A DNA stretch of 64,000 nt from IMG/VR virus record IMGVR_UViG_3300028797_000113, one strand, 5' to 3'. Every line of letters begins with the position of its first letter. The stretch's first letter is position 1. Origin of the DNA: a virus (Duplodnaviria; Heunggongvirae; Uroviricota; Caudoviricetes). The translations under genes were made by a program, and so were the position numbers. The notes under the pieces are model-generated. The model saw nothing but the letters and a program-made list of their open reading frames with translations. It had not been told where the DNA came from and searched no databases. This document shows positions 1 through 64,000 of this stretch, in pieces.

Positions 1-57
1 GAATTTAATGCTCTGCCTATCTTCTTTGCTTTTAGTAACGACCAGTTCAGAGAAGCA

Positions 58-423
58 ATGGAAAAGCGAGGACTTACTGAAAAAGATACCGACAAGATAT
101 ACAGTTTCGGAATGGGCGGGTTCTACTTAAGGTCAGACGCTCAAATCATTCGTGATTATATGAACAAAGAAGACGAAATCAATGAACTTATGAACATCCC
201 GGACTTCGCCGTCAGCGCTTTCGAATATGAAATGCACAACCACGAATACGGAATTAACTGGCAAGGAGATTATGACGTCTGCGAATGCTTTGTTCCTTGT
301 TCCTACGGGGATTCAAAAGACTTCGAAGATTATTTGGACGAAGCCGGAAAGTCAGACTGGATTCCATTCTATGCACAAGCAAAAGAAAATTATCACAACT
401 GGGATGCCAACAGAGAGGAGTGA
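58..423 (+). CDS. hypothetical protein
   Basis: First complete ORF in window, same strand and tiling as neighbours; no motif recognised. Confidence 0.5.
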   Translation: MEKRGLTEKDTDKIYSFGMGGFYLRSDAQIIRDYMNKEDEINELMNIPDFAVSAFEYEMHNHEYGINWQGDYDVCECFVPCSYGDSKDFEDYLDEAGKSDWIPFYAQAKENYHNWDANREE

Positions 424-428
424 TAAAT

Positions 429-620
429 ATGACCAAAGAAGAACTTAAAGAATTTCTTGATGAAAAAATAAACGAAGTCTTCCTTGAGTATCAGACAAGA
501 ATGGAAATTGAGAGTGGGGACATTCATCCTTTGGAGGCTCTGGCTCTTGACGAACTTGAAGATCAGATGACAGATTTAATATTAAGAGTATGCGAACGCA
601 ATATGGGCGTTCGAGATTAA
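429..620 (+). CDS. hypothetical small protein (start moved to ATG 429)
   Basis: ATG directly after the stop of the previous gene (gagTGAtaaatATG); acidic helical peptide. Confidence 0.45.
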   Translation: MTKEELKEFLDEKINEVFLEYQTRMEIESGDIHPLEALALDELEDQMTDLILRVCERNMGVRD

Positions 621-630
621 GGAGAAGCGT

Positions 631-945
631 ATGAATGTTATGGTCAGTAAAATAATGGTAAATAAAATCAATGCTTTCTTCAAGAAAGTTGGAACAAATT
701 ATCACGCTGCATACGTAGAAATGCCACTTGATAGATATTTGTTATATGTCGGAAGTGGTTATGACAACAGGTTGGATTTTAAGCCGTCGATCAATATGAT
801 GAAAGCGATTAGAATTGAATATCCACCTTCAATGTTTGCTATGAACCGCTTTTTAACAACCAACGATTTGTCCAAGATATTTCATAAATGCGACAAGACG
901 TTGGATGGTTTTATGAAAGAGTTGTATGCAGAAGTAGAAATCTAA
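631..945 (+). CDS. hypothetical protein
   Basis: SD aaggagaag 7 nt upstream of ATG; 104 aa. Confidence 0.55.
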   Translation: MNVMVSKIMVNKINAFFKKVGTNYHAAYVEMPLDRYLLYVGSGYDNRLDFKPSINMMKAIRIEYPPSMFAMNRFLTTNDLSKIFHKCDKTLDGFMKELYAEVEI

Positions 946-955
946 GGAGGCGCTT

Positions 956-1210
956 ATGACTACTGTTAAGTTTTACCGCAACAAAAGAAATGAAAACAAG
1001 TATATCGAAGTGCATAACGACGGACATTATCACAACAGCGTAAGACAGTTTATGCTCTGGTCTTGCAGAAAATGGAGAACAGTTCAGTCATTCTGCAAGA
1101 ACTTCACTGGAGATGGACACTTACATCGCTGGAGAAAATGGCATTTAGATGAACTGCTCGAAGATTACGAACCAGTAACAAAAGAAGAATTACAGAATAT
1201 GATTATTTAG
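956..1210 (+). CDS. hypothetical protein
   Basis: SD aaggagg upstream; 84 aa, Trp/Cys/His-rich. Confidence 0.55.
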   Translation: MTTVKFYRNKRNENKYIEVHNDGHYHNSVRQFMLWSCRKWRTVQSFCKNFTGDGHLHRWRKWHLDELLEDYEPVTKEELQNMII

Positions 1211-1220
1211 GAGGTGCGCT

Positions 1221-1523
1221 ATGGCAAGTAAGAAACCGAAAGCAAAATGGTGGTATGTGTTAGTTATGACCGACAAAGGTCCGACATTTGTAACTTATTT
1301 AGGAGCAGACAATACTGCAAAATGGGAGAAAGATAAACCTCCCTACGAGATGGGCGAATACTGGGCTATGAATGTAGCAAAAGGATTAACGTGGAATGGC
1401 AATATCGCTTATGCGGTGAACAGCGAATTTGATATAACCCATCAGCCTTATCTCTACAGTATGGGACACTTTGAGTGGGTAAGGGAGGAAAAAGATGGTA
1501 ACGATGAGGACAAGGGAGAATAA
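1221..1523 (+). CDS. hypothetical protein
   Basis: SD aggaggtg upstream of ATG; 100 aa. Confidence 0.55.
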   Translation: MASKKPKAKWWYVLVMTDKGPTFVTYLGADNTAKWEKDKPPYEMGEYWAMNVAKGLTWNGNIAYAVNSEFDITHQPYLYSMGHFEWVREEKDGNDEDKGE

Positions 1524-1695
1524 AGGCTTTGAAATTCAGTTCTATGATTTTCAGGGCGATTCAAGTTACGTCGTTGCTTGTAAAGACACCGAGGAAGTTG
1601 CTCGGTGTCTTTCGCAATGGTGTTGGAGCAGAGTACACGGTAATTGTCCGACCGTATGGTTAGACGGAAAACAATGGATAGGTAATGCATTATGA
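1495..1695 (+). CDS. hypothetical protein (overlaps previous gene by 29 nt)
   Basis: SD gggagg 7 nt before ATG 1495; 66 aa Cys/Trp-containing. Confidence 0.4.
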   Translation: MVTMRTRENKGFEIQFYDFQGDSSYVVACKDTEEVARCLSQWCWSRVHGNCPTVWLDGKQWIGNAL

Positions 1696-1973
1696 TGAGA
1701 ATTTATTTAACAGAAGAACAGTGTAGCGTTGGTATTACTGCTTTATATGAAACGATTTCTATGATTCTCAACGGAGAGCTGAGGCCGAACTACGACTGTA
1801 GAAAGGTTAAAGTAGGAGATAAAGTAGAAGACGCAATAAGAAACTTTTATGAAAGAGAAGGCTGGGGACTGGCAGACATCAATATGGCGTGGCTTATGTT
1901 TGGTCCGAAAGCAGAACTCGAAGGATATGCCGTAGAAGTAGAGGACGGATGGTGTGACGGGAAAAGCGATTAA
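1692..1973 (+). CDS. hypothetical protein (possible partner of HicA-like gene)
   Basis: ATGA start/stop overlap with previous ORF; C-terminus overlaps the HicA-like gene. Confidence 0.5.
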   Translation: MMRIYLTEEQCSVGITALYETISMILNGELRPNYDCRKVKVGDKVEDAIRNFYEREGWGLADINMAWLMFGPKAELEGYAVEVEDGWCDGKSD

Positions 1974-2148
1974 CTCAAGAGAAGCCAACAGATTCCTTAA
2001 CGACCACGGATTCTTTATAGCGAGAGTCAATGGTAGCCACGCTATTTACAAGGACAACAACGGCAGAACATTTACAATGACGACTGGGGCAATATCTCAA
2101 AAAACTTGGAAACGAGAATGTAAAAGATTAGGACTTATGGAGGTTTAA
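1954..2148 (+). CDS. hicA: HicA-like protein (putative mRNA interferase toxin fold)
   Basis: 64 aa; ...GFFIARVNGSHAIYKD...KRLGL resembles the HicA GSH..Y core and C-terminal ...GL. Confidence 0.45.
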   Translation: MTGKAINSREANRFLNDHGFFIARVNGSHAIYKDNNGRTFTMTTGAISQKTWKRECKRLGLMEV

Positions 2149-2150
2149 AA

Positions 2151-2333
2151 ATGATTCACGACCAGTGTCCGTTTACCGAAGAAGATATTAAAAGAATTAA
2201 CCAAACGGAATTGAGAAAAGTAATAGAACAAGTTAAGAAAGATATGAACGGTCCTTTCGCCGGGATATTACACACGAAAGAAGAATATGAAAAAGAAATC
2301 GCGTATTTATCACAGTTTTTAAAGGAGGAATAA
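2151..2333 (+). CDS. hypothetical protein
   Basis: 60 aa ORF abutting the HicA-like gene; SD ggaggtt upstream. Confidence 0.45.
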   Translation: MIHDQCPFTEEDIKRINQTELRKVIEQVKKDMNGPFAGILHTKEEYEKEIAYLSQFLKEE

Positions 2334-2335
2334 CT

Positions 2336-2842
2336 ATGGGAAGTTTTAGTTGGATGAGAGCAGACAAGACAACAAAAAGAAGTAATTTAACAATGGGCGA
2401 TCCGTACAAGATACTTGTTCCCGAGGAATACGGTGGCGGTTATATTTATGACAGATATTACGATTATGGATATGTAAACCACGATGGTGATGCATATTAT
2501 GTAGACGGAAAAGGAAACAAATACGACGATATCGAAGTGATTGCCGATTTGTATGGCATACTTGCTTACTGGAACATGAAACAGTCATTAAGACTGCCGT
2601 TAAGAGCAAGGCTTAATGATACACGGCCAATAATGTTACAGATATGGATTGACGGAAATACTTGCGAGCAGGCAACAAGATGTATGGGTATTGATATTGG
2701 TTGCTACGACAACCAGATGGATGCATTAGATTATCCGTTAAAACTAGTATCTGCAAGTTACAAAGGCACTTACGAAGAATGTAAAGACGTAAGCCACAGC
2801 GATCCGGAACAAGGTTTTTATAAAACATATTGGGAGGATTAA
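2336..2842 (+). CDS. hypothetical protein, Tyr/Asp/Gly-rich
   Basis: SD aaggagg then ATG; 168 aa. Confidence 0.55.
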   Translation: MGSFSWMRADKTTKRSNLTMGDPYKILVPEEYGGGYIYDRYYDYGYVNHDGDAYYVDGKGNKYDDIEVIADLYGILAYWNMKQSLRLPLRARLNDTRPIMLQIWIDGNTCEQATRCMGIDIGCYDNQMDALDYPLKLVSASYKGTYEECKDVSHSDPEQGFYKTYWED

Positions 2843-2843
2843 T

Positions 2844-3086
2844 ATGAAAGCATTTAAAACTGCAACCAAAGACAGCAAGACTGGGTATGAATTGTATTTG
2901 TCCGAAGCCTCATACAATATGGCAGTTGAATGGTTAAACCTAAAAACAAAACAAACTGGTAGGTGTGTTTGGAAATGCAAAGCAGAAGATGACGGCTTGA
3001 TTCATATCTATGTCGGCAAACAGGAAGGCAACCTTGAAAAGATGTTCTTCTATGATGAAGAACGAGGATATTTATTAGGAGAATAA
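2844..3086 (+). CDS. hypothetical protein
   Basis: SD ggagga upstream; 80 aa. Confidence 0.5.
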   Translation: MKAFKTATKDSKTGYELYLSEASYNMAVEWLNLKTKQTGRCVWKCKAEDDGLIHIYVGKQEGNLEKMFFYDEERGYLLGE

Positions 3087-3097
3087 GGAGGAGCGCT

Positions 3098-3292
3098 ATG
3101 AAAGAGATAAGATTTATGATTAATTACGGTGGTTATATCGGTGCAGAAGACGAATATTCAATTTACGTCGACGATGACGCAACCCCGGAAGAAATCGAAG
3201 ACGCAGTCGAAGAAGAGTTCCTTGACTTGATTAGAGATAATTGCAGATGGGAATATATCGAAGACGAGGAAGAAGACGACGAGGAGGAATAA
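3098..3292 (+). CDS. highly acidic small protein (DNA-mimic candidate)
   Basis: SD aaggaggag; 64 aa, about 40% Asp/Glu, C-terminal EDEEEDDEEE. Confidence 0.55.
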   Translation: MKEIRFMINYGGYIGAEDEYSIYVDDDATPEEIEDAVEEEFLDLIRDNCRWEYIEDEEEDDEEE

Positions 3293-3294
3293 TT

Positions 3295-3495
3295 ATGCCT
3301 TTAACCACATCTGAAGTAATCATCAACTTAACAGAAGACATTGAAACCTTATTAGGATATATCAAACACGCTCAGGACGAAGGGTTCGATTTCGGAGAAA
3401 GTTTCGAGATGGATTTGAGCGGTATCAACCACGATTTAGAAGTCGTATATGATGAAGATTACTGCGATATAGAATTAATGGAGGACGACGTATGA
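3295..3495 (+). CDS. acidic small protein
   Basis: SD gaggagg then ATG 3295; acidic C-terminus. Confidence 0.5.
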   Translation: MPLTTSEVIINLTEDIETLLGYIKHAQDEGFDFGESFEMDLSGINHDLEVVYDEDYCDIELMEDDV

Positions 3496-3665
3496 CTCTT
3501 GGTAAATTCAGAGAAGAAACCGCGAATCTTTCGGATGACTACGAATTAGTTATGTGCATCCGTGCGAAAACTGGAGAGGTTAAAGACGTGGGAGCAATTA
3601 AAGACGTCCCGACAACGAAGACATCTCATGTGGACTTCAGAAAAGAAATCTATATATTTGATTAG
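3492..3665 (+). CDS. hypothetical small protein (57 aa, not in ORF track)
   Basis: ATG overlaps previous stop (gacgtATGa); fills an otherwise empty gap; ends with TAG. Confidence 0.4.
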   Translation: MTLGKFREETANLSDDYELVMCIRAKTGEVKDVGAIKDVPTTKTSHVDFRKEIYIFD

Positions 3666-3676
3666 GAGGTAGTGCT

Positions 3677-3976
3677 ATGTACAAAACAGTTATTTTTATC
3701 GAAACCAGACGTGATGAATATGGAGTAAGTCCGCTTATCGACAGAACAATGACAGCGGGCAGATTAATTGAAACTTTAAGTAACTTTGATGAAGACACCC
3801 CGGTCTTACTCAACAACGACAACGGATATACGTACGGTATAATCGACGAAGACACCATAACTGAAGAAGATGTCGACATTGAAGAAGATGAAGATTACGA
3901 TGAGGATGAAGATTTTAACGAGGGTGAAGCATACGAAGTTTTGCAGGATGAGGAAGATGAAGGAGACGAGGAATAG
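3677..3976 (+). CDS. acidic-tail protein
   Basis: SD ttaggaggtag; poly-acidic C-terminal 40 aa; ends with TAG three nt before the next in-frame ATG. Confidence 0.55.
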   Translation: MYKTVIFIETRRDEYGVSPLIDRTMTAGRLIETLSNFDEDTPVLLNNDNGYTYGIIDEDTITEEDVDIEEDEDYDEDEDFNEGEAYEVLQDEEDEGDEE

Positions 3977-3979
3977 CCT

Positions 3980-4330
3980 ATGAAAGAAATCACTTTAGAT
4001 GATGTTAAAGAATTAAGAAAAAAGTTTGACGCCTATACGGAAACGGCAGAGCAGCACGAGTTTCCAATGCTTGCCATTATTGACGGCAAAATGCAAGAAA
4101 CAATGATGAAATATGAAGAAGCCGGAGAGGTCACAAATCAGGAAGATGCCAGAGCAATGTTCAGAGTGGTGTCAAGAGTTATCGGAGAGAGTCCGAAAGA
4201 ATATATTGATACGAACGCAATGGAAATCTGTTGGCGAACGGGAGCATATTCTGATGACTGCATTTGCGATGAGTGTATGCACCGAGAAGAATGTTCCGCA
4301 TCCAATGTAGACAATGATGACGAGGAGTGA
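3980..4330 (+). CDS. hypothetical protein with C-terminal Cys cluster
   Basis: 116 aa; CDECMHREEC motif. Confidence 0.5.
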   Translation: MKEITLDDVKELRKKFDAYTETAEQHEFPMLAIIDGKMQETMMKYEEAGEVTNQEDARAMFRVVSRVIGESPKEYIDTNAMEICWRTGAYSDDCICDECMHREECSASNVDNDDEE

Positions 4331-4337
4331 TAAAATA

Positions 4338-4595
4338 ATGCTAACTAATTTACCAAGGGATAAATCGGTAATGGTTCCGGCCGCAGATTTGGTTTCCGAA
4401 TATGTACAGAAAAGCCGTCTTGAAGAAATAAAACACATTAGACAGAAGGTAAATAACATTTTGGGAGACGCCAGATTTGATACCGGGCTTGATAAAAGAA
4501 CGTATGGCATCATTAAGGCTCGTTTAGACACGATGTTTGAAGACAGGTACGAATCGATCAGGGAGGAAAGATATGGGACAGATAATAACTCTTAA
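4338..4595 (+). CDS. hypothetical protein
   Basis: ATG 4338 after SD-like gaggag; 85 aa. Confidence 0.45.
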   Translation: MLTNLPRDKSVMVPAADLVSEYVQKSRLEEIKHIRQKVNNILGDARFDTGLDKRTYGIIKARLDTMFEDRYESIREERYGTDNNS

Positions 4596-4920
4596 AAATG
4601 GAGAACAAAAATCTATACTTAATATGTCTGACGTAATGGACATCGTTGCATTTCATCTCGGAACCGAAATAACGGACTGCATTACAAGTGAATTTGCAGA
4701 GTGGGAAGCCGAACTTGAGTACGCTAATGATGTCAAAAAAGATTATGAGGATGAGTGCGGACGATATGCCACGGCAATATGCAAAGCACAAACCGAATTA
4801 GAACTTACCCTAAAGAAATTGACCAACTTCAAAGGCAACATTGCTCCGACAATGCAAAAAGAATATAGTTCACTGCTTGATGAAATTTCTCAGGTCAGAG
4901 ATTTGCTGGAGGAAACATAA
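4573..4920 (+). CDS. hypothetical protein
   Basis: SD gggaggaaag then ATG 4573; 115 aa. Confidence 0.5.
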   Translation: MGQIITLKNGEQKSILNMSDVMDIVAFHLGTEITDCITSEFAEWEAELEYANDVKKDYEDECGRYATAICKAQTELELTLKKLTNFKGNIAPTMQKEYSSLLDEISQVRDLLEET

Positions 4921-5075
4921 TGGATATATATATGATTGCTTATATAGCATTAATAGTTGTGCTTATCATAATCGGCTTTTCAATTATTTCATTCTTGACA
5001 ATTATATTTGTAGCGGTGTTGTTTATAATCTTATTGAGCATTAAGATTTTATTGAACATGGATGACGTAATATAA
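4920..5075 (+). CDS. small two-TM membrane peptide (51 aa, not in ORF track)
   Basis: ATG overlapping upstream TAA; sequence MDIYMIAYIALIVVLIIIGFSIISFLTIIFVAVLFIILLSIKILL is almost entirely hydrophobic. Confidence 0.4.
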   Translation: MDIYMIAYIALIVVLIIIGFSIISFLTIIFVAVLFIILLSIKILLNMDDVI

Positions 5076-5086
5076 GGAGGTCTGTT

Positions 5087-5539
5087 ATGAAAGAATATGA
5101 CATCAAATACAGAATGACCGGGGCTAAAAAAATAACTCTGGTCGCCGACTCTAAAGAAGATGCTGTCGAAGAATTGGCACGAATTATCAACGGAGAGAAA
5201 ACCGTACACGAAGAAAACAATTGGATCGATATGTGGTTTCTTCTGGATATGGAATGGGATTACGATTATCCCATAGAGGACGACATGGAAAAATTAAGAA
5301 TTAAAATAACCGAGCGCAGTGGTATTTATACTGCGACATTGCAGATGAGATACGCAGACGAAAGATGGTTTGATTCGGATGATTTCTACGGTAGAGGCAT
5401 TAGCCGTAGAGACGCTATGAGCAATTTAAGACAGATTGTTCGTAATCACATTGAATTTTTAAATCAAAATCTTCTGGATAACGACGACATCACGGTTGTC
5501 GACCAGAACGGCGGTCGGTTTGAAGATTACGAACTATAA
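5087..5539 (+). CDS. hypothetical protein
   Basis: SD aaggaggt then ATG; 150 aa. Confidence 0.55.
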   Translation: MKEYDIKYRMTGAKKITLVADSKEDAVEELARIINGEKTVHEENNWIDMWFLLDMEWDYDYPIEDDMEKLRIKITERSGIYTATLQMRYADERWFDSDDFYGRGISRRDAMSNLRQIVRNHIEFLNQNLLDNDDITVVDQNGGRFEDYEL

Positions 5540-5551
5540 AGGAGATTAATT

Positions 5552-5800
5552 ATGTATTGCTTGGAACTATTTATTTTAGGAAAGAAATCTTTTGAAATAA
5601 CAGTTGACTCACCAGACGAAGCGCTGGTTGTTAATAATGCCATTGCAGATTTCGTTGATTACGCAATGGAAAACGGAATTATATCCAAAGACTTTGAGTA
5701 TTATCCCCATCTTTCCGAATACGACGAAAGCATTGGAGAGTGGGTAACTTGGTATGATGAAGACGGACGTGATTTTAATGAACATTTTTCAGGAGATTAA
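5552..5800 (+). CDS. hypothetical protein
   Basis: SD aaggagatt; 82 aa acidic. Confidence 0.5.
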   Translation: MYCLELFILGKKSFEITVDSPDEALVVNNAIADFVDYAMENGIISKDFEYYPHLSEYDESIGEWVTWYDEDGRDFNEHFSGD

Positions 5801-5802
5801 AT

Positions 5803-5973
5803 ATGGCAAAACCAATACCGTGTGAAATAATATTTAATACCCGCTGGGGATATGAAATGCAGCCTATAAAATGTGCCAGCATTGCAGAGGCTTTAAGGGA
5901 AGCAAAGGAACAGGGTATGGCTTTTAGAATCGTAGTCAACGGAAAGGTTGTAAGAACTGGATGGTTCGTATAG
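5803..5973 (+). CDS. hypothetical small protein (56 aa, not in ORF track)
   Basis: SD aggagatt then ATG 5803; ends with TAG; fills a gap. Confidence 0.4.
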   Translation: MAKPIPCEIIFNTRWGYEMQPIKCASIAEALREAKEQGMAFRIVVNGKVVRTGWFV

Positions 5974-5983
5974 GAGGAACATT

Positions 5984-6214
5984 ATGAAAGCATATTATAG
6001 TTGTTATTATGACGGTAATGAATGCGAAAAGGCGATTCCGAAGTTTAATGACGAAGGATATTTAATCCCGGAATCCAATAAAGAAATCAAAAAGAAATAC
6101 TCTCACATCATTTCAGAACATACTCTGGAAGAGGGCTGGGATATTTGTGATAACTGCCCCAGAAACTTCTCTATGAGCGGTTGTTGTCACGGAAACTTAA
6201 AAATGGGAGAATGA
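5984..6214 (+). CDS. Cys-rich small protein
   Basis: SD taggagg; CDNCPRNFSMSGCCHGN C-terminal metal-binding-like cluster. Confidence 0.5.
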   Translation: MKAYYSCYYDGNECEKAIPKFNDEGYLIPESNKEIKKKYSHIISEHTLEEGWDICDNCPRNFSMSGCCHGNLKMGE

Positions 6215-6216
6215 TT

Positions 6217-6411
6217 ATGACAATTGAAAGCGCAATTAGAATGTTATGTGAACTCTATGGTAAGGCGCTAACAGATCAGAGAATTAACAAACCAATATCC
6301 TATGCCTTATATCATACGTGGGAATATTTTGACGCAAGAGAAGATAAAAAAGAAAAAAAAGATAAGCCGACTAAAAAAGACGAATTGCCCAAGACATTTT
6401 ACTTGGCTTAA
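6217..6411 (+). CDS. hypothetical protein with Lys-rich tail
   Basis: ATG 6217 after gggaga; KKEKKDKPTKKDE tail. Confidence 0.45.
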   Translation: MTIESAIRMLCELYGKALTDQRINKPISYALYHTWEYFDAREDKKEKKDKPTKKDELPKTFYLA

Positions 6412-6422
6412 AGGAGATTAAT

Positions 6423-6677
6423 ATGAGCGCATATCAAGATGATTTGAATGATTATGCTTACGAGTTATGGGCGAGCAGAGATGAAATGAACACGGACAGA
6501 TGGAGAGAAGACCTAGCGGAACAAGGGATATGGCTATCTCAAACCGGGCCGATTTACATAACAGACATGACCACATCTCATATAGAAAACTGTTTGAATT
6601 TCATCAAGGGAACAAAAAACGAAAAAGTTTACACACCCTTATTTAAAGCGGAATTAAAACGGAGAGGAGAAATATAA
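6423..6677 (+). CDS. hypothetical protein
   Basis: SD aaggagatt; 84 aa. Confidence 0.5.
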   Translation: MSAYQDDLNDYAYELWASRDEMNTDRWREDLAEQGIWLSQTGPIYITDMTTSHIENCLNFIKGTKNEKVYTPLFKAELKRRGEI

Positions 6678-6905
6678 ATGAATTTTGATTACAGAAAAGT
6701 CATACACGGAATTGAGTTAACCGAGAAAGAAGCAAAGATATTATATGATGCAGAAGAAATCTTAACTACTGCTCACAACAAATTAAATAATGTCGACGGA
6801 ACGGAAATAGACGAAGATTTAATTCCGTCTATTGATAAAGCTCTGTACCCATTAGCCGAATGTAATGCAAGACTTAATGTCCGTATAACATTAGGAGTAG
6901 ATTAA
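6678..6905 (+). CDS. hypothetical protein
   Basis: Translationally coupled (taaATG); 75 aa. Confidence 0.5.
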   Translation: MNFDYRKVIHGIELTEKEAKILYDAEEILTTAHNKLNNVDGTEIDEDLIPSIDKALYPLAECNARLNVRITLGVD

Positions 6906-6925
6906 GAGTAGATTAGGAGGTAATT

Positions 6926-7930
6926 ATGCAGGGCAGAGTAGAGAATGAAATAAAAACATTCAAGGCAGCAGACGCGGTGGTTAAAAGCCTTCCTCGGTTT
7001 GCAAACGAATGGTACTTCAATATGAAAGCGTCAAGAAAGACGGCATCTTCTTGCTATGACTTTGTTAGAAAAATCAGACGCTTCTTGGAATATATAAACG
7101 AAGACACAATGAGCGTTAATCCCGAGGACATAACTCTGTATGCTTGTGAAAGTTTTTTAATATCTTGCCAGACAAAAAAAGATGAACACGGAATGGAAGT
7201 TTATACGTCCGATTCTTACCAGCAGGGAATGTGGTGTGCATTAAACAGCTTCACAAAGTTCTTAGCAAAGAGAAAATATATAGAATATAACTACATGGAA
7301 GACATCGAGAAGCCAAAGAATAGGGATTTGGACAGAATAAACAGCGAAAGAGTTCTGCTGACCCAAAGAGATTTCAACAAAATTCTTTCTGCCGCAAAAG
7401 AAGGAAGCAATTATATGGGCGGATTATTGAGCAACAGAGATGTTTTGATTCTCTTGTTGTTTATGACTACTGGTATTAGAAAAACTGCACTATCAGAAAT
7501 TAATATCGAAGACATTAACTTAGAAGATATGACACTATCGGTTGTCGATAAAGGAAATAAGACGCACATTTACAACCTGAATGATCAAGTAGCAGAGTAC
7601 CTTGCTAAGTGGCTGAAAGACAGAGAAAAAATCAAAAAGCAAAATTCCCCGTCCGCATTATTTTTACAGAGAGACGGGACAAGGCTTGGCGACGATTCAA
7701 TATACAACATTGTAAAGCAAAGTTGTTATAAAGGAATTGGCAAAAAATTATCACCGCACAAATTACGTTCTGGATTCTGTTCCATCCTTTATAGCAAAAC
7801 TCACGATGTTGAATTTGTAAGACGTGTGGTAGGCCATTCTAATATACAAACAACTCAAAGATACATTAAGACAGAAGAAGAAGAACGCAAACGAGCCGCA
7901 AAAATTATGTCTGATTTACTTAACGTATAA
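6926..7930 (+). CDS. tyrosine recombinase / phage integrase
   Basis: 334 aa; C-terminal HKLRSGF ... VGHSNIQTTQRYI matches the tyrosine-recombinase R-H-R-Y catalytic region. Confidence 0.85.
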   Translation: MQGRVENEIKTFKAADAVVKSLPRFANEWYFNMKASRKTASSCYDFVRKIRRFLEYINEDTMSVNPEDITLYACESFLISCQTKKDEHGMEVYTSDSYQQGMWCALNSFTKFLAKRKYIEYNYMEDIEKPKNRDLDRINSERVLLTQRDFNKILSAAKEGSNYMGGLLSNRDVLILLLFMTTGIRKTALSEINIEDINLEDMTLSVVDKGNKTHIYNLNDQVAEYLAKWLKDREKIKKQNSPSALFLQRDGTRLGDDSIYNIVKQSCYKGIGKKLSPHKLRSGFCSILYSKTHDVEFVRRVVGHSNIQTTQRYIKTEEEERKRAAKIMSDLLNV

Positions 7931-7950
7931 ACAAGAAAGGTGGTGATGAT

Positions 7951-8658
7951 ATGATATTTACGGTATTAAGCATTCTGGGCTTGGATGCTTTCGTTAAAAA
8001 ACTAAATACGCGTAGCGGAAAATATGACGCGAACGAATATGGAGTATATCGCGACGGCAATGGAAACTACAGGTTGCAGAGTAACGGACACTGGGTCGTT
8101 GATACTTATAATGGTTTTGGAGAACACATTATAAAGAATGTAAAAACAGGTGAGACAGAAATAAATATCGACGACATCGAAGCCTATAAACGAAAAGCAG
8201 AAGCATTAAAAAATAATCAGAAATATTATCTTTTCCGGCCAGAACATAATCTGTATCATCACGTAGGGAATAACGAAATTAAGGGTCACAGATATGCAAA
8301 AGTAAACGGTCCGGGTCTATATGTGGTTAGAATAATTAACTTTAGGCCGAGCAAGACGGAAACAAACCCAATAATAAAATATTATTGCGGAGAGTTCTAT
8401 ATGGATATGGCTTATAACATTTGCGAAGAAACCGAAAGTTCCAGACAAAGAAACATAACCATTTATGGTAATCAATATAATGATATAACGAACTTTATCA
8501 TTAATAAGGCCAATGAACATATAGGTTATTTTGATAATAAAAGAATGTTTTTCGGTGCGAACAAACCGATCAACTTAAGCGGAGCATTGGAGGATTCTTC
8601 TAGGCTCGCGAGCGACTCATTAAAAAGAAGGAGGATAATAACGTGTACAAAGAAATAA
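7951..8658 (+). CDS. hypothetical protein (cargo, hydrophobic N-terminus)
   Basis: SD aaaggtggtg; 235 aa, no motif recognised; sits between integrase and ImmA-like gene. Confidence 0.5.
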   Translation: MIFTVLSILGLDAFVKKLNTRSGKYDANEYGVYRDGNGNYRLQSNGHWVVDTYNGFGEHIIKNVKTGETEINIDDIEAYKRKAEALKNNQKYYLFRPEHNLYHHVGNNEIKGHRYAKVNGPGLYVVRIINFRPSKTETNPIIKYYCGEFYMDMAYNICEETESSRQRNITIYGNQYNDITNFIINKANEHIGYFDNKRMFFGANKPINLSGALEDSSRLASDSLKRRRIITCTKK

Positions 8659-9392
8659 AGAAACCTACTATTCGCAAACTGAAAAAAGCACATAATAACC
8701 ACTTGAAAAATCCTAACTGGGATTTAGGACGCTACATTTTCGGCGCCGATTCCGACATCATAGTGCCGTGGAAGTACGCATATAATTATAACTTTGACCT
8801 ATTTAAAGAAGACGTATTGCATATATACGCACAACGGAAAAAGCGTGACGAAGAATTAAATCTCAAAGCCAAACAAACGATTCATACATCTATTATTGAT
8901 GGCAAGTATTATCATCTGGACGAAACAACCACGTCGTTTTACTGTATGATTTTTTACGAAATCTATATGGTTAATGATGTCAAATACTTTATGATGAATT
9001 TTATCACGACGCCCGGAAGTAAATATGACGATAAAAAACATTGCATCAATTATTGTGAATACAGCGAAGGCTTCCGTTCTTTAACAAGAAAAGAATATAT
9101 ACAAATGTCAAAAACGGAAGGCAATATAAATCACTCTTATCAAATGGTTCTATCAGAAATGCTTAAACATGATTTATATAATAATTTGGTTGATGCATTC
9201 TTGAATAAACCAATATCCGGGAAGTGCAGCGCAGAAGAAGCGTTTTACTTTAATGATTTGTTAGTCAGAGGCAGAACGGAGTTGAGCTTTGATGATTTGT
9301 CCGAAGACACAGAATGCGGAAAATATTTTTGCTTTGGTTTGGACGACGACTACCAGTATCAGGTAGAACATGACTTTAAACTTAGCGAATAA
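8643..9392 (+). CDS. hypothetical protein (cargo, Tyr/Cys-rich)
   Basis: GTG start after ggagg; overlaps previous gene by 16 nt; 249 aa. Confidence 0.45.
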   Translation: MYKEIKKPTIRKLKKAHNNHLKNPNWDLGRYIFGADSDIIVPWKYAYNYNFDLFKEDVLHIYAQRKKRDEELNLKAKQTIHTSIIDGKYYHLDETTTSFYCMIFYEIYMVNDVKYFMMNFITTPGSKYDDKKHCINYCEYSEGFRSLTRKEYIQMSKTEGNINHSYQMVLSEMLKHDLYNNLVDAFLNKPISGKCSAEEAFYFNDLLVRGRTELSFDDLSEDTECGKYFCFGLDDDYQYQVEHDFKLSE

Positions 9393-9404
9393 GAAAGGAA
9401 ATCT

Positions 9405-9776
9405 ATGAATTATAAACAAATTCTTGATGACATTATTCACCAATACGAAAGCAAGTATCTATTTGCACCTACGGTTGATGTTCAATCGTTTGCCTTATCT
9501 CGACAAGGAGTTATTATATTGGATTTCAACCTGTTAAAAAATCCAAATGCCTTTTTTATTTTTTCTGTTTTACATGAGATAGGTCATTGCGAAACATACA
9601 AACCAAAACAAACGAAGGCAACAAGGGAATTTTTAGCAACGCAATGGGCCATAAAGGAATTTAATGCACTGGGATTAAAACTCACTAAATCAAATCAAAC
9701 TGCTTGGCAAGAATACATATATTCATTCGCCCCAAAGAATAAGAGCAAGTACAAATTAGACTGGAATTTAAAATGA
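9405..9776 (+). CDS. ImmA/IrrE-like zinc metallopeptidase (HExxH)
   Basis: 123 aa with FSVLHEIGHCE zincin HExxH motif, as in ImmA anti-repressor proteases of prophages and ICEs. Confidence 0.55.
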   Translation: MNYKQILDDIIHQYESKYLFAPTVDVQSFALSRQGVIILDFNLLKNPNAFFIFSVLHEIGHCETYKPKQTKATREFLATQWAIKEFNALGLKLTKSNQTAWQEYIYSFAPKNKSKYKLDWNLK

Positions 9777-9817
9777 GTTTCACTTTTGACACTTAAAAAG
9801 TTGAACTCATTTTTAAA
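9772..9817 (+). terminator. rho-independent terminator after the lysogeny-like module
   Basis: AATGAGTT...AACTCATT 8-bp stem with nested ACTTTT/AAAAGT stem, followed by TTTTT. Confidence 0.6.
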
Positions 9818-9872
9818 AACCACACAAAAATGATACACAACAAAAAACGAATTGCACTTGAAAGGAGATTTT

Positions 9873-10175
9873 ATGACAGTTGAATTATTTATACCATTAA
9901 AAGCAAAACTTAAAAATGGAAGACAAAACCAACCGCTTGAACCAGATAAATTATATGATGTGCATTATATATCTACTGGGCAATCTTATACTACTGTGTA
10001 TTTTGAAAACAAAGACGACAATTCAGTTCAATGCGGAGTTAATTCAATTCATTTAGATTTTTATATTAAAGATAGGCTGGTAGATATTCAGAGAAGTTAT
10101 TTGTTTAATCCGTATATTGGACTCAGAGAAATACTTAACGGCGCACCCGCGATATGTTTTATGGACGAAGATTAA
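9873..10175 (+). CDS. hypothetical protein
   Basis: SD aaaggagatt then ATG 9873; 100 aa. Confidence 0.5.
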   Translation: MTVELFIPLKAKLKNGRQNQPLEPDKLYDVHYISTGQSYTTVYFENKDDNSVQCGVNSIHLDFYIKDRLVDIQRSYLFNPYIGLREILNGAPAICFMDED

Positions 10176-10186
10176 AGGAGGCTGTA

Positions 10187-11013
10187 TGGCTACACCAATT
10201 ATTAAGTGGGCTGGAGGCAAACGACAGCTACTGCCAGAACTTAGAAAGAGAATGCCAAAGGAATTTAATTGGTACTATGAACCGTTTTTTGGCGGAGGCG
10301 CTTTGTTCTTTGATATTAACCCTACTGTCGCAGTTATTAATGACGCAAACATACAATTAATGAATGTGTATGAACAAATAAAAAAGAACTGGGTTAACGT
10401 ATGTTTGCAATTAACGTCATTTGAACATACCTACAACGGAATGACAGACGAAGAAGACCAACTTGAATATTATTTTAAGCTGAGAGAGATGTTTAACAAT
10501 TGTATAAAAGAGAATGAATTATCATCTCACAGTGCAGCATTGTTCATCTTCTTAAACAAGTCCGGGTATAACGGTTTGTATAGAGTGAACAAAAAAGGTG
10601 AGTTTAATGTTCCGTCAGCAAAAAAGAAAACAGTTATTTCTTTTGATGTCGGCAACATAAAAATGGCGTCTAAAGCGCTTCAAACAACTATCATGCACTC
10701 TGGAGATTTTACCTATGCTTGTCAGACCGCAAGGAAAGACGACTTTGTATTTTTTGATAGTCCATATTATGATACGTTTGATAATTACCAAGCGTCAGGG
10801 TTTACGGAAAAAGATCATTTGCGTTTGGTAAAACTGGCAGACGCACTTACCGATAGCCGAGTAAAATGGATGATGACATACAACGACTGCGATTATATAA
10901 AAGCATTATACAAAGGATATTACATTGATGAGGTTGACGTAAGACGCAACATTAATTCAGATGCAACCAAGCGGACCGGGAAAGAGATAATTATTAGAAA
11001 TTATAAGGAGTAA
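10187..11013 (+). CDS. dam: DNA adenine methyltransferase (Dam/MethyltransfD12 family)
   Basis: SD aaaggagg; N-terminal IIKWAGGKRQLLPEL and DSPYYDT (DPPY-type) motifs. Confidence 0.85.
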
Positions 11014-11017
11014 TAAT

Positions 11018-11284
11018 ATGGATTATTATGTTGACAGAAACTATTTGTTAGACGCTTTAAACGAAGCGCAAATTGAATATGATGAAAATTATAAGGGGCT
11101 TGGCAAGGCAAAGGAAATCGCCTCAAACCTTCCAACCGTAAGCCTAGTCAGAAAATTTGAAAAAATAAACGAAGACATTGAAAACATCAGAGATTTCATA
11201 GGGTGCGGTGACAAAGTATATTTCAGCGCTGACGCCGTACACGAGATTATTAACCGCACGATTAAACAATTAAAAGGAGAATGA
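11018..11284 (+). CDS. hypothetical protein
   Basis: 88 aa; tiled ORF with SD. Confidence 0.5.
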   Translation: MDYYVDRNYLLDALNEAQIEYDENYKGLGKAKEIASNLPTVSLVRKFEKINEDIENIRDFIGCGDKVYFSADAVHEIINRTIKQLKGE

Positions 11285-11287
11285 AAT

Positions 11288-11584
11288 ATGAAAACATGCA
11301 GAGACTGTGCTTGCGAAAACGTATGCAGCATACGACATAAGTTGGACGAATGTGCGTGCAATGAAGCATTTTTTAAGGTAGATGCGGCTAAGGAACTGAC
11401 AAAACTAAAATCGCACATCGAACATAAATCGGTTCACATTAATTTGTTTGACAATCTAATGATTGAAAGTTCTGAATTGATTAACTTTATAGACGAAAGA
11501 ATATCTGATCTGACAAAGCACAGAAGCAAATGTGATGGATGTCATCCATCCTGTAGAGAAGAATGTTACAACTGTGATGATTAA
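11288..11584 (+). CDS. Cys-rich small protein (MKxCxxC family)
   Basis: MKTCRDCACENVC N-terminus, paralogous to the 27088 and 29277 ORFs; more Cys pairs at the C-terminus. Confidence 0.5.
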   Translation: MKTCRDCACENVCSIRHKLDECACNEAFFKVDAAKELTKLKSHIEHKSVHINLFDNLMIESSELINFIDERISDLTKHRSKCDGCHPSCREECYNCDD

Positions 11585-11600
11585 AGCGAGGTGATTAATT

Positions 11601-11981
11601 ATGTGGTATGCATTTAGAATGGACAGTTTTATCACAAGCGCAAAAACAAAGAAAGAATTAATAGCAAATCTGTATGTTGAACAGTATCAAGTTAAAAGAA
11701 TATCTTGTGGCGCTTATGAATTGCTTACGCCTGCTAGCGATTGTTTAACATATTATTTGTTCGATGGTTTAACAAAAGCGTTTGACAACGGATTTAAAAC
11801 ACAATGGGAAGAGCATTTAGAGTTAGAAGCACTCACAAAATTTTTAAATGATATTGAGAGTGTTGCGCAGAAACACGGGTGGAATATAGGAGCATACGAA
11901 AATAAAAGCAAAAAAGAAGATTTAATAGAAGTTGTCTTTATACCTGCTCTCGGTTATGATTCACAGTTCAGAAAGTTTTAG
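11601..11981 (+). CDS. hypothetical protein
   Basis: SD gaggtgatt; 126 aa; TAG stop. Confidence 0.5.
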   Translation: MWYAFRMDSFITSAKTKKELIANLYVEQYQVKRISCGAYELLTPASDCLTYYLFDGLTKAFDNGFKTQWEEHLELEALTKFLNDIESVAQKHGWNIGAYENKSKKEDLIEVVFIPALGYDSQFRKF

Positions 11982-11997
11982 AAGGAGAGAACAATAA

Positions 11998-12351
11998 ATG
12001 AGAAATTTTGAAGAAATAATTGTTACATATTATCCCGATCATATGATACCTTATCCCGAATATAAAGGAAAACCATATTTCTCGATTCAGTATGAAGAAA
12101 ATGGCGAACACCATGTTGGCTATGGTACGTTTAGTCCACAAGTGTTATCAGGTTACATTAAAGATTATTTTAACGGTAGAGCAAGCATTGTTGAAGCACT
12201 TGAAAATCAAAAGACAGGACATTGGATAGAGTTAGGGTGTGTTGGAAATGATAATTACGATTTTAAATGTTCAGAGTGCAATCATTCCGACACCCACTCA
12301 AAAGCCGTAAAGGTAAATTATTGTTGGTTTTGTGGTGCAAAAATGGAATAG
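11998..12351 (+). CDS. small protein with C-terminal GHWI...CGAKME zinc ribbon
   Basis: KTGHWIELG...CSECN...CWFCGAKME; same C-module as the 12363, 38241 and 39336 ORFs. Confidence 0.55.
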   Translation: MRNFEEIIVTYYPDHMIPYPEYKGKPYFSIQYEENGEHHVGYGTFSPQVLSGYIKDYFNGRASIVEALENQKTGHWIELGCVGNDNYDFKCSECNHSDTHSKAVKVNYCWFCGAKME

Positions 12352-12362
12352 GGGTGTCTACA

Positions 12363-12665
12363 ATGGGAAAGAAAATTGATGCAGAAGAACTCTATCACAG
12401 AATGTATGAAGAGGCGTTTGAAAAGGATTCCGATTTACAGAAATGGGATAGTGGATGTTGGATTAGATTTAAACTCTTTGAAAATGTCTTAAAAGATATG
12501 CCTGAAGTTGAAGAAAAAACAGGACATTGGACAAAGAAAGATGTCGATTTTAATGGTAGAGTATGGCATAACTGCTCTATATGTAATGGCGTAGCAATGA
12601 CAGGTGCAGACGACAATTTCTTTAATTTCTGTCCTCATTGTGGTGCAAAAATGGAAAGGGGTTAA
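12363..12665 (+). CDS. small protein with C-terminal GHW...CPHCGAKMERG zinc ribbon
   Basis: ATG 12363; EKTGHWTKK...CSICN...CPHCGAKMERG. Confidence 0.55.
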   Translation: MGKKIDAEELYHRMYEEAFEKDSDLQKWDSGCWIRFKLFENVLKDMPEVEEKTGHWTKKDVDFNGRVWHNCSICNGVAMTGADDNFFNFCPHCGAKMERG

Positions 12666-12668
12666 ACA

Positions 12669-12917
12669 GTGAACACCGAAATTTATAAAATCTATATTCG
12701 TTCTGCTTTTGACGGTTTTGAAAAATATTATTTCATAGGCACAAAAGAACAGTTGATGACCTTAATCGGAATCTTATACTCAACGAGACTTGTTCAAATT
12801 GAAAGAATATCATACGAAATAGCCAAAAAAGAAGAACCTGATGATTGTAAACAGATAAAATATGCCGTTGAAAGTAATGGAAATATATTCACTTATGTAT
12901 GCAAAGGAGAATATTGA
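12669..12917 (+). CDS. hypothetical protein
   Basis: GTG start 4 nt after previous stop; 82 aa. Confidence 0.4.
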   Translation: MNTEIYKIYIRSAFDGFEKYYFIGTKEQLMTLIGILYSTRLVQIERISYEIAKKEEPDDCKQIKYAVESNGNIFTYVCKGEY

Positions 12918-13073
12918 AGTAGACACCAATATATAATATTATAATTATTATATATATATTATTATTAATATATATATAATAAAATTTAATTATTTATATT
13001 ATTTTTTTCTCTCCTTATAGAGAGAAAAAAATAAATAATATAATATATAATATAATATAAAAGGAGAATAATT
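12918..13073. repeat. AT-rich quasi-palindromic element with central perfect hairpin (origin/iteron candidate)
   Basis: (ta)n and ataat repeats flanking tttttttctctcc-ttat-agagagaaaaaaa; symmetric on both strands. Confidence 0.5.
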
Positions 13074-13349
13074 ATGGATAATTTAGATTTACTATTAAGG
13101 GAATTAAACAAAGCAGTCGAAGATAAAAAGCCGATCCTCGTTTCGATTTTGAAACCGGGGCAATTAAAAATCCATTCGGAATTTTGTCCTACAAGCATCA
13201 CTTATAACGGCTGGTTAAGGATAGATTGCAAGAATAACGAATCAGTAAATTTTTACATCGACGATTATTTTTTAAACCTTGATTCATCTAGCGGAGTTCT
13301 CACGTTCGTAGCAAAAAATCAGGACGAATCTATCGGAATTTGTTTTTAA
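13074..13349 (+). CDS. hypothetical protein
   Basis: SD aaaggagaataatt then ATG; 91 aa. Confidence 0.5.
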   Translation: MDNLDLLLRELNKAVEDKKPILVSILKPGQLKIHSEFCPTSITYNGWLRIDCKNNESVNFYIDDYFLNLDSSSGVLTFVAKNQDESIGICF

Positions 13350-13357
13350 AAAAGTTG

Positions 13358-13386
13358 TTGACAACGCAAACTAAAAGTGATAAAGT
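13358..13386 (+). promoter_or_regulatory. sigma70-type promoter (TTGACA-17-TAAAGT with extended TG)
   Basis: gTTGACAacgcaaactaaaagTGaTAAAGT about 130 nt upstream of the ERF gene. Confidence 0.6.
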
Positions 13387-13513
13387 AATGAAGTAAGGTA
13401 AAAATTAAAGGCTACGGAACATAACCAAATTTGCATTATAAATACAATCAATGTGGTTCTCCTTAAATAACACATTCGTGGCCTTTTATTTTTTACACAG
13501 AAAGGGGCATAAA

Positions 13514-14227
13514 ATGAAAAATATCTATCAAACTATCTCAGATGTAATGGCAGAGATTGGTGCTATCGGCAAAGACAAGAAAAATCAATCCCAAGGTTTT
13601 ATGTACAGAGGTATTGATGCCGTGATGAATGCACTCAGTCCCGCATTAGTCAAACACAAACTCTTTGTAGTTCCCGAGATTCTCGAACAGATCAGAGAAG
13701 AAAGAACGAACAAGAACGGAACTACTCTTATTTACTCAGTATGTAAAATTAAATATACCTTTTATGCAGAGGATGGTTCATCTGTATATGCTATCGTTAT
13801 CGGCGAAGGTATGGATTCTGGCGACAAGGCAACTAATAAGGCTATGAGTATTGCTTTTAAGTATGCTTGTTTCCAAGTATTCTGTATTCCTACAGAAGAA
13901 ATGGTTGACCCGGACGCTGAGGTTCACGAAGTAGCACCTAAGGCAACTCAGACCGAGAAAGAACCTAAGGTCGAAAAAGAACCCAAGGCTGAAAAAGAAC
14001 CTAAGGCTGAGCAGCCTAAAAAGACCAGCGAAGATATGGCAGAAGAAAAGGAAAAGATTTCAGAGTCTGACCTTGAAACCTTAAGAAAAATGATTAACAG
14101 AGACAACGTCTCAGAAGAGAAACTGGTAGAAACATATAAGGTTACTGCTGCCGAAGAATTAAATAAAGCCCAGTTAAAAAACATTAAACAGAACTGGGAT
14201 AAAGTAAGACAGAAATGCGCACAATGA
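13514..14227 (+). CDS. ERF-family single-strand annealing protein
   Basis: GKDKKNQSQGFMYRGIDAVMNALSPALVKHKL matches the ERF core; C-terminal KEPKVEKEPKAEKEPKAE low-complexity repeat. Confidence 0.7.
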   Translation: MKNIYQTISDVMAEIGAIGKDKKNQSQGFMYRGIDAVMNALSPALVKHKLFVVPEILEQIREERTNKNGTTLIYSVCKIKYTFYAEDGSSVYAIVIGEGMDSGDKATNKAMSIAFKYACFQVFCIPTEEMVDPDAEVHEVAPKATQTEKEPKVEKEPKAEKEPKAEQPKKTSEDMAEEKEKISESDLETLRKMINRDNVSEEKLVETYKVTAAEELNKAQLKNIKQNWDKVRQKCAQ

Positions 14228-14235
14228 GGTAACTA

Positions 14236-14760
14236 ATGGAGTTCATAGGTCATCTCGTCGGGGCAACACGAAACTTATCGACAGGTAAATTTAATATTAC
14301 CTTCGAACTCGATGAAGGAAACATACAAGACCTTGACAAGATAAGCGGAAACAAAAAGTTAATAATACAAGCGAAGCAGCATTACGATAAACGAAGCCTT
14401 ACGGCAAACGGATATGCGTGGAAACTTATGCAGTTAATTGCAGAAGCTACAGACCAAACCAAATGGGACGTTTATCTTACTTGCATACAAAGGTATAGCC
14501 GAGCCTTTACACACTTAATTGTAAAGCCACAAGCCATACCGAGAGTGCAAGAGATGTTTCGTGTTTGTATTGACTTAGGCGAGATAACCGTGAACGGCCA
14601 AACAGGACATCAGTTACAATGCTATTTTGGAAGTCATACATTTACGACTAAAGAAATGAGCGTGTTTATAGATGGAATTATAAGCGAATGTCGTGATCTT
14701 GAGATTCCGATAATTCCAGACAGCGAAGTAGACAGATTAAAAAAGGAGTGGGGCAAATGA
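14236..14760 (+). CDS. hypothetical protein (recombination module)
   Basis: 174 aa directly after ERF gene; no motif recognised. Confidence 0.5.
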   Translation: MEFIGHLVGATRNLSTGKFNITFELDEGNIQDLDKISGNKKLIIQAKQHYDKRSLTANGYAWKLMQLIAEATDQTKWDVYLTCIQRYSRAFTHLIVKPQAIPRVQEMFRVCIDLGEITVNGQTGHQLQCYFGSHTFTTKEMSVFIDGIISECRDLEIPIIPDSEVDRLKKEWGK

Positions 14761-14984
14761 CAACTATTACAGTTAACGACGAAAGAGATAATGTTGTTGA
14801 ACTTAGAGATTTATGTCCGGGAGATTTCTTTTACATTAACGATCCTGAGAACATGAAACTCTTAACAGGAATGGACAGCATAAACGCAGAAGTTTTTGAT
14901 TTGGTTAATTTGACAAAACAGATACTTCCCACCGACGAGGTCGTTTGTAAATACAAAGAAATCACAATTGATGCAACGCTATGA
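14757..14984 (+). CDS. hypothetical protein
   Basis: ATG 14757 overlapping upstream TGA; SD aaaaaggag. Confidence 0.45.
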   Translation: MTTITVNDERDNVVELRDLCPGDFFYINDPENMKLLTGMDSINAEVFDLVNLTKQILPTDEVVCKYKEITIDATL

Positions 14985-15277
14985 AGCCAACCCAAAGCAT
15001 AATCCAAACCGAAAAGAAATGTTATATTTGCGGTTGTGCAAGAGAAGAAATACTCAGTGAACACCATTGTATTTCAGGGGACGGCAGACGAGATATTGCA
15101 GAACGTCTTGGATTAAAGGTTTGGATATGTTATTATTGTCATAAAGCGTTGCACGATAAAGATAACAATGATAAAGACTTTGATTTACAGATGAAACAAA
15201 AGGCTCAAATGGTCTTTGAAGAAAAGATAGGAACAAGAGAGCAATGGATTGAATACTTCTGGAAATCATATTTATGA
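14981..15277 (+). CDS. HNH-like endonuclease fold protein
   Basis: CYICGC...SEHHCISGDG...LKVWICYYCHKALH fits the C-x2-C...HH...N...C-x2-C...H HNH pattern. Confidence 0.5.
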   Translation: MKPTQSIIQTEKKCYICGCAREEILSEHHCISGDGRRDIAERLGLKVWICYYCHKALHDKDNNDKDFDLQMKQKAQMVFEEKIGTREQWIEYFWKSYL

Positions 15278-15581
15278 AAGGTGGTATAGCTATGGAAAAG
15301 ACAGGAGGTTGAAATGGACGGTGACTGATATTGAAAAATTGTATGACAAAGTCATGCAGACCAAAGAAAAACGCCAACGAAATAATATAGAATACTTTAT
15401 TACCGAGTTTGAAAAACAAATGACAGGCGACTTAGATGAGCTCTATCAAACAGATAAAGAACAGTATAATATATCGCTTGCCAACGTGAAGAAACAAGGC
15501 ATAAGAGTATTTAGAAACGCCGAAGGCAAACACAAATTAGACTGTACGAATATGTCGAGCAACATATTTGAACATTTATAA
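15249..15581 (+). CDS. hypothetical protein (start uncertain: TTG 15249 or downstream)
   Basis: 110 aa ORF; aggagg at 15297. Confidence 0.4.
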   Translation: MNTSGNHIYERWYSYGKDRRLKWTVTDIEKLYDKVMQTKEKRQRNNIEYFITEFEKQMTGDLDELYQTDKEQYNISLANVKKQGIRVFRNAEGKHKLDCTNMSSNIFEHL

Positions 15582-15585
15582 AACA

Positions 15586-15779
15586 TCTGGCGCTTACAGC
15601 AATTTTACACCACATTTATGGAATAGACTTTTAATCTATTATTTACTTTGCGTCAGTTACATCGGGCTCACACAGCAATATATTTAATACAAAAAACAGC
15701 CATTGATAAGTTTTTATATTATGAGTCCGGCAAGTCACAAACAAAAATAAAATTCTGGCACTTACAGCAATTTATCACC
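15586..15779 (+). repeat. pair of 26-nt direct repeats upstream of the vWA gene
   Basis: tctggcGcttacagcaattttacacc (about 15586-15611) and tctggcActtacagcaatttatcacc (about 15754-15779). Confidence 0.6.
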
Positions 15780-15817
15780 TTGCAATTGGTTTTATGTGTC
15801 AGGGAAAAGAGGAAAAA

Positions 15818-17296
15818 ATGGATTTCGCAAATGCTTTAAAAGAAGAAGCAAGAAAAACTTATACTGAGAATGGCGCTCAGGCATACAACACTACGTCGGA
15901 TGCTTTGTTGGACCTTTTCGGTACTATCGGTTCTTTAAGAACCAGAGATTATACGGAAATTGATACGCTTGTTGAAGAAGCGTTCAAGGTTGATCCGTTA
16001 TTCACAATGAAGATTATCTTCTACGCAAGAGACATAAGAGAGGGATGCGGCGAAAGAAAAGTCTTCAGACATATTATTAAATATATCGCAAATAAATACC
16101 CTTATGCTCTTATGAAGAACGTCATTCTTATACCGAAGTTCGGTAGATGGGATGATATGTATGAACTCGTAGGCACGCAGCTCGAAGATTTCATGTGGTC
16201 TGTAATGTACGACCAGTGGTTTAGAGACTTGGCTAACTATCAGGAAAAACAGCCTATCTCTTTACTCGCTAAATGGATTAAGACACCCGATGGTTCTTCA
16301 AAAGAAACAAGAAGACTTGGTTGTTTAACTGCTAAAAAGTTGGGCTATATTAATGCCAGTGACTTTAAGAAACAGTTAAGAGCGTTGAGAAGACACATTG
16401 ATGTTACAGAAGTTAAGATGACCGCAAACGAATGGTCTGACATTGAGTATTCAGCGGTTCCGAGTAACGCAATGACTAAATACAGACACGCATTTGACAG
16501 GCACGACAATGAAAGATTCATGTCCTTTGTTACAAGAGCCGTTAATGGCGAAGTAAAGATAAATTCATCTACACTTTATCCATACGACATCGTTGAAAAA
16601 TCATTGTATTATCAAGACAAATCAGATGTTCTTGAAGCGCAATGGAGACAGTTGCCTAATTATGTAGAACCCGGAACCAATGCAATGATAATTGCAGATG
16701 TATCTGGCTCAATGTCTGGAAGACCTATGGCAACATCAATTGGACTTGCAATGTATTTTGCAGAGAGAAATGTTGGTGCATATCATAATTTATTTATGAC
16801 GTTTTCTTCTAATCCCGAGGTTGTTACTCTTAAGGGCGACACCTTAGAACAAAAGATACAGTTTATACACAATGTAAACTGGGGCGGATCGACAAATCTC
16901 GAAGCAGCATTCAAACTTATTCTTGACATCGCCATTAAAAACAATATTCCTTCAGAGGAAATGGTTAAGTCATTAATCATCGTATCTGATATGGAAATTG
17001 ATATGGCAACATCAGGATGGGGAACTCCTACTTCATCAGAAACTTGGTCGTTCTACGATACAATGAGAAATTTATATCACAGAAACGGATATGAAATTCC
17101 TAATGTTGTGTTCTGGAATGTTAATTCAAGGCACGACGTATTCCACGTGGACGCTAAGAGAAAAGGCGTGCAGTTATGCTCAGGTTCATCTATCAATACA
17201 TTTAAACAGTTAATGGGTTGTATAGGTATGACGCCTGTTGAGATGATGAATAAAATAATCAACTCAGAAAGATACGCCGAAATAAAAATAGAATAA
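15818..17296 (+). CDS. vWA-domain protein with alpha-helical N-domain (DUF2828-like; Ro60/TROVE-like architecture)
   Basis: 492 aa; N-terminal TENGAQAYNTTSDALLDLF; MIIADVSGSMSG MIDAS motif (DxSxS) near aa 300. Confidence 0.6.
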   Translation: MDFANALKEEARKTYTENGAQAYNTTSDALLDLFGTIGSLRTRDYTEIDTLVEEAFKVDPLFTMKIIFYARDIREGCGERKVFRHIIKYIANKYPYALMKNVILIPKFGRWDDMYELVGTQLEDFMWSVMYDQWFRDLANYQEKQPISLLAKWIKTPDGSSKETRRLGCLTAKKLGYINASDFKKQLRALRRHIDVTEVKMTANEWSDIEYSAVPSNAMTKYRHAFDRHDNERFMSFVTRAVNGEVKINSSTLYPYDIVEKSLYYQDKSDVLEAQWRQLPNYVEPGTNAMIIADVSGSMSGRPMATSIGLAMYFAERNVGAYHNLFMTFSSNPEVVTLKGDTLEQKIQFIHNVNWGGSTNLEAAFKLILDIAIKNNIPSEEMVKSLIIVSDMEIDMATSGWGTPTSSETWSFYDTMRNLYHRNGYEIPNVVFWNVNSRHDVFHVDAKRKGVQLCSGSSINTFKQLMGCIGMTPVEMMNKIINSERYAEIKIE

Positions 17297-17462
17297 TAAT
17301 TATGGGGGAGCCGTTAAACTGTTGTATTTGTAGACCATGGCTACGGTATAAACAGTGAAACAGATGTTGCAATAATGACGGTAAGGGCACTCCCCTGCCA
17401 CGCGATATAGGGCTTTATGCTTTATATAAATAGTCCTCGGATGGACTTCTCTAAGTTAAACT

Positions 17463-17496
17463 ATTGTACGTCAGGGTTCAATGCCTTGCGTACAAT
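17463..17496 (+). ncRNA. acceptor/T-arm-like minihelix hairpin
   Basis: ATTGTACG/CGTACAAT 8-bp stem enclosing AGGG-TTCAATG-CCTT, just 5' of tRNA-Asn. Confidence 0.35.
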
Positions 17497-17498
17497 TC

Positions 17499-17571
17499 GG
17501 AGGTATAGCTCAGTTGGTAAAGCAAGTGACTGTTAGTCACTGGGTCAAAGGTTCAAGTCCTTTTATCTCCG
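17499..17571 (+). tRNA. tRNA-Asn (anticodon GTT)
   Basis: Cloverleaf folded by hand: acceptor GGAGGTA/TATCTCC, D arm GCTC-AGTTGGTAA, anticodon stem AGTGA/TCACT with loop CTGTTAG, T arm AAAGG-TTCAAGT-CCTTT. Confidence 0.8.
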
Positions 17572-17648
17572 CTCGCATAAGAGTTTTGGCTTTCTTCTTA
17601 TGCGACTAGCATCACCTCCTTTGATGCATAAAAGTATTGTTTACTCGT

Positions 17649-17748
17649 TGCACGGTGGCGAAATGGAGACGCAAATGACCGAATAAGCCAGCGGTCATGT
17701 AGCAAACGGCAGACACTACGTGTAGGGTTCGATTCCCTATCCGTGCAA
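17649..17748 (+). ncRNA. tRNA-like element with canonical T-arm/acceptor but aberrant anticodon region (about 100 nt)
   Basis: TGCACGG/CCGTGCA acceptor, GCG-AAATGGAGA-CGC D-arm, TAGGG-TTCGATT-CCCTA T-arm; middle forms ATGACCG/CGGTCAT stem with 10-nt loop plus long extra arm. Confidence 0.4.
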
Positions 17749-17809
17749 GCGTACATTGTGACATAGCGATGCACGTTCAAATTTAAACCTTCTTGAAAAG
17801 TTGCATAGT

Positions 17810-17877
17810 GGCGGAATAGGTAGACGCTATGAAAGGTACAGGTAGATTGAGACTGGGGTTCGAGTCCCCCGTGCCGC
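17810..17877 (+). ncRNA. tRNA-like T-arm/acceptor element without a foldable anticodon arm
   Basis: GGGG-TTCGAGT-CCCC T-arm followed by GTGCCGC that pairs 6/7 with upstream GCGGAAT; 5' part is Leu-tRNA-like (GTGGCGGAATAGGTAGACGC) but has no anticodon stem. Confidence 0.3.
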
Positions 17878-18110
17878 TTTGAGAAATCATTAGGTGAAGT
17901 AACCTTTGGCGGAGCGGTTTCCCGACTGGTAGGTAATATCTCAATTATGTGAGTGTGCAAATCCTCACCTATGCAAACGGAGTGAAGAACAAATGAATCG
18001 GCGACTCAGTGATATTGGCGCATCGGTACCGCGCCCAGCGACGGCTGCAAAATATCAGGCCAATAGCCGAGATGTGTGGCCCGTGGGTGACCTTAACCCA
18101 CACGCTCCTT

Positions 18111-18181
18111 AAGGACGTAGTTCAATGGTAGAACATCGGTCTCTAAAACTGACAATGTGTGTTCGACTCACACCGTTCTTG
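18111..18181 (+). tRNA. amber suppressor tRNA (anticodon CTA, reads UAG)
   Basis: Canonical cloverleaf: acceptor AAGGACG/CGTTCTT, D arm GTTC-AATGGTA-GAAC, anticodon stem TCGGT/ACTGA with loop CTCTAAA (T33, CTA, A37), T arm GTGTG-TTCGACT-CACAC. Confidence 0.75.
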
Positions 18182-18331
18182 GCGACTTAAATACTGTACA
18201 AGATGCCCCAATCTAATAAAAACATATCCCCCCCAGTTATGTTTGTAATCTATATGAAAAACACCACAAGTGATGTGTTCCACTCAAACACATTAACCCA
18301 TTCGAGTGTCGCAGTACAGTTGCTCGAACAT

Positions 18332-18403
18332 TGGGCTGTCGCCAAGCGGTAAGGCAACGGGTTTTGATCCCGTCATTCGCTGGTTCAAATCCAGCCAGTC
18401 CAG
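18332..18403 (+). tRNA. tRNA-Gln (anticodon TTG)
   Basis: TGGGCTG TC GCC-AAGCGGTAA-GGC A ACGGG-TTTTGAT-CCCGT CATTC GCTGG-TTCAAAT-CCAGC CAGTCCA G; nearly colinear with E. coli tRNA-Gln. Confidence 0.85.
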
Positions 18404-18438
18404 TACATTATTAAATTATATTTCAAAGGAGGAATATT

Positions 18439-18849
18439 ATGAACCGAGTAATTTTAATGGGACGCCTAACTAAAGACCCGGACATCAGAGGGGAAGGCAC
18501 CGCGCTTGTTGCTAAATATACTTTAGCAGTTGACCGTAAATACAAGAGAGATGAAGACGACAGCGTTGATTTTATTTCTTGTGTTGCCTTTAGTAAAGGC
18601 GCAGAATTTGCAGAGAAATATCTCAAAAAGGGAACTAAGATGTTGGTAAGCGGTCGTATTCAGACAGGTAGTTACACCAACAAGGACGGACAGAAAATTT
18701 ATACGACAGACGTCATCATCGAAGAACAGGAATTTGCGGAAAGCAAAAAGGCCTCCGAAGAATCAAACGGTGGCTCAAAATCCAAGGCAGCAGACCCCGA
18801 TGAAGATTTTATGAACATCAGCGATGCGGTTGACGATATGCCGTTCTAA
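18439..18849 (+). CDS. ssb: single-stranded DNA-binding protein
   Basis: SD aaggagg; OB-fold N-region (ILMGRLTKDP...GTALVAKYTLAV) and acidic C-terminal tail ...DDMPF. Confidence 0.85.
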   Translation: MNRVILMGRLTKDPDIRGEGTALVAKYTLAVDRKYKRDEDDSVDFISCVAFSKGAEFAEKYLKKGTKMLVSGRIQTGSYTNKDGQKIYTTDVIIEEQEFAESKKASEESNGGSKSKAADPDEDFMNISDAVDDMPF

Positions 18850-18875
18850 TTAAATTACACATTGATCGTGGTACT

Positions 18876-18918
18876 GAGAAGTGGAGAGCGAGAAGAAGCC
18901 GACCACTTCTCTTTAAAA
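18876..18918 (+). terminator. rho-independent terminator after ssb
   Basis: GAGAAGTGG-18-nt loop-CCACTTCTC perfect 9-bp stem followed by TTTAAAA. Confidence 0.6.
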
Positions 18919-18935
18919 CCCCAAAAGGAGGTTGT

Positions 18936-19556
18936 ATGCAATTAAAAACAAAATTAACCGAGTTAGTTAAGGCAGGCAACAACAAGATAGTTTCTATCGG
19001 CTCCCAGTCAGGATTTTTCTTTATCGGTTACCCACAAGAATTTCTTGAACAGGAAGAAGAATATAACAAGAGATGGGAATTAGCCTTTAAGCAGTCAGTG
19101 GCGGCGGCAACCACTGCATATAATAACTGTGTTAAGTCACCACCTGACCCGGACAGAGAAATTAAAAGGAAAGAACGTGACCCTAAGACAAACCGTATGA
19201 CAGATATGGTTGTCCCCATCGAAATTCTTGAAAAAGAATGGAAACAGAAATGCGATAACCTTGAAATCGCTATGCAAAGAGCAAACATGAAGGTTAATAA
19301 ATTTAAACCATTCGGAAAGAGAGAAGTCAAAGAGTGTTATCCGGGCCTTAACGATGATAAGGAAGTTATAATCATTAAGGGTTACGAAGTGGGAAGATAC
19401 TGGATGAAATCAGAATTTGATAAAGACACAAGAAAGGACTTATGTAATGGCTGCATACAGAAAACCCATGAAACAAAAAGCGGTGAAATCGTCGGGGATG
19501 TCGCCAAATATGACCAAGAAAAAGCCGACAAAACGGAAGAAACCGAATCCGTATAA
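18936..19556 (+). CDS. hypothetical protein
   Basis: SD aaaggaggttgt; 206 aa; no motif. Confidence 0.55.
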   Translation: MQLKTKLTELVKAGNNKIVSIGSQSGFFFIGYPQEFLEQEEEYNKRWELAFKQSVAAATTAYNNCVKSPPDPDREIKRKERDPKTNRMTDMVVPIEILEKEWKQKCDNLEIAMQRANMKVNKFKPFGKREVKECYPGLNDDKEVIIIKGYEVGRYWMKSEFDKDTRKDLCNGCIQKTHETKSGEIVGDVAKYDQEKADKTEETESV

Positions 19557-19782
19557 GGCGCCTCCGACAGTTAAAAGATATTATTCTGGAATTGCTTATG
19601 GAATAGACTTGTTGCGAGATGATTTAATTGAATCTTGCGACAGCGACATAGTAAAGCAATGGATAAAAGACCGGGCGCAACGCTTAAAGCAAGCGTCAAG
19701 TAAAAAACTCACAGACCTTGAGAAGAAAAAGACTAAAGAAAAACTTAAGGACTGGGAAGAAAGAGAGTGGGAAAACTTATGA
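19447..19782 (+). CDS. basic Lys-rich protein overlapping the previous gene by about 110 nt in another frame
   Basis: aagga then ATG 19447; KKKPTKRKKPNPYK; both frames stay open. Confidence 0.35.
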   Translation: MAAYRKPMKQKAVKSSGMSPNMTKKKPTKRKKPNPYKAPPTVKRYYSGIAYGIDLLRDDLIESCDSDIVKQWIKDRAQRLKQASSKKLTDLEKKKTKEKLKDWEEREWENL

Positions 19783-20066
19783 ATATATTTTCGATTACAG
19801 AACATGGCATCCCAATATTCGAAGGAACCATTGATCAGGTTGGCAATATGCTCAATATGACTCGATGTGACATTTATGATGCCATTGATGATTCGACTCT
19901 TATTAAGGGCAAATATTTAATTCACAAGAGAACCGAAGCAGAAATTTCAGCGAATATGTTACAGGAACATTTATATAATAGTGACGGTTCACGTAAGTAT
20001 GAATATCGTCAAGGGTTTCCTAATCGTTACAGAGATGCTTCATCAAGAAGATTTACGGCAATGTAA
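19779..20066 (+). CDS. hypothetical protein
   Basis: ATG 19779 overlapping upstream stop (cttATGA); 95 aa. Confidence 0.5.
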   Translation: MNIFSITEHGIPIFEGTIDQVGNMLNMTRCDIYDAIDDSTLIKGKYLIHKRTEAEISANMLQEHLYNSDGSRKYEYRQGFPNRYRDASSRRFTAM

Positions 20067-20077
20067 GGAGGTTAATT

Positions 20078-20383
20078 ATGGTAACTACAGAAGATATGTG
20101 TTTTGGCGACTGCGGTGCACCCTGTAATACTCATTGTACTTTATACGGCAGAAGCAGAACGGTCCTGATTTGTGATAAGTGCAAAGAAGAAACAGATGAC
20201 CTCTGGCAGTTCGGAAGAAAACAGTTATGTAAACACTGTTTGTTGGATTCCTTTGCAATTACTGAAGGTAAATGTGATGAATGCCAGTGCGAAGATACAT
20301 TGTATGATGTCGAAGGTAATCTGTTATGCGAAGACTGCGTAACCGAATTTTTTGACAAGGTTAAGGAGGACGACGATCAATGA
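20078..20383 (+). CDS. multi-Cys zinc-finger protein
   Basis: SD aaggaggtt; CFGDCGAPC...CDKCKEE...CKHC...CDECQC...CEDC. Confidence 0.55.
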   Translation: MVTTEDMCFGDCGAPCNTHCTLYGRSRTVLICDKCKEETDDLWQFGRKQLCKHCLLDSFAITEGKCDECQCEDTLYDVEGNLLCEDCVTEFFDKVKEDDDQ

Positions 20384-21066
20384 ATGTCTTAGTAGTATGC
20401 GAAGAAAGCCAAAGAGTTGCCTCTGCTTTTAGAGAGCTTGGCCACAATGCTTTCTCTTGTGACATAATTGATTGTTCTGGCGGACATCCTGAATGGCATA
20501 TTAAACATGACTGCATACCATTATTGAATGGACGATGTACTTTTCAAACTTGCGACGGCAAGATGTACACTTTGCTTGGACCGTGGGACTTAATTATAGC
20601 ACATCCACCTTGCACGTTCTTAACAAACACTGGAAACAGATGGTTTGACGTTGAGAAATATGGCGAAGCAGCGATACAGAGAGAAAAAGACAGAGAAGAA
20701 GCAATTAAGTTCTTTATGACCATTGCGAATTGCGACTGCAAAAGAATAGCGATTGAAAATCCGATAGGCGTTATGAGTACACGATTTCGCAAGCCTAATC
20801 AGATTATTCATCCATATATGTTTGGTGATCCCGAGAGAAAAGCCACGTGCTTATGGCTTAAGAACTTGCCAAACTTAGAGCCTACGAACATTGTAGAGCC
20901 AAACATCATTCATTACAAGAATGGAAAAGGAACTGATTCTCCTTGGCACGTAAACACAATGTCGTTACCTAAGGAAGAGAGAACAAAAGAGAGAAGCAAA
21001 ACATTTCCGGGCATAGCCAAGGCTATTGCAGAGCAATGGGGAAAGTTAGGAGGCAATAATGAATAA
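20380..21066 (+). CDS. C5-cytosine-methyltransferase-like protein with degenerate motif I
   Basis: IAHPPCTFLT (motif IV PCQ-like), AIENPIGV (motif VI ENV-like) and N-terminal LVVCEESQRVASAFRELGHNAFSCDI in place of the FxGxGG loop; only 228 aa. Confidence 0.45.
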   Translation: MNVLVVCEESQRVASAFRELGHNAFSCDIIDCSGGHPEWHIKHDCIPLLNGRCTFQTCDGKMYTLLGPWDLIIAHPPCTFLTNTGNRWFDVEKYGEAAIQREKDREEAIKFFMTIANCDCKRIAIENPIGVMSTRFRKPNQIIHPYMFGDPERKATCLWLKNLPNLEPTNIVEPNIIHYKNGKGTDSPWHVNTMSLPKEERTKERSKTFPGIAKAIAEQWGKLGGNNE

Positions 21067-21610
21067 TCAAGGAGCAAAAGCAGATGCGGGCAAGTTGCCA
21101 TTAACTCTTGTGCCGTTAGAAATTATCAGAAACATAGCCGCAATACGTCGCTATGGAAAAAATAAATATGGTTCATCAGAGAACTGGAAAACAATTGAAC
21201 CTGAAAGATACAGAGATGCAATGTTCAGACATATGTTGCTGTATATCGAAGACCCTTATGGCGTTGACGAAGAAAGTGGACTGCCTCATTTATGGCACTT
21301 GGCCTGCAATGTGGCTTTCTTATGCGAATTGCAAAAAGATGGGTTTAAGTCCGGGAGCACTGGAGTAAATATAAAGGATATTAAATGTCTGGATTTATCA
21401 GGTGCAACAGAAACGCAGAAATCGAAATTAAAAGATATGCTTGTTGCATCGGCACAAGCAGAATTACAAGAGTATGGCACTGTTGTAACACCTAATAATG
21501 TACCAAATAGTACAGTTGATGCCGATGGTTTCGACTGGAAGGAAGGCGATTATGTTAAGCCATCCGACAAAGATTACGAAACAAATTTTGGCGGAATGAC
21601 AACGAAATAA
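21059..21610 (+). CDS. dATP/dGTP diphosphohydrolase-like (MazG-like, DUF5664/PF18909-type) protein
   Basis: DAGKLPLTLVPLEIIRNIAAIRRYGKNKYGSSENWK and DEESGLPHLWHLACNVAFLCEL match the N-domain signature of this phage family as I recall it. Confidence 0.55.
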   Translation: MNNQGAKADAGKLPLTLVPLEIIRNIAAIRRYGKNKYGSSENWKTIEPERYRDAMFRHMLLYIEDPYGVDEESGLPHLWHLACNVAFLCELQKDGFKSGSTGVNIKDIKCLDLSGATETQKSKLKDMLVASAQAELQEYGTVVTPNNVPNSTVDADGFDWKEGDYVKPSDKDYETNFGGMTTK

Positions 21611-21623
21611 AGGAGGAAAAAAT

Positions 21624-21911
21624 ATGATACCGCATTGGGTGAATGTTGCTTGTGATGGAAATCCGGGAGCTTTGAATTTCATTATGGAAGTCATAGCGCT
21701 CGTAGGATTTGATAAAGCAGAGGAATACTTTAAGAAACTACATAATAAGCACATTGTCGGTTCCGAGTTGTATATTCTTTGGAATGATTGTTGTGACAGA
21801 AACACTTTAATCGCTATGAACATAATGAACACACATAGCCTTGATGATATTGTTGAACACATAAATGCCAAGAATGGCAGAGGAATTTCTTATTTAAGGG
21901 AGGATAAATAA
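21624..21911 (+). CDS. hypothetical protein
   Basis: SD aaaggagg; 95 aa. Confidence 0.5.
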   Translation: MIPHWVNVACDGNPGALNFIMEVIALVGFDKAEEYFKKLHNKHIVGSELYILWNDCCDRNTLIAMNIMNTHSLDDIVEHINAKNGRGISYLREDK

Positions 21912-22429
21912 TGGGCAAGATAACAATTTTTGATTTAGATGCAGGTATCGGCAACGTATTAGACGCTCTTGATAATCTCGTAGACATGGAAACTGGTGAG
22001 ATTACGGATGAAGAACAGTTTAATCTATTAAGGACTGAACTCGATGCCTTGGCAGAGAAGAGAGACGAAAAGATTTCTAACATCGCCTGCTGGATCAAGC
22101 AGTTAGAGTCCGATGCCGAAGCAATTAAGAAAGAAAAAATGAAACTGGCCGCAAGGCAGAAAGCAGCAGAGAACAAGGCCAACAACCTTAAGAGATACCT
22201 TGGTTTTGCATTAAACGGCGAGAAGTTTAAAGATGCAAGAGTAAGTATTTCTTATAGACCGTCACGAACAGTAGAGTTTGCCGAAGGCTTTAATTACTTT
22301 AATCTGCCTGAAGAGTTTCAGAAAATTACTTGTGAACCTCGTAGGACAGAACTCAAAGAAGCACTCGAAAACGGACTTACTATTGACGGTGTCGAAATTG
22401 TAGAGAAATCCAATATGCAAATCCGATAA
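21911..22429 (+). CDS. Gp157-like (siphovirus replication-module) protein
   Basis: 172 aa coiled-coil protein directly upstream of the primase-helicase; resembles Sipho_Gp157 by position and composition. Confidence 0.4.
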   Translation: MGKITIFDLDAGIGNVLDALDNLVDMETGEITDEEQFNLLRTELDALAEKRDEKISNIACWIKQLESDAEAIKKEKMKLAARQKAAENKANNLKRYLGFALNGEKFKDARVSISYRPSRTVEFAEGFNYFNLPEEFQKITCEPRRTELKEALENGLTIDGVEIVEKSNMQIR

Positions 22430-22457
22430 ACTACACTAATAGAAATGGGGCATTCAG

Positions 22458-24380
22458 ATGTTAGTTGACAATGAAAAGTTAGAGCAAGCGAAAATAGCAT
22501 TGGCTAGTGAAACGCCTGACTTAATAGCAGAGTTGATGAATCTGCAACAATATGATTCAAGAAATCATAAAGCTCTTTGCCCTTTTCATAACGAAGATAC
22601 TCCGAGTTTTGTATGGGACCCGAAGCGCCACAGATATATGTGCTTTGGGTGCCACGCTACCGCGGATATTGTGACTGCTTATACATCCACCGGGCTGACA
22701 TTCTTGGAGGCTTGCGAAAAGATATTCGAAAAGGCTGGAATTACATATGCCTTTGGCGAAAAGGGTGTAAAAACGCAGGCACAATACCGTTATCCGCACG
22801 AGGAACCGTTGAATGACAAAGAGAAAATAACTGAATATTTTGAGAAGCGCTGCATTTCAAGAGCCACTCTCGACCATTGCGATGTAAGAGAAGATGAAAA
22901 GGGCAATGCAGTATTTAACTATTACGACACTAACGATGTTTTAACTCTGGTTAAATACAAGCCCTCTCACAAAGTCAAAAAGGGAGAGAACAAATCGTGG
23001 TGTCAGAAGAATGCAGACTCAAGACCTCTCTTGTTTAATATGAACAGAGTTACGCCCACCCAAGCGCTTTTGATTACGGAGGGCGAACCCGATTGTCTTG
23101 CGGCTATTGAAGCAGGCTATATGAATACGGTTGCAGTTCCTTTAGGTGCCAACAACTACGGTTGGATCGAAGAGAACTGGGACTTCCTTGAACAGTTTAA
23201 TTCTATCATCCTTGCATTTGACAATGATGAAGCAGGATATAAGGCCACAAAGGAAGTTATTTATCGTTTGGGAACATGGCGAACAAGCCTTATGGATATA
23301 CCTGAAACGACAGAATATTGGGGCGACGAAGTCAAAGTAAAAGACATTAACGAATTGCTTTACTATTGCGGTAAAGAAGCCGTCCTGAATGCGATTATCA
23401 ACGCAAAAGACTCTCCCGTGCAGTCAGTTGTTGACTTTTCCACGGTTGAGGATATTGATATTGATAATATGCCGGGCATATACACTGGGTTTAAACAGGT
23501 CGACAAAGTCATCGGTAAGATTTTCTATTCGATGGTAACCATTGTAAGTGGTCTTCCGTCGTCTGGTAAAAGTTCTTTTTTAAACCAAATCATAAGCAAC
23601 GTCATTGATAGTGGCGAAAAGGTTTGGATATTCTCTAAAGAGATGAACGCGAATATCTTATCTAACTGGTTGACCATAAGCCTTGCAGGCACTGGAAACC
23701 TTAAGCAGTATGAGAACAGTTACACTGGAGAACCGTTCTACAAACTGCCGACAGAAACAAAAAGAAAAATCAGAGAGTATTATAACGAACAGTTATACAT
23801 CTACAAAGACGATGCACCTAATGATGAGGATTCACTTTTTGAAAGTATGGAAGAATGTGTCCGTAAGTTTGGCATACGAACACTGATAATTGACAACTTA
23901 ATGTGTATCGCATTAAAGAACGGCACGAGCGATAAATATGATGCTCAGACAGACTTCTTTAACAGGCTCTTGAGTTTCGCAAAGAAGTTCAATGTGGCAA
24001 TTATCATTGTATGTCATCCGAAGAAGCTTCCGGCTGGCGTCAGAGAAGTAGATATGTATGACATAAGCGGTTCGTCAAACATAATTAACTTAGCGCATTT
24101 AAGTTTTGCGTTAAGGAGAGTCACAAAAAAGGAAAAGGAAGACCCGAAGTGTCCTTACGCTAAATATGATGTAATGCTTTCTATCATCAAAGACAGAATA
24201 CAGGGACGTAACGGTGTCGACGTTCCGTTTTATTATGATAATCCGTCACGTAGGTTCTATACTAACTTTGAAGAATATAGGCGAGACTTTAAGTGGGATA
24301 GCGAACACACCAATAAAGACTTGCCGATGCCTGAAAAGTTAGTAGATTATGCAGAAGAGTTATATGGAGATAAAAAATGA
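22458..24380 (+). CDS. bifunctional DNA primase / DnaB-like helicase (T7 gp4-like)
   Basis: CHC2 zinc finger CPFHNEDTPSF...CFGCH, TOPRIM LITEGEPDCLAA...DNDEAG, Walker A VSGLPSSGKSSF and helicase motifs in the C-terminal half. Confidence 0.85.
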   Translation: MLVDNEKLEQAKIALASETPDLIAELMNLQQYDSRNHKALCPFHNEDTPSFVWDPKRHRYMCFGCHATADIVTAYTSTGLTFLEACEKIFEKAGITYAFGEKGVKTQAQYRYPHEEPLNDKEKITEYFEKRCISRATLDHCDVREDEKGNAVFNYYDTNDVLTLVKYKPSHKVKKGENKSWCQKNADSRPLLFNMNRVTPTQALLITEGEPDCLAAIEAGYMNTVAVPLGANNYGWIEENWDFLEQFNSIILAFDNDEAGYKATKEVIYRLGTWRTSLMDIPETTEYWGDEVKVKDINELLYYCGKEAVLNAIINAKDSPVQSVVDFSTVEDIDIDNMPGIYTGFKQVDKVIGKIFYSMVTIVSGLPSSGKSSFLNQIISNVIDSGEKVWIFSKEMNANILSNWLTISLAGTGNLKQYENSYTGEPFYKLPTETKRKIREYYNEQLYIYKDDAPNDEDSLFESMEECVRKFGIRTLIIDNLMCIALKNGTSDKYDAQTDFFNRLLSFAKKFNVAIIIVCHPKKLPAGVREVDMYDISGSSNIINLAHLSFALRRVTKKEKEDPKCPYAKYDVMLSIIKDRIQGRNGVDVPFYYDNPSRRFYTNFEEYRRDFKWDSEHTNKDLPMPEKLVDYAEELYGDKK

Positions 24381-24721
24381 TTACGCAAGGAATGAAAATA
24401 AAGGTTTTTCCTGATACTAATATTCAGGCCTACAAAGATATGATTTATGACGAGGGTTATTTTTGTTCGTTAGAAGGCGAATATTTAGTAGTCGGAAGGG
24501 CATTTAAAAACATGTCAAAGAAAACTTGGTTCTCCTACCGCTTTAACGAATGGAGAGTAAGAGCAAGGTTATCTAAACAAGAAGCGGCCGAAATGTTAGG
24601 CGTATTAAAACCTACCATTGACCGTTGGGAATCGGGCGCAACACTGCCAAGCAGTGAATGTAGGCCCATAATTACCGAAATAACTGGTATAGAGTTTGAA
24701 ACCATAGGGGGATCAACATGA
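24377..24721 (+). CDS. protein with C-terminal XRE-type HTH
   Basis: LSKQEAAEMLGVLKPTIDRWESGATLPS resembles HTH_3. Confidence 0.5.
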   Translation: MITQGMKIKVFPDTNIQAYKDMIYDEGYFCSLEGEYLVVGRAFKNMSKKTWFSYRFNEWRVRARLSKQEAAEMLGVLKPTIDRWESGATLPSSECRPIITEITGIEFETIGGST

Positions 24722-24939
24722 TGAACACTTTTATGTCTGCTGCCGAATACGAGAGAGCAATGAAAGAACTAGCTGGCAACAATGCTTATATGACAAACGG
24801 TGTGAATACCGAATATGATTCAGAAGCCTTTCATAAACAAGCAGATGATTTGATGTGCAAGGTTCTCAGAGGACTTGGTTATTCGGCCGGATGTGACATA
24901 TATGATAAAATACCAAAATATTATTCTAAGGAGGTTTAG
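24718..24939 (+). CDS. hypothetical protein
   Basis: ATGA-coupled; 73 aa. Confidence 0.5.
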   Translation: MMNTFMSAAEYERAMKELAGNNAYMTNGVNTEYDSEAFHKQADDLMCKVLRGLGYSAGCDIYDKIPKYYSKEV

Positions 24940-24944
24940 CAACT

Positions 24945-25145
24945 ATGAAAAAAATGATCGTGTACAATTTGACAAACGAGAGAGGGGACGTCGTAAAGAA
25001 GTTAGGCTTTGCGTGTCCTGACTGTCAGAAAGTATATAGTGAATTGCGTATGAGATACGAAAAGACATCAATCACTTGTACTTGTGGAACGAAGTTGAAG
25101 AATCCGATGTGGGAGGTAGCGTATGAATCAGATGAAGACCGTTAG
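24945..25145 (+). CDS. zinc-ribbon small protein
   Basis: CPDCQ...CTCG. Confidence 0.5.
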   Translation: MKKMIVYNLTNERGDVVKKLGFACPDCQKVYSELRMRYEKTSITCTCGTKLKNPMWEVAYESDEDR

Positions 25146-25365
25146 AAAATATTTAGAAGATGGCAACTCTTTAACCAGTATGGAAGCCTTTAGAAAGTGG
25201 GGCATTACAAGATTATCCGATAAGATTTTTAAGTTGAGGCAGACCGGGTTACAAATAGACTCCATCCCGACCGAAGGAAAGAATCGTTTTGGCGACACCG
25301 TTCACTTCTCAACATACAGATTATCTTGTGTTAATGACATATTAAAAGAAGGGGAAGGCAAATGA
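25123..25365 (+). CDS. putative winged-HTH DNA-binding protein
   Basis: LTSMEAFRKWGITRLSDKIFKLRQTGLQI...RFGDTVHFSTYRL pattern. Confidence 0.45.
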   Translation: MNQMKTVRKYLEDGNSLTSMEAFRKWGITRLSDKIFKLRQTGLQIDSIPTEGKNRFGDTVHFSTYRLSCVNDILKEGEGK

Positions 25366-25505
25366 TAATTACTATAATAGTTGGGTTTATTTGTTTCGTT
25401 GTTGGCGGATGTTGTGGCTTTGTTATGATGGCACTTATGGTGGCAGCAAGCCGTGAGGATCAGCGCAGAGAAAGGGAAGCGGATGATATACGAATACACG
25501 AGTCC
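25362..25505 (+). CDS. small membrane peptide (47 aa, not in ORF track)
   Basis: ATG overlapping upstream stop; IITIIVGFICFVVGGCCGFVMMALMVAA TM segment. Confidence 0.35.
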
Positions 25506-25689
25506 TAACGGATATAAAGGTAGAATGTATCAGGGCGCGAGACCGGGTTGCACTTCCGTGTCTATTCGTGATAAGAACGGCAAGGAAGTGTTTCACTCGG
25601 GCTTCTCAAACTGCAAAACATTTCAAGATTTAAAAGATGAAGTAGATGATTTTCCAGAATTTTTAAAATTGCTGACTAAGGAGGACTGA
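25483..25689 (+). CDS. hypothetical protein
   Basis: ATG 25483 after gggaag; 68 aa. Confidence 0.45.
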   Translation: MIYEYTSPNGYKGRMYQGARPGCTSVSIRDKNGKEVFHSGFSNCKTFQDLKDEVDDFPEFLKLLTKED

Positions 25690-25769
25690 AATGAAATTTT
25701 GGGGCTATTTATTTATAATTTTATTTGCCATTGTAGTGCTTTTATTTTTCAACGAATGGAGGAAATAAG

Positions 25770-26120
25770 ATGGTTACAGTTATTTGTGACAGATGCAAAG
25801 AAACCATTGTCACATTAGATAGCACAAGCAAAATAAGCGACTATGTATCGTATGTCGAAGTACATAAAACCATTTTAGAGACTTTATATTCTGGCGGAAA
25901 CAGTCGCTATTGTTTGTGTGACAAATGCATTAAAGATTTTCTGTACTGGCGACGTAACTCGAAACCAACATTTACTTCTGAAGAAGTGTGCGACAAACTT
26001 GTCGAGGTGGGGCAACATGACCATTCCCGATTTAAGTTAAATGAAACAATTATGTATAGTCCATCAGAAGTTAAACACATATTGGATGGTACATATGTCT
26101 CTAAAGGAGAACAAAAATGA
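25770..26120 (+). CDS. Cys-rich protein
   Basis: SD ggaggaaataag; CDRCKE...CLCDKC. Confidence 0.5.
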   Translation: MVTVICDRCKETIVTLDSTSKISDYVSYVEVHKTILETLYSGGNSRYCLCDKCIKDFLYWRRNSKPTFTSEEVCDKLVEVGQHDHSRFKLNETIMYSPSEVKHILDGTYVSKGEQK

Positions 26121-26350
26121 AAGATTCAGGGATAATACCCATAGCGATAGCCATTGGATGTGTCATCATATTGCTCGCATTTGCTTGGCTTATAGATTCA
26201 GTTGCAGATACATACAAATGGAATACTGGACGCTGCCAATGTGGTGGCAGTTGGGTATATGAGCAAGCCGTCGGACACGATTGGTGGACAAGTTATATAT
26301 ATCACTGTAATAAATGTGGAAAAGCAATTGAAATCACGCAAAGGAGATAA
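26117..26350 (+). CDS. TM plus zinc-ribbon small protein
   Basis: IIPIAIAIGCVIILLAFAWLI TM then CQCGG...CNKCGKA. Confidence 0.5.
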   Translation: MKDSGIIPIAIAIGCVIILLAFAWLIDSVADTYKWNTGRCQCGGSWVYEQAVGHDWWTSYIYHCNKCGKAIEITQRR

Positions 26351-26352
26351 AT

Positions 26353-26799
26353 ATGTTTGAATCGGCAGAACAAAGAGTATGGTTGCCAGTCGCAGAATCA
26401 TCGATCGACAACATCAGCGACAAAATCCGACAAACGCGATATGCTATAGACACCGTGGTGACGTGTCACGAAATAAGTCGAGATGCTCATTCTTCTCTTA
26501 CCCGAGCAGAAATCGATCCTAATGCTCTTATGAGCGCGTTATTAGGAATGCAAGACATCCTCAATTCGTTAGATAGAGAAAATAGTCAAACTAAGACATT
26601 GATGAATACCACAAATCAAATTGTCGGAGACAACCTTGGTTACATGAAGTCCAAAATGCATAACCACATCTCTTATATCCACGAGTGTGTTAACTGCGGA
26701 CACGCGTTGGAAGTGCCTGAGAACAACGGCATATTTAACTGTAAGTATTGTGGTTCAGTATATGCTATTGGACCGACACGAATTTCTTGTGAATATTAG
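26353..26799 (+). CDS. hypothetical protein with C-terminal zinc ribbon
   Basis: CVNCGH...CKYCGS. Confidence 0.5.
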   Translation: MFESAEQRVWLPVAESSIDNISDKIRQTRYAIDTVVTCHEISRDAHSSLTRAEIDPNALMSALLGMQDILNSLDRENSQTKTLMNTTNQIVGDNLGYMKSKMHNHISYIHECVNCGHALEVPENNGIFNCKYCGSVYAIGPTRISCEY

Positions 26800-26808
26800 G
26801 AGGTAATT

Positions 26809-27072
26809 ATGGCAGATAACGAATATATGGATAAATTTAACGACATTTTTCCGATAGGGCGTCCTGTTAAACCGATTAAAGTAAGAGCGTATTGCGGGAA
26901 GTGTATGCTAAATGGTGAGCTTAATCAGTTGGAGCAGAAAGATAACGTGCTTTTAACTGCACCAGTTAAATACCAGTATGTTTGCCCCGTATGCAAAAAG
27001 GAATATACATCCACTATATCTTATCCGTTTATAAAATATGTGGATGACGTGGACATAAGAGAGAGTGAATAA
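26809..27072 (+). CDS. zinc-ribbon small protein
   Basis: CGKC...CPVCKK. Confidence 0.5.
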   Translation: MADNEYMDKFNDIFPIGRPVKPIKVRAYCGKCMLNGELNQLEQKDNVLLTAPVKYQYVCPVCKKEYTSTISYPFIKYVDDVDIRESE

Positions 27073-27087
27073 AAAGAGGAGGCCAAC

Positions 27088-27378
27088 ATGAAACAATGCA
27101 GGGACTGTATTCATAAAAATGTATGTTATGTTCTGAAGGCAAAAGCAATTCCTGAAGAGCCTTGCGCTTATCAAAGCAACAACGCTGCTATTTATGATGA
27201 AATATATACCATAGGTTACGAAGACGCGGTTGCCGATATGAGAAATATGATTATGGAACAGCAAGGCAAGAAGCATAATAAGTACCGTAAGAAATATAAT
27301 ACAGATTTAAGCCACTGTTTTAAAGATAAAAATATGTATTATATCTTACAAGCTTGGAAGAATTGGAGGTCAAAATGA
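27088..27378 (+). CDS. Cys-rich small protein (MKxCxxC family)
   Basis: MKQCRDCIHKNVC N-terminus paralogous to the 11288 ORF. Confidence 0.5.
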   Translation: MKQCRDCIHKNVCYVLKAKAIPEEPCAYQSNNAAIYDEIYTIGYEDAVADMRNMIMEQQGKKHNKYRKKYNTDLSHCFKDKNMYYILQAWKNWRSK

Positions 27379-27731
27379 TTAGAAACGAATGTGACGATTG
27401 TATGTTAGACGGTACTGATGCTTGCGCTGGTAGAGTAGATGGTCACATCTGCCCAGACTTTTTAAGAGAGTGTCCTAAGTGTCCAGAATATGACACTATA
27501 CATCATAACTGTCCATTGTATTGCAAGTTTATTCGAGATGGAATGAAAGAAGAACTGAGCGCATGGATCGAGGAACTGAGAGATAAGGTAGAACGTATTG
27601 ACGAGCGCACTTATTTAACCACAAATGGCGATACGACCGGGTACGGTGTCAAAGACGCTTATCAGTTCAAGAAAGAAGTATTGGCCATATTTGATAAAAC
27701 AATATCCGAATTAAGAGGAGCCGACAAATGA
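27375..27731 (+). CDS. Cys/His-rich protein
   Basis: ATG 27375 after ggaggtc; CDDCMLDGTDAC...HICPDFLRECPKCPEYDTIHHNCPLYC. Confidence 0.5.
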   Translation: MIRNECDDCMLDGTDACAGRVDGHICPDFLRECPKCPEYDTIHHNCPLYCKFIRDGMKEELSAWIEELRDKVERIDERTYLTTNGDTTGYGVKDAYQFKKEVLAIFDKTISELRGADK

Positions 27732-27991
27732 AAGATGAGATTTATTTTTCAGACGGAACGCCGTTTGAACCGCCTGAAGACCCATTATTTAAAAAATATC
27801 CACCGTGTGAGAAGTATGATTATCATTGTTGGTGTTGCTCTAAGTGTCCTCGTGGTTGGGATTGGAGCATTCCCGAAGAAGACAAAGAAATTTTTGAACA
27901 ATATCAAAAAGAATTTAACGAATATTGCGAAAGTCACGGAGGCATTGAGAACATCTTAGTTGAATTGAACTTAGAAGGAGCACAAGAATGA
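27728..27991 (+). CDS. Cys-rich small protein
   Basis: CEKYDYHCWCCSKCPRGWDW. Confidence 0.5.
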   Translation: MKDEIYFSDGTPFEPPEDPLFKKYPPCEKYDYHCWCCSKCPRGWDWSIPEEDKEIFEQYQKEFNEYCESHGGIENILVELNLEGAQE

Positions 27992-28542
27992 AAGTCGATA
28001 TATATAATACAGATAAACAATACCGTGTGATATATGCCGATCCTCCATGGAAACAATCCAAAGGCGGTAAGAAAGCGGTGAGAAAGAACAGCAGCGGAAA
28101 GCCACTTGATTATCCAGTATGTTCGATGGAAGAAATCAAAGAACATCTGAGACAAGCGGATTCCTTAACTGGCGACGATGCAATATTATTCTTATGGACT
28201 ATCGACAAATACTTGTTTGAAGCTGAAGAAATCGCAAAGTCCTTGGGATATAAACTGCACGCTCGTATGATATGGAATAAGGTCAACGGCATTCCGGCAG
28301 CGTTTACGGTGAGATATGGCCACGAATACTTGTTATATATGTATAAAGGCAAGTTAACACCAGTCGCAAGAGAAGAACGTGGAAAGATACACACCGTATT
28401 TACCGAGCAAGTAAAGAAGCACTCTCAGAAACCTGAAGAAGCATATCGAATTATTGAAAGATTATATCCACACTTCAATAAAATAGAGTTATATGCGAGA
28501 AACGAAAGAGATGGTTGGGACTGCTGGGGCGACGAAGTATAA
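27988..28542 (+). CDS. MT-A70 family N6-adenine DNA methyltransferase
   Basis: YRVIYADPPWKQ (DPPW catalytic motif) near the N-terminus; 184 aa. Confidence 0.75.
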   Translation: MKVDIYNTDKQYRVIYADPPWKQSKGGKKAVRKNSSGKPLDYPVCSMEEIKEHLRQADSLTGDDAILFLWTIDKYLFEAEEIAKSLGYKLHARMIWNKVNGIPAAFTVRYGHEYLLYMYKGKLTPVAREERGKIHTVFTEQVKKHSQKPEEAYRIIERLYPHFNKIELYARNERDGWDCWGDEV

Positions 28543-28554
28543 AGGAGGACGAAG

Positions 28555-28740
28555 ATGAGTAGTTATACGGCGCAATTATATTGTGAAAGATGCGGTAAAT
28601 TATTGGCAGAAGTCAACGCGTATCACGAGCCGAGAGCGGGTGTTTTTGTTCCGCAAGATTTTATGGAAAGAAAGTACAGACTTCCTAGTATGTTTTGCCA
28701 AGAGTGTTTAAACAGAGTGGAGGATGAACGCGATGAATAA
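28555..28740 (+). CDS. zinc-ribbon small protein
   Basis: SD aaaggagg; CERCG...CQEC. Confidence 0.5.
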   Translation: MSSYTAQLYCERCGKLLAEVNAYHEPRAGVFVPQDFMERKYRLPSMFCQECLNRVEDERDE

Positions 28741-28975
28741 ACTGCGAGAAGTTTTGTTTGATGAGTCTGGTAAAACGGCAGCATTTCTTAAAAAATGTCA
28801 CGAAGAATTTAAGAAAGAGAAAGGCTGTTCTACTTGCAAGAATCTAAAGCACGTCCGAGACTATCCGGGCTTTGTAGATGCAGAAGAGAACGAATGTACC
28901 GCTGGCCTTGAATGTGATACCGTTTTATTTTCGATTAAGAACTGTCCCAAATGGGAAGAAGGGGAACTGCTATGA
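28724..28975 (+). CDS. Cys-rich small protein
   Basis: 83 aa; CSTCKN...CTAGLECD...CPKW. Confidence 0.45.
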   Translation: MNAMNKLREVLFDESGKTAAFLKKCHEEFKKEKGCSTCKNLKHVRDYPGFVDAEENECTAGLECDTVLFSIKNCPKWEEGELL

Positions 28976-29280
28976 ATGATATGATTGCAAAAACACCTGT
29001 CTTAGAACTAATTGACAAAGTAGTCTACAGTCAAGAATGGGCTGAGTTTAGATTAGATTATGGTTCACGCGGACAAATCGAACTTATAAAAACCTTTATC
29101 ATGGAATCGTCTTCGGACAATTTCAAAATAGGTTATTGGAGAACCAGCCATGTGCCGAACGAAGATTATGTATGTTCTGAGTGCGGTGGCGCTTGTTGGT
29201 ATTACGACGTAGAAAAGGATGTGTCTAAAAGCAGATACTGTCCGAACTGCGGAGCGATGATGTGGGGATTTCATAAATGA
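28972..29280 (+). CDS. protein with C-terminal zinc ribbon
   Basis: ATG 28972; CSECGGACWYYD...CPNCGAMMW. Confidence 0.5.
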   Translation: MNDMIAKTPVLELIDKVVYSQEWAEFRLDYGSRGQIELIKTFIMESSSDNFKIGYWRTSHVPNEDYVCSECGGACWYYDVEKDVSKSRYCPNCGAMMWGFHK

Positions 29281-29546
29281 AAACGTGTGCAAATTGTATT
29301 TATAAAGACAGAGACTGGGGAGATAATCCCTGCCGTACTTGTTTTGGTGTTACCAGTGATTATGAAAATTGGACTGGCGTCGAAGATGACTATGATCCTG
29401 TGATATGTGCAGAATGCAGACACGCTGGGCCATGTACATACATCAAAGGTGTAGCATACTTGACTTGTGATTTAGAAAACCATAAGCCAATATTTAATAG
29501 TAAACCAAAATGGTGTCCGTTACATAAGGAGGAAAATGATGAATAA
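29277..29546 (+). CDS. Cys-rich small protein (MKxCxxC family)
   Basis: MKTCANCIYKDRDWGDNPCRTC...CAECRHAGPC. Confidence 0.5.
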   Translation: MKTCANCIYKDRDWGDNPCRTCFGVTSDYENWTGVEDDYDPVICAECRHAGPCTYIKGVAYLTCDLENHKPIFNSKPKWCPLHKEENDE

Positions 29547-29841
29547 ACAATATGGAAGTTATACAGATGCGGATTTAAACGATTGGCAGATGTTGCCTGA
29601 GAATAGCAGAGTTTTAACATCAAGTGCGTTTGGTGCGTGGTTGTTAAGACGCGACGAAAGAAAAGGCAATAGAGATTTAATAACAGAATTTGAAAAGGCA
29701 AAAGCAGAGATGGAAAAGAGAAGAAATGCTCTTGATGATGGTAACCTCAATGATTTCAAGAAATGCAAAATGCAAGGATATAGCGATTCAATGGGCATCT
29801 TAGACCATCGTATTGAAGAATTGAAAGGCGAGAAACAATGA
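29536..29841 (+). CDS. small protein ending in IEELKGEKQ (junction-motif family)
   Basis: C-terminal RIEELKGEKQ overlaps the start of the next gene. Confidence 0.5.
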   Translation: MMNKQYGSYTDADLNDWQMLPENSRVLTSSAFGAWLLRRDERKGNRDLITEFEKAKAEMEKRRNALDDGNLNDFKKCKMQGYSDSMGILDHRIEELKGEKQ

Positions 29842-30044
29842 AATTGGACGAAGCGGTCGAAAGACTGAACAATGTAATCATTTGTGAGAAATGTCACATA
29901 TCGGGCAAGGAGTGTAATGATAATTGCCCAACTCAATATAAGGCCGGGACCGTCGGCGAATGTGTAGAAGCAATGGAAACAGTTCTGAATTTTGTTAAAC
30001 ATAACAGGGGTTCAGAACAAGAAAGATGGCTGAGAGGAGAATAA
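29838..30044 (+). CDS. Cys-rich small protein
   Basis: CEKCHISGKECNDNCP. Confidence 0.5.
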   Translation: MKLDEAVERLNNVIICEKCHISGKECNDNCPTQYKAGTVGECVEAMETVLNFVKHNRGSEQERWLRGE

Positions 30045-30045
30045 A

Positions 30046-30306
30046 ATGATAATCAAAATACTTTGTATTAGTTTGTTGGCCACAATGGGGATTTGTATTA
30101 TTTGTTTAATAGCAAAGATATTGGAATTAAAAGCGATAAATAAAATATTGGCTGACGAAAATGAAAAAATATATGAGCAATATAATTTAACACGTGGCAC
30201 ATATCACGATACAGTACAAATGTTTTGTCAGATGTGTGAACTGAAAGCAGAAGAATATAAACCAGACGATTGGGATTCATTAGCAAACGCAGAGCGTGAC
30301 CATTAA
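30046..30306 (+). CDS. small membrane protein
   Basis: IIKILCISLLATMGICIICLIAKI TM segment. Confidence 0.5.
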   Translation: MIIKILCISLLATMGICIICLIAKILELKAINKILADENEKIYEQYNLTRGTYHDTVQMFCQMCELKAEEYKPDDWDSLANAERDH

Positions 30307-30327
30307 GGAACTGAAAGGAGAACAGAA

Positions 30328-30552
30328 ATGATATATGTATATGAAAATGATATTTACGATAATCCGTCACGCGAAAAAATAAAATACAGTTCCGAACACA
30401 TACCGAGAGTCGGAGAAATTTTACACTTTCCACATATTGGTGGCTTTAAAGTTAAAGATGTTGCTTACGAAATATCTGATGACAGCGAAGAGAATACAAT
30501 AATGTGGGTTGAAGTATATGTTGATAAACTGAAAGGAGAAAACAAAAAATGA
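30328..30552 (+). CDS. hypothetical protein
   Basis: Junction motif gaactgaaaggagaacagaaATG; 74 aa. Confidence 0.5.
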   Translation: MIYVYENDIYDNPSREKIKYSSEHIPRVGEILHFPHIGGFKVKDVAYEISDDSEENTIMWVEVYVDKLKGENKK

Positions 30553-31565
30553 TGAACGGAAGATATACTTATGATGACTTCGAAAGAATGCGTGAGCAAG
30601 ACAAAAAGGAAGGAGACTCTATAGCCAAAAGGGTGTTGAGATATATTGGTTATGGCATAATCAGTGTGATTATTGTTTTAGTAATAGTATGCCTTTTTAG
30701 TTGCTTCTATTCAGTGGATGAACAGCACAACGCAATAATCACCCAGTTCGGACAGATTGTCAAAGTGAACACCGCTGGATTTTATTTTAAAGCGCCATGG
30801 CAGTCGGTTAAGAAAGTAGACATGACCACTCATGGCACATCTATAGGATATGTAATTGAAGATGATTCACAGAAAGGATCATATCCCGTAGACGAAGCGA
30901 ACGGCATAATGATAACTTCGGACTTTAATCTTTTAAATATAGACTTTTATATTGAATACAGAGTGTCAGACCCGGTCGCTTATGTTTATAATTCCAAAGA
31001 ACCCGAAGCCGTGTTAACAAACATAGCATTAGCGAATATTCGTACCATAGTTTCAAATTATACGGTTGACGAAGCTATGACTACGGGTAAAAATCAAATT
31101 CAGGCAGACATTAAATCGGCTATTCTCGATTCGCTTGAAACAAGAAATCTTGGATTATCAGTTGTAAATATAACCATTCAGGATTCCAGACCTCCCGTTG
31201 AAAGCGTAGAGTCTGCATTCAAAGCTGTTGAAACCGCAAAGCAAGGTGCCGATACTGCAATGAATAATGCTCTTCAATATCAGAACAGCGAGATACCCGC
31301 CGCAGACGCTAAGGCCGATGCAATCATCCAGCAGGCAGAAGCCAAAAAGACATCAAGAATTGCTGAAGCCACTGGTCAGGTTGAAAGATTTAATCAAATG
31401 TATGGACAGTATAAGCAGTTCCCTTTTACAACAAAAAAGAGACTGTTCTATGAGAAGTTAGAAGAAGTAATTCCGGGTTGCAAGATTATTATTACCGACG
31501 GCTCTACAGAAACGATGTACCCTTTGGAATCATTTATTAGCACCGAAACGGAAGGAGAACAATAA
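30549..31565 (+). CDS. hflK: SPFH/band-7 protein, HflK-like
   Basis: N-terminal TM; YSVDEQHNAIITQFGQIVKVNTAGFYFKAPWQSV SPFH core; coiled-coil Ala/Gln-rich C-terminal half. Confidence 0.75.
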   Translation: MMNGRYTYDDFERMREQDKKEGDSIAKRVLRYIGYGIISVIIVLVIVCLFSCFYSVDEQHNAIITQFGQIVKVNTAGFYFKAPWQSVKKVDMTTHGTSIGYVIEDDSQKGSYPVDEANGIMITSDFNLLNIDFYIEYRVSDPVAYVYNSKEPEAVLTNIALANIRTIVSNYTVDEAMTTGKNQIQADIKSAILDSLETRNLGLSVVNITIQDSRPPVESVESAFKAVETAKQGADTAMNNALQYQNSEIPAADAKADAIIQQAEAKKTSRIAEATGQVERFNQMYGQYKQFPFTTKKRLFYEKLEEVIPGCKIIITDGSTETMYPLESFISTETEGEQ

Positions 31566-32464
31566 TGAATAATCTTAAAAAGAAATTAATTATATTATTA
31601 TCGGTTATGAGCGTGGGCTTTGTTGTGTTGTTATTATTAGGTATCATCACATTCTTTTCTTCAACATACACGGTTAAACCCAATGAAACTGCCATCGTTG
31701 TACGATTAGGCAAGGCTCAATCATCAGTAAATACCGCCGGACTTCACTTCCACGCACCGTTTATTGAGAGTACAACGAAGATTTATACTGGCGATATGCT
31801 TTATGACATTCCTGTATCGGATGTTATTACGGCTGACAAGAAAACAATGATCGCTGACTGTTATGTTATTTGGTCGGTAACTGATTCTGTCAAATATTAT
31901 CAGACGCTAGGTGCCATTCAGGGAAGAGGAGAAGAAAGGGTTGAAGCGGCCGTATTTAATGCCGTTAAGAATACCATCTCTTCAATGACTCAGGACAACA
32001 TTATCGCCTCCAGAGGTTCAACACTTACGGATGAAATTACCACAGCGTCCAACTCGGATATATCACAGTATGGTATCACTATTGAGTTGGCAGAGATCAA
32101 AACTCTTGATTTACCAGACGATAATAAAAATGCGGTTTACGAGAGAATGATTTCGGAAAGAAATAACATTGCCGCAGGCTATACCGCTAAAGGCGATGCT
32201 GAAGCACAGAAGATTAAGAACAATACAGACAAGCAAGTATCTATTACTGTAGCAAATGCCGAAGCCGAAGCAGCCAAAATCGAAGCGGAAGGCGAAGCTG
32301 AGTATATGAAAATCTTGTCGGATGCCTATAACGACCCCGACAAAGCAGACTTCTACAATTTTGTAAGAAGTCTTGACGCTCTCAATTCTCTTAAGAGCAG
32401 CGATGCAACAATTATTTTAGATAAAGATTCTGAATATGCCCGAATACTTTACGGCGCAGAATAA
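31565..32464 (+). CDS. hflC: SPFH/band-7 protein, HflC-like
   Basis: N-terminal TM; YTVKPNETAIVVRLGKAQSSVNTAGLHFHAPFIEST; ATGA-coupled to the hflK-like gene. Confidence 0.75.
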   Translation: MNNLKKKLIILLSVMSVGFVVLLLLGIITFFSSTYTVKPNETAIVVRLGKAQSSVNTAGLHFHAPFIESTTKIYTGDMLYDIPVSDVITADKKTMIADCYVIWSVTDSVKYYQTLGAIQGRGEERVEAAVFNAVKNTISSMTQDNIIASRGSTLTDEITTASNSDISQYGITIELAEIKTLDLPDDNKNAVYERMISERNNIAAGYTAKGDAEAQKIKNNTDKQVSITVANAEAEAAKIEAEGEAEYMKILSDAYNDPDKADFYNFVRSLDALNSLKSSDATIILDKDSEYARILYGAE

Positions 32465-32474
32465 GGAGAACAGA

Positions 32475-32648
32475 ATGAATGTTAAGCAATGTGAGGCGTG
32501 TGAACATTACAGAAGAATAACATGGTCGGCGCCTTATCAACCAAAGGGTTATCACACAATTGGAATGACTCACGCTTACGGATATTGTGCATTACACAAG
32601 AAGAGATGCTTAAATATAAAAAAATGCAATAATAAGGAGGACAAATAA
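32475..32648 (+). CDS. Cys-rich small protein
   Basis: SD aaggagaacag then ATG 32475; CEACEHY...CALHKKRC. Confidence 0.45.
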   Translation: MNVKQCEACEHYRRITWSAPYQPKGYHTIGMTHAYGYCALHKKRCLNIKKCNNKEDK

Positions 32649-32649
32649 G

Positions 32650-32982
32650 ATGTACGATATTGATACCGTTGTTAGATTTAGAATACCGGGCTACGGCATT
32701 CCGGCCGTTGGATGTGATAAAGGCTTTATCGAAGCGGTAATTTTACACAAGAATTACACATCCTACATAATTAATTCAGAGCACTACGGCGTGCTTATCG
32801 TTGATGAGGTTGAAATCTACGAGACGTACGACTGTTTGACCGTTGAAGACATTAAGAAAAAGCAGGCTGCGGCAAACGTCTTGCATTATAACGATGCAGA
32901 CCATTTTCTCTTAAGAGATTTTTACAAAATGTCTGCTCAAAATCAAGAAATAGTAAGAAGCGTTATTAACGCGTTGAATTAA
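32650..32982 (+). CDS. hypothetical protein
   Basis: SD aaggaggac; 110 aa. Confidence 0.5.
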   Translation: MYDIDTVVRFRIPGYGIPAVGCDKGFIEAVILHKNYTSYIINSEHYGVLIVDEVEIYETYDCLTVEDIKKKQAAANVLHYNDADHFLLRDFYKMSAQNQEIVRSVINALN

Positions 32983-32993
32983 GGAGGTATGCT

Positions 32994-33509
32994 ATGCCGA
33001 ACTGGATTGAAGGAACTTTAAAAATACGTGGAAATCTTTCTGACATTAAACGATTTTTTGACGAAGGACTGGACGCTTCTTCATATTTTGGCGAAGCACA
33101 TCAATCAGACATAGATAAACAACGTGTTTTTACTGGGAATATCGAAGAAGGATGGATAGAATATACATTTTCCGATGAACCGCACGTTAAAGGCACTCGT
33201 AGAATGTTTATTACGGATGATTATGTATTCGCAGATACAGAAGACGATGATCTATTGGTATGCTGCGTAGATATCAAACAGGCTTGGTCGTTTATTTCAA
33301 ACGACACCGATGAACAGAAGTTAATCGAAATCGCAGACGAATATAACGTGGACTTAAGACTGTTTGGTATTGAATGTGGAATGCAATTTTGCGAAGAAAT
33401 TATCGTATGTCATGGAGATAATGGCGACAAAGGCAAGATTGTACTAAATAAAGAGATTCAATACAAAGACTGGATGTGGGAATGTCCGTTCCCGCGAATG
33501 GGAGGCTAA
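32994..33509 (+). CDS. hypothetical protein (MPNWIEGTLKIRG N-terminus)
   Basis: SD aaggaggtatg; 171 aa; first gene of a three-gene set with the ATPase. Confidence 0.5.
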   Translation: MPNWIEGTLKIRGNLSDIKRFFDEGLDASSYFGEAHQSDIDKQRVFTGNIEEGWIEYTFSDEPHVKGTRRMFITDDYVFADTEDDDLLVCCVDIKQAWSFISNDTDEQKLIEIADEYNVDLRLFGIECGMQFCEEIIVCHGDNGDKGKIVLNKEIQYKDWMWECPFPRMGG

Positions 33510-33510
33510 T

Positions 33511-34224
33511 ATGTACATTTTAAAAACTTGGCGTGATCCGTACGACGACGGTTTTAATGTTTGTACTCGTAGAGAGATAACATTCAATGAAGGACTTACA
33601 GTTCTCGTCGGCTGTAATGGCTATGGCAAGACGACGACGCTATTAAACCTAAAAGAAATGTTGAGAAAAGAGAAGATACCTTGCTATATGTTCGACAATC
33701 TGCACGACGGTGGCAGTAATTCTCTCAGTTCTGCCATTTATTATGGCAATATAGACATGGCGTGTGGACTGATGTGTTCGTCTGAAGGCGAAAGAATCAC
33801 TGGTAACATAAGTCAGGTCGCTGGCGGTTTAAAACAGTTCTTAGACACTGGAAACCATCCGATGAACAGAAATCCCTTTGCTGCGTTTTTCGATAAAGAC
33901 GATGAGCCTATTACAAGCAACAAAAGATTTCTCTTAATGGATGCCGTTGACTCTGGCTCAAGTATTGACAACGTCATTGAACTTAAAGAGTTATTCGATT
34001 TAATACTCGAAGACTCCAAGAAGCAGGGCTTAGAAACCTACATTATCGTTTCTTGTAACGAGTATGAGTTAGCAAATGGAACGCCTTGTATGGATATTCG
34101 CAATGGCAATTACATAAACTTCAAGGACTACAATGACTTCAAGAAGTTTGTTCTTAAGACGCGTAAGATTAAAGACGTGAGATACGAAAAAATAAATGCA
34201 AGGAGGGAAAAAGAAAATGCCTGA
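33511..34224 (+). CDS. small ABC/AAA_21-type ATPase
   Basis: Walker A LVGCNGYGKTTT; Walker B-like RFLLMDAVDSGSS; 237 aa. Confidence 0.65.
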   Translation: MYILKTWRDPYDDGFNVCTRREITFNEGLTVLVGCNGYGKTTTLLNLKEMLRKEKIPCYMFDNLHDGGSNSLSSAIYYGNIDMACGLMCSSEGERITGNISQVAGGLKQFLDTGNHPMNRNPFAAFFDKDDEPITSNKRFLLMDAVDSGSSIDNVIELKELFDLILEDSKKQGLETYIIVSCNEYELANGTPCMDIRNGNYINFKDYNDFKKFVLKTRKIKDVRYEKINARREKENA

Positions 34225-34786
34225 TTATACAATAACTACAGAAGCCGATATTGATAAATTATTAAAAGGGACCGTTAAGCTGGTCACGAAAGACTATGTC
34301 ATCTATAAGCGTGACTGGTTGGGCGAGCATATCGATCAAGAAGCCGAACTTATTAAATCGTATGCACAATACAAAAAAACTTTTAATCAAATCGAACAGT
34401 CGGAAGAGCAATTTAAAAAATGTGACAAGAAAATATCTTGCGAGAATTGCTTCACAAGTAATCAATGCAAGTTTTATTTGAACCTGATTCAGAAAAAAGT
34501 CAAAAAGGTTATCGAAACCCACGAAAGATACAAAGACTTCAAACTCGTTGAACCTACGCCTCTCAAAGATTTGTATGAAGGACAGAACTTTGATGTCATT
34601 CAATTCCACACAATTCTGGGTGACAGTTGTATTACTGGTTTTTGTGGTCAATGTTCGTGGAAAGATGGTATGCTTGAATCGTTAGACGGCGATTCATACT
34701 ATGCAAATACTATTGTGTATGCTGAAAGTAAATTCCAGACCGATGAAGGAAAGAATTGCGTAGACATATTGGTTAATGAATGGTAG
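34217..34786 (+). CDS. Cys-rich protein downstream of the ATPase
   Basis: SD aaggagggaaaaag then ATG 34217; CDKKISCENCFTSNQC...CITGFCGQCSW. Confidence 0.5.
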   Translation: MPDYTITTEADIDKLLKGTVKLVTKDYVIYKRDWLGEHIDQEAELIKSYAQYKKTFNQIEQSEEQFKKCDKKISCENCFTSNQCKFYLNLIQKKVKKVIETHERYKDFKLVEPTPLKDLYEGQNFDVIQFHTILGDSCITGFCGQCSWKDGMLESLDGDSYYANTIVYAESKFQTDEGKNCVDILVNEW

Positions 34787-34795
34787 GAGGTTGGC

Positions 34796-35152
34796 ATGAA
34801 ACAATTAAAGAACTGTCCGAACTGCGGTGGCATCCTTGATGATGAAGGCAGATGTATGTACTGCAAATCAAAGGTATATGACCTTACGGGTATGAGAATT
34901 GACTTAGACACCAGAGATATTGTCTTACTTAAGTTTAAATCGCAAGGGCGCGAGATAATATACAAGGCATTTCCTACAACAATAAGCGTCGAGCATCATA
35001 TGGACCCGATTTGCTGCGCTTCGGGGTTCGGGCCGCAATATATAATGACCGCTCTGCCTGACATAGATTTAAACCTTGAATTTAGAGCGACGCCTTATAT
35101 TAATGAGAACGGTGACACCGTTGTGTGCGAATCAAGACTAGTGGAGGAATAA
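34796..35152 (+). CDS. N-terminal zinc-ribbon protein
   Basis: SD ggaggttgg; CPNCGG...CMYCKS. Confidence 0.5.
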   Translation: MKQLKNCPNCGGILDDEGRCMYCKSKVYDLTGMRIDLDTRDIVLLKFKSQGREIIYKAFPTTISVEHHMDPICCASGFGPQYIMTALPDIDLNLEFRATPYINENGDTVVCESRLVEE

Positions 35153-35154
35153 AT

Positions 35155-35415
35155 ATGAAATGCCCAGACGTAAAGAAATTAAAACCTCTCGTAAAGAATG
35201 GTCAAGAAAAACACAGAAGAAAAGTGTTAAAAGATACCATCAGTGGCATCAAGTGGAGTGCTTCTCAAGGCGATATTGATAGAGAATTTCTAATGAGTTC
35301 TGATGAAGATGTTCAATATTGTGCTGAATTTTTACAACAGAGAGGTTATAAAACAATAGCCAGTCGCGGTGCTTTAGGTTGCCCATTGTTATATGTCAAA
35401 TGGGGAGAAAAATAG
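35155..35415 (+). CDS. hypothetical protein
   Basis: SD ggaggaataaat then ATG 35155. Confidence 0.45.
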   Translation: MKCPDVKKLKPLVKNGQEKHRRKVLKDTISGIKWSASQGDIDREFLMSSDEDVQYCAEFLQQRGYKTIASRGALGCPLLYVKWGEK

Positions 35416-35423
35416 GAGAGAGT

Positions 35424-35621
35424 ATGATAATAGAGTTTAACAGACTAAAATCACAAAACATACATTGTATGCATTGTGGCAAAAAAATTGCCACTTGGCA
35501 TATACAACTTGCTGGACATTGTTGTTTATGTGACGGATGTGTGAAGCTGGTCCATAGGGCAACAAATCAAATCTTGACCAATCCACCAACAACAGACGCA
35601 CCAGTAAGATTGACAGAATAA
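35424..35621 (+). CDS. zinc-finger small protein
   Basis: HCMHCGKK...HCCLCDGC. Confidence 0.45.
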   Translation: MIIEFNRLKSQNIHCMHCGKKIATWHIQLAGHCCLCDGCVKLVHRATNQILTNPPTTDAPVRLTE

Positions 35622-35631
35622 GGAGAACGCC

Positions 35632-35868
35632 ATGGAAAAAGAAAAATATATGATAAAACTTTATAAGTGTCGTTTATGCGGAGAAGTTTTTGATGAAGGC
35701 ACTGCTCCTCAAAATAAGCATCATATTTTCATGTCAGATTTGGCCGTAGGAAAACATACCACACAACTGATAGCAGACAGAAGTGCGCACTATACAGATG
35801 ATCACATTGGTCTGGCCGACTTTATCGGTTTTAAGTATGTATTCAAGGAGGAGACAAACGATGTTTGA
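35632..35868 (+). CDS. hypothetical protein
   Basis: SD taaggagaacgcc; CRLCGE. Confidence 0.5.
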   Translation: MEKEKYMIKLYKCRLCGEVFDEGTAPQNKHHIFMSDLAVGKHTTQLIADRSAHYTDDHIGLADFIGFKYVFKEETNDV

Positions 35869-36106
35869 TTTTAAGACAAATGTATCATGTGTTTTAGAAA
35901 GTATATTTGCCGGGTTTAAAGATGAGAACATTAAGATGGCGGCAGATAAAATTACAGAACTTCATACAGATGAACTCGAAAGTTTAAAGACAGAAATAAA
36001 AAATCCAAAAACGTGTTTGTTTGCAGGAACTTACGAAGCAGATTGGATAATAGAACAAATCGTAGACAAACGCATTGCAGAACTGAAAGGAGAGAACAAT
36101 GAATAA
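35861..36106 (+). CDS. small protein of the ...RIAELKGENNE C-terminal family
   Basis: SD caaggaggag then ATG 35861; ends IVDKRIAELKGENNE overlapping the next start. Confidence 0.5.
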   Translation: MFDFKTNVSCVLESIFAGFKDENIKMAADKITELHTDELESLKTEIKNPKTCLFAGTYEADWIIEQIVDKRIAELKGENNE

Positions 36107-36263
36107 ACAAGAAACAATAGACGGACTTGAAATGTTGTTATTCTTTAATCAAAGAGCAGGTCGGGAACTTTGGCAAGAAAAATCAAAAGATGTTCAAGAT
36201 AAAGATATAGCAAAAGCCGAAGAAATATTGCAAAGTGCTATTGCAGAACTGAAAGGAGAATAA
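36099..36263 (+). CDS. small protein ending AIAELKGE (54 aa, not in ORF track)
   Basis: Starts at the ATG embedded in the junction motif; ends with the same motif. Confidence 0.45.
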   Translation: MNKQETIDGLEMLLFFNQRAGRELWQEKSKDVQDKDIAKAEEILQSAIAELKGE

Positions 36264-36266
36264 TCT

Positions 36267-36479
36267 ATGTCAAATAACGAAGTGAGTTATAGATATATAC
36301 ATCATAACAAATGTTCGGGTGGTAGAGCAACAAGAGAAGTTGACGGCAAAGATTATTGTTTAGGACTTCTTGATATGGCTTATGAATATAAATTCTGTGA
36401 TGAATGTTTAGAGTGTCCAAGATTTATCAACAACAATATAGACAGGATTGCAGAACTTAAAGGAGAGAACAATGAGTAA
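36267..36479 (+). CDS. Cys-rich small protein ending IDRIAELKGENNE
   Basis: CDECLECP; conserved C-terminal peptide. Confidence 0.5.
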   Translation: MSNNEVSYRYIHHNKCSGGRATREVDGKDYCLGLLDMAYEYKFCDECLECPRFINNNIDRIAELKGENNE

Positions 36480-36696
36480 CATAGTAATACAGACATTTCC
36501 CGATGGTTCTTCTTACATTTCAAAAACAAAAAATGAGCAGACTAAAGAAGAATTTGCTATTGCCGAACTTGAGAAATTAAGAGCAGAAATTGATGAATTT
36601 ATGATTATCTCATTTTTTGACGATGATGAGATTGATTATATAAGACATTGTTTTGACCAGCACATATCCGAACTGAAAGGAGAAAAGAATGGGTAA
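36472..36696 (+). CDS. small protein with ELEKLRAEIDEF ... HISELKGEKNG module
   Basis: ATG 36472 inside junction motif. Confidence 0.5.
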   Translation: MSNIVIQTFPDGSSYISKTKNEQTKEEFAIAELEKLRAEIDEFMIISFFDDDEIDYIRHCFDQHISELKGEKNG

Positions 36697-36970
36697 AATA
36701 TATTGGGACGAAGGCAACGGAAAAGTTACCACAGATTCAAGTTATGCACCTATTATTAAGGGGCAAAACATTTACATTGAAACCTATGAGATTTACGGAA
36801 CTAACGAAAGAATAAGTATAGCATACACACAAAGTATCAAAGACAATGAAAATATGTACTATTTCAGAAAACGAATACTGAATGCTCACAGACTTGAATA
36901 TTGTGATTTGGGAAAATTAGTTAAGTTTGAAGTACCAAGTAAAGTCTATAAAATGTTGGCGAGGAACTGA
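36689..36970 (+). CDS. hypothetical protein
   Basis: Starts in junction motif; 93 aa. Confidence 0.5.
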   Translation: MGKIYWDEGNGKVTTDSSYAPIIKGQNIYIETYEIYGTNERISIAYTQSIKDNENMYYFRKRILNAHRLEYCDLGKLVKFEVPSKVYKMLARN

Positions 36971-37000
36971 AAAGAGAAAAGAAATAAAGGAGTTAAACAA

Positions 37001-37258
37001 ATGAAAAAAGATTGTTGGAACTGTAAAAATGACTATCGATATGAAAAATTTCCTTGTGATTATTGTCATTCAGAAAATATAAACGATTTTTGGAAGCCAA
37101 AAGACGAAATGAAAGATTTTGCTATTGAAGAACTTGAAGAAATAAAGACAGAAATACATCAGATAACTATGAGTGGTTTACTTGGAACAACATTGGTTAG
37201 AGTAGAGAAAGTTGACAATATTATTGATAATCGTATAAAGAAGTTAAACAATGAATGA
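37001..37258 (+). CDS. small protein with ELEEIKTEIHQI ... IDNRIKKLNNE module
   Basis: ggagttaaacaaATG junction variant; N-terminal CWNC...CDYCHS. Confidence 0.5.
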   Translation: MKKDCWNCKNDYRYEKFPCDYCHSENINDFWKPKDEMKDFAIEELEEIKTEIHQITMSGLLGTTLVRVEKVDNIIDNRIKKLNNE

Positions 37259-37811
37259 ATTACCATATAAAGAATGTCAGTATTGTAAACATAAAGAGTG
37301 GTGCGAAAAACATAGACCTATGTGCAAAGGAGTTAAACAATGAAGAAACCGAGATATAATGCTATGGCAAAAGCAAGAGAAAAATACCTTGCAGACAAAA
37401 ATAAAAAACGCAGAGCAAGGGGAAAACAAAAGAAATGCGATTATGATTGCAAAAAATGTGTTTGGAAAGATACAAATTGTTCGGTAGGAAGGAGTTAAAC
37501 AATGACAGCACTAAATAAAAAACGCAAATGTCATAATACTCTTTATGATAGGGGCGGCGAAAAAGGAAAATATCAAAAAGGCAAAGGTTTTCTTATGTTT
37601 CATAAAAAAGACCGGGTGAGATTAAATGCAGAAGTACACAAAGGAGAATAAAGAATGAATAAATACTGTAAATTCAATGATGGGCACTTTACCTATTATG
37701 TCAATACTTTGACAGGAGAGAAGAAGTTTGAACTTGAAGAAGGAGACATTGAAGTAGAGTCAAATCTTGACGATTTTAGCAGAACAAGAAAAAAGGAGCA
37801 ACAGAATGAAT
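37251..37811 (+). other. run of four tiny Lys/Cys-rich ORFs (about 30-51 aa, not in ORF track)
   Basis: About 37251-37343, 37340-37495, 37502-37648 and 37655-37811; the first three each start at a ggagttaaacaATG junction, the fourth at aaggagaataaagaATG. Confidence 0.35.
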
Positions 37812-37982
37812 AAAGGAATTAAGCAAAATTATTGTGTTGTGATCGACTATAAGGACGGTAGAGAATGGGAGTGGTGCTCAACATTACTTGAAGCAATAGG
37901 CAAAGGTAGACGGGCCGTTAAAGATGATAATGTTAAAAGAGCACACCTGACAATCAATTTTTGGAAGGAGAATAAACAATGA
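37806..37982 (+). CDS. hypothetical small protein
   Basis: ATG 37806 after aaggagcaacag; 58 aa. Confidence 0.4.
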   Translation: MNKGIKQNYCVVIDYKDGREWEWCSTLLEAIGKGRRAVKDDNVKRAHLTINFWKENKQ

Positions 37983-38257
37983 GCGATATGCCAAGGGAAG
38001 AAGCCATAGAGATATTAGAAGGCGCAATCAAAAAACCAAATACAAAAGACGGATATTTAGGGCAGGCTTTAACAATGGGAATTGAAGCACTTAAAAATCA
38101 AAAGTCATTACAAACTGAACTTGAAGAAATAAAGGCAGAAATACACGATATTAGACTTGAAATTGATTGTGATAGTCACACAGGCGATAAAGTAATTCAG
38201 TTAATAGACAAAAGAATATCCGAACTGAAAGGAGAGAACAATGAAACTGATAATTGA
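37979..38257 (+). CDS. mosaic small protein (EAIEIL...GIEALKNQK N-module plus ELEEIK...ISELKGENNE C-module)
   Basis: N-module shared with the 39336 ORF; C-module shared with the 36472, 37001, 38480 and 39082 ORFs. Confidence 0.55.
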   Translation: MSDMPREEAIEILEGAIKKPNTKDGYLGQALTMGIEALKNQKSLQTELEEIKAEIHDIRLEIDCDSHTGDKVIQLIDKRISELKGENNETDN

Positions 38258-38480
38258 TATAGACGAAAAAACTCTTAATAGGATAATAAACACTAAACAA
38301 ATATCACAAAGGGAAGAAGTATATCTTGTGAATAGTATGATAAACGGCACACCACTTCGAACAGGACATTGGATAGATAAAGGTTCATTGTCTTGCAGAT
38401 GTTCGGAGTGTGGTTGTAAATCAAATAAAGAAACAAGGTTTTGTGCTAATTGTGGTGCAAAAATGGAAGGAGATAACTAA
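38241..38480 (+). CDS. mosaic small protein (MKLIIDIDE N-module plus GHWI...CGAKMEG zinc ribbon)
   Basis: N-module shared with the 38480 ORF; C-module shared with the 11998, 12363 and 39336 ORFs. Confidence 0.55.
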   Translation: MKLIIDIDEKTLNRIINTKQISQREEVYLVNSMINGTPLRTGHWIDKGSLSCRCSECGCKSNKETRFCANCGAKMEGDN

Positions 38481-38746
38481 TGAAATATATAATTGATATA
38501 GACGAAGATTTATTTAATGAATTATTACAAGGGACAGCATCTAATAAGCAAAATGATAAAATTCTTAAATGTGTGAAAAAAGCCGAACTTTTACAGGAAG
38601 AACTTGAAGAAATAAAGAAAGAGATTTTCGATTTGCCGACATTTCCTTTTGTTTATAATCGTGAAGCAGAGTGTATTGTAAAATCACATATAGCATTTTT
38701 AATGGATAGAAAAATAAAGGATTTAAACAATGAAACTGATAAATAG
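38480..38746 (+). CDS. mosaic small protein (MKYIIDIDE N-module plus ELEEIK...KIKDLNNETDK C-module)
   Basis: See the two preceding entries; TAG stop. Confidence 0.55.
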   Translation: MKYIIDIDEDLFNELLQGTASNKQNDKILKCVKKAELLQEELEEIKKEIFDLPTFPFVYNREAECIVKSHIAFLMDRKIKDLNNETDK

Positions 38747-38872
38747 ACTCCTAAATATATTCAAACATAAAAAAGATATACAAAATGTATTTTTAGAAAG
38801 ATTTAAAAGTTCTGATGAAAGTCTTTCGCTTGAAAATTTGAAATTGACTAACAGTATAAAGGAGAATAAAGA

Positions 38873-39085
38873 ATGAGTGATATTTTAATTATTATAGCCT
38901 TATTCATAATCGCAATAGTCGAAGTAATAAGAATGGTTCAGAACTGTATTCAGATTCATTACATAAACAAAGATACAGGGGCAAGAGATAACGCATACAA
39001 TGAGTTTGTTAAAAGCCTTAAATATACCGATAAGGAATTTGTTGAAAGAATGTTAAGAGAGTTTGAAAAGGAGAATGAAGAATGA
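38873..39085 (+). CDS. small membrane protein
   Basis: ILIIIALFIIAIVEVI TM segment. Confidence 0.5.
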   Translation: MSDILIIIALFIIAIVEVIRMVQNCIQIHYINKDTGARDNAYNEFVKSLKYTDKEFVERMLREFEKENEE

Positions 39086-39339
39086 ACATAATATATGGTA
39101 GAGACGGAAATGTTTATAAAACTTCAATTAGTAATGGTAAAGAATATATGTCGTCAAAAAAAGAAAAAGAAGAATTTGCCATTGCCGAACTTGAAAAGAT
39201 AAAAGACGAAATGAATGTCGAATTGTTTGAAGAATATTCGGCAGAAAGAGAATTTGATAGGGGTTATGAATCTTGCTTAAAACAACAAATTAACAGGATA
39301 GACAATCACATTAAGGAACTGAAAGGAGAGAACAAATGA
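39082..39339 (+). CDS. small protein with ELEKIKDEMN ... IKELKGENK C-module
   Basis: Conserved C-terminal family. Confidence 0.5.
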   Translation: MNIIYGRDGNVYKTSISNGKEYMSSKKEKEEFAIAELEKIKDEMNVELFEEYSAEREFDRGYESCLKQQINRIDNHIKELKGENK

Positions 39340-39590
39340 CAAATCAAGAAGCAATAGAAGTATTAAAGTTAAACAATCCGTTTATGGCGGGCAAAGATAA
39401 AGAAAACTTTTCAAAGGCGATTGATAAAGGCATAGAAGCACTTGAGAATCAGAAGATAGGACATTGGATAAAAGACGAAATGAGCATAATGTTTGACATT
39501 TGGGTATGTTCTGAATGTGGCGGTGGTGGAGATAAACATTTTAAATATTGTCCTCATTGTGGGGCAAAGATGGAAGGAGAGAAGAAATGA
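39336..39590 (+). CDS. mosaic small protein (EAIEVL...GIEALENQK N-module plus GHWI...CPHCGAKMEGEKK zinc ribbon)
   Basis: Modules as described above. Confidence 0.55.
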   Translation: MTNQEAIEVLKLNNPFMAGKDKENFSKAIDKGIEALENQKIGHWIKDEMSIMFDIWVCSECGGGGDKHFKYCPHCGAKMEGEKK

Positions 39591-40534
39591 GAACAATAAC
39601 AAAAACACATACAGGAATCATCGTTTCAGATGAGGAATTAAAACTGGAATATCTTTACGTGGGAGATTACGGCAAGGAAAACAACATCAAGGCAGACTTC
39701 CTTGGTTATAACAAGAGAATTGATAAGGTCGAACATAAAGACGTCGACATAACCGATAAGCTGGTTGTTACGGTGTCTTCTCAAAAGGGTTGCCCTATGA
39801 AGTGCGACTTTTGTGACTGTCCTAAATATGGTTATCACGGTAATGCTTCGTTGGGTGAGTTAATGTCTGAGATTTCAACCGCCGTATCGTTGTCCGGGAT
39901 TCAACACGGTAAGAGATTGAATATCCACTTCGCAAGGATGGGAGAACCTACATTCAATCCGAATGTTATTCAGGCAGCGAGAATAGCCTATTATACTTTC
40001 AAGAGACAGTTTGACGAATATCATCCCGTCGTATCTACAATGTGTCCAAAGAGCAATAAAAACTTGGCAGACTTTTTATACAAATGGGTAGATGCAGGTT
40101 ATGTGTTTGGTGGTGACGACGGTTACGGCCTTCAGTTTTCTATTAACACTCTCGACGAAGAAGCTCGTAATAAAGCATTTAATAATATGTCTCTTTCTTT
40201 ACAGGAAATCGGCGATTTAATCCAAGAGTTACCCGACCCGAAGAAAAGAAAATTTACTCTGAACTTTGCCGTAACATCCGAAAGCAATCTTGATCCGGTC
40301 CTTATGGATAAATACTTTGACAAAGAAAAATGTATCGTAAAGATTACGCCTATTCACGAAACCTTTGAAGCCATCAGTAATGGCTATGAAATCATAAAGA
40401 GTTTTGATGTGTATGAGAAGTTTGAAAAGCCACTTGTCGACGCTGGCTGGGACGTTATCGTATTTGTTCCTTCGGAAGAAGAAGACGCCGACAGAATCAC
40501 TTGTGGAAATTCGTTAATCGCAAAGGAGGGTTAG
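39587..40534 (+). CDS. RlmN/Cfr-family radical-SAM RNA methyltransferase homologue
   Basis: VVTVSSQKGCPMKCDFC (Cx3Cx2C cluster in RlmN-like VSSQxGC context), FARMGEPTFNP (MGMGEPL-like) and C-terminal DADRITCGNSLIA (DIDAACGQL-like). Confidence 0.7.
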   Translation: MRTITKTHTGIIVSDEELKLEYLYVGDYGKENNIKADFLGYNKRIDKVEHKDVDITDKLVVTVSSQKGCPMKCDFCDCPKYGYHGNASLGELMSEISTAVSLSGIQHGKRLNIHFARMGEPTFNPNVIQAARIAYYTFKRQFDEYHPVVSTMCPKSNKNLADFLYKWVDAGYVFGGDDGYGLQFSINTLDEEARNKAFNNMSLSLQEIGDLIQELPDPKKRKFTLNFAVTSESNLDPVLMDKYFDKEKCIVKITPIHETFEAISNGYEIIKSFDVYEKFEKPLVDAGWDVIVFVPSEEEDADRITCGNSLIAKEG

Positions 40535-40535
40535 T

Positions 40536-40787
40536 ATGAAAAGAATATTAATATTTTTATGTATGATTTGTGCTTTAGGGTTTTGCGGATGCGGTAAAGC
40601 AACCGAGACAGACAAGCCCAGTGACAGTATGTTTGTGATTGTCGAAGGCGGAGGATTAAATTCTTATATAATTGCTTATCACAAAGAAACAAAAGTGATG
40701 TATGCCGTTTCAAACGGAGTCAACAACAGCGGTACATTTATGGTATTGGTCAATCCCGACGGGACACCTATGATATATGAGGAGTAA
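40536..40787 (+). CDS. putative secreted protein or lipoprotein
   Basis: Signal-like MKRILIFLCMICALGFCGCG N-terminus. Confidence 0.5.
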   Translation: MKRILIFLCMICALGFCGCGKATETDKPSDSMFVIVEGGGLNSYIIAYHKETKVMYAVSNGVNNSGTFMVLVNPDGTPMIYEE

Positions 40788-40792
40788 ATAAT

Positions 40793-41059
40793 ATGAAACT
40801 TTATAGAAAACAAATAAGACCTATGTTATATTCTCCTGCCACTCAAGGTTTTAGTGACACTTACGAACCTTTAGTAAAACAGTGGTACAATGAAGAAGAT
40901 GTGACACCAGCAAAAATAGAGATGTGGAAACAATCTATAGAACAAATAGATGCTTGGGGCTCATTGAGGCTCGCAGAAAGATATGTAGAATATGTCGATT
41001 GTAAATTTACTCATCAAGAACCATCGTTTGAAGAAGAATACGATATAAGGAGTGAATAA
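40793..41059 (+). CDS. hypothetical protein
   Basis: 88 aa. Confidence 0.5.
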   Translation: MKLYRKQIRPMLYSPATQGFSDTYEPLVKQWYNEEDVTPAKIEMWKQSIEQIDAWGSLRLAERYVEYVDCKFTHQEPSFEEEYDIRSE

Positions 41060-41060
41060 T

Positions 41061-41477
41061 ATGGCTAAAAAAGATTGTTATTTTTACAGAGCAAGCACTG
41101 TTGCGTCTGGAGGTTTCCCTGAATGCTGCATTCACCCGGACACGCCCGATAAACCTAAGTGTTCTAAATGTAATTTATATATAGACAGAAATGGGTTATT
41201 CCCTTACGTTGTTGATATGAGCCGAGAAAATAAAAAGAAACTGGAAGCTCAAGAAAGCAGCGTAACGGCCAGTCAGATAGTTGCGAGTTGGTACGAGACA
41301 GAACCACGGCCAATAAAAGACTATGTTGACAACACAAGATATGTCACAGCGATATGCAGATGTCCTGTGCCTCTTACGATGGGCATAGTAATAGACAAAG
41401 AAAAATGTATAAGTGACGACGGATGGTATCATTTCCGTTGTACGAAATGCGGATTGAGAGGAAAAGTTTATGGATAA
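41061..41477 (+). CDS. Cys-rich protein
   Basis: ATG 41061; CCIHPDTPDKPKCSKC ... CRCP ... CTKCG. Confidence 0.5.
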   Translation: MAKKDCYFYRASTVASGGFPECCIHPDTPDKPKCSKCNLYIDRNGLFPYVVDMSRENKKKLEAQESSVTASQIVASWYETEPRPIKDYVDNTRYVTAICRCPVPLTMGIVIDKEKCISDDGWYHFRCTKCGLRGKVYG

Positions 41478-41736
41478 AGACGAAATATACGAAAACATAG
41501 GTTTATTATATGAGCAAGCCGAATATGAAGATGAACTGACTGGACGCATCAATAGTTATCGGTGGGAAATGGGCCTTGGTGTTTTTGGAACATTGTACTC
41601 GGATTGTGTAAAAACATATAAAGAGTTCAAAGAACAGACAGGTATTGACGTACAAGGAACATTGTGGGGTTATCCAGTAGATGTAAATCCTAACGCACCT
41701 TTTGATACATTAAAACTTTGGAAAGAGGTTAAGTAA
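41470..41736 (+). CDS. hypothetical protein
   Basis: 88 aa. Confidence 0.5.
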   Translation: MDKDEIYENIGLLYEQAEYEDELTGRINSYRWEMGLGVFGTLYSDCVKTYKEFKEQTGIDVQGTLWGYPVDVNPNAPFDTLKLWKEVK

Positions 41737-42168
41737 ATGGATGATTTTATGCAGGCATTCCGTGATATTGTCATAGAAGAGTTTGGAGGTAGACCCTCTC
41801 CATATCGTGACATAATTTCGCAAAGATTCATCAATCAACTGGAAGAAATGTATCGTCAATCACGCATAAGACAATGCGGTTGTGACGATTATGATGAATA
41901 TCTGTATAAATATTCTGGTGTCATTTCTGAAATTTATGAACACGTTTGCAGAGATATTGTAAATTATCAACATCTTATCAACAAGCGTGGATATTTAATT
42001 GACATAACATTATACGAAAAAATGGTAAAGGACGGCTTGATAAAAAATGATATAACTCGTATATTAAATATGTTAGACAAGATGGCTGATGTAGCACCAG
42101 TTGAATTTGACCTTGAAAATTTGCCGAGAAAGATACCACGTAAGAGTAAGAGGAAACCGTATGAGTAA
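41737..42168 (+). CDS. hypothetical protein
   Basis: 143 aa; coupled to the polymerase gene. Confidence 0.5.
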   Translation: MDDFMQAFRDIVIEEFGGRPSPYRDIISQRFINQLEEMYRQSRIRQCGCDDYDEYLYKYSGVISEIYEHVCRDIVNYQHLINKRGYLIDITLYEKMVKDGLIKNDITRILNMLDKMADVAPVEFDLENLPRKIPRKSKRKPYE

Positions 42169-45100
42169 TTTTATTTTTCAGAATTATCACAAGCATACAT
42201 ATTGGTCTAATATTAAAGTCCCCGATTCAGCAACTTCCCTTGAAGAATATTGCAAGCGTGCCGTTGAATTAGGCCATGGAATTATCTGTTCTCTTGAACA
42301 CGGCTGGCAAGGACATTATATTGAGTGTCATCAGTTAGCAGAAAAGTACGGTCTTAAGTTCGTGTTCGGTACTGAAGCCTACTGGGTTAAGGACAGACAC
42401 GAGAAAGACGGTTCTAACTGTCATATTTGTATCTTGGCAAAGAATGAGAACGGAAGACAGGCGATCAATGACATTCTGTCTCAGGCAGCTATTGACGGTT
42501 ATTACAGACAGAGTCGTATTGACTTGCCTTTAATAATGACATTGCCTCCCGAAGATGTTATCATCACAACTGCTTGTGTTGCGTTCTGGAAGTATGACGA
42601 TATTGATTCAATAATTAAGCAACTCTTTAATCGTTTCGGAAAGAACTTCTATCTTGAAGTTCAGTATCACAATACACCTTCCCAAAAACAAACAAATAAA
42701 CACATCCTTGATTTGAGAAAGGAATTAGGCATCCAACTGATGATGGGTTGTGATAGTCATTACATAGACCAGAAAGGCGCTTTAGACAGAGATGAGTTTA
42801 TCAAATCTAAAGGTATGGAATATCCCGACGAGAATGACTGGTATATGGACTATCCTGACGGCGAAACTGCTTACAGAAGATTCGTTGAGCAGTGCGTTCT
42901 TGACCACGAACAGATTATGGAGGCCATGAATAATACAAATATCTTTCTTGAAGTTGAAGAATATGACTGCCCTATCTTTAATCACGACATTAAGATGCCT
43001 ACTTTATATGCCGATTTGACGCAACAGGAGCGCGATAGCAAGCTCGAAGCGTTGATATGGGATAAATGGTCAGAGTACAAAAAAGAAGTGCCCACAGAGC
43101 GCCACAGTGAATATGAAGAGCAAATCAAATATGAACTTGACATCGTAAAGACAACTTTTCACTCTGATTATTTCTTACTTGACTATGCAATTACTCAGTT
43201 AGGTAAGAAGAAAGGTGGACAACTTACGCTTACTGGCAGAGGTTCGGGCGTGTCATTCTTCTTAAATAAACTTTTAGGCTTTACATCTGTTGACAGAATA
43301 TCTGCCAAAGTAAAAATGTACCCTGAAAGATTTATGTCACCCACTCGTATTCTTGAAACACATTCATTAGCAGATATTGATATGAATGTGGCCAGACAAG
43401 AACCGTTCTGGGAGGCGCAAGAAGAATTATTAGGATTCGAGCATTCCAAACAGATGGTTACATTCCAACAGTTGAAGCCTGCTGCCGCTTGGAAAATGTA
43501 TGCGAAGTCACAAGGTGTTGACTTTGAAACATCGAATGCGATTTCCGGGCAGATTGCAAAGTACCTGAAGGATTATGCCAAGGCTAAAGAAGAAGCAGAC
43601 GACGATGAAGAAATTGACATCGACATTCTTGACTATATTGATGAGAAATATAAAGACATATATTTAAAGAGCGAAGATTATCTCGGTGTAATATCTGCCG
43701 TTTCCAGTCATCCTTGCGGCTCTTTAATATATGCAGGCAATATCCGTAAGGAAATCGGATATATTTATGTTAAGTCACAATCCAGTGACGGTATGCTTTG
43801 TTGTTGTATGGACGGCAAGTGGGCTGAGAAGTACGGCTTCTTAAAGAATGACTGGCTTAAGGTTAATGTAGTGGAAGTAATCTATAAAATCTTTGAGCGT
43901 ATAGGCATGGAACCGTTCTCATCCACGGAACTTATTGAGAAATGCAAAGATGATCCGTTGCCTTGGAACTTATATAAGCAACAATGCACCAAAGGACTTA
44001 ATCAGGTTGAACAGCCTTCAAGTTCAACTAAAGTTGGCGCGTATGCGCCCAAAAATATATCCGAGTTAACGGCTTTCGTGGCAGCAGTCAGACCGGGTTT
44101 CAAATCTATGTATGACATTTTCGAATCGAGAGAGCATTTCGATTACAAGATTCCCGCATTTGATAATTTGTTACAAACAGATGAAATGCCTAACTCATTT
44201 GTGCTTTATCAGGAACAAGCGATGCTTACCTTGAACTACGCTGGCATTCCTATGAGTGAATGCTACGCGGTTATTAAAGCCATTTCGAAAAAGAGAGTAG
44301 ATGAAATCACAAAGAACAAACCTATCTTCATTGATGGCTTCCAAAAGAGACTCAAAGAAGACGACGGCAGCATTTCAGACATTAAGGCCGAGGAGGTAGC
44401 ACATCAAGTATGGCAGATTATTGAAGACAGTTCTAAATATTCATTCAATTCCGCGCACGCTTATTCTGTTGCATTAGACAGCTTATATCAGGCATGGCTC
44501 AAATCGCACTATCCGTTAGAATTTTATGAGACATATCTGAATATACTTAACAAGAAAGGCGCTAAGGACAGATTAAATAAATTCAAAGAAGAAGCAGAAC
44601 ATTACTTCAAGATTTATTTCCCGCCTTATAAATTTAGACAGGACAACAGAAGTATTACTATTGACCACGAGAATAACGCCATTAATAACGCGCTATCATC
44701 CATTAAGGGTTACAGCAATATTGTTGCCGAAGAATTATATACAGCCAGCGCTTATCACGATTTTATTAGCGTGTTGACATATCTGGATGGCGTGTCTATT
44801 AAATCAGCAAAGATTATACCGTTAATCAAAATAGGTTACTTTAGCGAGTTCGGTAACGAGAAAGCGTTGCTAAAGTTTATGGATTATTGGGATATGCTCA
44901 AGCAAGGCAATGCAAAGCAAATATCCAAAGACAAGGTTGATGACATCATAGGAAAATATTCAGCATATTATGGTAACGACAAGAATAAAGACGGTTCTGA
45001 ATCAAAATCGTGGAAGTTAGATGCGGACAGAATGCCCGACTTCCTTCAGGACATTCTGCAAGATTGCGTTGATAACATTCCGGCTCCGACGTACAAAGAA

Positions 45101-45406
45101 AGAATGGCTTGGCAACAAGAAATTTTAGGATATATTGAACTCACTACTGGCAAGAAAGAAGATACTAAAAAGATTTTGGTACTTGACGTTAAGCCCTTAA
45201 TCGGCCAGTATTCTCCTAATCCTTGGTGCTACAAGGTCGACACTCGTTCCATAGGTACTGGAAGAAGCGCTACGCTTAATGTAGATGCAAGAACGTGGGA
45301 CGCTTACGGTCCGTTGAAATGTTTTGACATAGTAGACGTTGGTCGTCTGGCTAAAAACAAAAAAGGTTATTGGTATATGTATGATTACAGAAAGGTGGCA
45401 GAATGA
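42161..45406 (+). CDS. dnaE: DNA polymerase III alpha subunit (DnaE-type, short form with N-terminal PHP domain)
   Basis: ATG 42161 after aggaaacc; MSNFIFQNYHKHTYWS PHP start, ...SAHAYSVALDSLYQAWLKSHYP polIII-alpha palm/fingers signature; 1081 aa. Confidence 0.85.
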   Translation: MSNFIFQNYHKHTYWSNIKVPDSATSLEEYCKRAVELGHGIICSLEHGWQGHYIECHQLAEKYGLKFVFGTEAYWVKDRHEKDGSNCHICILAKNENGRQAINDILSQAAIDGYYRQSRIDLPLIMTLPPEDVIITTACVAFWKYDDIDSIIKQLFNRFGKNFYLEVQYHNTPSQKQTNKHILDLRKELGIQLMMGCDSHYIDQKGALDRDEFIKSKGMEYPDENDWYMDYPDGETAYRRFVEQCVLDHEQIMEAMNNTNIFLEVEEYDCPIFNHDIKMPTLYADLTQQERDSKLEALIWDKWSEYKKEVPTERHSEYEEQIKYELDIVKTTFHSDYFLLDYAITQLGKKKGGQLTLTGRGSGVSFFLNKLLGFTSVDRISAKVKMYPERFMSPTRILETHSLADIDMNVARQEPFWEAQEELLGFEHSKQMVTFQQLKPAAAWKMYAKSQGVDFETSNAISGQIAKYLKDYAKAKEEADDDEEIDIDILDYIDEKYKDIYLKSEDYLGVISAVSSHPCGSLIYAGNIRKEIGYIYVKSQSSDGMLCCCMDGKWAEKYGFLKNDWLKVNVVEVIYKIFERIGMEPFSSTELIEKCKDDPLPWNLYKQQCTKGLNQVEQPSSSTKVGAYAPKNISELTAFVAAVRPGFKSMYDIFESREHFDYKIPAFDNLLQTDEMPNSFVLYQEQAMLTLNYAGIPMSECYAVIKAISKKRVDEITKNKPIFIDGFQKRLKEDDGSISDIKAEEVAHQVWQIIEDSSKYSFNSAHAYSVALDSLYQAWLKSHYPLEFYETYLNILNKKGAKDRLNKFKEEAEHYFKIYFPPYKFRQDNRSITIDHENNAINNALSSIKGYSNIVAEELYTASAYHDFISVLTYLDGVSIKSAKIIPLIKIGYFSEFGNEKALLKFMDYWDMLKQGNAKQISKDKVDDIIGKYSAYYGNDKNKDGSESKSWKLDADRMPDFLQDILQDCVDNIPAPTYKERMAWQQEILGYIELTTGKKEDTKKILVLDVKPLIGQYSPNPWCYKVDTRSIGTGRSATLNVDARTWDAYGPLKCFDIVDVGRLAKNKKGYWYMYDYRKVAE

Positions 45407-45609
45407 ATTTATTTGACAAAGATTCCCGAGAAACAATCGAAATTATTTTAGCAAGAAGAAAAAAAGCATTCGAAGATTTTCTCTCAAACAGCGGATGTCA
45501 CGATTGCCCCAAGATAATGCATTGCCAAAGAAATGAATTTGAAGCAGAATGGTGTTCTCGTTTTGCTGATTTTTATAACGAGGAATATGGCAAGAATGGA
45601 AGGAGATAG
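45403..45609 (+). CDS. Cys/His small protein
   Basis: GCHDCPKIMHCQ. Confidence 0.5.
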   Translation: MNLFDKDSRETIEIILARRKKAFEDFLSNSGCHDCPKIMHCQRNEFEAEWCSRFADFYNEEYGKNGRR

Positions 45610-45610
45610 A

Positions 45611-45958
45611 ATGAAAAGAAATTACAAAGACGAACCAGTTGTAGAGCTTGTGTTTGAAATGAAAGACGGAATGACATATCACGCTTTCGGAACGCCAATC
45701 CGCGAAGAAATAGGATTCTTGAGCGATATATGCCTGCTCTGGACAAAGGATGAATTTATGCGATTACCGATCAAGCAAAGAATGGTGTTGCCGTTTGCGT
45801 TTTATCTGCCGCATTCAGACTTATCCTTTAAAAGTGATGGCGGTTTTATAAGTATATTCAGGAATAATAATCTTTTATTTATGCTTAACCGCAACGAAAT
45901 CAAAAGAATTATATCGGGCATAAACGACTGTCTTGTTGACTTTCGTGAACAAACGTGA
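45611..45958 (+). CDS. hypothetical protein
   Basis: SD ggaggagatag then ATG 45611. Confidence 0.5.
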   Translation: MKRNYKDEPVVELVFEMKDGMTYHAFGTPIREEIGFLSDICLLWTKDEFMRLPIKQRMVLPFAFYLPHSDLSFKSDGGFISIFRNNNLLFMLNRNEIKRIISGINDCLVDFREQT

Positions 45959-45996
45959 TATATTAACCATACGAGTGAGAAGATAAAGGAGAACAA

Positions 45997-46236
45997 ATGC
46001 TTCACGAAATCAAAATCACGGAAGAACAATACAACCACATAGAATCTATCAGGTATGACCTACCTCAAAAATTCCGATACGTCTCAAAAATATTATCCCC
46101 AAAGTACAAGATAACAGAAGAAACAACCTTTATCACATATAAAGACCCGTGGCACTTCTATCTTGTGTTTGAGTGTGATATTAATGAGCCTGCTAAAACG
46201 GACGAGACTGAAAAGAAAAAGGAGAACGACGTATGA
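45997..46236 (+). CDS. hypothetical protein
   Basis: SD aaaggagaac; 79 aa. Confidence 0.5.
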   Translation: MLHEIKITEEQYNHIESIRYDLPQKFRYVSKILSPKYKITEETTFITYKDPWHFYLVFECDINEPAKTDETEKKKENDV

Positions 46237-46400
46237 GTTTTGTAGAAGATTTAATTTCTGAAATGAACAAAGTCAAAGTCTATGACGTAGTAGACAATGA
46301 CAAGCCTATCAAAACGATAGAATGTAGTGTCGTATGCGACATCATCACGGTACTTTTAGACAAGTACGGAATTGGGGTGGACAATGATTTACATGGATAA
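46233..46400 (+). CDS. hypothetical small protein (55 aa, not in ORF track)
   Basis: ATG overlapping upstream stop; overlaps the NifS-like start. Confidence 0.3.
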   Translation: MSFVEDLISEMNKVKVYDVVDNDKPIKTIECSVVCDIITVLLDKYGIGVDNDLHG

Positions 46401-47484
46401 TGCAGCCACCAATATGGGCAACATAGGAATTTTTAATATTAACAGTCCGTATGCGGACAATAGTGAATTTGAAAACGCAAGAAAGCGCATAGCAAATTGT
46501 TTGAGATTAAAAGTAGAAAATATTTATTTTACTTCCGGCGGTTGTGAAGCAAACTCGTGGGCATTGCAAAGATGCGGTTGCAAAACAATTATTACAACCA
46601 AAATCGAGCATCCCTCTGTACTGAAATGTTGTGAGTGGTTAAGTAAGAACGGATATAATGTCATTTATCTTGACGTTGACAGATATGGCAGGATTGATGT
46701 GCTTGAACTTGACCGAACTTTATCGAAGATTACATTAGCGCCTACGCTCGTTTCGATTATGGCAGTCAATAATGAGATAGGTACGGTTCAAGACTTGAAG
46801 GCCATTAGAAAAGTTATTGATTATCACAACGAATTACGACAAAGAGCAAGTACAGAAACGGGAACCAATTTCTGTGAGCCTATTTATTTTCACTCGGATT
46901 GTGTACAAGCAATAGGACATTTAAAACTTCCTTACGACTGTTTGGATATGTTCTCTGCTTCGGGCCATAAATTTGGTTTTAATTTCGGTGTTGGCTTTTT
47001 ATATAGCCGAATCCCCATTCAGCCATTGATATTCGGTGGTTCACAAGAGAAAGGCTTAAGGGGAGGCACATCAAATGCAAAAGCCGTAATCGAAATGGCA
47101 GACAGCCTGACAGACAACTACCAAAACGGCAAGAGACTTCGCAAGGATGAAGAGCTTGTTGCGTACTTAAGGACATCCCTTCAGAAATTCGACGTAGTAT
47201 TTAATACTCCACCGCATTGTTTATCAAGTATATTATCTGTTTCTTTTAAAAATATTGATTCAGAAAAATTAATGATGTTCTTAAAGGATTTCGACATATT
47301 TGTTTCAGCAGGCAGTGCTTGTGCCGCGGATCACAAAGAACCATCACACGTACTCAAGGCTATCGGAGTTCCTAAAGATTATATCCACGGAACAATCCGT
47401 TTCTCGCTTTCGTCAAAACTTACTTCAAAAGAAGATATTGACCAAGTGATGAGCCTAATAAAACAGTTTTTGGAGAATCAATAA
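46384..47484 (+). CDS. cysteine desulfurase (NifS/IscS-like, class-V aminotransferase)
   Basis: IYMDNAATN start, SASGHKFGFNFGVGFLY PLP-lysine motif, C-terminal SAGSACAA active-site Cys loop. Confidence 0.8.
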   Translation: MIYMDNAATNMGNIGIFNINSPYADNSEFENARKRIANCLRLKVENIYFTSGGCEANSWALQRCGCKTIITTKIEHPSVLKCCEWLSKNGYNVIYLDVDRYGRIDVLELDRTLSKITLAPTLVSIMAVNNEIGTVQDLKAIRKVIDYHNELRQRASTETGTNFCEPIYFHSDCVQAIGHLKLPYDCLDMFSASGHKFGFNFGVGFLYSRIPIQPLIFGGSQEKGLRGGTSNAKAVIEMADSLTDNYQNGKRLRKDEELVAYLRTSLQKFDVVFNTPPHCLSSILSVSFKNIDSEKLMMFLKDFDIFVSAGSACAADHKEPSHVLKAIGVPKDYIHGTIRFSLSSKLTSKEDIDQVMSLIKQFLENQ

Positions 47485-48170
47485 TGAAAAGAATTGACAA
47501 ATTTAATCTCGTCTTACACGAAATACAATCCATCTTAACAATTATATTTCTTTTCTTGGGTGGGTTGTTCTTCACATTAGAGATAACAATGCTTATCCAA
47601 ATGGATAAACAAGAGCAACCGATAGTGATAGACGAGACAGAAGAAGTCATTGAAGAAATCGTTGTCGACGAACCAGTAGTGGTAAATATACCTCCTACAA
47701 GAGAAGAATTAATGTTCGAAGACTTCGAAGCATTGACTCAGATTGAGGATAAAAAGGACTGGTATCTGGCTTACAAAGGTTTTCTCGAAGACTATCCTGA
47801 GTTTGATAGAGGTTCGTCTCTTTATGACAGATACAACGATGAAGAAATTTATATGATGCAACGCGTTATCGAAACAGAAGTCTACGGTTGTGACTTCGAC
47901 GCGAAAGCAAATGTTGCAAGTGTAATTTTAAATCGAATTGAAGGGGATAATAATTTCCCCGATGATGCAATAACAGTTTGTACCGCTCCCGGTCAGTTTG
48001 TTTACTCAAGAAAACAAATATCAGAAGACACTCAACTTGCTTTAGAGTACGCTGCTGAAATTGAAGACACCACAAATGGAGCCTTGTATTTTAACAGTAT
48101 GGCACCTATGGATTCATGGAATGGTCGAACAAGGATTTTTACGGACCACGTAGGTCATTCATTCTACTAA
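47484..48170 (+). CDS. SleB-type cell-wall hydrolase (Hydrolase_2) with N-terminal TM anchor
   Basis: TM ILTIIFLFLGGLFFTL; NVASVILNRIEGDNNFPDDAITVCTAPGQFVYS matches the SleB/CwlJ catalytic region. Confidence 0.7.
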   Translation: MKRIDKFNLVLHEIQSILTIIFLFLGGLFFTLEITMLIQMDKQEQPIVIDETEEVIEEIVVDEPVVVNIPPTREELMFEDFEALTQIEDKKDWYLAYKGFLEDYPEFDRGSSLYDRYNDEEIYMMQRVIETEVYGCDFDAKANVASVILNRIEGDNNFPDDAITVCTAPGQFVYSRKQISEDTQLALEYAAEIEDTTNGALYFNSMAPMDSWNGRTRIFTDHVGHSFY

Positions 48171-48248
48171 TATGGGTACGGCTGTAATAATAATACTATT
48201 ACTTGTTATAGTGGTAGTTTTATTCTGCGACGATTGGAGAAAGAGAAA

Positions 48249-48578
48249 ATGAACATACTGTATTGTGGAGTAAAACAAGAAATTAAAAAACTTGCGGAAG
48301 AGATTCATAGCAGGTTCGATTATAACGGCGAATATGTTGAAAGTGCAGAATTGTCGACCAGTATCAAAAAGCTGAGGAGGGCGATAAGTCGAAATGATAT
48401 TCTAATAATTGACTTGAGTTTTATATCTTCGACAACTGCAATCCTAATTGCTCTTGCAGAAGAACATAACTTAGAAATTATAGGCTATTATTTACAAGAA
48501 CCTCCACAGAAGACGCGATACTCTGATGTATGTGATGCCATACTAAACGTCGACGACATAGTAGATTATATTGAATGA
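48249..48578 (+). CDS. hypothetical protein
   Basis: SD ggagaaagagaaa then ATG 48249; 109 aa. Confidence 0.45.
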   Translation: MNILYCGVKQEIKKLAEEIHSRFDYNGEYVESAELSTSIKKLRRAISRNDILIIDLSFISSTTAILIALAEEHNLEIIGYYLQEPPQKTRYSDVCDAILNVDDIVDYIE

Positions 48579-49020
48579 GGTAAACATTGTGGATTTAATA
48601 GAAAAAGAATTTGATTTTTGCGGGTATCATTGCTTGATTACTTTTACAGAAGTAGGATATAGATGTGGATATGTTGTAATACCCGACAATGATTATTTTT
48701 ACGGAAAAAATTTTTATGACATTAACGATACAAAAAAATTACCAATACCATTGTCCTATGCGGGCCGAACATTTCCACGGCAAGATGGCAATTATTGGAT
48801 AGGATTCACTTGTGATAACAAAGGCGATAAGCCCGACACAAACAGAGTAAAAGAAATATGGGGAGATAAGGCGATGGTGTTAACCTTTTTGAATATGCAA
48901 AAGCTCCCCGTACTTCCAAAAGACGGAACGATCAGAACGACGGAATATGTCGAGGATAAGTTAAAGCAGTTAGTATTGGAGATTAAGAGATGCAATACGG
49001 AGACAGAATCCCGGAACTAA
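48571..49020 (+). CDS. hypothetical protein (start TTG 48571 or GTG 48589)
   Basis: 149 aa Cys/Tyr-containing. Confidence 0.45.
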   Translation: MNEVNIVDLIEKEFDFCGYHCLITFTEVGYRCGYVVIPDNDYFYGKNFYDINDTKKLPIPLSYAGRTFPRQDGNYWIGFTCDNKGDKPDTNRVKEIWGDKAMVLTFLNMQKLPVLPKDGTIRTTEYVEDKLKQLVLEIKRCNTETESRN

Positions 49021-49343
49021 ATTTTAAAATGCTTAATTATTCAGAGGAACGCTTAAAGAATTTAAGATTTCACAGAGTGTTAGATTCCCCTGAAATGTTT
49101 TATATTAAGTTTCCAGTAGACTTATTGACTGCGAGGATTGTTGTAAATACAAAAAACGGCGAAGTCAATTGTTATTTATACGGACAAACTGGAGAATTAT
49201 ATCAGGCATTCTTTACGCATAGCACCAATACCGATAGTTATATTTTTAAAATCAACAAATTATATGTTGAAGAATTGAAGAAGTTTGGAATAAAGGAGAT
49301 AGAAAATGGCAAACACAGCAAAAAGAGAATGGAAACAGAGTGA
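48990..49343 (+). CDS. hypothetical protein
   Basis: 117 aa. Confidence 0.5.
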   Translation: MQYGDRIPELNFKMLNYSEERLKNLRFHRVLDSPEMFYIKFPVDLLTARIVVNTKNGEVNCYLYGQTGELYQAFFTHSTNTDSYIFKINKLYVEELKKFGIKEIENGKHSKKRMETE

Positions 49344-49932
49344 TTTCAGATTAAACAAAAAGGGCAAGCCTTTTCTCGTAAGAGAAGACAGGTCAGGCTA
49401 TCAGCCTACGGAAGTTAAACGCAAAGAAGAAATAGACAAACCCAAGAAAACAGATTTCGAAATCATAAGGAGAGAACAAATGGATGTAACGTATGCAGTA
49501 TTAAAATTCAAGAAACTTAAGGATGACGCAGAATTGCCGATGAAACCTACATTCGGCAGCGCGGGATATGATGTTATCGCTTGTGCGGATGAAATTATCA
49601 CCATTCAGCCCGGAGAAACAGTAATGATTCCCACTGGTCTTACGGCATCCTTCAGGAAAGAATTTGTCGGCCTGCTCTATTCAAAGGACACTATGGCTAC
49701 TAAATACGGTCTTGTTATTGCTCAGGGCGTTGCAGTCATAGATTCAGACTGTCGCACTGAATGGAAAGTCCCGATCAAGAATATATCTGACAAGCCTCAA
49801 TTAATTCGTTCTGGCGACAGAATTGCTCAGTTATTGGTACAGCCCGTATGTAGAGTGAAGATGTTTGAAGTAGATGACTTAAACCGCACTCATTATAACA
49901 GATACAACGGAGGCGAAAATGAAGATGAGTAA
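49306..49932 (+). CDS. dut: dUTP diphosphatase (possibly with N-terminal extension; alternative start 49480)
   Basis: PTFGSAGYDV motif 3, LIRSGDRIAQL motif; strong SD at both 49306 and 49480. Confidence 0.8.
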   Translation: MANTAKREWKQSDFRLNKKGKPFLVREDRSGYQPTEVKRKEEIDKPKKTDFEIIRREQMDVTYAVLKFKKLKDDAELPMKPTFGSAGYDVIACADEIITIQPGETVMIPTGLTASFRKEFVGLLYSKDTMATKYGLVIAQGVAVIDSDCRTEWKVPIKNISDKPQLIRSGDRIAQLLVQPVCRVKMFEVDDLNRTHYNRYNGGENEDE

Positions 49933-50161
49933 TGACGATATTAGAATTGATGACGTGTCTGTTGAAACGCTGCATTCCCCCACGCATGAAATCATTAAGT
50001 TTAAATGGACCGGGAATTTAGGTTTCGGAGAATATACTCTTTATGAAGACCACGGAATATGGCGAGCAGATTCCGAACATATGGATGCATACGATTTGAA
50101 TAAAACATTTTTAAAACAACTTTTAAATAAATTTGCTGACACGGTAGACGTGGTAAGCTGA
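49919..50161 (+). CDS. hypothetical protein
   Basis: 80 aa. Confidence 0.5.
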   Translation: MKMSNDDIRIDDVSVETLHSPTHEIIKFKWTGNLGFGEYTLYEDHGIWRADSEHMDAYDLNKTFLKQLLNKFADTVDVVS

Positions 50162-50176
50162 AAGGAAGTAAAGGAT

Positions 50177-50350
50177 ATGGAATTTTTAACAATCGAAGAA
50201 GTTCAACAAATCTTAAGAATAGGCAAGAACTCCGCTTACGATTTATGTAAACGCGAAGACTTCCCTTGTGTTAAGATAGGACGCTCTTACAGAGTTCCGA
50301 AAAAAGACTTTGAAGAGTGGTTAAGTAAACAGACTTGCAAGAAAGAGTAA
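50177..50350 (+). CDS. excisionase/MerR-type HTH (HTH_17-like) small protein (57 aa, not in ORF track)
   Basis: SD aaggaagtaaagg; LTIEEVQQILRIGKNSAYDLCKREDFPCVKIGRSYRVPKKDFEEWL is a typical Xis/AlpA-type HTH. Confidence 0.55.
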   Translation: MEFLTIEEVQQILRIGKNSAYDLCKREDFPCVKIGRSYRVPKKDFEEWLSKQTCKKE

Positions 50351-50352
50351 TT

Positions 50353-50535
50353 ATGGAGCGCGTCGTATATAAATTGGGAGACTGGGTTGAATATATTCGT
50401 CGACACTACGTGGTCGAACGTCCTGAACCCGTAATTACTCACGAAGAAGGTGTTGTCACGAATATTTTCAGACACAAAAGAATAAAAGCAAAAAATCCCC
50501 CGAGAAATCGGGGGTATTTTTTTAATAGTGAATGA
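50353..50535 (+). CDS. possible small ORF (60 aa) running into the terminator
   Basis: ATG 3 nt after previous stop, weak SD; overlaps the 3' end of the convergent gene. Confidence 0.25.
   Translation: MERVVYKLGDWVEYIRRHYVVERPEPVITHEEGVVTNIFRHKRIKAKNPPRNRGYFFNSE
50497..50523. terminator. bidirectional rho-independent terminator between convergent blocks
   Basis: CCCCCGA-gaaa-TCGGGGG then TATTTTTTT on + strand; A/T runs on both sides. Confidence 0.7.
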
Positions 50536-52432
50536 TTTCATAGAAGTACCAGTCGGTGTCTTCTTCACACGTTGCATTGGGATAGTCTTTATAATAGACC
50601 GCTTCATGCCAGATGTATTCGTCTTGGAAACGATAATGGAATAATCCACCGTGATTATATTGTGGCCAATAAGGTTCATCTTGCATAACATCTTTAGCGG
50701 ATTTATATGACTCATAAGTCGTATATTCCAGACCGCCTAAGATGCCTCTGATTGCACTATACTGCCAATAGGATTCATCACACACATCGTTGGGTATTCT
50801 AAAATAACCAATAGGTATTCCAAAATCAAATGATTGCCAATCTTCATGCGACCAAGGGAGGTCGTCATAATGAACTCCGCTTGGTGTTTTGCCCGCAGTA
50901 TCAACCGCGTTGGCTAACGAAATAACGCCACTTGAATAATTATTGTGAGTAAGTACGTTTACATTAATAATTTTGGTGTATTGAAATGCCTGACTATATG
51001 CCCAAGCATTAATGGTGCTTGGAATGATGGCTTCATCCATATATAAATTATGACAATAACAACATATTCCTCCACATTCAGTGACACCTTCGGGAATGGT
51101 AACGGGGAAATTATAGTTTTTGCAACCGTTAAACATATTGGTGACGTGTTGAACCGAAGAAGGTATCACGATGTTACGATTCAGATTCTCGCATCCGAAA
51201 AACATCCCCTCAGTATCTAAACAACCAGACGGTATCACAATATCTTGATTGAGATTATAACAACCAGAAAAGCAATTGCTCAATATTTTTACAGTGGAAG
51301 GTATTCGGATATTCTGGTCCAAATTAGTACACGACGCAAATGTTCCTCTCATCTCAATTAACCCTTCAGGGAAAGATATATTCTGATTAAATCTCATATA
51401 ACAAGAAGCAAAGGTTTGATATGCAAATTTCAAGTGGCTTGGCATTTGTACGTTCTGATTAAAATAACCACAACTGGTAAACGTACCGCTTAATGACTCG
51501 ATATTGTCATCAAAAGTTATGGGGGCATTTAAACCATTGCATCCCATAAATATATATCCTCCGTCAGTATTAATTTCAGCTGTATCTCCATAGTAATTAT
51601 AGTTTACAAAATACTCATAGTCAGAATAATAATTACTCGGATAGTAAGGCACATAAAAGGGCTGATCGAGGCTATAGCAATAAGATAACATTCCAGTCAA
51701 AATTGAATTGCAGGGTATCTTTATCGGTTGGTCTAAATTCGTGCAGTGATAAAACATACACGTGGCATCAACATTATTAGGCACCTTGATATTCTGATTT
51801 AAGTTTTCACAGTAATAAAACATATAATAGCAATTATTTGCCCCGTCTGGTATTTTGATATTTTGATTCAGATTATAGCAATAGTAAAAACACTGATAGA
51901 AATTTACAACGCTACTCGGGAATTGTATGTTTTGATTCAGCCTATAATCGTACTCAAATGCCCATGGCATATCTATCGGCGACACACCCATAAAGATAAC
52001 ATTGCCGTTGAAGTTATGCCAATCCCTAAATGCCCACGCAAAATTACCAGCACCATAACCGCCATTGCCATTACTATAGACATAGATATTGGCATTGTAA
52101 TAACAGCCATCGCCTATCAGTCCATACCAGTAATTACAACTTGCGGGTATGTTAAGGTCTTGACTAAAATTATTAGCGTGAGTAAACATATTTTGCATCG
52201 TCTCGATGTGGCTACTGTATGGACTGATATGTACAGGCGAATTAAAATTCACGCAATCATAGAACATACCGTACGCATTGTTAACCTCATCAGGAATTGT
52301 AAACGGCGCATTATAATTATTTAGGTCATTAAACATATATGACGCATTATTATTTTTAATTCCTACACCACTTCCCAATGATATAGAAAAGGGAACATCC
52401 AAGTCCCTGAAATCATTAAATAACATTCCCAT
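50522..52432 (-). CDS. BspA-type leucine-rich-repeat (LRR_5-like) fibre / receptor-binding protein
   Basis: 636 aa made almost entirely of about 23-aa repeats of form IPxxVxxxxxMFxxCxNLNQxIxIP; N-terminus paralogous to the 53083 ORF. Confidence 0.65.
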   Translation of the reverse strand: MGMLFNDFRDLDVPFSISLGSGVGIKNNNASYMFNDLNNYNAPFTIPDEVNNAYGMFYDCVNFNSPVHISPYSSHIETMQNMFTHANNFSQDLNIPASCNYWYGLIGDGCYYNANIYVYSNGNGGYGAGNFAWAFRDWHNFNGNVIFMGVSPIDMPWAFEYDYRLNQNIQFPSSVVNFYQCFYYCYNLNQNIKIPDGANNCYYMFYYCENLNQNIKVPNNVDATCMFYHCTNLDQPIKIPCNSILTGMLSYCYSLDQPFYVPYYPSNYYSDYEYFVNYNYYGDTAEINTDGGYIFMGCNGLNAPITFDDNIESLSGTFTSCGYFNQNVQMPSHLKFAYQTFASCYMRFNQNISFPEGLIEMRGTFASCTNLDQNIRIPSTVKILSNCFSGCYNLNQDIVIPSGCLDTEGMFFGCENLNRNIVIPSSVQHVTNMFNGCKNYNFPVTIPEGVTECGGICCYCHNLYMDEAIIPSTINAWAYSQAFQYTKIINVNVLTHNNYSSGVISLANAVDTAGKTPSGVHYDDLPWSHEDWQSFDFGIPIGYFRIPNDVCDESYWQYSAIRGILGGLEYTTYESYKSAKDVMQDEPYWPQYNHGGLFHYRFQDEYIWHEAVYYKDYPNATCEEDTDWYFYEIIHY

Positions 52433-52446
52433 TTGAATGCTCCTTT

Positions 52447-53070
52447 CTATTCATAATATTCGTTGTCTAACATTACAGGATAACCTAATAACGTCGACGG
52501 TATGGTTACATCATAGTTGCCAAAGTAGGCGTGCCAATCCGCTGCTTTAATCTTTGTAATATACAGCACATCGTTCTCAATGTAATATTCAAAGAACCTT
52601 GTGTAATCAAAGGCGTCTCTCTTATACCATATTCCAGACATCTTCAAAATAGATATTTCATAAATCGAATTAGGTTCGAAGGTGGGCGGGCCGTTAAGCC
52701 ACGACAGGCTTCTTTGAGATGTCTCGGGATATTTTAAGAATGTAACCTGAGGCACGGATTCGCCAAAGGTCAACACGAAATATGTGTGACCTTCAGCACG
52801 AACACGCAATACGGTGCTTTCTGTAATTGTCATATAATGCAAGGAAGACTCTCTCGCCATAATCTCGTCAATCGCATCCTGAGTGTTGGTTGCATCCAGT
52901 TTCTCGTTGGAAACCGTGATACGAGTAGCGGTAAGATTATCAAATACTTGCTGTTGAACATCGGGATATGCAGCGTCGAGTTTTTCCATATTCTCGTTAT
53001 GCGTATCCAAGTTCCAATACTTACTTCCCAGAGGAAGTCTTAAATTCAAATTAGGTGTGTAATTAGCCAT
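52447..53070 (-). CDS. fibre-associated adaptor protein (fused A+B form)
   Basis: N-terminus MANYTPNLNLRLP paralogous to the 55977 ORF; C-terminus ...WHAYFGNYDVTIPSTLLGYPV paralogous to the end of the 55231 ORF; TAG stop. Confidence 0.55.
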   Translation of the reverse strand: MANYTPNLNLRLPLGSKYWNLDTHNENMEKLDAAYPDVQQQVFDNLTATRITVSNEKLDATNTQDAIDEIMARESSLHYMTITESTVLRVRAEGHTYFVLTFGESVPQVTFLKYPETSQRSLSWLNGPPTFEPNSIYEISILKMSGIWYKRDAFDYTRFFEYYIENDVLYITKIKAADWHAYFGNYDVTIPSTLLGYPVMLDNEYYE

Positions 53071-53082
53071 AAAACTTCCTCC

Positions 53083-55215
53083 TTAAATAAAGTTAAGTAA
53101 GCAAGTATATTTAGGAGGGACTTCAGAGCCGGGAGCAAGATTTGCCCAATCCCAATATAAATATACTATGCAGTTATTCGTGCCTGTATATGTTCCAGCC
53201 CAACTAAAGTACGGAGTTCCATTAGAGTTAAAATTCTGAACGTAGTCTTGATAATTACAAGGACCCCAGATGCCTCGGAAATTTCCTGAAACATATCCAT
53301 CGCTTGCTCCAAAGAGCCAAGCGGCATTGGATGGACTCGGTCCTCCTGCTCCTTCTATTGTGTGAAAACAAATCTCAACATTGTATTCGTAATTATAGGT
53401 TCGGTAAGGGTAATAAGTTTGCGTAAAATTATACCATACCGTTGCATTATTGAGCATATTAATATGAAACAATGTGTCTCCATAAGATACCACACGACCA
53501 TATTCATCACACTGAGCTGGGGTTAAGCCAGTTACATCAGGACTATAAAGCAATGGGTCTCTACGTGGTATAGGTTTGAAAAGACCACCATTAACCAAGT
53601 CATAAAAATCCAATACGTCTGCCTGTATGGTTATGTTTCGTATTTTTGTGTTCTGGCACGCACGGAAAATTCGGTTACAATTAGGACCAAACACAACTTC
53701 GGGAATATGCAAATTGCAAGAATTTAAAAATACATTTCTGGCATTGCGAAGATTAGTAAGAGGCAGTGTAATGTGCTGATTTAAATTTCCACAGTTCTCA
53801 AACATTCCGTTGACTTCTATAACAGATTCTGGTATCTGAATGTTTTGGTTGAGACTGTGACAATTTTGGAACATATTTACGCATCGCTCCAAAGTGCTTG
53901 GCAATCCAATATTCTGGTTGAAAGCATCACAATATGAAAACATATAGGAACTGTCTATTAAATTCGCACTTAAATGTATATTCTGATTGAGATTATCGCA
54001 ATCATAAAAACAAGAGGTTGCATACGTGACAGTGTCTGGTATATAAATATTTTGGTCAAGACTCGAACAATGAGAAAACGCCGAGTACATTTGTTCTACT
54101 CCCACTGGTATTTGCAAATTTTGATTGAATCTTGAGCAATAACTGAAAGTTCCTTCCATCCTTTTTAACGAACTCGGTAATGTTAACAATGTATTAAAAT
54201 TATAACAACTGCTAAAGGTAGATTGCATAACCTCTACAGTGCTCGGCAATCCGATAACACAATTCAGATTGATACAATCTTCAAAAGTTGCCCATAAATT
54301 CTCAACGCCTTCAGGAAATGAAATAGGGTAATTGAAATTACGACAGTTCCCTAATACTGAACCAATACCTAACCATCCTGATTCAAACACAACATCTGAA
54401 TTAAAACTCGGACATGATGAAAACAATCCATTGGAGTTCCAAATGTGGTCAAATGAACTACTACCCCTGCACACAGGAACAAAAAACGGCTTATTCAAAT
54501 TAATACAATTAGCGAACATATAAGTAATTTCCGAATTGCGAGGAATCGGAACGGTCACATTAAGATTTCCACAATAACAAAAACAATCAGCAGCGTTGAT
54601 GTTATCTGGCATATGGATTGCTTGATTAAAATTACTGCATCCATAAAAACAACTATACATACAATTAACAGTATCTGGAATTTGTATATTTCGATTCAAG
54701 TTGTTACAACCATAAAACGCAGATGCCATATTCTGAGGATGAGTACCATCCATAAAACGAATATCGCCATTAAATCCACTCATATAAGAAAAGGCATAAC
54801 TGTAGTTGTTAGGCTCTCCAGTTCCAGTAGTCGCATACACATTTACATTGGCGGTATAATTGCTACAGCCGTTTAATATATAACCATATGCTATTGCGCT
54901 CTCAGGAATATTTATGTCTTGATTGAAGTTAATACAATTAGAGAACATATAGTTCAATGCTCGCAAATTCTGATGATGTGGGTCTATAGATATAGGTGCA
55001 TTAAGATTTTGACATTCATAAAACATATCCATCGAAGACATAACACAATCGGGAACAGCAAACGGAGCATTGTAGTTTCTGCAATTCGCAAAAATCCACT
55101 CTGCTCTATTGGAAACTATATGCGATTGGTAATCATAATAACCAGTAAACCCGACATTGCTTCCCAGATTCATAGAGAAACTATCTTGATTTAAGTTATC
55201 AATAAAATAGCCCAT
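53083..55215 (-). CDS. BspA-type leucine-rich-repeat fibre / receptor-binding protein
   Basis: 710 aa; repeats such as QNIQIPESVIEVNGMFENCGNLNQHITLP. Confidence 0.65.
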   Translation of the reverse strand: MGYFIDNLNQDSFSMNLGSNVGFTGYYDYQSHIVSNRAEWIFANCRNYNAPFAVPDCVMSSMDMFYECQNLNAPISIDPHHQNLRALNYMFSNCINFNQDINIPESAIAYGYILNGCSNYTANVNVYATTGTGEPNNYSYAFSYMSGFNGDIRFMDGTHPQNMASAFYGCNNLNRNIQIPDTVNCMYSCFYGCSNFNQAIHMPDNINAADCFCYCGNLNVTVPIPRNSEITYMFANCINLNKPFFVPVCRGSSSFDHIWNSNGLFSSCPSFNSDVVFESGWLGIGSVLGNCRNFNYPISFPEGVENLWATFEDCINLNCVIGLPSTVEVMQSTFSSCYNFNTLLTLPSSLKRMEGTFSYCSRFNQNLQIPVGVEQMYSAFSHCSSLDQNIYIPDTVTYATSCFYDCDNLNQNIHLSANLIDSSYMFSYCDAFNQNIGLPSTLERCVNMFQNCHSLNQNIQIPESVIEVNGMFENCGNLNQHITLPLTNLRNARNVFLNSCNLHIPEVVFGPNCNRIFRACQNTKIRNITIQADVLDFYDLVNGGLFKPIPRRDPLLYSPDVTGLTPAQCDEYGRVVSYGDTLFHINMLNNATVWYNFTQTYYPYRTYNYEYNVEICFHTIEGAGGPSPSNAAWLFGASDGYVSGNFRGIWGPCNYQDYVQNFNSNGTPYFSWAGTYTGTNNCIVYLYWDWANLAPGSEVPPKYTCLLNFI

Positions 55216-55230
55216 AGTTAGTCCTCCTTT

Positions 55231-55977
55231 CTACCAGTCCCACATATCTGTGACTATCACAACAGGATAGCCATCTAGTGTGTCTGGAATATAAATATCT
55301 AAATTGCCAAAAGCCGCCAACCATTCATCTCTTTTAACAGACGTCACCCACGCCTTGCCTTCTTCGATAGTGTAATTAAAGAAGTTTTCATAAGCGGGAG
55401 GCATAACCAATTGAAGAAGCCTTCGTCTTAACAGATTGAGTTGCGCGCTCATTAGTTTGTCAGGGTTGAACACGGGAACAGGAGGTGGCGTACCGTAGTT
55501 AATAGCATTCTCAATTCCAGTTCCGTTTGTTTTGTAAGCGGTTAATTCTGCATTTGTTTCAAATATCGGGATATTCGTCGATAAAATGCACTGGTCCATT
55601 GTCTTGACCAAGTCTTTCCAACAATACACATTTGCAGGCAACGCCGAACAATTATCTCGCGTGACTAACGTAATAGCGCTGTAGCTTGCCGGACTTGAGC
55701 CTTCTCTATTTTGAGTATAGATTCTGGGATTGCTTATAAACGCACCTCTTTGTATAATTTCTTGCATTGAAAATCCCAGTCGGCCAGTTATAGTACCACT
55801 CACCGTGTCGCATTGTGACATACTATAATCGTCATCATATTCTCTCATTTTATAACGAAAATACACCCGAGGATCGTTAATGTAATCCTCGCCTGTACAA
55901 AGAAATTCATCCGTGGATACGGTTATGGTGCTACTGTAACCACACCCTGTGGTTACTGAATAATCAAAATGAGCCAT
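55231..55977 (-). CDS. fibre-associated protein (B part)
   Basis: 248 aa; C-terminus DEWLAAFGNLDIYIPDTLDGYPVV; ends TAG, in frame with downstream ATG. Confidence 0.55.
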   Translation of the reverse strand: MAHFDYSVTTGCGYSSTITVSTDEFLCTGEDYINDPRVYFRYKMREYDDDYSMSQCDTVSGTITGRLGFSMQEIIQRGAFISNPRIYTQNREGSSPASYSAITLVTRDNCSALPANVYCWKDLVKTMDQCILSTNIPIFETNAELTAYKTNGTGIENAINYGTPPPVPVFNPDKLMSAQLNLLRRRLLQLVMPPAYENFFNYTIEEGKAWVTSVKRDEWLAAFGNLDIYIPDTLDGYPVVIVTDMWDW

Positions 55978-56453
55978 TATCTTCTCTTAAACCACATACA
56001 GTCTAACCTTAAGAAAGACAATTCATAAGTCGAGTTAGGCTGAAATGATGGATGTCCTCCTTCCCATCTAAAATCTATACCCGAATCGGGCAATGACTGA
56101 ACAAAGTTTACAGTCGGTACAGTTTCACCAAAATGCAAAATTAAATATATGTGCGCCCACGTAGCGATAGTCAGCGTAATATTCTGGTCTACATAAACCT
56201 CATAGGTGTTACCGTCTATGAGAGTGCCAGCCAAACTGTCGACCGCTTCCTGTACGTTGGTCGCATCTAATTCACTCGCGGTGTTGTCATATCTAATCAT
56301 GACCGCCGGGATGGGCGACGAACCGCCTTGCGGATCGGTAAGCAATGCGTACGCATCATCGAGAATACGCATATTTCTATTCCAAGTGCTGATATTAAAG
56401 TTTTCTGATTCTGCGGGTAATATTAACCCTAAGTTCGGACTTGTCTTTGCCAT
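55977..56453 (-). CDS. fibre-associated adaptor protein (A part)
   Basis: MAKTSPNLGLILPAESENFNISTWNRNMRILDDAY paralogous to the N-terminus of the 52447 ORF. Confidence 0.55.
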   Translation of the reverse strand: MAKTSPNLGLILPAESENFNISTWNRNMRILDDAYALLTDPQGGSSPIPAVMIRYDNTASELDATNVQEAVDSLAGTLIDGNTYEVYVDQNITLTIATWAHIYLILHFGETVPTVNFVQSLPDSGIDFRWEGGHPSFQPNSTYELSFLRLDCMWFKRR

Positions 56454-56482
56454 TATATTTCTCCTTTCGTTAATAATCTATG

Positions 56483-56510
56483 TAAAACAAAAAGAGAGCC
56501 GAAGCTCTCT
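56483..56510 (-). terminator. rho-independent terminator (minus strand)
   Basis: AGAGAGC-ttcg-GCTCTCT followed by TTTTTGTTTT on the minus strand. Confidence 0.55.
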
Positions 56511-56526
56511 AATTGTAATGTTTCCA

Positions 56527-56883
56527 TTATTGTTTTTCGATTGAGCGAATCGCATCCATGAAGGCTCTACGTTCTACTTCCGATGAAGCATTCTCCATCA
56601 TATGCTCAAGCTGTGCGATTTTGTCTTCTTTGCTATGTCTAGCATATCTGCCATAATCTCTTGTTTCGCCGTAAGCATAATTTCTGCCACTGTTCATCAT
56701 TCTTCCTCTGGAATAATCGCCATCTTCATTATAGCCTTTCATAGCGCGGATGGTTTCAATATAGTTCAGAGTCTTTACAGCCTTGTAGACATTGTCTAAT
56801 TCCGTAGGAGAGATTTCGCCCTTTTTAACTACCTGACCGACTTCATCTTCGAGCAGATAGCCTAAGTCTGTTAGTACGTGCAT
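56527..56883 (-). CDS. hypothetical structural-module protein
   Basis: 118 aa; SD on minus strand. Confidence 0.5.
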   Translation of the reverse strand: MHVLTDLGYLLEDEVGQVVKKGEISPTELDNVYKAVKTLNYIETIRAMKGYNEDGDYSRGRMMNSGRNYAYGETRDYGRYARHSKEDKIAQLEHMMENASSEVERRAFMDAIRSIEKQ

Positions 56884-56895
56884 ATCTTACTCCTT

Positions 56896-57336
56896 TCAAG
56901 CGGTTCTCGTAATACGAACGGAACCATTATTTACGTTGATTGTCGGTGTGGGGGTTGCTTCTTCTGACACGTAGCGCACCGCTACGGTGAAACAACAACC
57001 GCGAGGGACTGTTATCGAAGTTGTACTGGTCAAATTTCCAAGGGTGTCTACATCAATGGGTGAATAGGTAGCAATACTTTCTTCCTTTACTTCTCCATTT
57101 TCCGTAATTCCAATCGAGATAGGCACTGCATCAGCAGCGTCTTCGGGGATTGAAACATTACCATTGAAAGTGACAATATATCTTGCGAAACAGTTATTTG
57201 TGATTCCTCTGAGAATAAAAATTCCTGAACCATCTTCGTGATAAATACCACCATTGGTACAAGGAATAGATGCGTTAAACGGAATGGCGCTATTTAAAGC
57301 GACACTGACCGGGTTATTAGCAATATATTCTGCCAT
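56896..57336 (-). CDS. beta-rich structural protein (possible fibre tip or exosporium-like domain)
   Basis: 146 aa, Thr/Ser/Asn/Gly/Ile-rich, CC pair. Confidence 0.45.
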   Translation of the reverse strand: MAEYIANNPVSVALNSAIPFNASIPCTNGGIYHEDGSGIFILRGITNNCFARYIVTFNGNVSIPEDAADAVPISIGITENGEVKEESIATYSPIDVDTLGNLTSTTSITVPRGCCFTVAVRYVSEEATPTPTINVNNGSVRITRTA

Positions 57337-57348
57337 AGGATCACCCCC

Positions 57349-58158
57349 CTACATACCACATCCACATCCACCGTTAGAACAGGAGAAGATATTTGTCTTT
57401 CCATATACGGGAACTGCGGGTACGGGACAGTTAGATAATCTTGTATATAAGTTATCTACAACATTATTCTGTGACTGAATAAGTTGTGCTGTTTGTGCAG
57501 TCTGTGATGCATTAAGGGTTGCCATATTAAGTTGTGTTCTGAGATTGTCATTCTCTCTCTTGAAACCGTCTAACTCCAAAGCACATAACTTGTCCAAAAT
57601 GGCCTGCGTATTAGCCGTATTACTTGCTATGATATTGCGAACGCCATCTGTGACCGCTGCCCTGTCTGCACAGTTTTCCGTTGCAACAGTATATTTCAGG
57701 TCTCCAATATTTGCTCTGTTTTCGCAGCAACAATTCTGAAGGCTCATTGCAAGTGTGTTTAACTGTCCTGAGAGTGCCTGACTATCTGCATATCTCTGGT
57801 TCATAGAAGCAATTTGATTGGTGTATGCGGTCTGCATAGCGTCCATTGCTCTGTTGCAATCTGATATCTCAGAAGTTGCAAAACCATTAGAGATTGATGT
57901 TTGAATGCCATTTAACTGGCTTGAAATACTTGCGGTATCAAAGCCTCTGTTAACGTCATTCTGGGTTGCTGTATTCCACATATAAGGAAGAACGCCTTCG
58001 TTACCGCCAAAGCCACCGCCGAATCCGTTACCCCATCCACCCATCAGAGCGAAAAGGAAAAGAATTACAAACCAGCCGCCGAAGCCGTCGCCGAAACCAC
58101 CGTTACTACCACACATAGGAGATACAGGCATAATCATGTTTTGATTGTCTGATAACAT
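57349..58158 (-). CDS. Gly/Cys-rich membrane protein
   Basis: GGFGDGFGGWFVILFLFALMGGWGNGFGGGFGG, NCCCENR, C-terminal CSNGGCGCGM; Gln/Asn/Thr-rich coiled middle. Confidence 0.5.
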   Translation of the reverse strand: MLSDNQNMIMPVSPMCGSNGGFGDGFGGWFVILFLFALMGGWGNGFGGGFGGNEGVLPYMWNTATQNDVNRGFDTASISSQLNGIQTSISNGFATSEISDCNRAMDAMQTAYTNQIASMNQRYADSQALSGQLNTLAMSLQNCCCENRANIGDLKYTVATENCADRAAVTDGVRNIIASNTANTQAILDKLCALELDGFKRENDNLRTQLNMATLNASQTAQTAQLIQSQNNVVDNLYTRLSNCPVPAVPVYGKTNIFSCSNGGCGCGM

Positions 58159-58248
58159 AATTTGTCCTTTCTACCATTTCGGTTAGTGGCTCATCTCTTA
58201 ACGATGAGTCAGTTTTTTATTTATAACTTTTTGCGCAAAGTAGTTATA

Positions 58249-58479
58249 TCAGAACTTAAATCCAAACATTCGGGCTAATTGCATTAATTGATTTAACTTG
58301 TTTTGAGAAAGTTTCCCACTGTTCATTAATCTTTGTACGATCATCTGTGGGTTTTGTAGTTCTTCCTCGGTAACATCCGCGTTATGCTCTATTAAATATT
58401 GCATCGGATTGTTTTGAAATTTACCATATTCGCTCATTATATTATTATTCTGAGCAACATTAAAAAGATTATTTGGCAT
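58249..58479 (-). CDS. hypothetical protein
   Basis: 76 aa. Confidence 0.45.
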   Translation of the reverse strand: MPNNLFNVAQNNNIMSEYGKFQNNPMQYLIEHNADVTEEELQNPQMIVQRLMNSGKLSQNKLNQLMQLARMFGFKF

Positions 58480-58840
58480 CCGCTTTCTCCTTTACTGATT
58501 TCTTTTCAGGTTCGGGTTTTTTATTCATCAATTCAAGCAGAGTGTCTAACTTCTCGTTGAATGCCGTAATGGTTGAATCCCATAAATCTTTTTCAATATA
58601 ATTTTTGTCGTCTGACTTAGGAGTCGTGTCTCGTTCCATATAGTCGTATATCCTAAGTGGAAGAGGGCGGCCCATTATGTCGACTGATTTCACATAAAAG
58701 GTGTTTGCTTCTGAATCAAAGATAGGCAATGTGTGTCCGGGCGCTACGGGAAATGATTTGGCTCCCGCTTCTCCTTGACACCAAGCCATATCGTTGGTTT
58801 GATTTTGTTGATAATTTTGCTGATAATAAGGATTGTACAT
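58469..58840 (-). CDS. hypothetical protein
   Basis: 123 aa; Gln/Asn-rich N-terminus. Confidence 0.5.
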   Translation of the reverse strand: MYNPYYQQNYQQNQTNDMAWCQGEAGAKSFPVAPGHTLPIFDSEANTFYVKSVDIMGRPLPLRIYDYMERDTTPKSDDKNYIEKDLWDSTITAFNEKLDTLLELMNKKPEPEKKSVKEKADAK

Positions 58841-58843
58841 TAA

Positions 58844-59251
58844 TTATTCCTCCGACCAATAGAATAGTGGAATTTCATCTCCAGAATCGTACGTGTCATA
58901 ATAATTCCCATTGATAACAGAAATAACATGACCGTCAATATAGAGAATGAATTTTCCTCTAGCGTTATCTCTACAGAAATCTTTTACCGTGTAACAGTCG
59001 GGGCAAGTATTCGGTATAATGTGTCTTTTATAGCCGTTCTGTTTTAAGTATGCACCCCATACATTATTGCTTGAAGGCATATCTTTTAATATCTTACCCA
59101 TCCGTGTTACATCGTCGTACACATCTACCCAATCCATATCCATCACATTGGCTATAGCTCTTATAACGCAATCGCCTGCGTGTTTGTTGTATGGATTTAG
59201 GTTTCGATAAATGTACATAATTACCTCCGGGGAAGACAGCGAACGAGCCAA
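58844..59251 (-). CDS. putative papain-like Cys-His peptidase
   Basis: HAGDCVIRAIANV (candidate nucleophile Cys) and YIDGHVISVINGNYYDTYD (candidate His/Asp). Confidence 0.35.
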   Translation of the reverse strand: MARSLSSPEVIMYIYRNLNPYNKHAGDCVIRAIANVMDMDWVDVYDDVTRMGKILKDMPSSNNVWGAYLKQNGYKRHIIPNTCPDCYTVKDFCRDNARGKFILYIDGHVISVINGNYYDTYDSGDEIPLFYWSEE

Positions 59252-59324
59252 CCTCGTTTACGTAAGGACTAAATTTTTCCACGGTCTATTGACACATATC
59301 CCGTTCGCTTATCTTGAAATAATC

Positions 59325-59362
59325 ATACAACAAAAAGGACTCTATGATTTACAGAGTCCTTT
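59325..59362 (-). terminator. rho-independent terminator (minus strand)
   Basis: AAAGGACTCT-9 nt-AGAGTCCTTT followed by TTGTTG on minus strand and ACTTTTT on plus. Confidence 0.5.
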
Positions 59363-59406
59363 CATACTTTTTATCATAAACTTATAACAAACTTACAAAA
59401 AAATTG

Positions 59407-60153
59407 TTATACAAGTGGCACGAACTTAATTCTTGCACCACTTGATTTGCGCACATATTTACATTTCATGCCGCATTTAACAAATACTTCTTTAGAATGT
59501 ATGTTGATTTGAGGCATCTTCTCTAATACAAAGAAAGATTTTTCACTAGCCCCATAAATCTGTACCGATGCAAATTCTTGCTCATTATCAAACTCAAGCA
59601 TTATGTAACCATCCGTAGGAAAGACAAACATATCTGAGTCATTTGTTATCTCTACGACTTTTCCAAAATCGTTATGAGTTATATCAGGTTTGTTATCCCA
59701 ATATTCCATATCCTCATCCGTAATTGACATTGTTGCAAACGGCAATTCAGATACTGGCCTAATACCATCGCCGATTTTTATTCGGGGAATATCGCCCAAT
59801 TTATCATCCGTTCTATAATCCAAGTAAATATACAACACACCTTGCGTCGACATATAGTCCGGGATTCTAGTCCATTCAGACATTGTATGAGCAACGATAC
59901 ATCTGCCACAACTACCTCCCGCTTGTGTCATATTTGTTGGGGAGACATGAGATACCAGCACGTCAAATATCTTGCTTCTTATTCTCTTTAAATCATTAGC
60001 AACCGTCGACGACGATATGTTTAATTGATCCGCTATTTGAAAATCAAGATGCTCTGAAGCTTTGAGTTCAAATATCTGAGCTTCTCGTTCCGTAAAATTA
60101 CATTCCTTACGAAATAAATCTTTTTGATATGGCGAAAAATCGTGTATCTTCAT
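59407..60153 (-). CDS. LuxR/GerE-type HTH (sigma region-4-like) domain protein with unknown C-terminal domain
   Basis: FTEREAQIFELKASEHLDFQIADQLNISSSTVANDLKRIRSKI at the N-terminus. Confidence 0.55.
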   Translation of the reverse strand: MKIHDFSPYQKDLFRKECNFTEREAQIFELKASEHLDFQIADQLNISSSTVANDLKRIRSKIFDVLVSHVSPTNMTQAGGSCGRCIVAHTMSEWTRIPDYMSTQGVLYIYLDYRTDDKLGDIPRIKIGDGIRPVSELPFATMSITDEDMEYWDNKPDITHNDFGKVVEITNDSDMFVFPTDGYIMLEFDNEQEFASVQIYGASEKSFFVLEKMPQINIHSKEVFVKCGMKCKYVRKSSGARIKFVPLV

Positions 60154-60168
60154 CCTTTTAATCCTTTC

Positions 60169-60203
60169 ACTTAAATGCGGGGACGCCGATTAAACGCCCC
60201 CGC
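60169..60203 (-). other. GC-rich intergenic hairpin
   Basis: GCGGGGACG...CGCCCCCGC imperfect 9-bp stem between two minus-strand genes; no clean U-run. Confidence 0.3.
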
Positions 60204-60210
60204 CGATCAA

Positions 60211-60441
60211 TTATTCTTCTTCGGGTTCAGGTGTTACTACGGGATGAGCATACATTCTGTATTCCTGTTCAACACCTTCGCTTGTTAAGATTACCGCACC
60301 GTGTGACTCTACCGAAGAAATAGCGGCAGCCGCAAGAATGTTATGATAAGCATTCTGTGCTAAAAGATATGTGTCATACACATTAACAATAGTTGCTACT
60401 GTACCAGCATTATTCTGGATTTCCATTACAATGTACTTCAT
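60211..60441 (-). CDS. hypothetical protein
   Basis: 76 aa immediately downstream of the fibre gene. Confidence 0.5.
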   Translation of the reverse strand: MKYIVMEIQNNAGTVATIVNVYDTYLLAQNAYHNILAAAAISSVESHGAVILTSEGVEQEYRMYAHPVVTPEPEEE

Positions 60442-60443
60442 AA

Positions 60444-63400
60444 TTAGTTACCTCCATTTAACATTGCTTTTATTTGTGCGAGTTCGTTCTTTAACTCGGC
60501 AAGTTCGGTTTTTAACTCAGTAAGTTCTTCTTGCTGAAGTTGAATTGTTTTAATGGCAGGCGCCATAAATTCTTCATAACGCAAACCATAACGATATTCT
60601 CCTTCAACAGGCATATCGTCTTTAATAGATACACCATTTTCTTCTCTCATATATGGAACTGTCTTTTGGTCTTTACAGAAACCGCCAAAGTCCTTGGCAG
60701 TCATTCCAAGTTCTGCCATTTCTTCTTCAACGTCTTGAGCGATCATACCATAGTGAGTTCTATCAGACTTGCCGTTGATATACTTATATGATACGGGGTT
60801 GAGTGCCATGATGAAATCTCTTGCAGATTCATCAAGCGGCTTAATATCTTTTTTCTCATTGCGGTCCGATGTGGAAATGGCTGAATTGGTTGAGTATATT
60901 TGTCCCCAACGGTAGTTAGGTCCGCCTAATAGTATGCCATAAGCCGTGGCACCGTCTGATTCAGGTGCAAGTGCCCAATATGCACTACTACCATTTTTTC
61001 TTACACCAAAAATAACAGCAAAGTTGGCCTCATTTGACGCTCTCAAATACAAGAGCTGACTTGACGGTGCCTCTATCATGCCATTGGTAGTGGTATTAAG
61101 TATTAACCTATGCAGACCGGGGTTAAAAATTAACTCTCCAAAGCGCACTTGAGATGTATCTTCACTATTATTTGCATTATAACTATATAAAACTCTATAA
61201 TTTGCACTTGTAGAAGTGCTATTTCTTTTAACTTGATTATCGTGAGTGACATAACCCGGACCATTTGTAAGTTGATTAAGATTAGTTAAATTGCCGTTGT
61301 CAAAGAATGTTCCCGTTGTTTGGACCGTATAGCCATTAGTAGATTTGCCTTGCACGATGGCATATTGCATATGTATGCTGCTATCGTTAGGTAAAAATAA
61401 AGCATATAAACCTATATCATAACTTCCATTATTTGGTGCATTTTGAGACATCATAATAACTCTTGTCCAAGTGTTTGCCGTAATACCAACGCCAATGTTG
61501 GCAGTAATTTTAATTATACCGCTGAAACTTCTGCCATTACCTCTGCTTAAAAGATTTACGAAATCATTAAGAGAAGCGACCTCTAAACCAATATAGCAAG
61601 GAAAGGTTCTCTCCATTAGAGCCAATGTAGAATCAACACCAGTAGTAGGTAAAGTATATAGTCTGTCTGAATTATTTTCGGCGGGTAAAATATAATTGGC
61701 TTTACCGTTTGCAGCAAATAAGTTTATGATACCACGCACAGCACCAGCAGTACCATCTGCTATGCTATTACCACACCAAAGACCAGAATCTACGCTTGTA
61801 GTAGAGGTATGTTCTTTTGCTATTTGCATATAGCCATCATTTGGATTAACGCCAAAACAGTGATTTATACCTACAGGTTGGTCTTTATATCCGGACAACA
61901 GTGCCAAATACATCAGTCCCGATGAACCTGAAAGTCCATATACATATACTTTATTTGTAACAGAACTTATATATCCGTTTGAATATAAACCGATATTACT
62001 TGCATAACTCGAATAATCAATATAATTTTCAGCACTTGCTCCGGTCCATTCTGACCATTTAACTGGTGTATTTAATAATGTAACAGAACAGTTTTCACAT
62101 CTAAAAATATCTACTATTATAGTTCTATAATTTTCTGGACCATAATTACCTGCATTAATGAGTATTCCTATTGCTTGTCCATAACCTGCTGTATAACCCA
62201 CAGATGTCACTCTTCTAGGGATAATTCGATAATGTGAAAATGAAACTGCTTGATAGTTTCTTGAGCACCCCTCAATTGGAGTCTGTGCATCAGTCTGACT
62301 AATCTCCATCAAAGTATCTGTTCTCTGTTCAGGGTTATTAGCACAATATGACAAAACTCTACATTTAACACTCCAAGAAGCTCCATAACTATCTGGTCTA
62401 ACAGACATAAAATACCAGCCTTGCGTATCCGCATCCCCCGACACAACATATACATTAGTGCCGTTATATTCTTTATGAACGAGCGCCGTTTCTATTCCAT
62501 GGTTCCAGTCATACTTTTCTCCAGTTGTTACCAACGATACAGCCGTACCACTTTCTGCTTCTTGTTCGGAAGTATAAGTTGTATCTGTTGCAGATATAGT
62601 AATCTTATCATTAGTTGCATCTGGCGTAAGAGTTACATTACTTCCAGCAACTAATTCAAGCGTATCTGTTTTACTGTCTGCCTGAATAGTTGTGCTACCT
62701 ACTTTAACATTAGAGAAAGCGTTTTGGTTTACTTCTCCACCTATAGACATATCAACCAAACTTGTGCCGTTATATTTGAACCAAGTGTTCTGTTCATACA
62801 ATGTCGCACGTACGTTAGATGTTGTACTATCATATGCACCACCAACTAATACATAAACTTTGGTTGTATCGTTGGGCGTTTGAGTCCACCACACTTGGTC
62901 AAGGTAATATAAACCGTCTGTGACGTTGATGGTTCCCACTAAATAGATAGGAGCGTAAGGTGTTAAAGAACCAGATGCTCTTGTCGTATTAAATGCATAA
63001 CGTGTATCAAAGATACTTATTGAACTATATACCACATTCTGACCAGCGATATTGGTGTTAGCATTATAATTTGTATTACAGTACCAGATAGAACTACCTA
63101 CTTTAAAACCGTGACTATTTGCTATCTTAGTTGTTCCAGCCGTTCTATTATCTGCCGTAACCGTTCCATCAGATGCCGTACATATACTTTGATATGTTCC
63201 ATTTATATCTTCCATAAACAGACCAGCATTCCACACGCCAACGGCACCTGTCTTGCCAGAAAAGTAAGCAATTCTGTTTTCTGTAACAGTATTGGCATCA
63301 CCAGTCTCTTGCAGACCTCTATCAATCGCATTGAAGTAAGACAGGCTTCCGTAGTTAGTAGTTCCAGTACCAGTCCAGTCTGTCCATTTCACTGGCGTAT

Positions 63401-64000
63401 CAAGAATGGTAACAGTACAATTTTCACATTCATAATAATCTAATTCGAATGTTCTATAATAACTTGCCGTCGTTGGTTTATCTCCATTATAAAAACTAAT
63501 ACCGATGGCGTGACCATACCCAGCCGTATATCCAGCAGATTTCAAAGGATGGTAGGGGATATAAGTGTGTGCTTTATTATATCTTTCATTCCAGTCACAA
63601 TAGATTAATCCATCAGCACGACCACTTGCCGTTACATAAGTAATAGAGTCGTACGTTGCATCGGCAGGGCAATAACTACGAATTTTGAATTTTACTCTCC
63701 AAGGCTTCTGCCACGTATCAGGTCTTACAGACATAAAATACCAAGAGGTATTAGCCCAATCATTTGCAGTACCATAATAACTCGTACTTGCATAGGTTTT
63801 GCTTATCAAAGGCTTGAGGTCACCATAATGCTGAGCAAAATCTTCGAACGTACCTTTCGGTGTTAACGCCTTATTAGTTGTACTTCCGTCAAATGACACG
63901 GAAGTTCTTGCAACTTTGTTGCTATCTGAACTATCTGTAACAACAAGTTTATCTCCACTGGCTACTGTAATATCATTTGTCTGCAAAGCACCACCATTAG
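60444..64000 (-). CDS. large tail fibre / tailspike protein with C-terminal S74 intramolecular-chaperone domain (5' end outside window)
   Basis: ORF open to window edge; internal duplicated about 140-aa domain; C-terminus SDRNEKKDIKPL...YGMIAQDVEE plus coiled coil ELTELKTELAELKNELAQIK typical of endosialidase-type chaperone domains. Confidence 0.7.
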   Translation of the reverse strand, partial: NGGALQTNDITVASGDKLVVTDSSDSNKVARTSVSFDGSTTNKALTPKGTFEDFAQHYGDLKPLISKTYASTSYYGTANDWANTSWYFMSVRPDTWQKPWRVKFKIRSYCPADATYDSITYVTASGRADGLIYCDWNERYNKAHTYIPYHPLKSAGYTAGYGHAIGISFYNGDKPTTASYYRTFELDYYECENCTVTILDTPVKWTDWTGTGTTNYGSLSYFNAIDRGLQETGDANTVTENRIAYFSGKTGAVGVWNAGLFMEDINGTYQSICTASDGTVTADNRTAGTTKIANSHGFKVGSSIWYCNTNYNANTNIAGQNVVYSSISIFDTRYAFNTTRASGSLTPYAPIYLVGTINVTDGLYYLDQVWWTQTPNDTTKVYVLVGGAYDSTTSNVRATLYEQNTWFKYNGTSLVDMSIGGEVNQNAFSNVKVGSTTIQADSKTDTLELVAGSNVTLTPDATNDKITISATDTTYTSEQEAESGTAVSLVTTGEKYDWNHGIETALVHKEYNGTNVYVVSGDADTQGWYFMSVRPDSYGASWSVKCRVLSYCANNPEQRTDTLMEISQTDAQTPIEGCSRNYQAVSFSHYRIIPRRVTSVGYTAGYGQAIGILINAGNYGPENYRTIIVDIFRCENCSVTLLNTPVKWSEWTGASAENYIDYSSYASNIGLYSNGYISSVTNKVYVYGLSGSSGLMYLALLSGYKDQPVGINHCFGVNPNDGYMQIAKEHTSTTSVDSGLWCGNSIADGTAGAVRGIINLFAANGKANYILPAENNSDRLYTLPTTGVDSTLALMERTFPCYIGLEVASLNDFVNLLSRGNGRSFSGIIKITANIGVGITANTWTRVIMMSQNAPNNGSYDIGLYALFLPNDSSIHMQYAIVQGKSTNGYTVQTTGTFFDNGNLTNLNQLTNGPGYVTHDNQVKRNSTSTSANYRVLYSYNANNSEDTSQVRFGELIFNPGLHRLILNTTTNGMIEAPSSQLLYLRASNEANFAVIFGVRKNGSSAYWALAPESDGATAYGILLGGPNYRWGQIYSTNSAISTSDRNEKKDIKPLDESARDFIMALNPVSYKYINGKSDRTHYGMIAQDVEEEMAELGMTAKDFGGFCKDQKTVPYMREENGVSIKDDMPVEGEYRYGLRYEEFMAPAIKTIQLQQEELTELKTELAELKNELAQIKAMLNGGN

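What the first reader, a model, noticed from the sequence alone, without database searches (positions are those of the whole stretch)
50522..56453. Duplicated and rearranged receptor-binding cassette built from BspA-type leucine-rich repeats
Two paralogous cassettes lie head-to-tail on the minus strand. Cassette 1 is A (158 aa) + B (248 aa) + LRR fibre (710 aa). Cassette 2 is an A–B fusion (207 aa: N-terminus paralogous to A, C-terminus paralogous to the end of B) + LRR fibre (636 aa). The fibre proteins are about 25-28 tandem copies of a 23-aa IPxxVxxxxxMFxxCxNLNQxI unit. LRR_5/BspA repeats are adhesins in Bacteroidetes and Treponema and are unusual as phage fibres. The duplication, with fusion in one copy and fission in the other, suggests recent host-range diversification. 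The longer large fibre with an S74 chaperone domain lies upstream.
Basis: seen in the sequence. Interest (0 to 1): 0.6.

Follow-up and report, generated by a model that had tools for sequence, protein, structure and literature searches.

The report
Two-part leucine-rich-repeat phage tail fibres
An uncultured ~130-kb phage carries two old, paralogous gene sets that most likely build tail fibres whose host-binding tips are leucine-rich-repeat (DUF285/BspA-type) proteins encoded separately from their anchor proteins; this tip type is rare in phages, but the locus is otherwise an ordinary modular fibre locus.

Summary
Five minus-strand genes, A 158 aa, B 248 aa, LRR1 710 aa, AB 207 aa and LRR2 636 aa, form one unit between two terminator-like hairpins. 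Paralogy is real: LRR1/LRR2 E=1e-80, A/AB E=4e-30, B-end/AB-end E=4e-12. Both large proteins are DUF285/LRR_5 solenoids by Pfam, and LRR1 also by AlphaFold plus Foldseek.

Corrections:
- There are about 17-19 recognisable 23-aa units per protein, not 25-28.
- Each LRR protein ends in a non-repeat domain of about 170-200 aa, and the two domains are unrelated.
- The duplication is old, not recent. All 11 distinct related loci keep both A-type genes, and paralogues are 29-45% identical against 38-98% for orthologues.
- "Fusion/fission" is better described as module shuffling. An anchor domain A is joined to a ~55-aa C-terminal module (Cmod) either directly (AB) or on a separate protein (B) that carries 0, 1 or 2 extra domains.

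Cmod resembles the N-terminal cap of bacterial LRR_5 proteins. It always ends its protein and always precedes an LRR gene. I infer multi-subunit fibres: anchor, adaptor, LRR tip.

Unexplained: the AB stop codon is TAG in 8 of 8 loci, and the phage encodes an amber-suppressor tRNA.

The parts
56493..56510 (-). Terminator-like hairpin (AGAGAGCTTCGGCTCTCT followed by a T-run), just upstream of the ribosome-binding site and ATG of gene A. It marks the upstream edge of the five-gene unit.
55977..56453 (-). Gene A (158 aa), an anchor domain on its own. It has the N-terminal motif M..SPNLGL.LP....N...WN.NM..LD, a long helix, and a beta-sandwich ending W.KR. Its stop overlaps the start of B (TAATG).
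   Evidence: The fold is inferred from the AB model.
55453..55976 (-). N-terminal accessory domain of B (about residues 1-172). It is absent in L001, L009 and L011, single in the window, L002, L004 and L005, and duplicated in L003. It ends with STNIPIF.T..EL..Y...G.GIE.AINY. No Pfam, PHROG or NCBIfam match.
55231..55452 (-). The conserved core of B: the helix SAQLNLLRRRL plus Cmod (FFNYTIEEGKAWVTSVKRDEWLAAFGNLDIYIPDTLDGYPVVIV). It ends in TAG, followed by AAAGGAGG and then, 15 nt later and in frame, the ATG of LRR1.
53083..55215 (-). LRR1 (710 aa). It has a conserved N-terminal segment, about 18-19 DUF285-type 23-aa repeats (residues 42-506; nt about 53698-55092), a low-confidence linker (490-511), and a beta-rich type-1 C-terminal domain (512-710; nt 53086-53682). 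No signal peptide or wall anchor is visible.
52447..53070 (-). AB (207 aa): an A-type anchor domain (residues 1-151, nt 52618-53070) fused directly to Cmod (residues 152-207, nt 52450-52617). Its stop codon is TAG in 8 of 8 loci that have AB plus an LRR gene.
50522..52432 (-). LRR2 (636 aa): about 16-17 DUF285-type repeats (residues 31-463, nt about 51044-52342) plus a type-2 C-terminal domain (nt 50525-51043). Against L001 the repeat region is only 47-70% identical in DNA, while the C-terminal end is 100% identical, so this gene is a mosaic.
50497..50514 (.). Bidirectional intrinsic-terminator-like hairpin (CCCCCGATTTCTCGGGGG followed by a T-run) between the converging gene blocks. It marks the end of the unit.
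60444..64000 (-). Upstream large tail fibre with a Peptidase_S74 chaperone domain. It is cut by the window end and is 1584 aa in full. This is context, not part of the cassette.
18111..18181 (+). tRNA with anticodon CUA (amber suppressor). It may be relevant because B and AB both end in TAG. The link is not established.

Best explanation
The locus most likely encodes two paralogous, non-covalently assembled tail-fibre (receptor-binding) sets of an uncultured ~130-kb phage of a Gram-positive host. The host may be a rumen or gut Lachnospiraceae member.

Each set has three functional modules:
1. An ~150-aa anchor domain (A or A2) of the type found at the N-termini of phage tail fibres. It would fix the fibre to the tail or baseplate.
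2. A ~55-aa C-terminal adaptor module (Cmod) that looks like the N-terminal cap and first turn of bacterial LRR_5 surface proteins.
3. A separately translated DUF285/PARCEL leucine-rich-repeat solenoid with its own C-terminal domain. This would form the distal, host-binding part.

In set 2 the anchor and Cmod are one protein (AB). In set 1 they are two proteins: A, and B, which is a helix plus Cmod with optional extra domains. I propose that Cmod docks on the conserved N-terminal end of the LRR protein and so continues the solenoid.

Shown here: the gene anatomy, the paralogy, the LRR fold, the conservation and variation among relatives, and the strict Cmod/LRR co-occurrence. Inferred: presence in the virion, the Cmod-LRR docking, and receptor binding by the LRR surface.
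For: Anatomy:
- The five genes are tightly packed, each with its own Shine-Dalgarno site, between two terminator-like hairpins.

Position:
- The unit lies at the end of the tail block. In the same phage, 338-aa and 486-aa proteins, an 803-aa LamG protein and a 1584-aa S74 fibre precede it.

Anchor domain:
- The AlphaFold model of AB has pLDDT 78.
- Ten BFVD Foldseek hits at E<=1e-3 include proteins named tail protein, tail fiber protein, H-type lectin protein and YadA-domain protein.
- In an unrelated temperate element (L094), an A-type gene follows tail and tail-fibre-like genes.
- One A2 orthologue carries a different 170-aa C-terminal domain in place of Cmod plus LRR (P0018). This is classic fibre modularity.

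Cmod:
- Its motif matches the N-terminus of the bacterial LRR_5 protein P0119.
- It lies at the extreme C-terminus in all 17 representative clusters that contain it.
- Cmod and a downstream LRR gene are both present or both absent in 20 of 20 cassette slots across 10 loci.

LRR proteins:
- Pfam DUF285/LRR_5.
- The AlphaFold model of LRR1 has pLDDT 84.
- Its best PDB matches are LRR_5 surface proteins of gut bacteria: 4gt6 at 6.6e-7 and 4fs7 at 9.5e-7.

Diversification:
- Against L001, the LRR2 repeat region is 47-70% identical, while flanking parts are 96-100% identical.
Against: - There is no direct evidence that any of the five proteins is in the virion.
- A, B and AB match no Pfam, PHROG or NCBIfam family.
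- The Cmod/LRR_5-cap similarity is short and is not detected by Pfam.
- Cmod and the LRR gene are adjacent, so their joint loss could come from single deletions rather than functional coupling.
- The co-variation test was uninformative.
- LRR solenoids are usually monomeric, unlike typical trimeric fibres.
- The unit is separated from the S74 fibre by a conserved block of about 8 small genes that includes a GerE/sigma-like regulator, and it is preceded by a terminator-like hairpin.
Confidence: 0.6

Rival explanations
1. Same fibre function, but adaptor and LRR are joined covalently in part of the product. The phage's own amber-suppressor tRNA would read through the TAG stop of B or AB and give an adaptor-LRR fusion: 964 aa for B-LRR1 in this window, about 850 aa for AB-LRR2 in most relatives. 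The unfused proteins would be made as well.
For: - A tRNA with anticodon CUA at 18111-18181 scores 63.9 bits against Rfam tRNA with all stems intact.
- AB ends in TAG in 8 of 8 loci, although A, LRR1 and LRR2 always end in TAA and TAG ends only 8 of 67 ORFs of at least 100 aa in the window.
- The AB-TAG-12 nt-ATG junction is in frame and open in 6 of 8 loci. The B-TAG-15 nt-ATG junction is in frame in the window and in L001.
Against: - Each LRR gene has its own strong ribosome-binding site.
- The window's AB/LRR2 junction (14-nt gap) and that of L003 (13-nt gap) are out of frame.
- B ends in TAA in 6 of 8 loci.
- The TAA-terminated LRR1-to-AB junction is also in frame in 8 of the 9 loci that carry an LRR1 gene, so spacers of 9 or 12 nt alone explain many in-frame cases.
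- The large late genes have no internal TAG.
- I could not show that relatives carry the suppressor tRNA.
Confidence: 0.12
2. The LRR proteins are on the virion but are not host-receptor binders. They would be decoration fibres on the head, collar or tail that stick the particle to other surfaces, such as plant fibre, mucus, biofilm or non-host cells, in the way Ig-like decoration domains are thought to act.
For: - BspA/LRR_5 and DUF285 proteins are adhesins or surface proteins in bacteria; this is family knowledge rather than something tested here. The closest solved structures are such surface proteins.
- A separate S74 fibre and an 803-aa LamG protein are already available as classical receptor binders.
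- DUF285 proteins are packaged in particles of the giant virus AaV with unknown role (PMC7507832).
Against: - The LRR regions turn over quickly and are mosaic among close relatives, and the distal modules are swapped. This is what is expected of host-range determinants.
- The anchor's best matches are mostly tail fibres and spikes.
Confidence: 0.13
3. The cassette is a moron or lysogenic-conversion locus. The LRR proteins would be exported to the bacterial surface as BspA-like adhesins and would not be assembled into virions.
For: - The unit is bracketed by terminator-like hairpins, as morons often are.
- One relative (L011) has an integrase just downstream.
- The LRR domain is typical of bacterial surface proteins.
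Against: - The sequences show no signal peptide, lipobox, LPXTG, SLH or cell-wall-binding repeats in LRR1 or LRR2, and Pfam finds only DUF285 and LRR_5.
- Each LRR gene is coupled to a fibre-like anchor or adaptor gene.
- The locus is in the same place in all relatives, most of which show no integrase in the stretches fetched.
Confidence: 0.07

Closest known systems
Modular, multi-gene tail-fibre and receptor-binding loci of phages with a conserved N-terminal anchor and exchangeable distal parts (for example T4 gp34-37, the branched tailspike sets of CBA120/G7C-type phages, and siphophage Dit/Tal/RBP modules; from my own knowledge of the field)
   Same: - A conserved anchor domain with variable distal modules.
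- Separate polypeptides chained end to end.
- Paralogous sets side by side.
- Mosaic recombination among relatives.
- Weak structural matches of the anchor to KP1 gp34-like and gp9 proteins and to the N-terminal part of CBA120 TSP4.
   Different: - The distal subunit is an LRR solenoid, not a trimeric beta-helix, a beta-sandwich head or a collagen-like fibre.
- The adaptor is an LRR-cap-like module.
- No sequence family is shared with those systems.
Pfam DUF285 (PF03382), also called the PARCEL repeat or TIGR02167, and LRR_5 (PF13306, BspA-type): bacterial and protist surface proteins such as TpLRR, PcpA, FAEPRAA2165_01021 and BACOVA_04585
   Same: - Pfam matches well above the curated cut-offs.
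- A 23-aa repeat with the F..C.NLNQ.I.IP signature.
- A predicted solenoid whose best PDB matches are these proteins.
- NCBIfam gives a partial hit to a Mycoplasma PARCEL lipoprotein model.
   Different: - No secretion signal or anchoring signal.
- Phage-encoded, and coupled to a fibre-type anchor.
- The N-terminal cap that is part of the same chain in bacterial LRR_5 proteins sits here on the preceding protein.
- Each protein has a unique C-terminal domain.
LRR and DUF285 proteins noted in large phages and giant viruses: Sphingomonas phage PAU gp103, Vibrio phage pir03 ORF287, Goslar DUF7941-LRR proteins, and AaV DUF285 proteins
   Same: - Virus-encoded DUF285 or LRR domains.
- In Goslar they were proposed, from predictions, to be host-recognition elements on an N-terminal assembly module (bioRxiv 10.64898/2026.04.21.720040).
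- In AaV two DUF285 proteins were found in virions (PMC7507832).
- PAU and other jumbo phages are the only INPHARED hits to LRR1.
   Different: - Identity is only 23-32% and is limited to the repeats.
- The anchors differ: DUF7941 in Goslar, the A domain here.
- Those are single-chain proteins rather than an adaptor plus an LRR subunit.
- None has a tested function.

Membership tests
Pfam DUF285 (PF03382) / PARCEL repeat proteins | A match to the family HMM above the curated gathering score (25 bits), in several tandem stretches | tested here: met
   LRR1 scores 133.9 bits (E 3.1e-39) in 7 stretches. LRR2 scores 82.4 bits (E 2.8e-23) in 3 stretches.
Pfam LRR_5 (PF13306, BspA-type LRR) | A match to the family HMM above the gathering score (27.7 bits) | tested here: met
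   LRR1 scores 80 bits and LRR2 61.1 bits. Both scores are lower than for DUF285, so DUF285 is the better label.
Leucine-rich-repeat solenoid fold | A curved solenoid of repeated beta-strand and loop units, closest in structure to solved LRR proteins | tested here: met
   The AlphaFold model has pLDDT 84, and above 90 over residues ~50-480. All Foldseek PDB hits at E<=0.1 are LRR proteins, led by 4gt6 and 4fs7. Only LRR1 was modelled.
BspA-like bacterial surface adhesins (functional class) | Export to and anchoring on the cell surface through a signal peptide, lipobox, Por/T9SS or wall anchor, together with binding to a host-tissue ligand | tested here: not met
   The sequences show no hydrophobic N-terminal signal and no anchoring domain, and Pfam and NCBIfam find none. 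Ligand binding cannot be tested here. I therefore do not file these proteins as BspA-like adhesins; they share only the repeat fold.
Phage tail fibre / receptor-binding protein | Being a virion tail component | not testable with these tools
   The support is indirect: position at the end of the tail and fibre block, and weak structural matches of the anchor to fibre N-termini.
Phage tail fibre / receptor-binding protein | A conserved N-terminal attachment part with a variable distal part among related phages | tested here: met
   The A and A2 domains are kept in all 11 distinct loci. The distal parts vary: LRR, an unrelated 170-aa domain, or none. The B insert is present in 0-2 copies, and the LRR2 repeat region is mosaic.
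Phage tail fibre / receptor-binding protein | Sequence membership in a known tail-fibre family (PHROG or Pfam) | tested here: not met
   A, B, AB, LRR1 and LRR2 have no PHROG hit at E<=0.01. A, B and AB have no Pfam or NCBIfam hit, and the AB family profile (alignment A2, which also contains A) has no PDB sequence relative; B and the LRR proteins were not searched against PDB sequences.
Stop-codon-recoded (TAG-reassigned) phage | Frequent in-frame TAG inside essential or late genes, plus a suppressor tRNA | tested here: not met
   A suppressor tRNA is present. However, the long genes are intact under the standard code: polymerase 1101 aa, S74 fibre 1584 aa, an 803-aa protein, and the 710-aa and 636-aa LRR proteins. 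TAG acts as a normal, if rarer, stop (8 of 67).

The most novel reading that the evidence does not exclude
The phage may build its host-binding fibres as a split leucine-rich-repeat solenoid. The N-terminal LRR cap sits on the anchor or adaptor protein, and the rest of the solenoid is a separate, exchangeable subunit that snaps onto it. The conserved TAG at the adaptor's end, read by the phage's own amber-suppressor tRNA, would set the ratio of covalently fused to free subunits. That would be a new plug-in principle for swapping receptor-binding modules, and a new use for a phage suppressor tRNA outside whole-genome recoding.
Probability: 0.1. Interest if true: 0.8.

Novelty: new variant of a known kind. 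Interest (0 to 1): 0.45.

Why it matters
If the reading is right, DUF285/PARCEL leucine-rich repeats, which have no tested function in any virus, would be the receptor-binding tips of a phage lineage from gut or rumen-type samples. That would add an LRR solenoid to the small set of folds phages use to recognise hosts.

The separate adaptor with an LRR-cap-like end suggests a simple plug-in interface. Such an interface could be used to engineer host range.

The locus also offers a natural series for testing which part sets specificity: 0-2 accessory domains, one or two LRR tips, and swapped repeat regions.

The conserved TAG stop, together with a phage amber-suppressor tRNA, is a small testable case of possible regulated readthrough in a phage that is otherwise not recoded.

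Tried and rejected
- **Readthrough or frameshift as a general rule for joining adaptor and LRR.** Rejected as a general rule because the frames and spacers differ among loci and every LRR gene has its own ribosome-binding site. I keep it only as a minor rival for the TAG junctions.
- **Pfam scan of Cmod, the B N-domain and both LRR C-terminal domains at E<=10.** Nothing meaningful.
- **PDB sequence search with the AB profile.** Nothing.
- **Co-variation of Cmod with the LRR N-terminus against controls.** All parts correlate alike (Spearman 0.58-0.78), so the test is uninformative. My guess that the L007 LRR has an LRR2-type N-terminus was wrong: it is slightly closer to LRR1.
- **Search for the CUA tRNA in relatives.**
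  - Loci fetched through the neighbouring 500-aa protein belong to a different ~80-kb phage group with no CUA tRNA.
  - An exact 24-nt search of IMG/VR found nothing.
- **Whole-genome TAG recoding.** Rejected.
- **Megablast of the locus against INPHARED.** No match. tblastn of AB also gave no match.
- **Host assignment.**
  - A 269-aa neighbouring protein is 45% identical to one in Butyrivibrio virus Ceridwen.
  - The polymerase is 36-38% identical to those of Bacillus Tsamsa-like phages.
  - The one genome hit is in a 'Ca. Absconditabacterales' MAG and may be a binning artefact.

Full report
**1. What is in the sequence**

| Gene | Coordinates | Length |
|---|---|---|
| A | 55977-56453 | 158 aa |
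| B | 55231-55977 | 248 aa |
| LRR1 | 53083-55215 | 710 aa |
| AB | 52447-53070 | 207 aa |
| LRR2 | 50522-52432 | 636 aa |

The junctions, read directly from the sequence, are:
- A/B overlap as TAATG.
- B ends in TAG, followed by AAAGGAGG and, 15 nt later, the ATG of LRR1.
- LRR1 ends in TAA, which overlaps GGAGG.
- AB ends in TAG, followed by AAAGGAG.
- LRR2 ends in TAA and is followed by CCCCCGATTTCTCGGGGG plus a T-run.

The consensus scan finds that hairpin at 50497-50514, on both strands, between the converging gene blocks. It finds a second terminator-like hairpin at 56493-56510, just upstream of A. The five genes therefore look like one unit with translational coupling.

**2. Paralogy and repeats**

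- LRR1 and LRR2 align collinearly over about 490 residues: 35% identity, E=1e-80. The alignment includes the non-repeat N-terminal segment and the two interruptions of the repeat array, so this is common descent and not just shared repeat composition.
- A aligns with residues 1-151 of AB: 36% identity, E=4e-30.
- B aligns with AB only over its last ~46 residues: 48% identity, E=4e-12.
- Pfam gives DUF285 (133.9 and 82.4 bits) and LRR_5 (80 and 61 bits) for the two large proteins. NCBIfam gives only a partial hit to a Mycoplasma 'PARCEL repeat' lipoprotein model. PARCEL is the published name for the DUF285/TIGR02167 repeat (PMC2996958).
- A 23-aa profile built from nine LRR1 units finds about 18-19 units in LRR1 (residues 42-506) and about 16-17 in LRR2 (residues 31-463). 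The LRR2 units were not used to build the profile.
- The last ~200 aa (LRR1) and ~170 aa (LRR2) are non-repeat domains with no Pfam match and no similarity to each other.

**3. Fold**

- The AlphaFold model of LRR1, made with 24 aligned sequences, has pLDDT 84 and pTM 0.77. Confidence is above 90 through about residues 50-480. A poorly defined linker covers 490-511, and a beta-rich C-terminal domain follows.
- All Foldseek hits in the PDB with E<=0.1 are LRR proteins. The best are LRR_5-type surface proteins of gut bacteria: 4gt6 from Faecalibacterium prausnitzii at 6.6e-7, and 4fs7 from Bacteroides ovatus at 9.5e-7. PcpA, 4h09 and TpLRR follow.

**4. The phage and the neighbourhood**

- The window belongs to a contig of 129,826 bp. 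There is no nucleotide match in INPHARED.
- The PolC-like polymerase is 36-38% identical to those of Bacillus Tsamsa-like phages. A neighbouring 269-aa protein is 45% identical to one in Butyrivibrio virus Ceridwen. The strong Shine-Dalgarno sites also point to a Gram-positive host. The host is not established.
- Upstream on the same strand, partly beyond the window, lie 338-aa and 486-aa proteins, an 803-aa protein with two LamG domains, and the S74 fibre. That fibre is 1584 aa in full; the window cuts it at 64000.
- A conserved block of about eight small genes, including a GerE/sigma-4-like regulator, separates the S74 fibre from the cassette.
- The cassette is the last unit of the minus-strand block.

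**5. Relatives**

Ten further distinct loci were read.

| Locus | A | B-type protein | LRR1 | Second A-type gene | Second LRR gene |
|---|---|---|---|---|---|
| window | 158 | 248 | 710 | AB 207 | 636 |
| L001 | 158 | 79 | 710 | AB 206 | 644 |
| L002 | 158 | 250 | 683 | AB 206 | 650 |
| L003 | 157 | 421 | 686 | AB 206 | 651 |
| L009 | 157 | 78 | 672 | AB 206 | 644 |
| L011 | 157 | 76 | 673 | AB 206 | 644 |
| L004 | 157 | 260 | 694 | 320 aa: A2 domain plus an unrelated 170-aa C-terminus | none |
| L005 | 157 | 262 | 728 | 153 aa: A2 domain alone | none |
| L010 | 157 | 210 (truncated, lacks Cmod) | none | AB 207 | 646 |
| L007 | 152 | 37 (remnant) | none | AB 196 | 520 |
| L095 | 152 | none | none | AB ~200 | 680 |

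Three points follow.

(i) Both A-type genes are kept in all 11 loci. A orthologues are 53-93% identical and A2 orthologues 38-98%, but A and A2 are only 29-45% identical to each other. The duplication therefore predates the divergence of the whole group. It is not recent.

(ii) B is built from three parts: 0, 1 or 2 copies of a ~170-aa domain ending STNIPIF...AINY, then a helix SAQLNLLRRRL, then a ~55-aa C-terminal module I call Cmod. The window's extra 172 residues, about 55453-55968, are simply absent from L001, which is 95-100% identical on the adjoining Cmod/LRR1 side and 78-90% identical through gene A.

(iii) Cmod and a downstream LRR gene are both present or both absent in 20 of 20 cassette slots across 10 loci: 16 with both, 4 with neither.

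In a profile search of 1.84 billion representative proteins the family is small, with 162 hits at E<=1e-3. In all 17 clusters that contain Cmod, it ends the protein. It never runs on into repeats in the same ORF.

**6. What the small proteins look like**

- The AlphaFold model of AB has pLDDT 78. It shows a long helix (21-45), a short helix, a beta-sandwich (76-151), and then a hairpin-helix-strand for Cmod.
- Foldseek against BFVD gives ten hits at E<=1e-3. Those with names are called tail protein, tail fiber protein, H-type lectin protein and YadA-domain protein. Collagen-repeat and Mtd-N proteins follow just below.
- The Cmod sequence FFNYTIEEGKAWVTSVK...GNLDIYIPDTLDGYPVVIV parallels the mature N-terminus of a bacterial LRR_5 protein, DYAYTVTDGKAQITGYTGVGGNVNIPSTLGGFPLTSIG (P0119). 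A Cmod profile hits such N-termini only weakly, and Pfam does not see it.
- In an unrelated temperate element (L094, 84-kb contig of a 'Ca. Absconditabacterales' MAG), an A-type gene directly follows tail and tail-fibre-like genes.

**7. Mechanism proposed**

- *Shown:* the anatomy, the paralogy, the LRR fold, the conserved anchor with variable distal parts, and the Cmod-LRR co-occurrence.
- *Inferred:*
  - A and A2 fix two fibre types to the tail.
  - Cmod, an LRR-cap-like end piece, docks on the conserved N-terminal segment of the separately made LRR protein.
  - The LRR surface, its C-terminal domain, or both bind the host.
- The mosaic pattern against L001 fits selection on specificity. 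The LRR2 repeat region is 47-70% identical in DNA, flanked by 96-100% identity.

**8. The TAG observation**

- ARAGORN and Rfam find a well-formed tRNA with anticodon CUA at 18111-18181, scoring 63.9 bits.
- The genome is not recoded. Long genes are intact under the standard code, and TAG ends 8 of 67 ORFs of at least 100 aa.
- AB nevertheless ends in TAG in 8 of 8 loci, while A, LRR1 and LRR2 always end in TAA. The AB/LRR2 junction is in frame in 6 of 8 loci. B/LRR1 is TAG and in frame in the window and in L001.
- Against a fusion role:
  - The window's own AB/LRR2 junction is out of frame.
  - B ends in TAA in 6 of 8 loci.
  - The TAA-ended LRR1/AB junction is in frame just as often.
- I leave this as unexplained, with regulated readthrough as a low-probability reading.

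**9. Comparison and verdict**

- The locus works like the modular, multi-gene fibre loci known from many phages. It is not a sequence member of any described fibre family.
- The large proteins are members of DUF285/LRR_5 by HMM and by fold. They lack the export and anchoring features of BspA-like adhesins.
- Virus-encoded DUF285 or LRR proteins have been noted before. Examples are PAU and other jumbo phages, pir03 (PMC7765460), the Goslar DUF7941-LRR proteins proposed as host-recognition elements, and AaV virion proteins (PMC7507832). None has a tested function, and none shows the split adaptor-plus-LRR layout.
- I rate this a new variant of a known kind, of moderate interest.

Noticed in passing
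window 18111-18181 (+), with tRNA-Asn 17499-17572 and tRNA-Gln 18331-18404: The phage encodes a well-formed amber-suppressor tRNA (anticodon CUA, Rfam tRNA 63.9 bits), although it does not appear to be TAG-recoded: long genes are intact under the standard code and TAG ends 8 of 67 ORFs of at least 100 aa.
   Followed up: partly
window 52447-52449 and 55231-55233; junctions in L001-L011: The AB gene ends in TAG in 8 of 8 related loci, while A, LRR1 and LRR2 always end in TAA. AB-TAG-12 nt-ATG(LRR2) is in frame in 6 of 8 loci. In the window, B-TAG-15 nt-ATG(LRR1) is in frame, giving a potential 964-aa readthrough product.
   Followed up: partly
window 56896-58158 (-): The 269-aa glycine-rich, probably membrane-associated protein (phrog_16490; 45% identical to a Butyrivibrio virus Ceridwen protein) also ends in TAG. 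It is in frame with the next 146-aa ORF (phrog_20016), giving a potential 420-aa readthrough product. The 146-aa gene is missing in L001 and L002.
   Followed up: no
window 55453-55968 (-); L003 5008-6273: The N-terminal ~170-aa domain of B has no family match and occurs in 0, 1 or 2 tandem copies among relatives. Each copy ends with STNIPIF.T..EL..Y...G.GIE.AINY. It may be an accessory binding domain.
   Followed up: partly
profile positions 35-85 of the AB alignment (window about 52816-52968); proteins P0149, P0157, P0163, P0237: The A-domain segment L.A..I.VSN..L.ATN.QDAIDEL matches as a tandem repeat, up to 27 times, in very large proteins (1640-2706 aa) elsewhere in the protein universe. 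It looks like a widespread fibre-shaft repeat.
   Followed up: no
window 46372-47484 (+), 47484-48170 (+), 49306-49932 (+): The early or middle block carries a class-V aminotransferase/NifS-like gene, a SleB-type cell-wall hydrolase (Hydrolase_2) directly after it, and a dUTPase. This trio is conserved in all relatives.
   Followed up: no
window 59407-60153 (-): A 248-aa protein with an N-terminal GerE/sigma-70 region-4-like HTH and an uncharacterised ~180-aa C-terminal part sits between the S74 fibre and the cassette in all relatives. It may be a late-gene regulator.
   Followed up: no
L013-L071 (about 7530-7610 in most), IMG/VR contigs of ~80 kb: In a distantly related phage group found through the 500-aa protein at window 15794-17296, the tRNA gene just downstream of that protein changes anticodon between contigs: Ser(tga), 'SeC'(tca, an opal suppressor), Thr(tgt) and Cys(aca). 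This suggests anticodon switching at one locus.
   Followed up: no
L005 16458-20462, L007 11671-14755, L009 3280-4821: Mobile insertions are present in relatives. The polymerase gene carries LAGLIDADG or intein signatures in L005 and L007, and an HNH endonuclease gene splits the homologue of the 269-aa gene in L009.
   Followed up: no
L011 9483-10685; L094 12648-13847: A tyrosine integrase lies just downstream of the cassette in one 97-kb relative, and next to an A-type gene in an 84-kb contig binned as 'Ca. Absconditabacterales'. Some carriers of the A domain may be temperate, or the bin may be contaminated.
   Followed up: no
L092 2815-5226 (same phage, beyond window end): An 803-aa protein with two Laminin_G_3 (concanavalin-like) domains lies directly upstream of the S74 fibre. 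The phage therefore has at least four candidate host-binding proteins.
   Followed up: no
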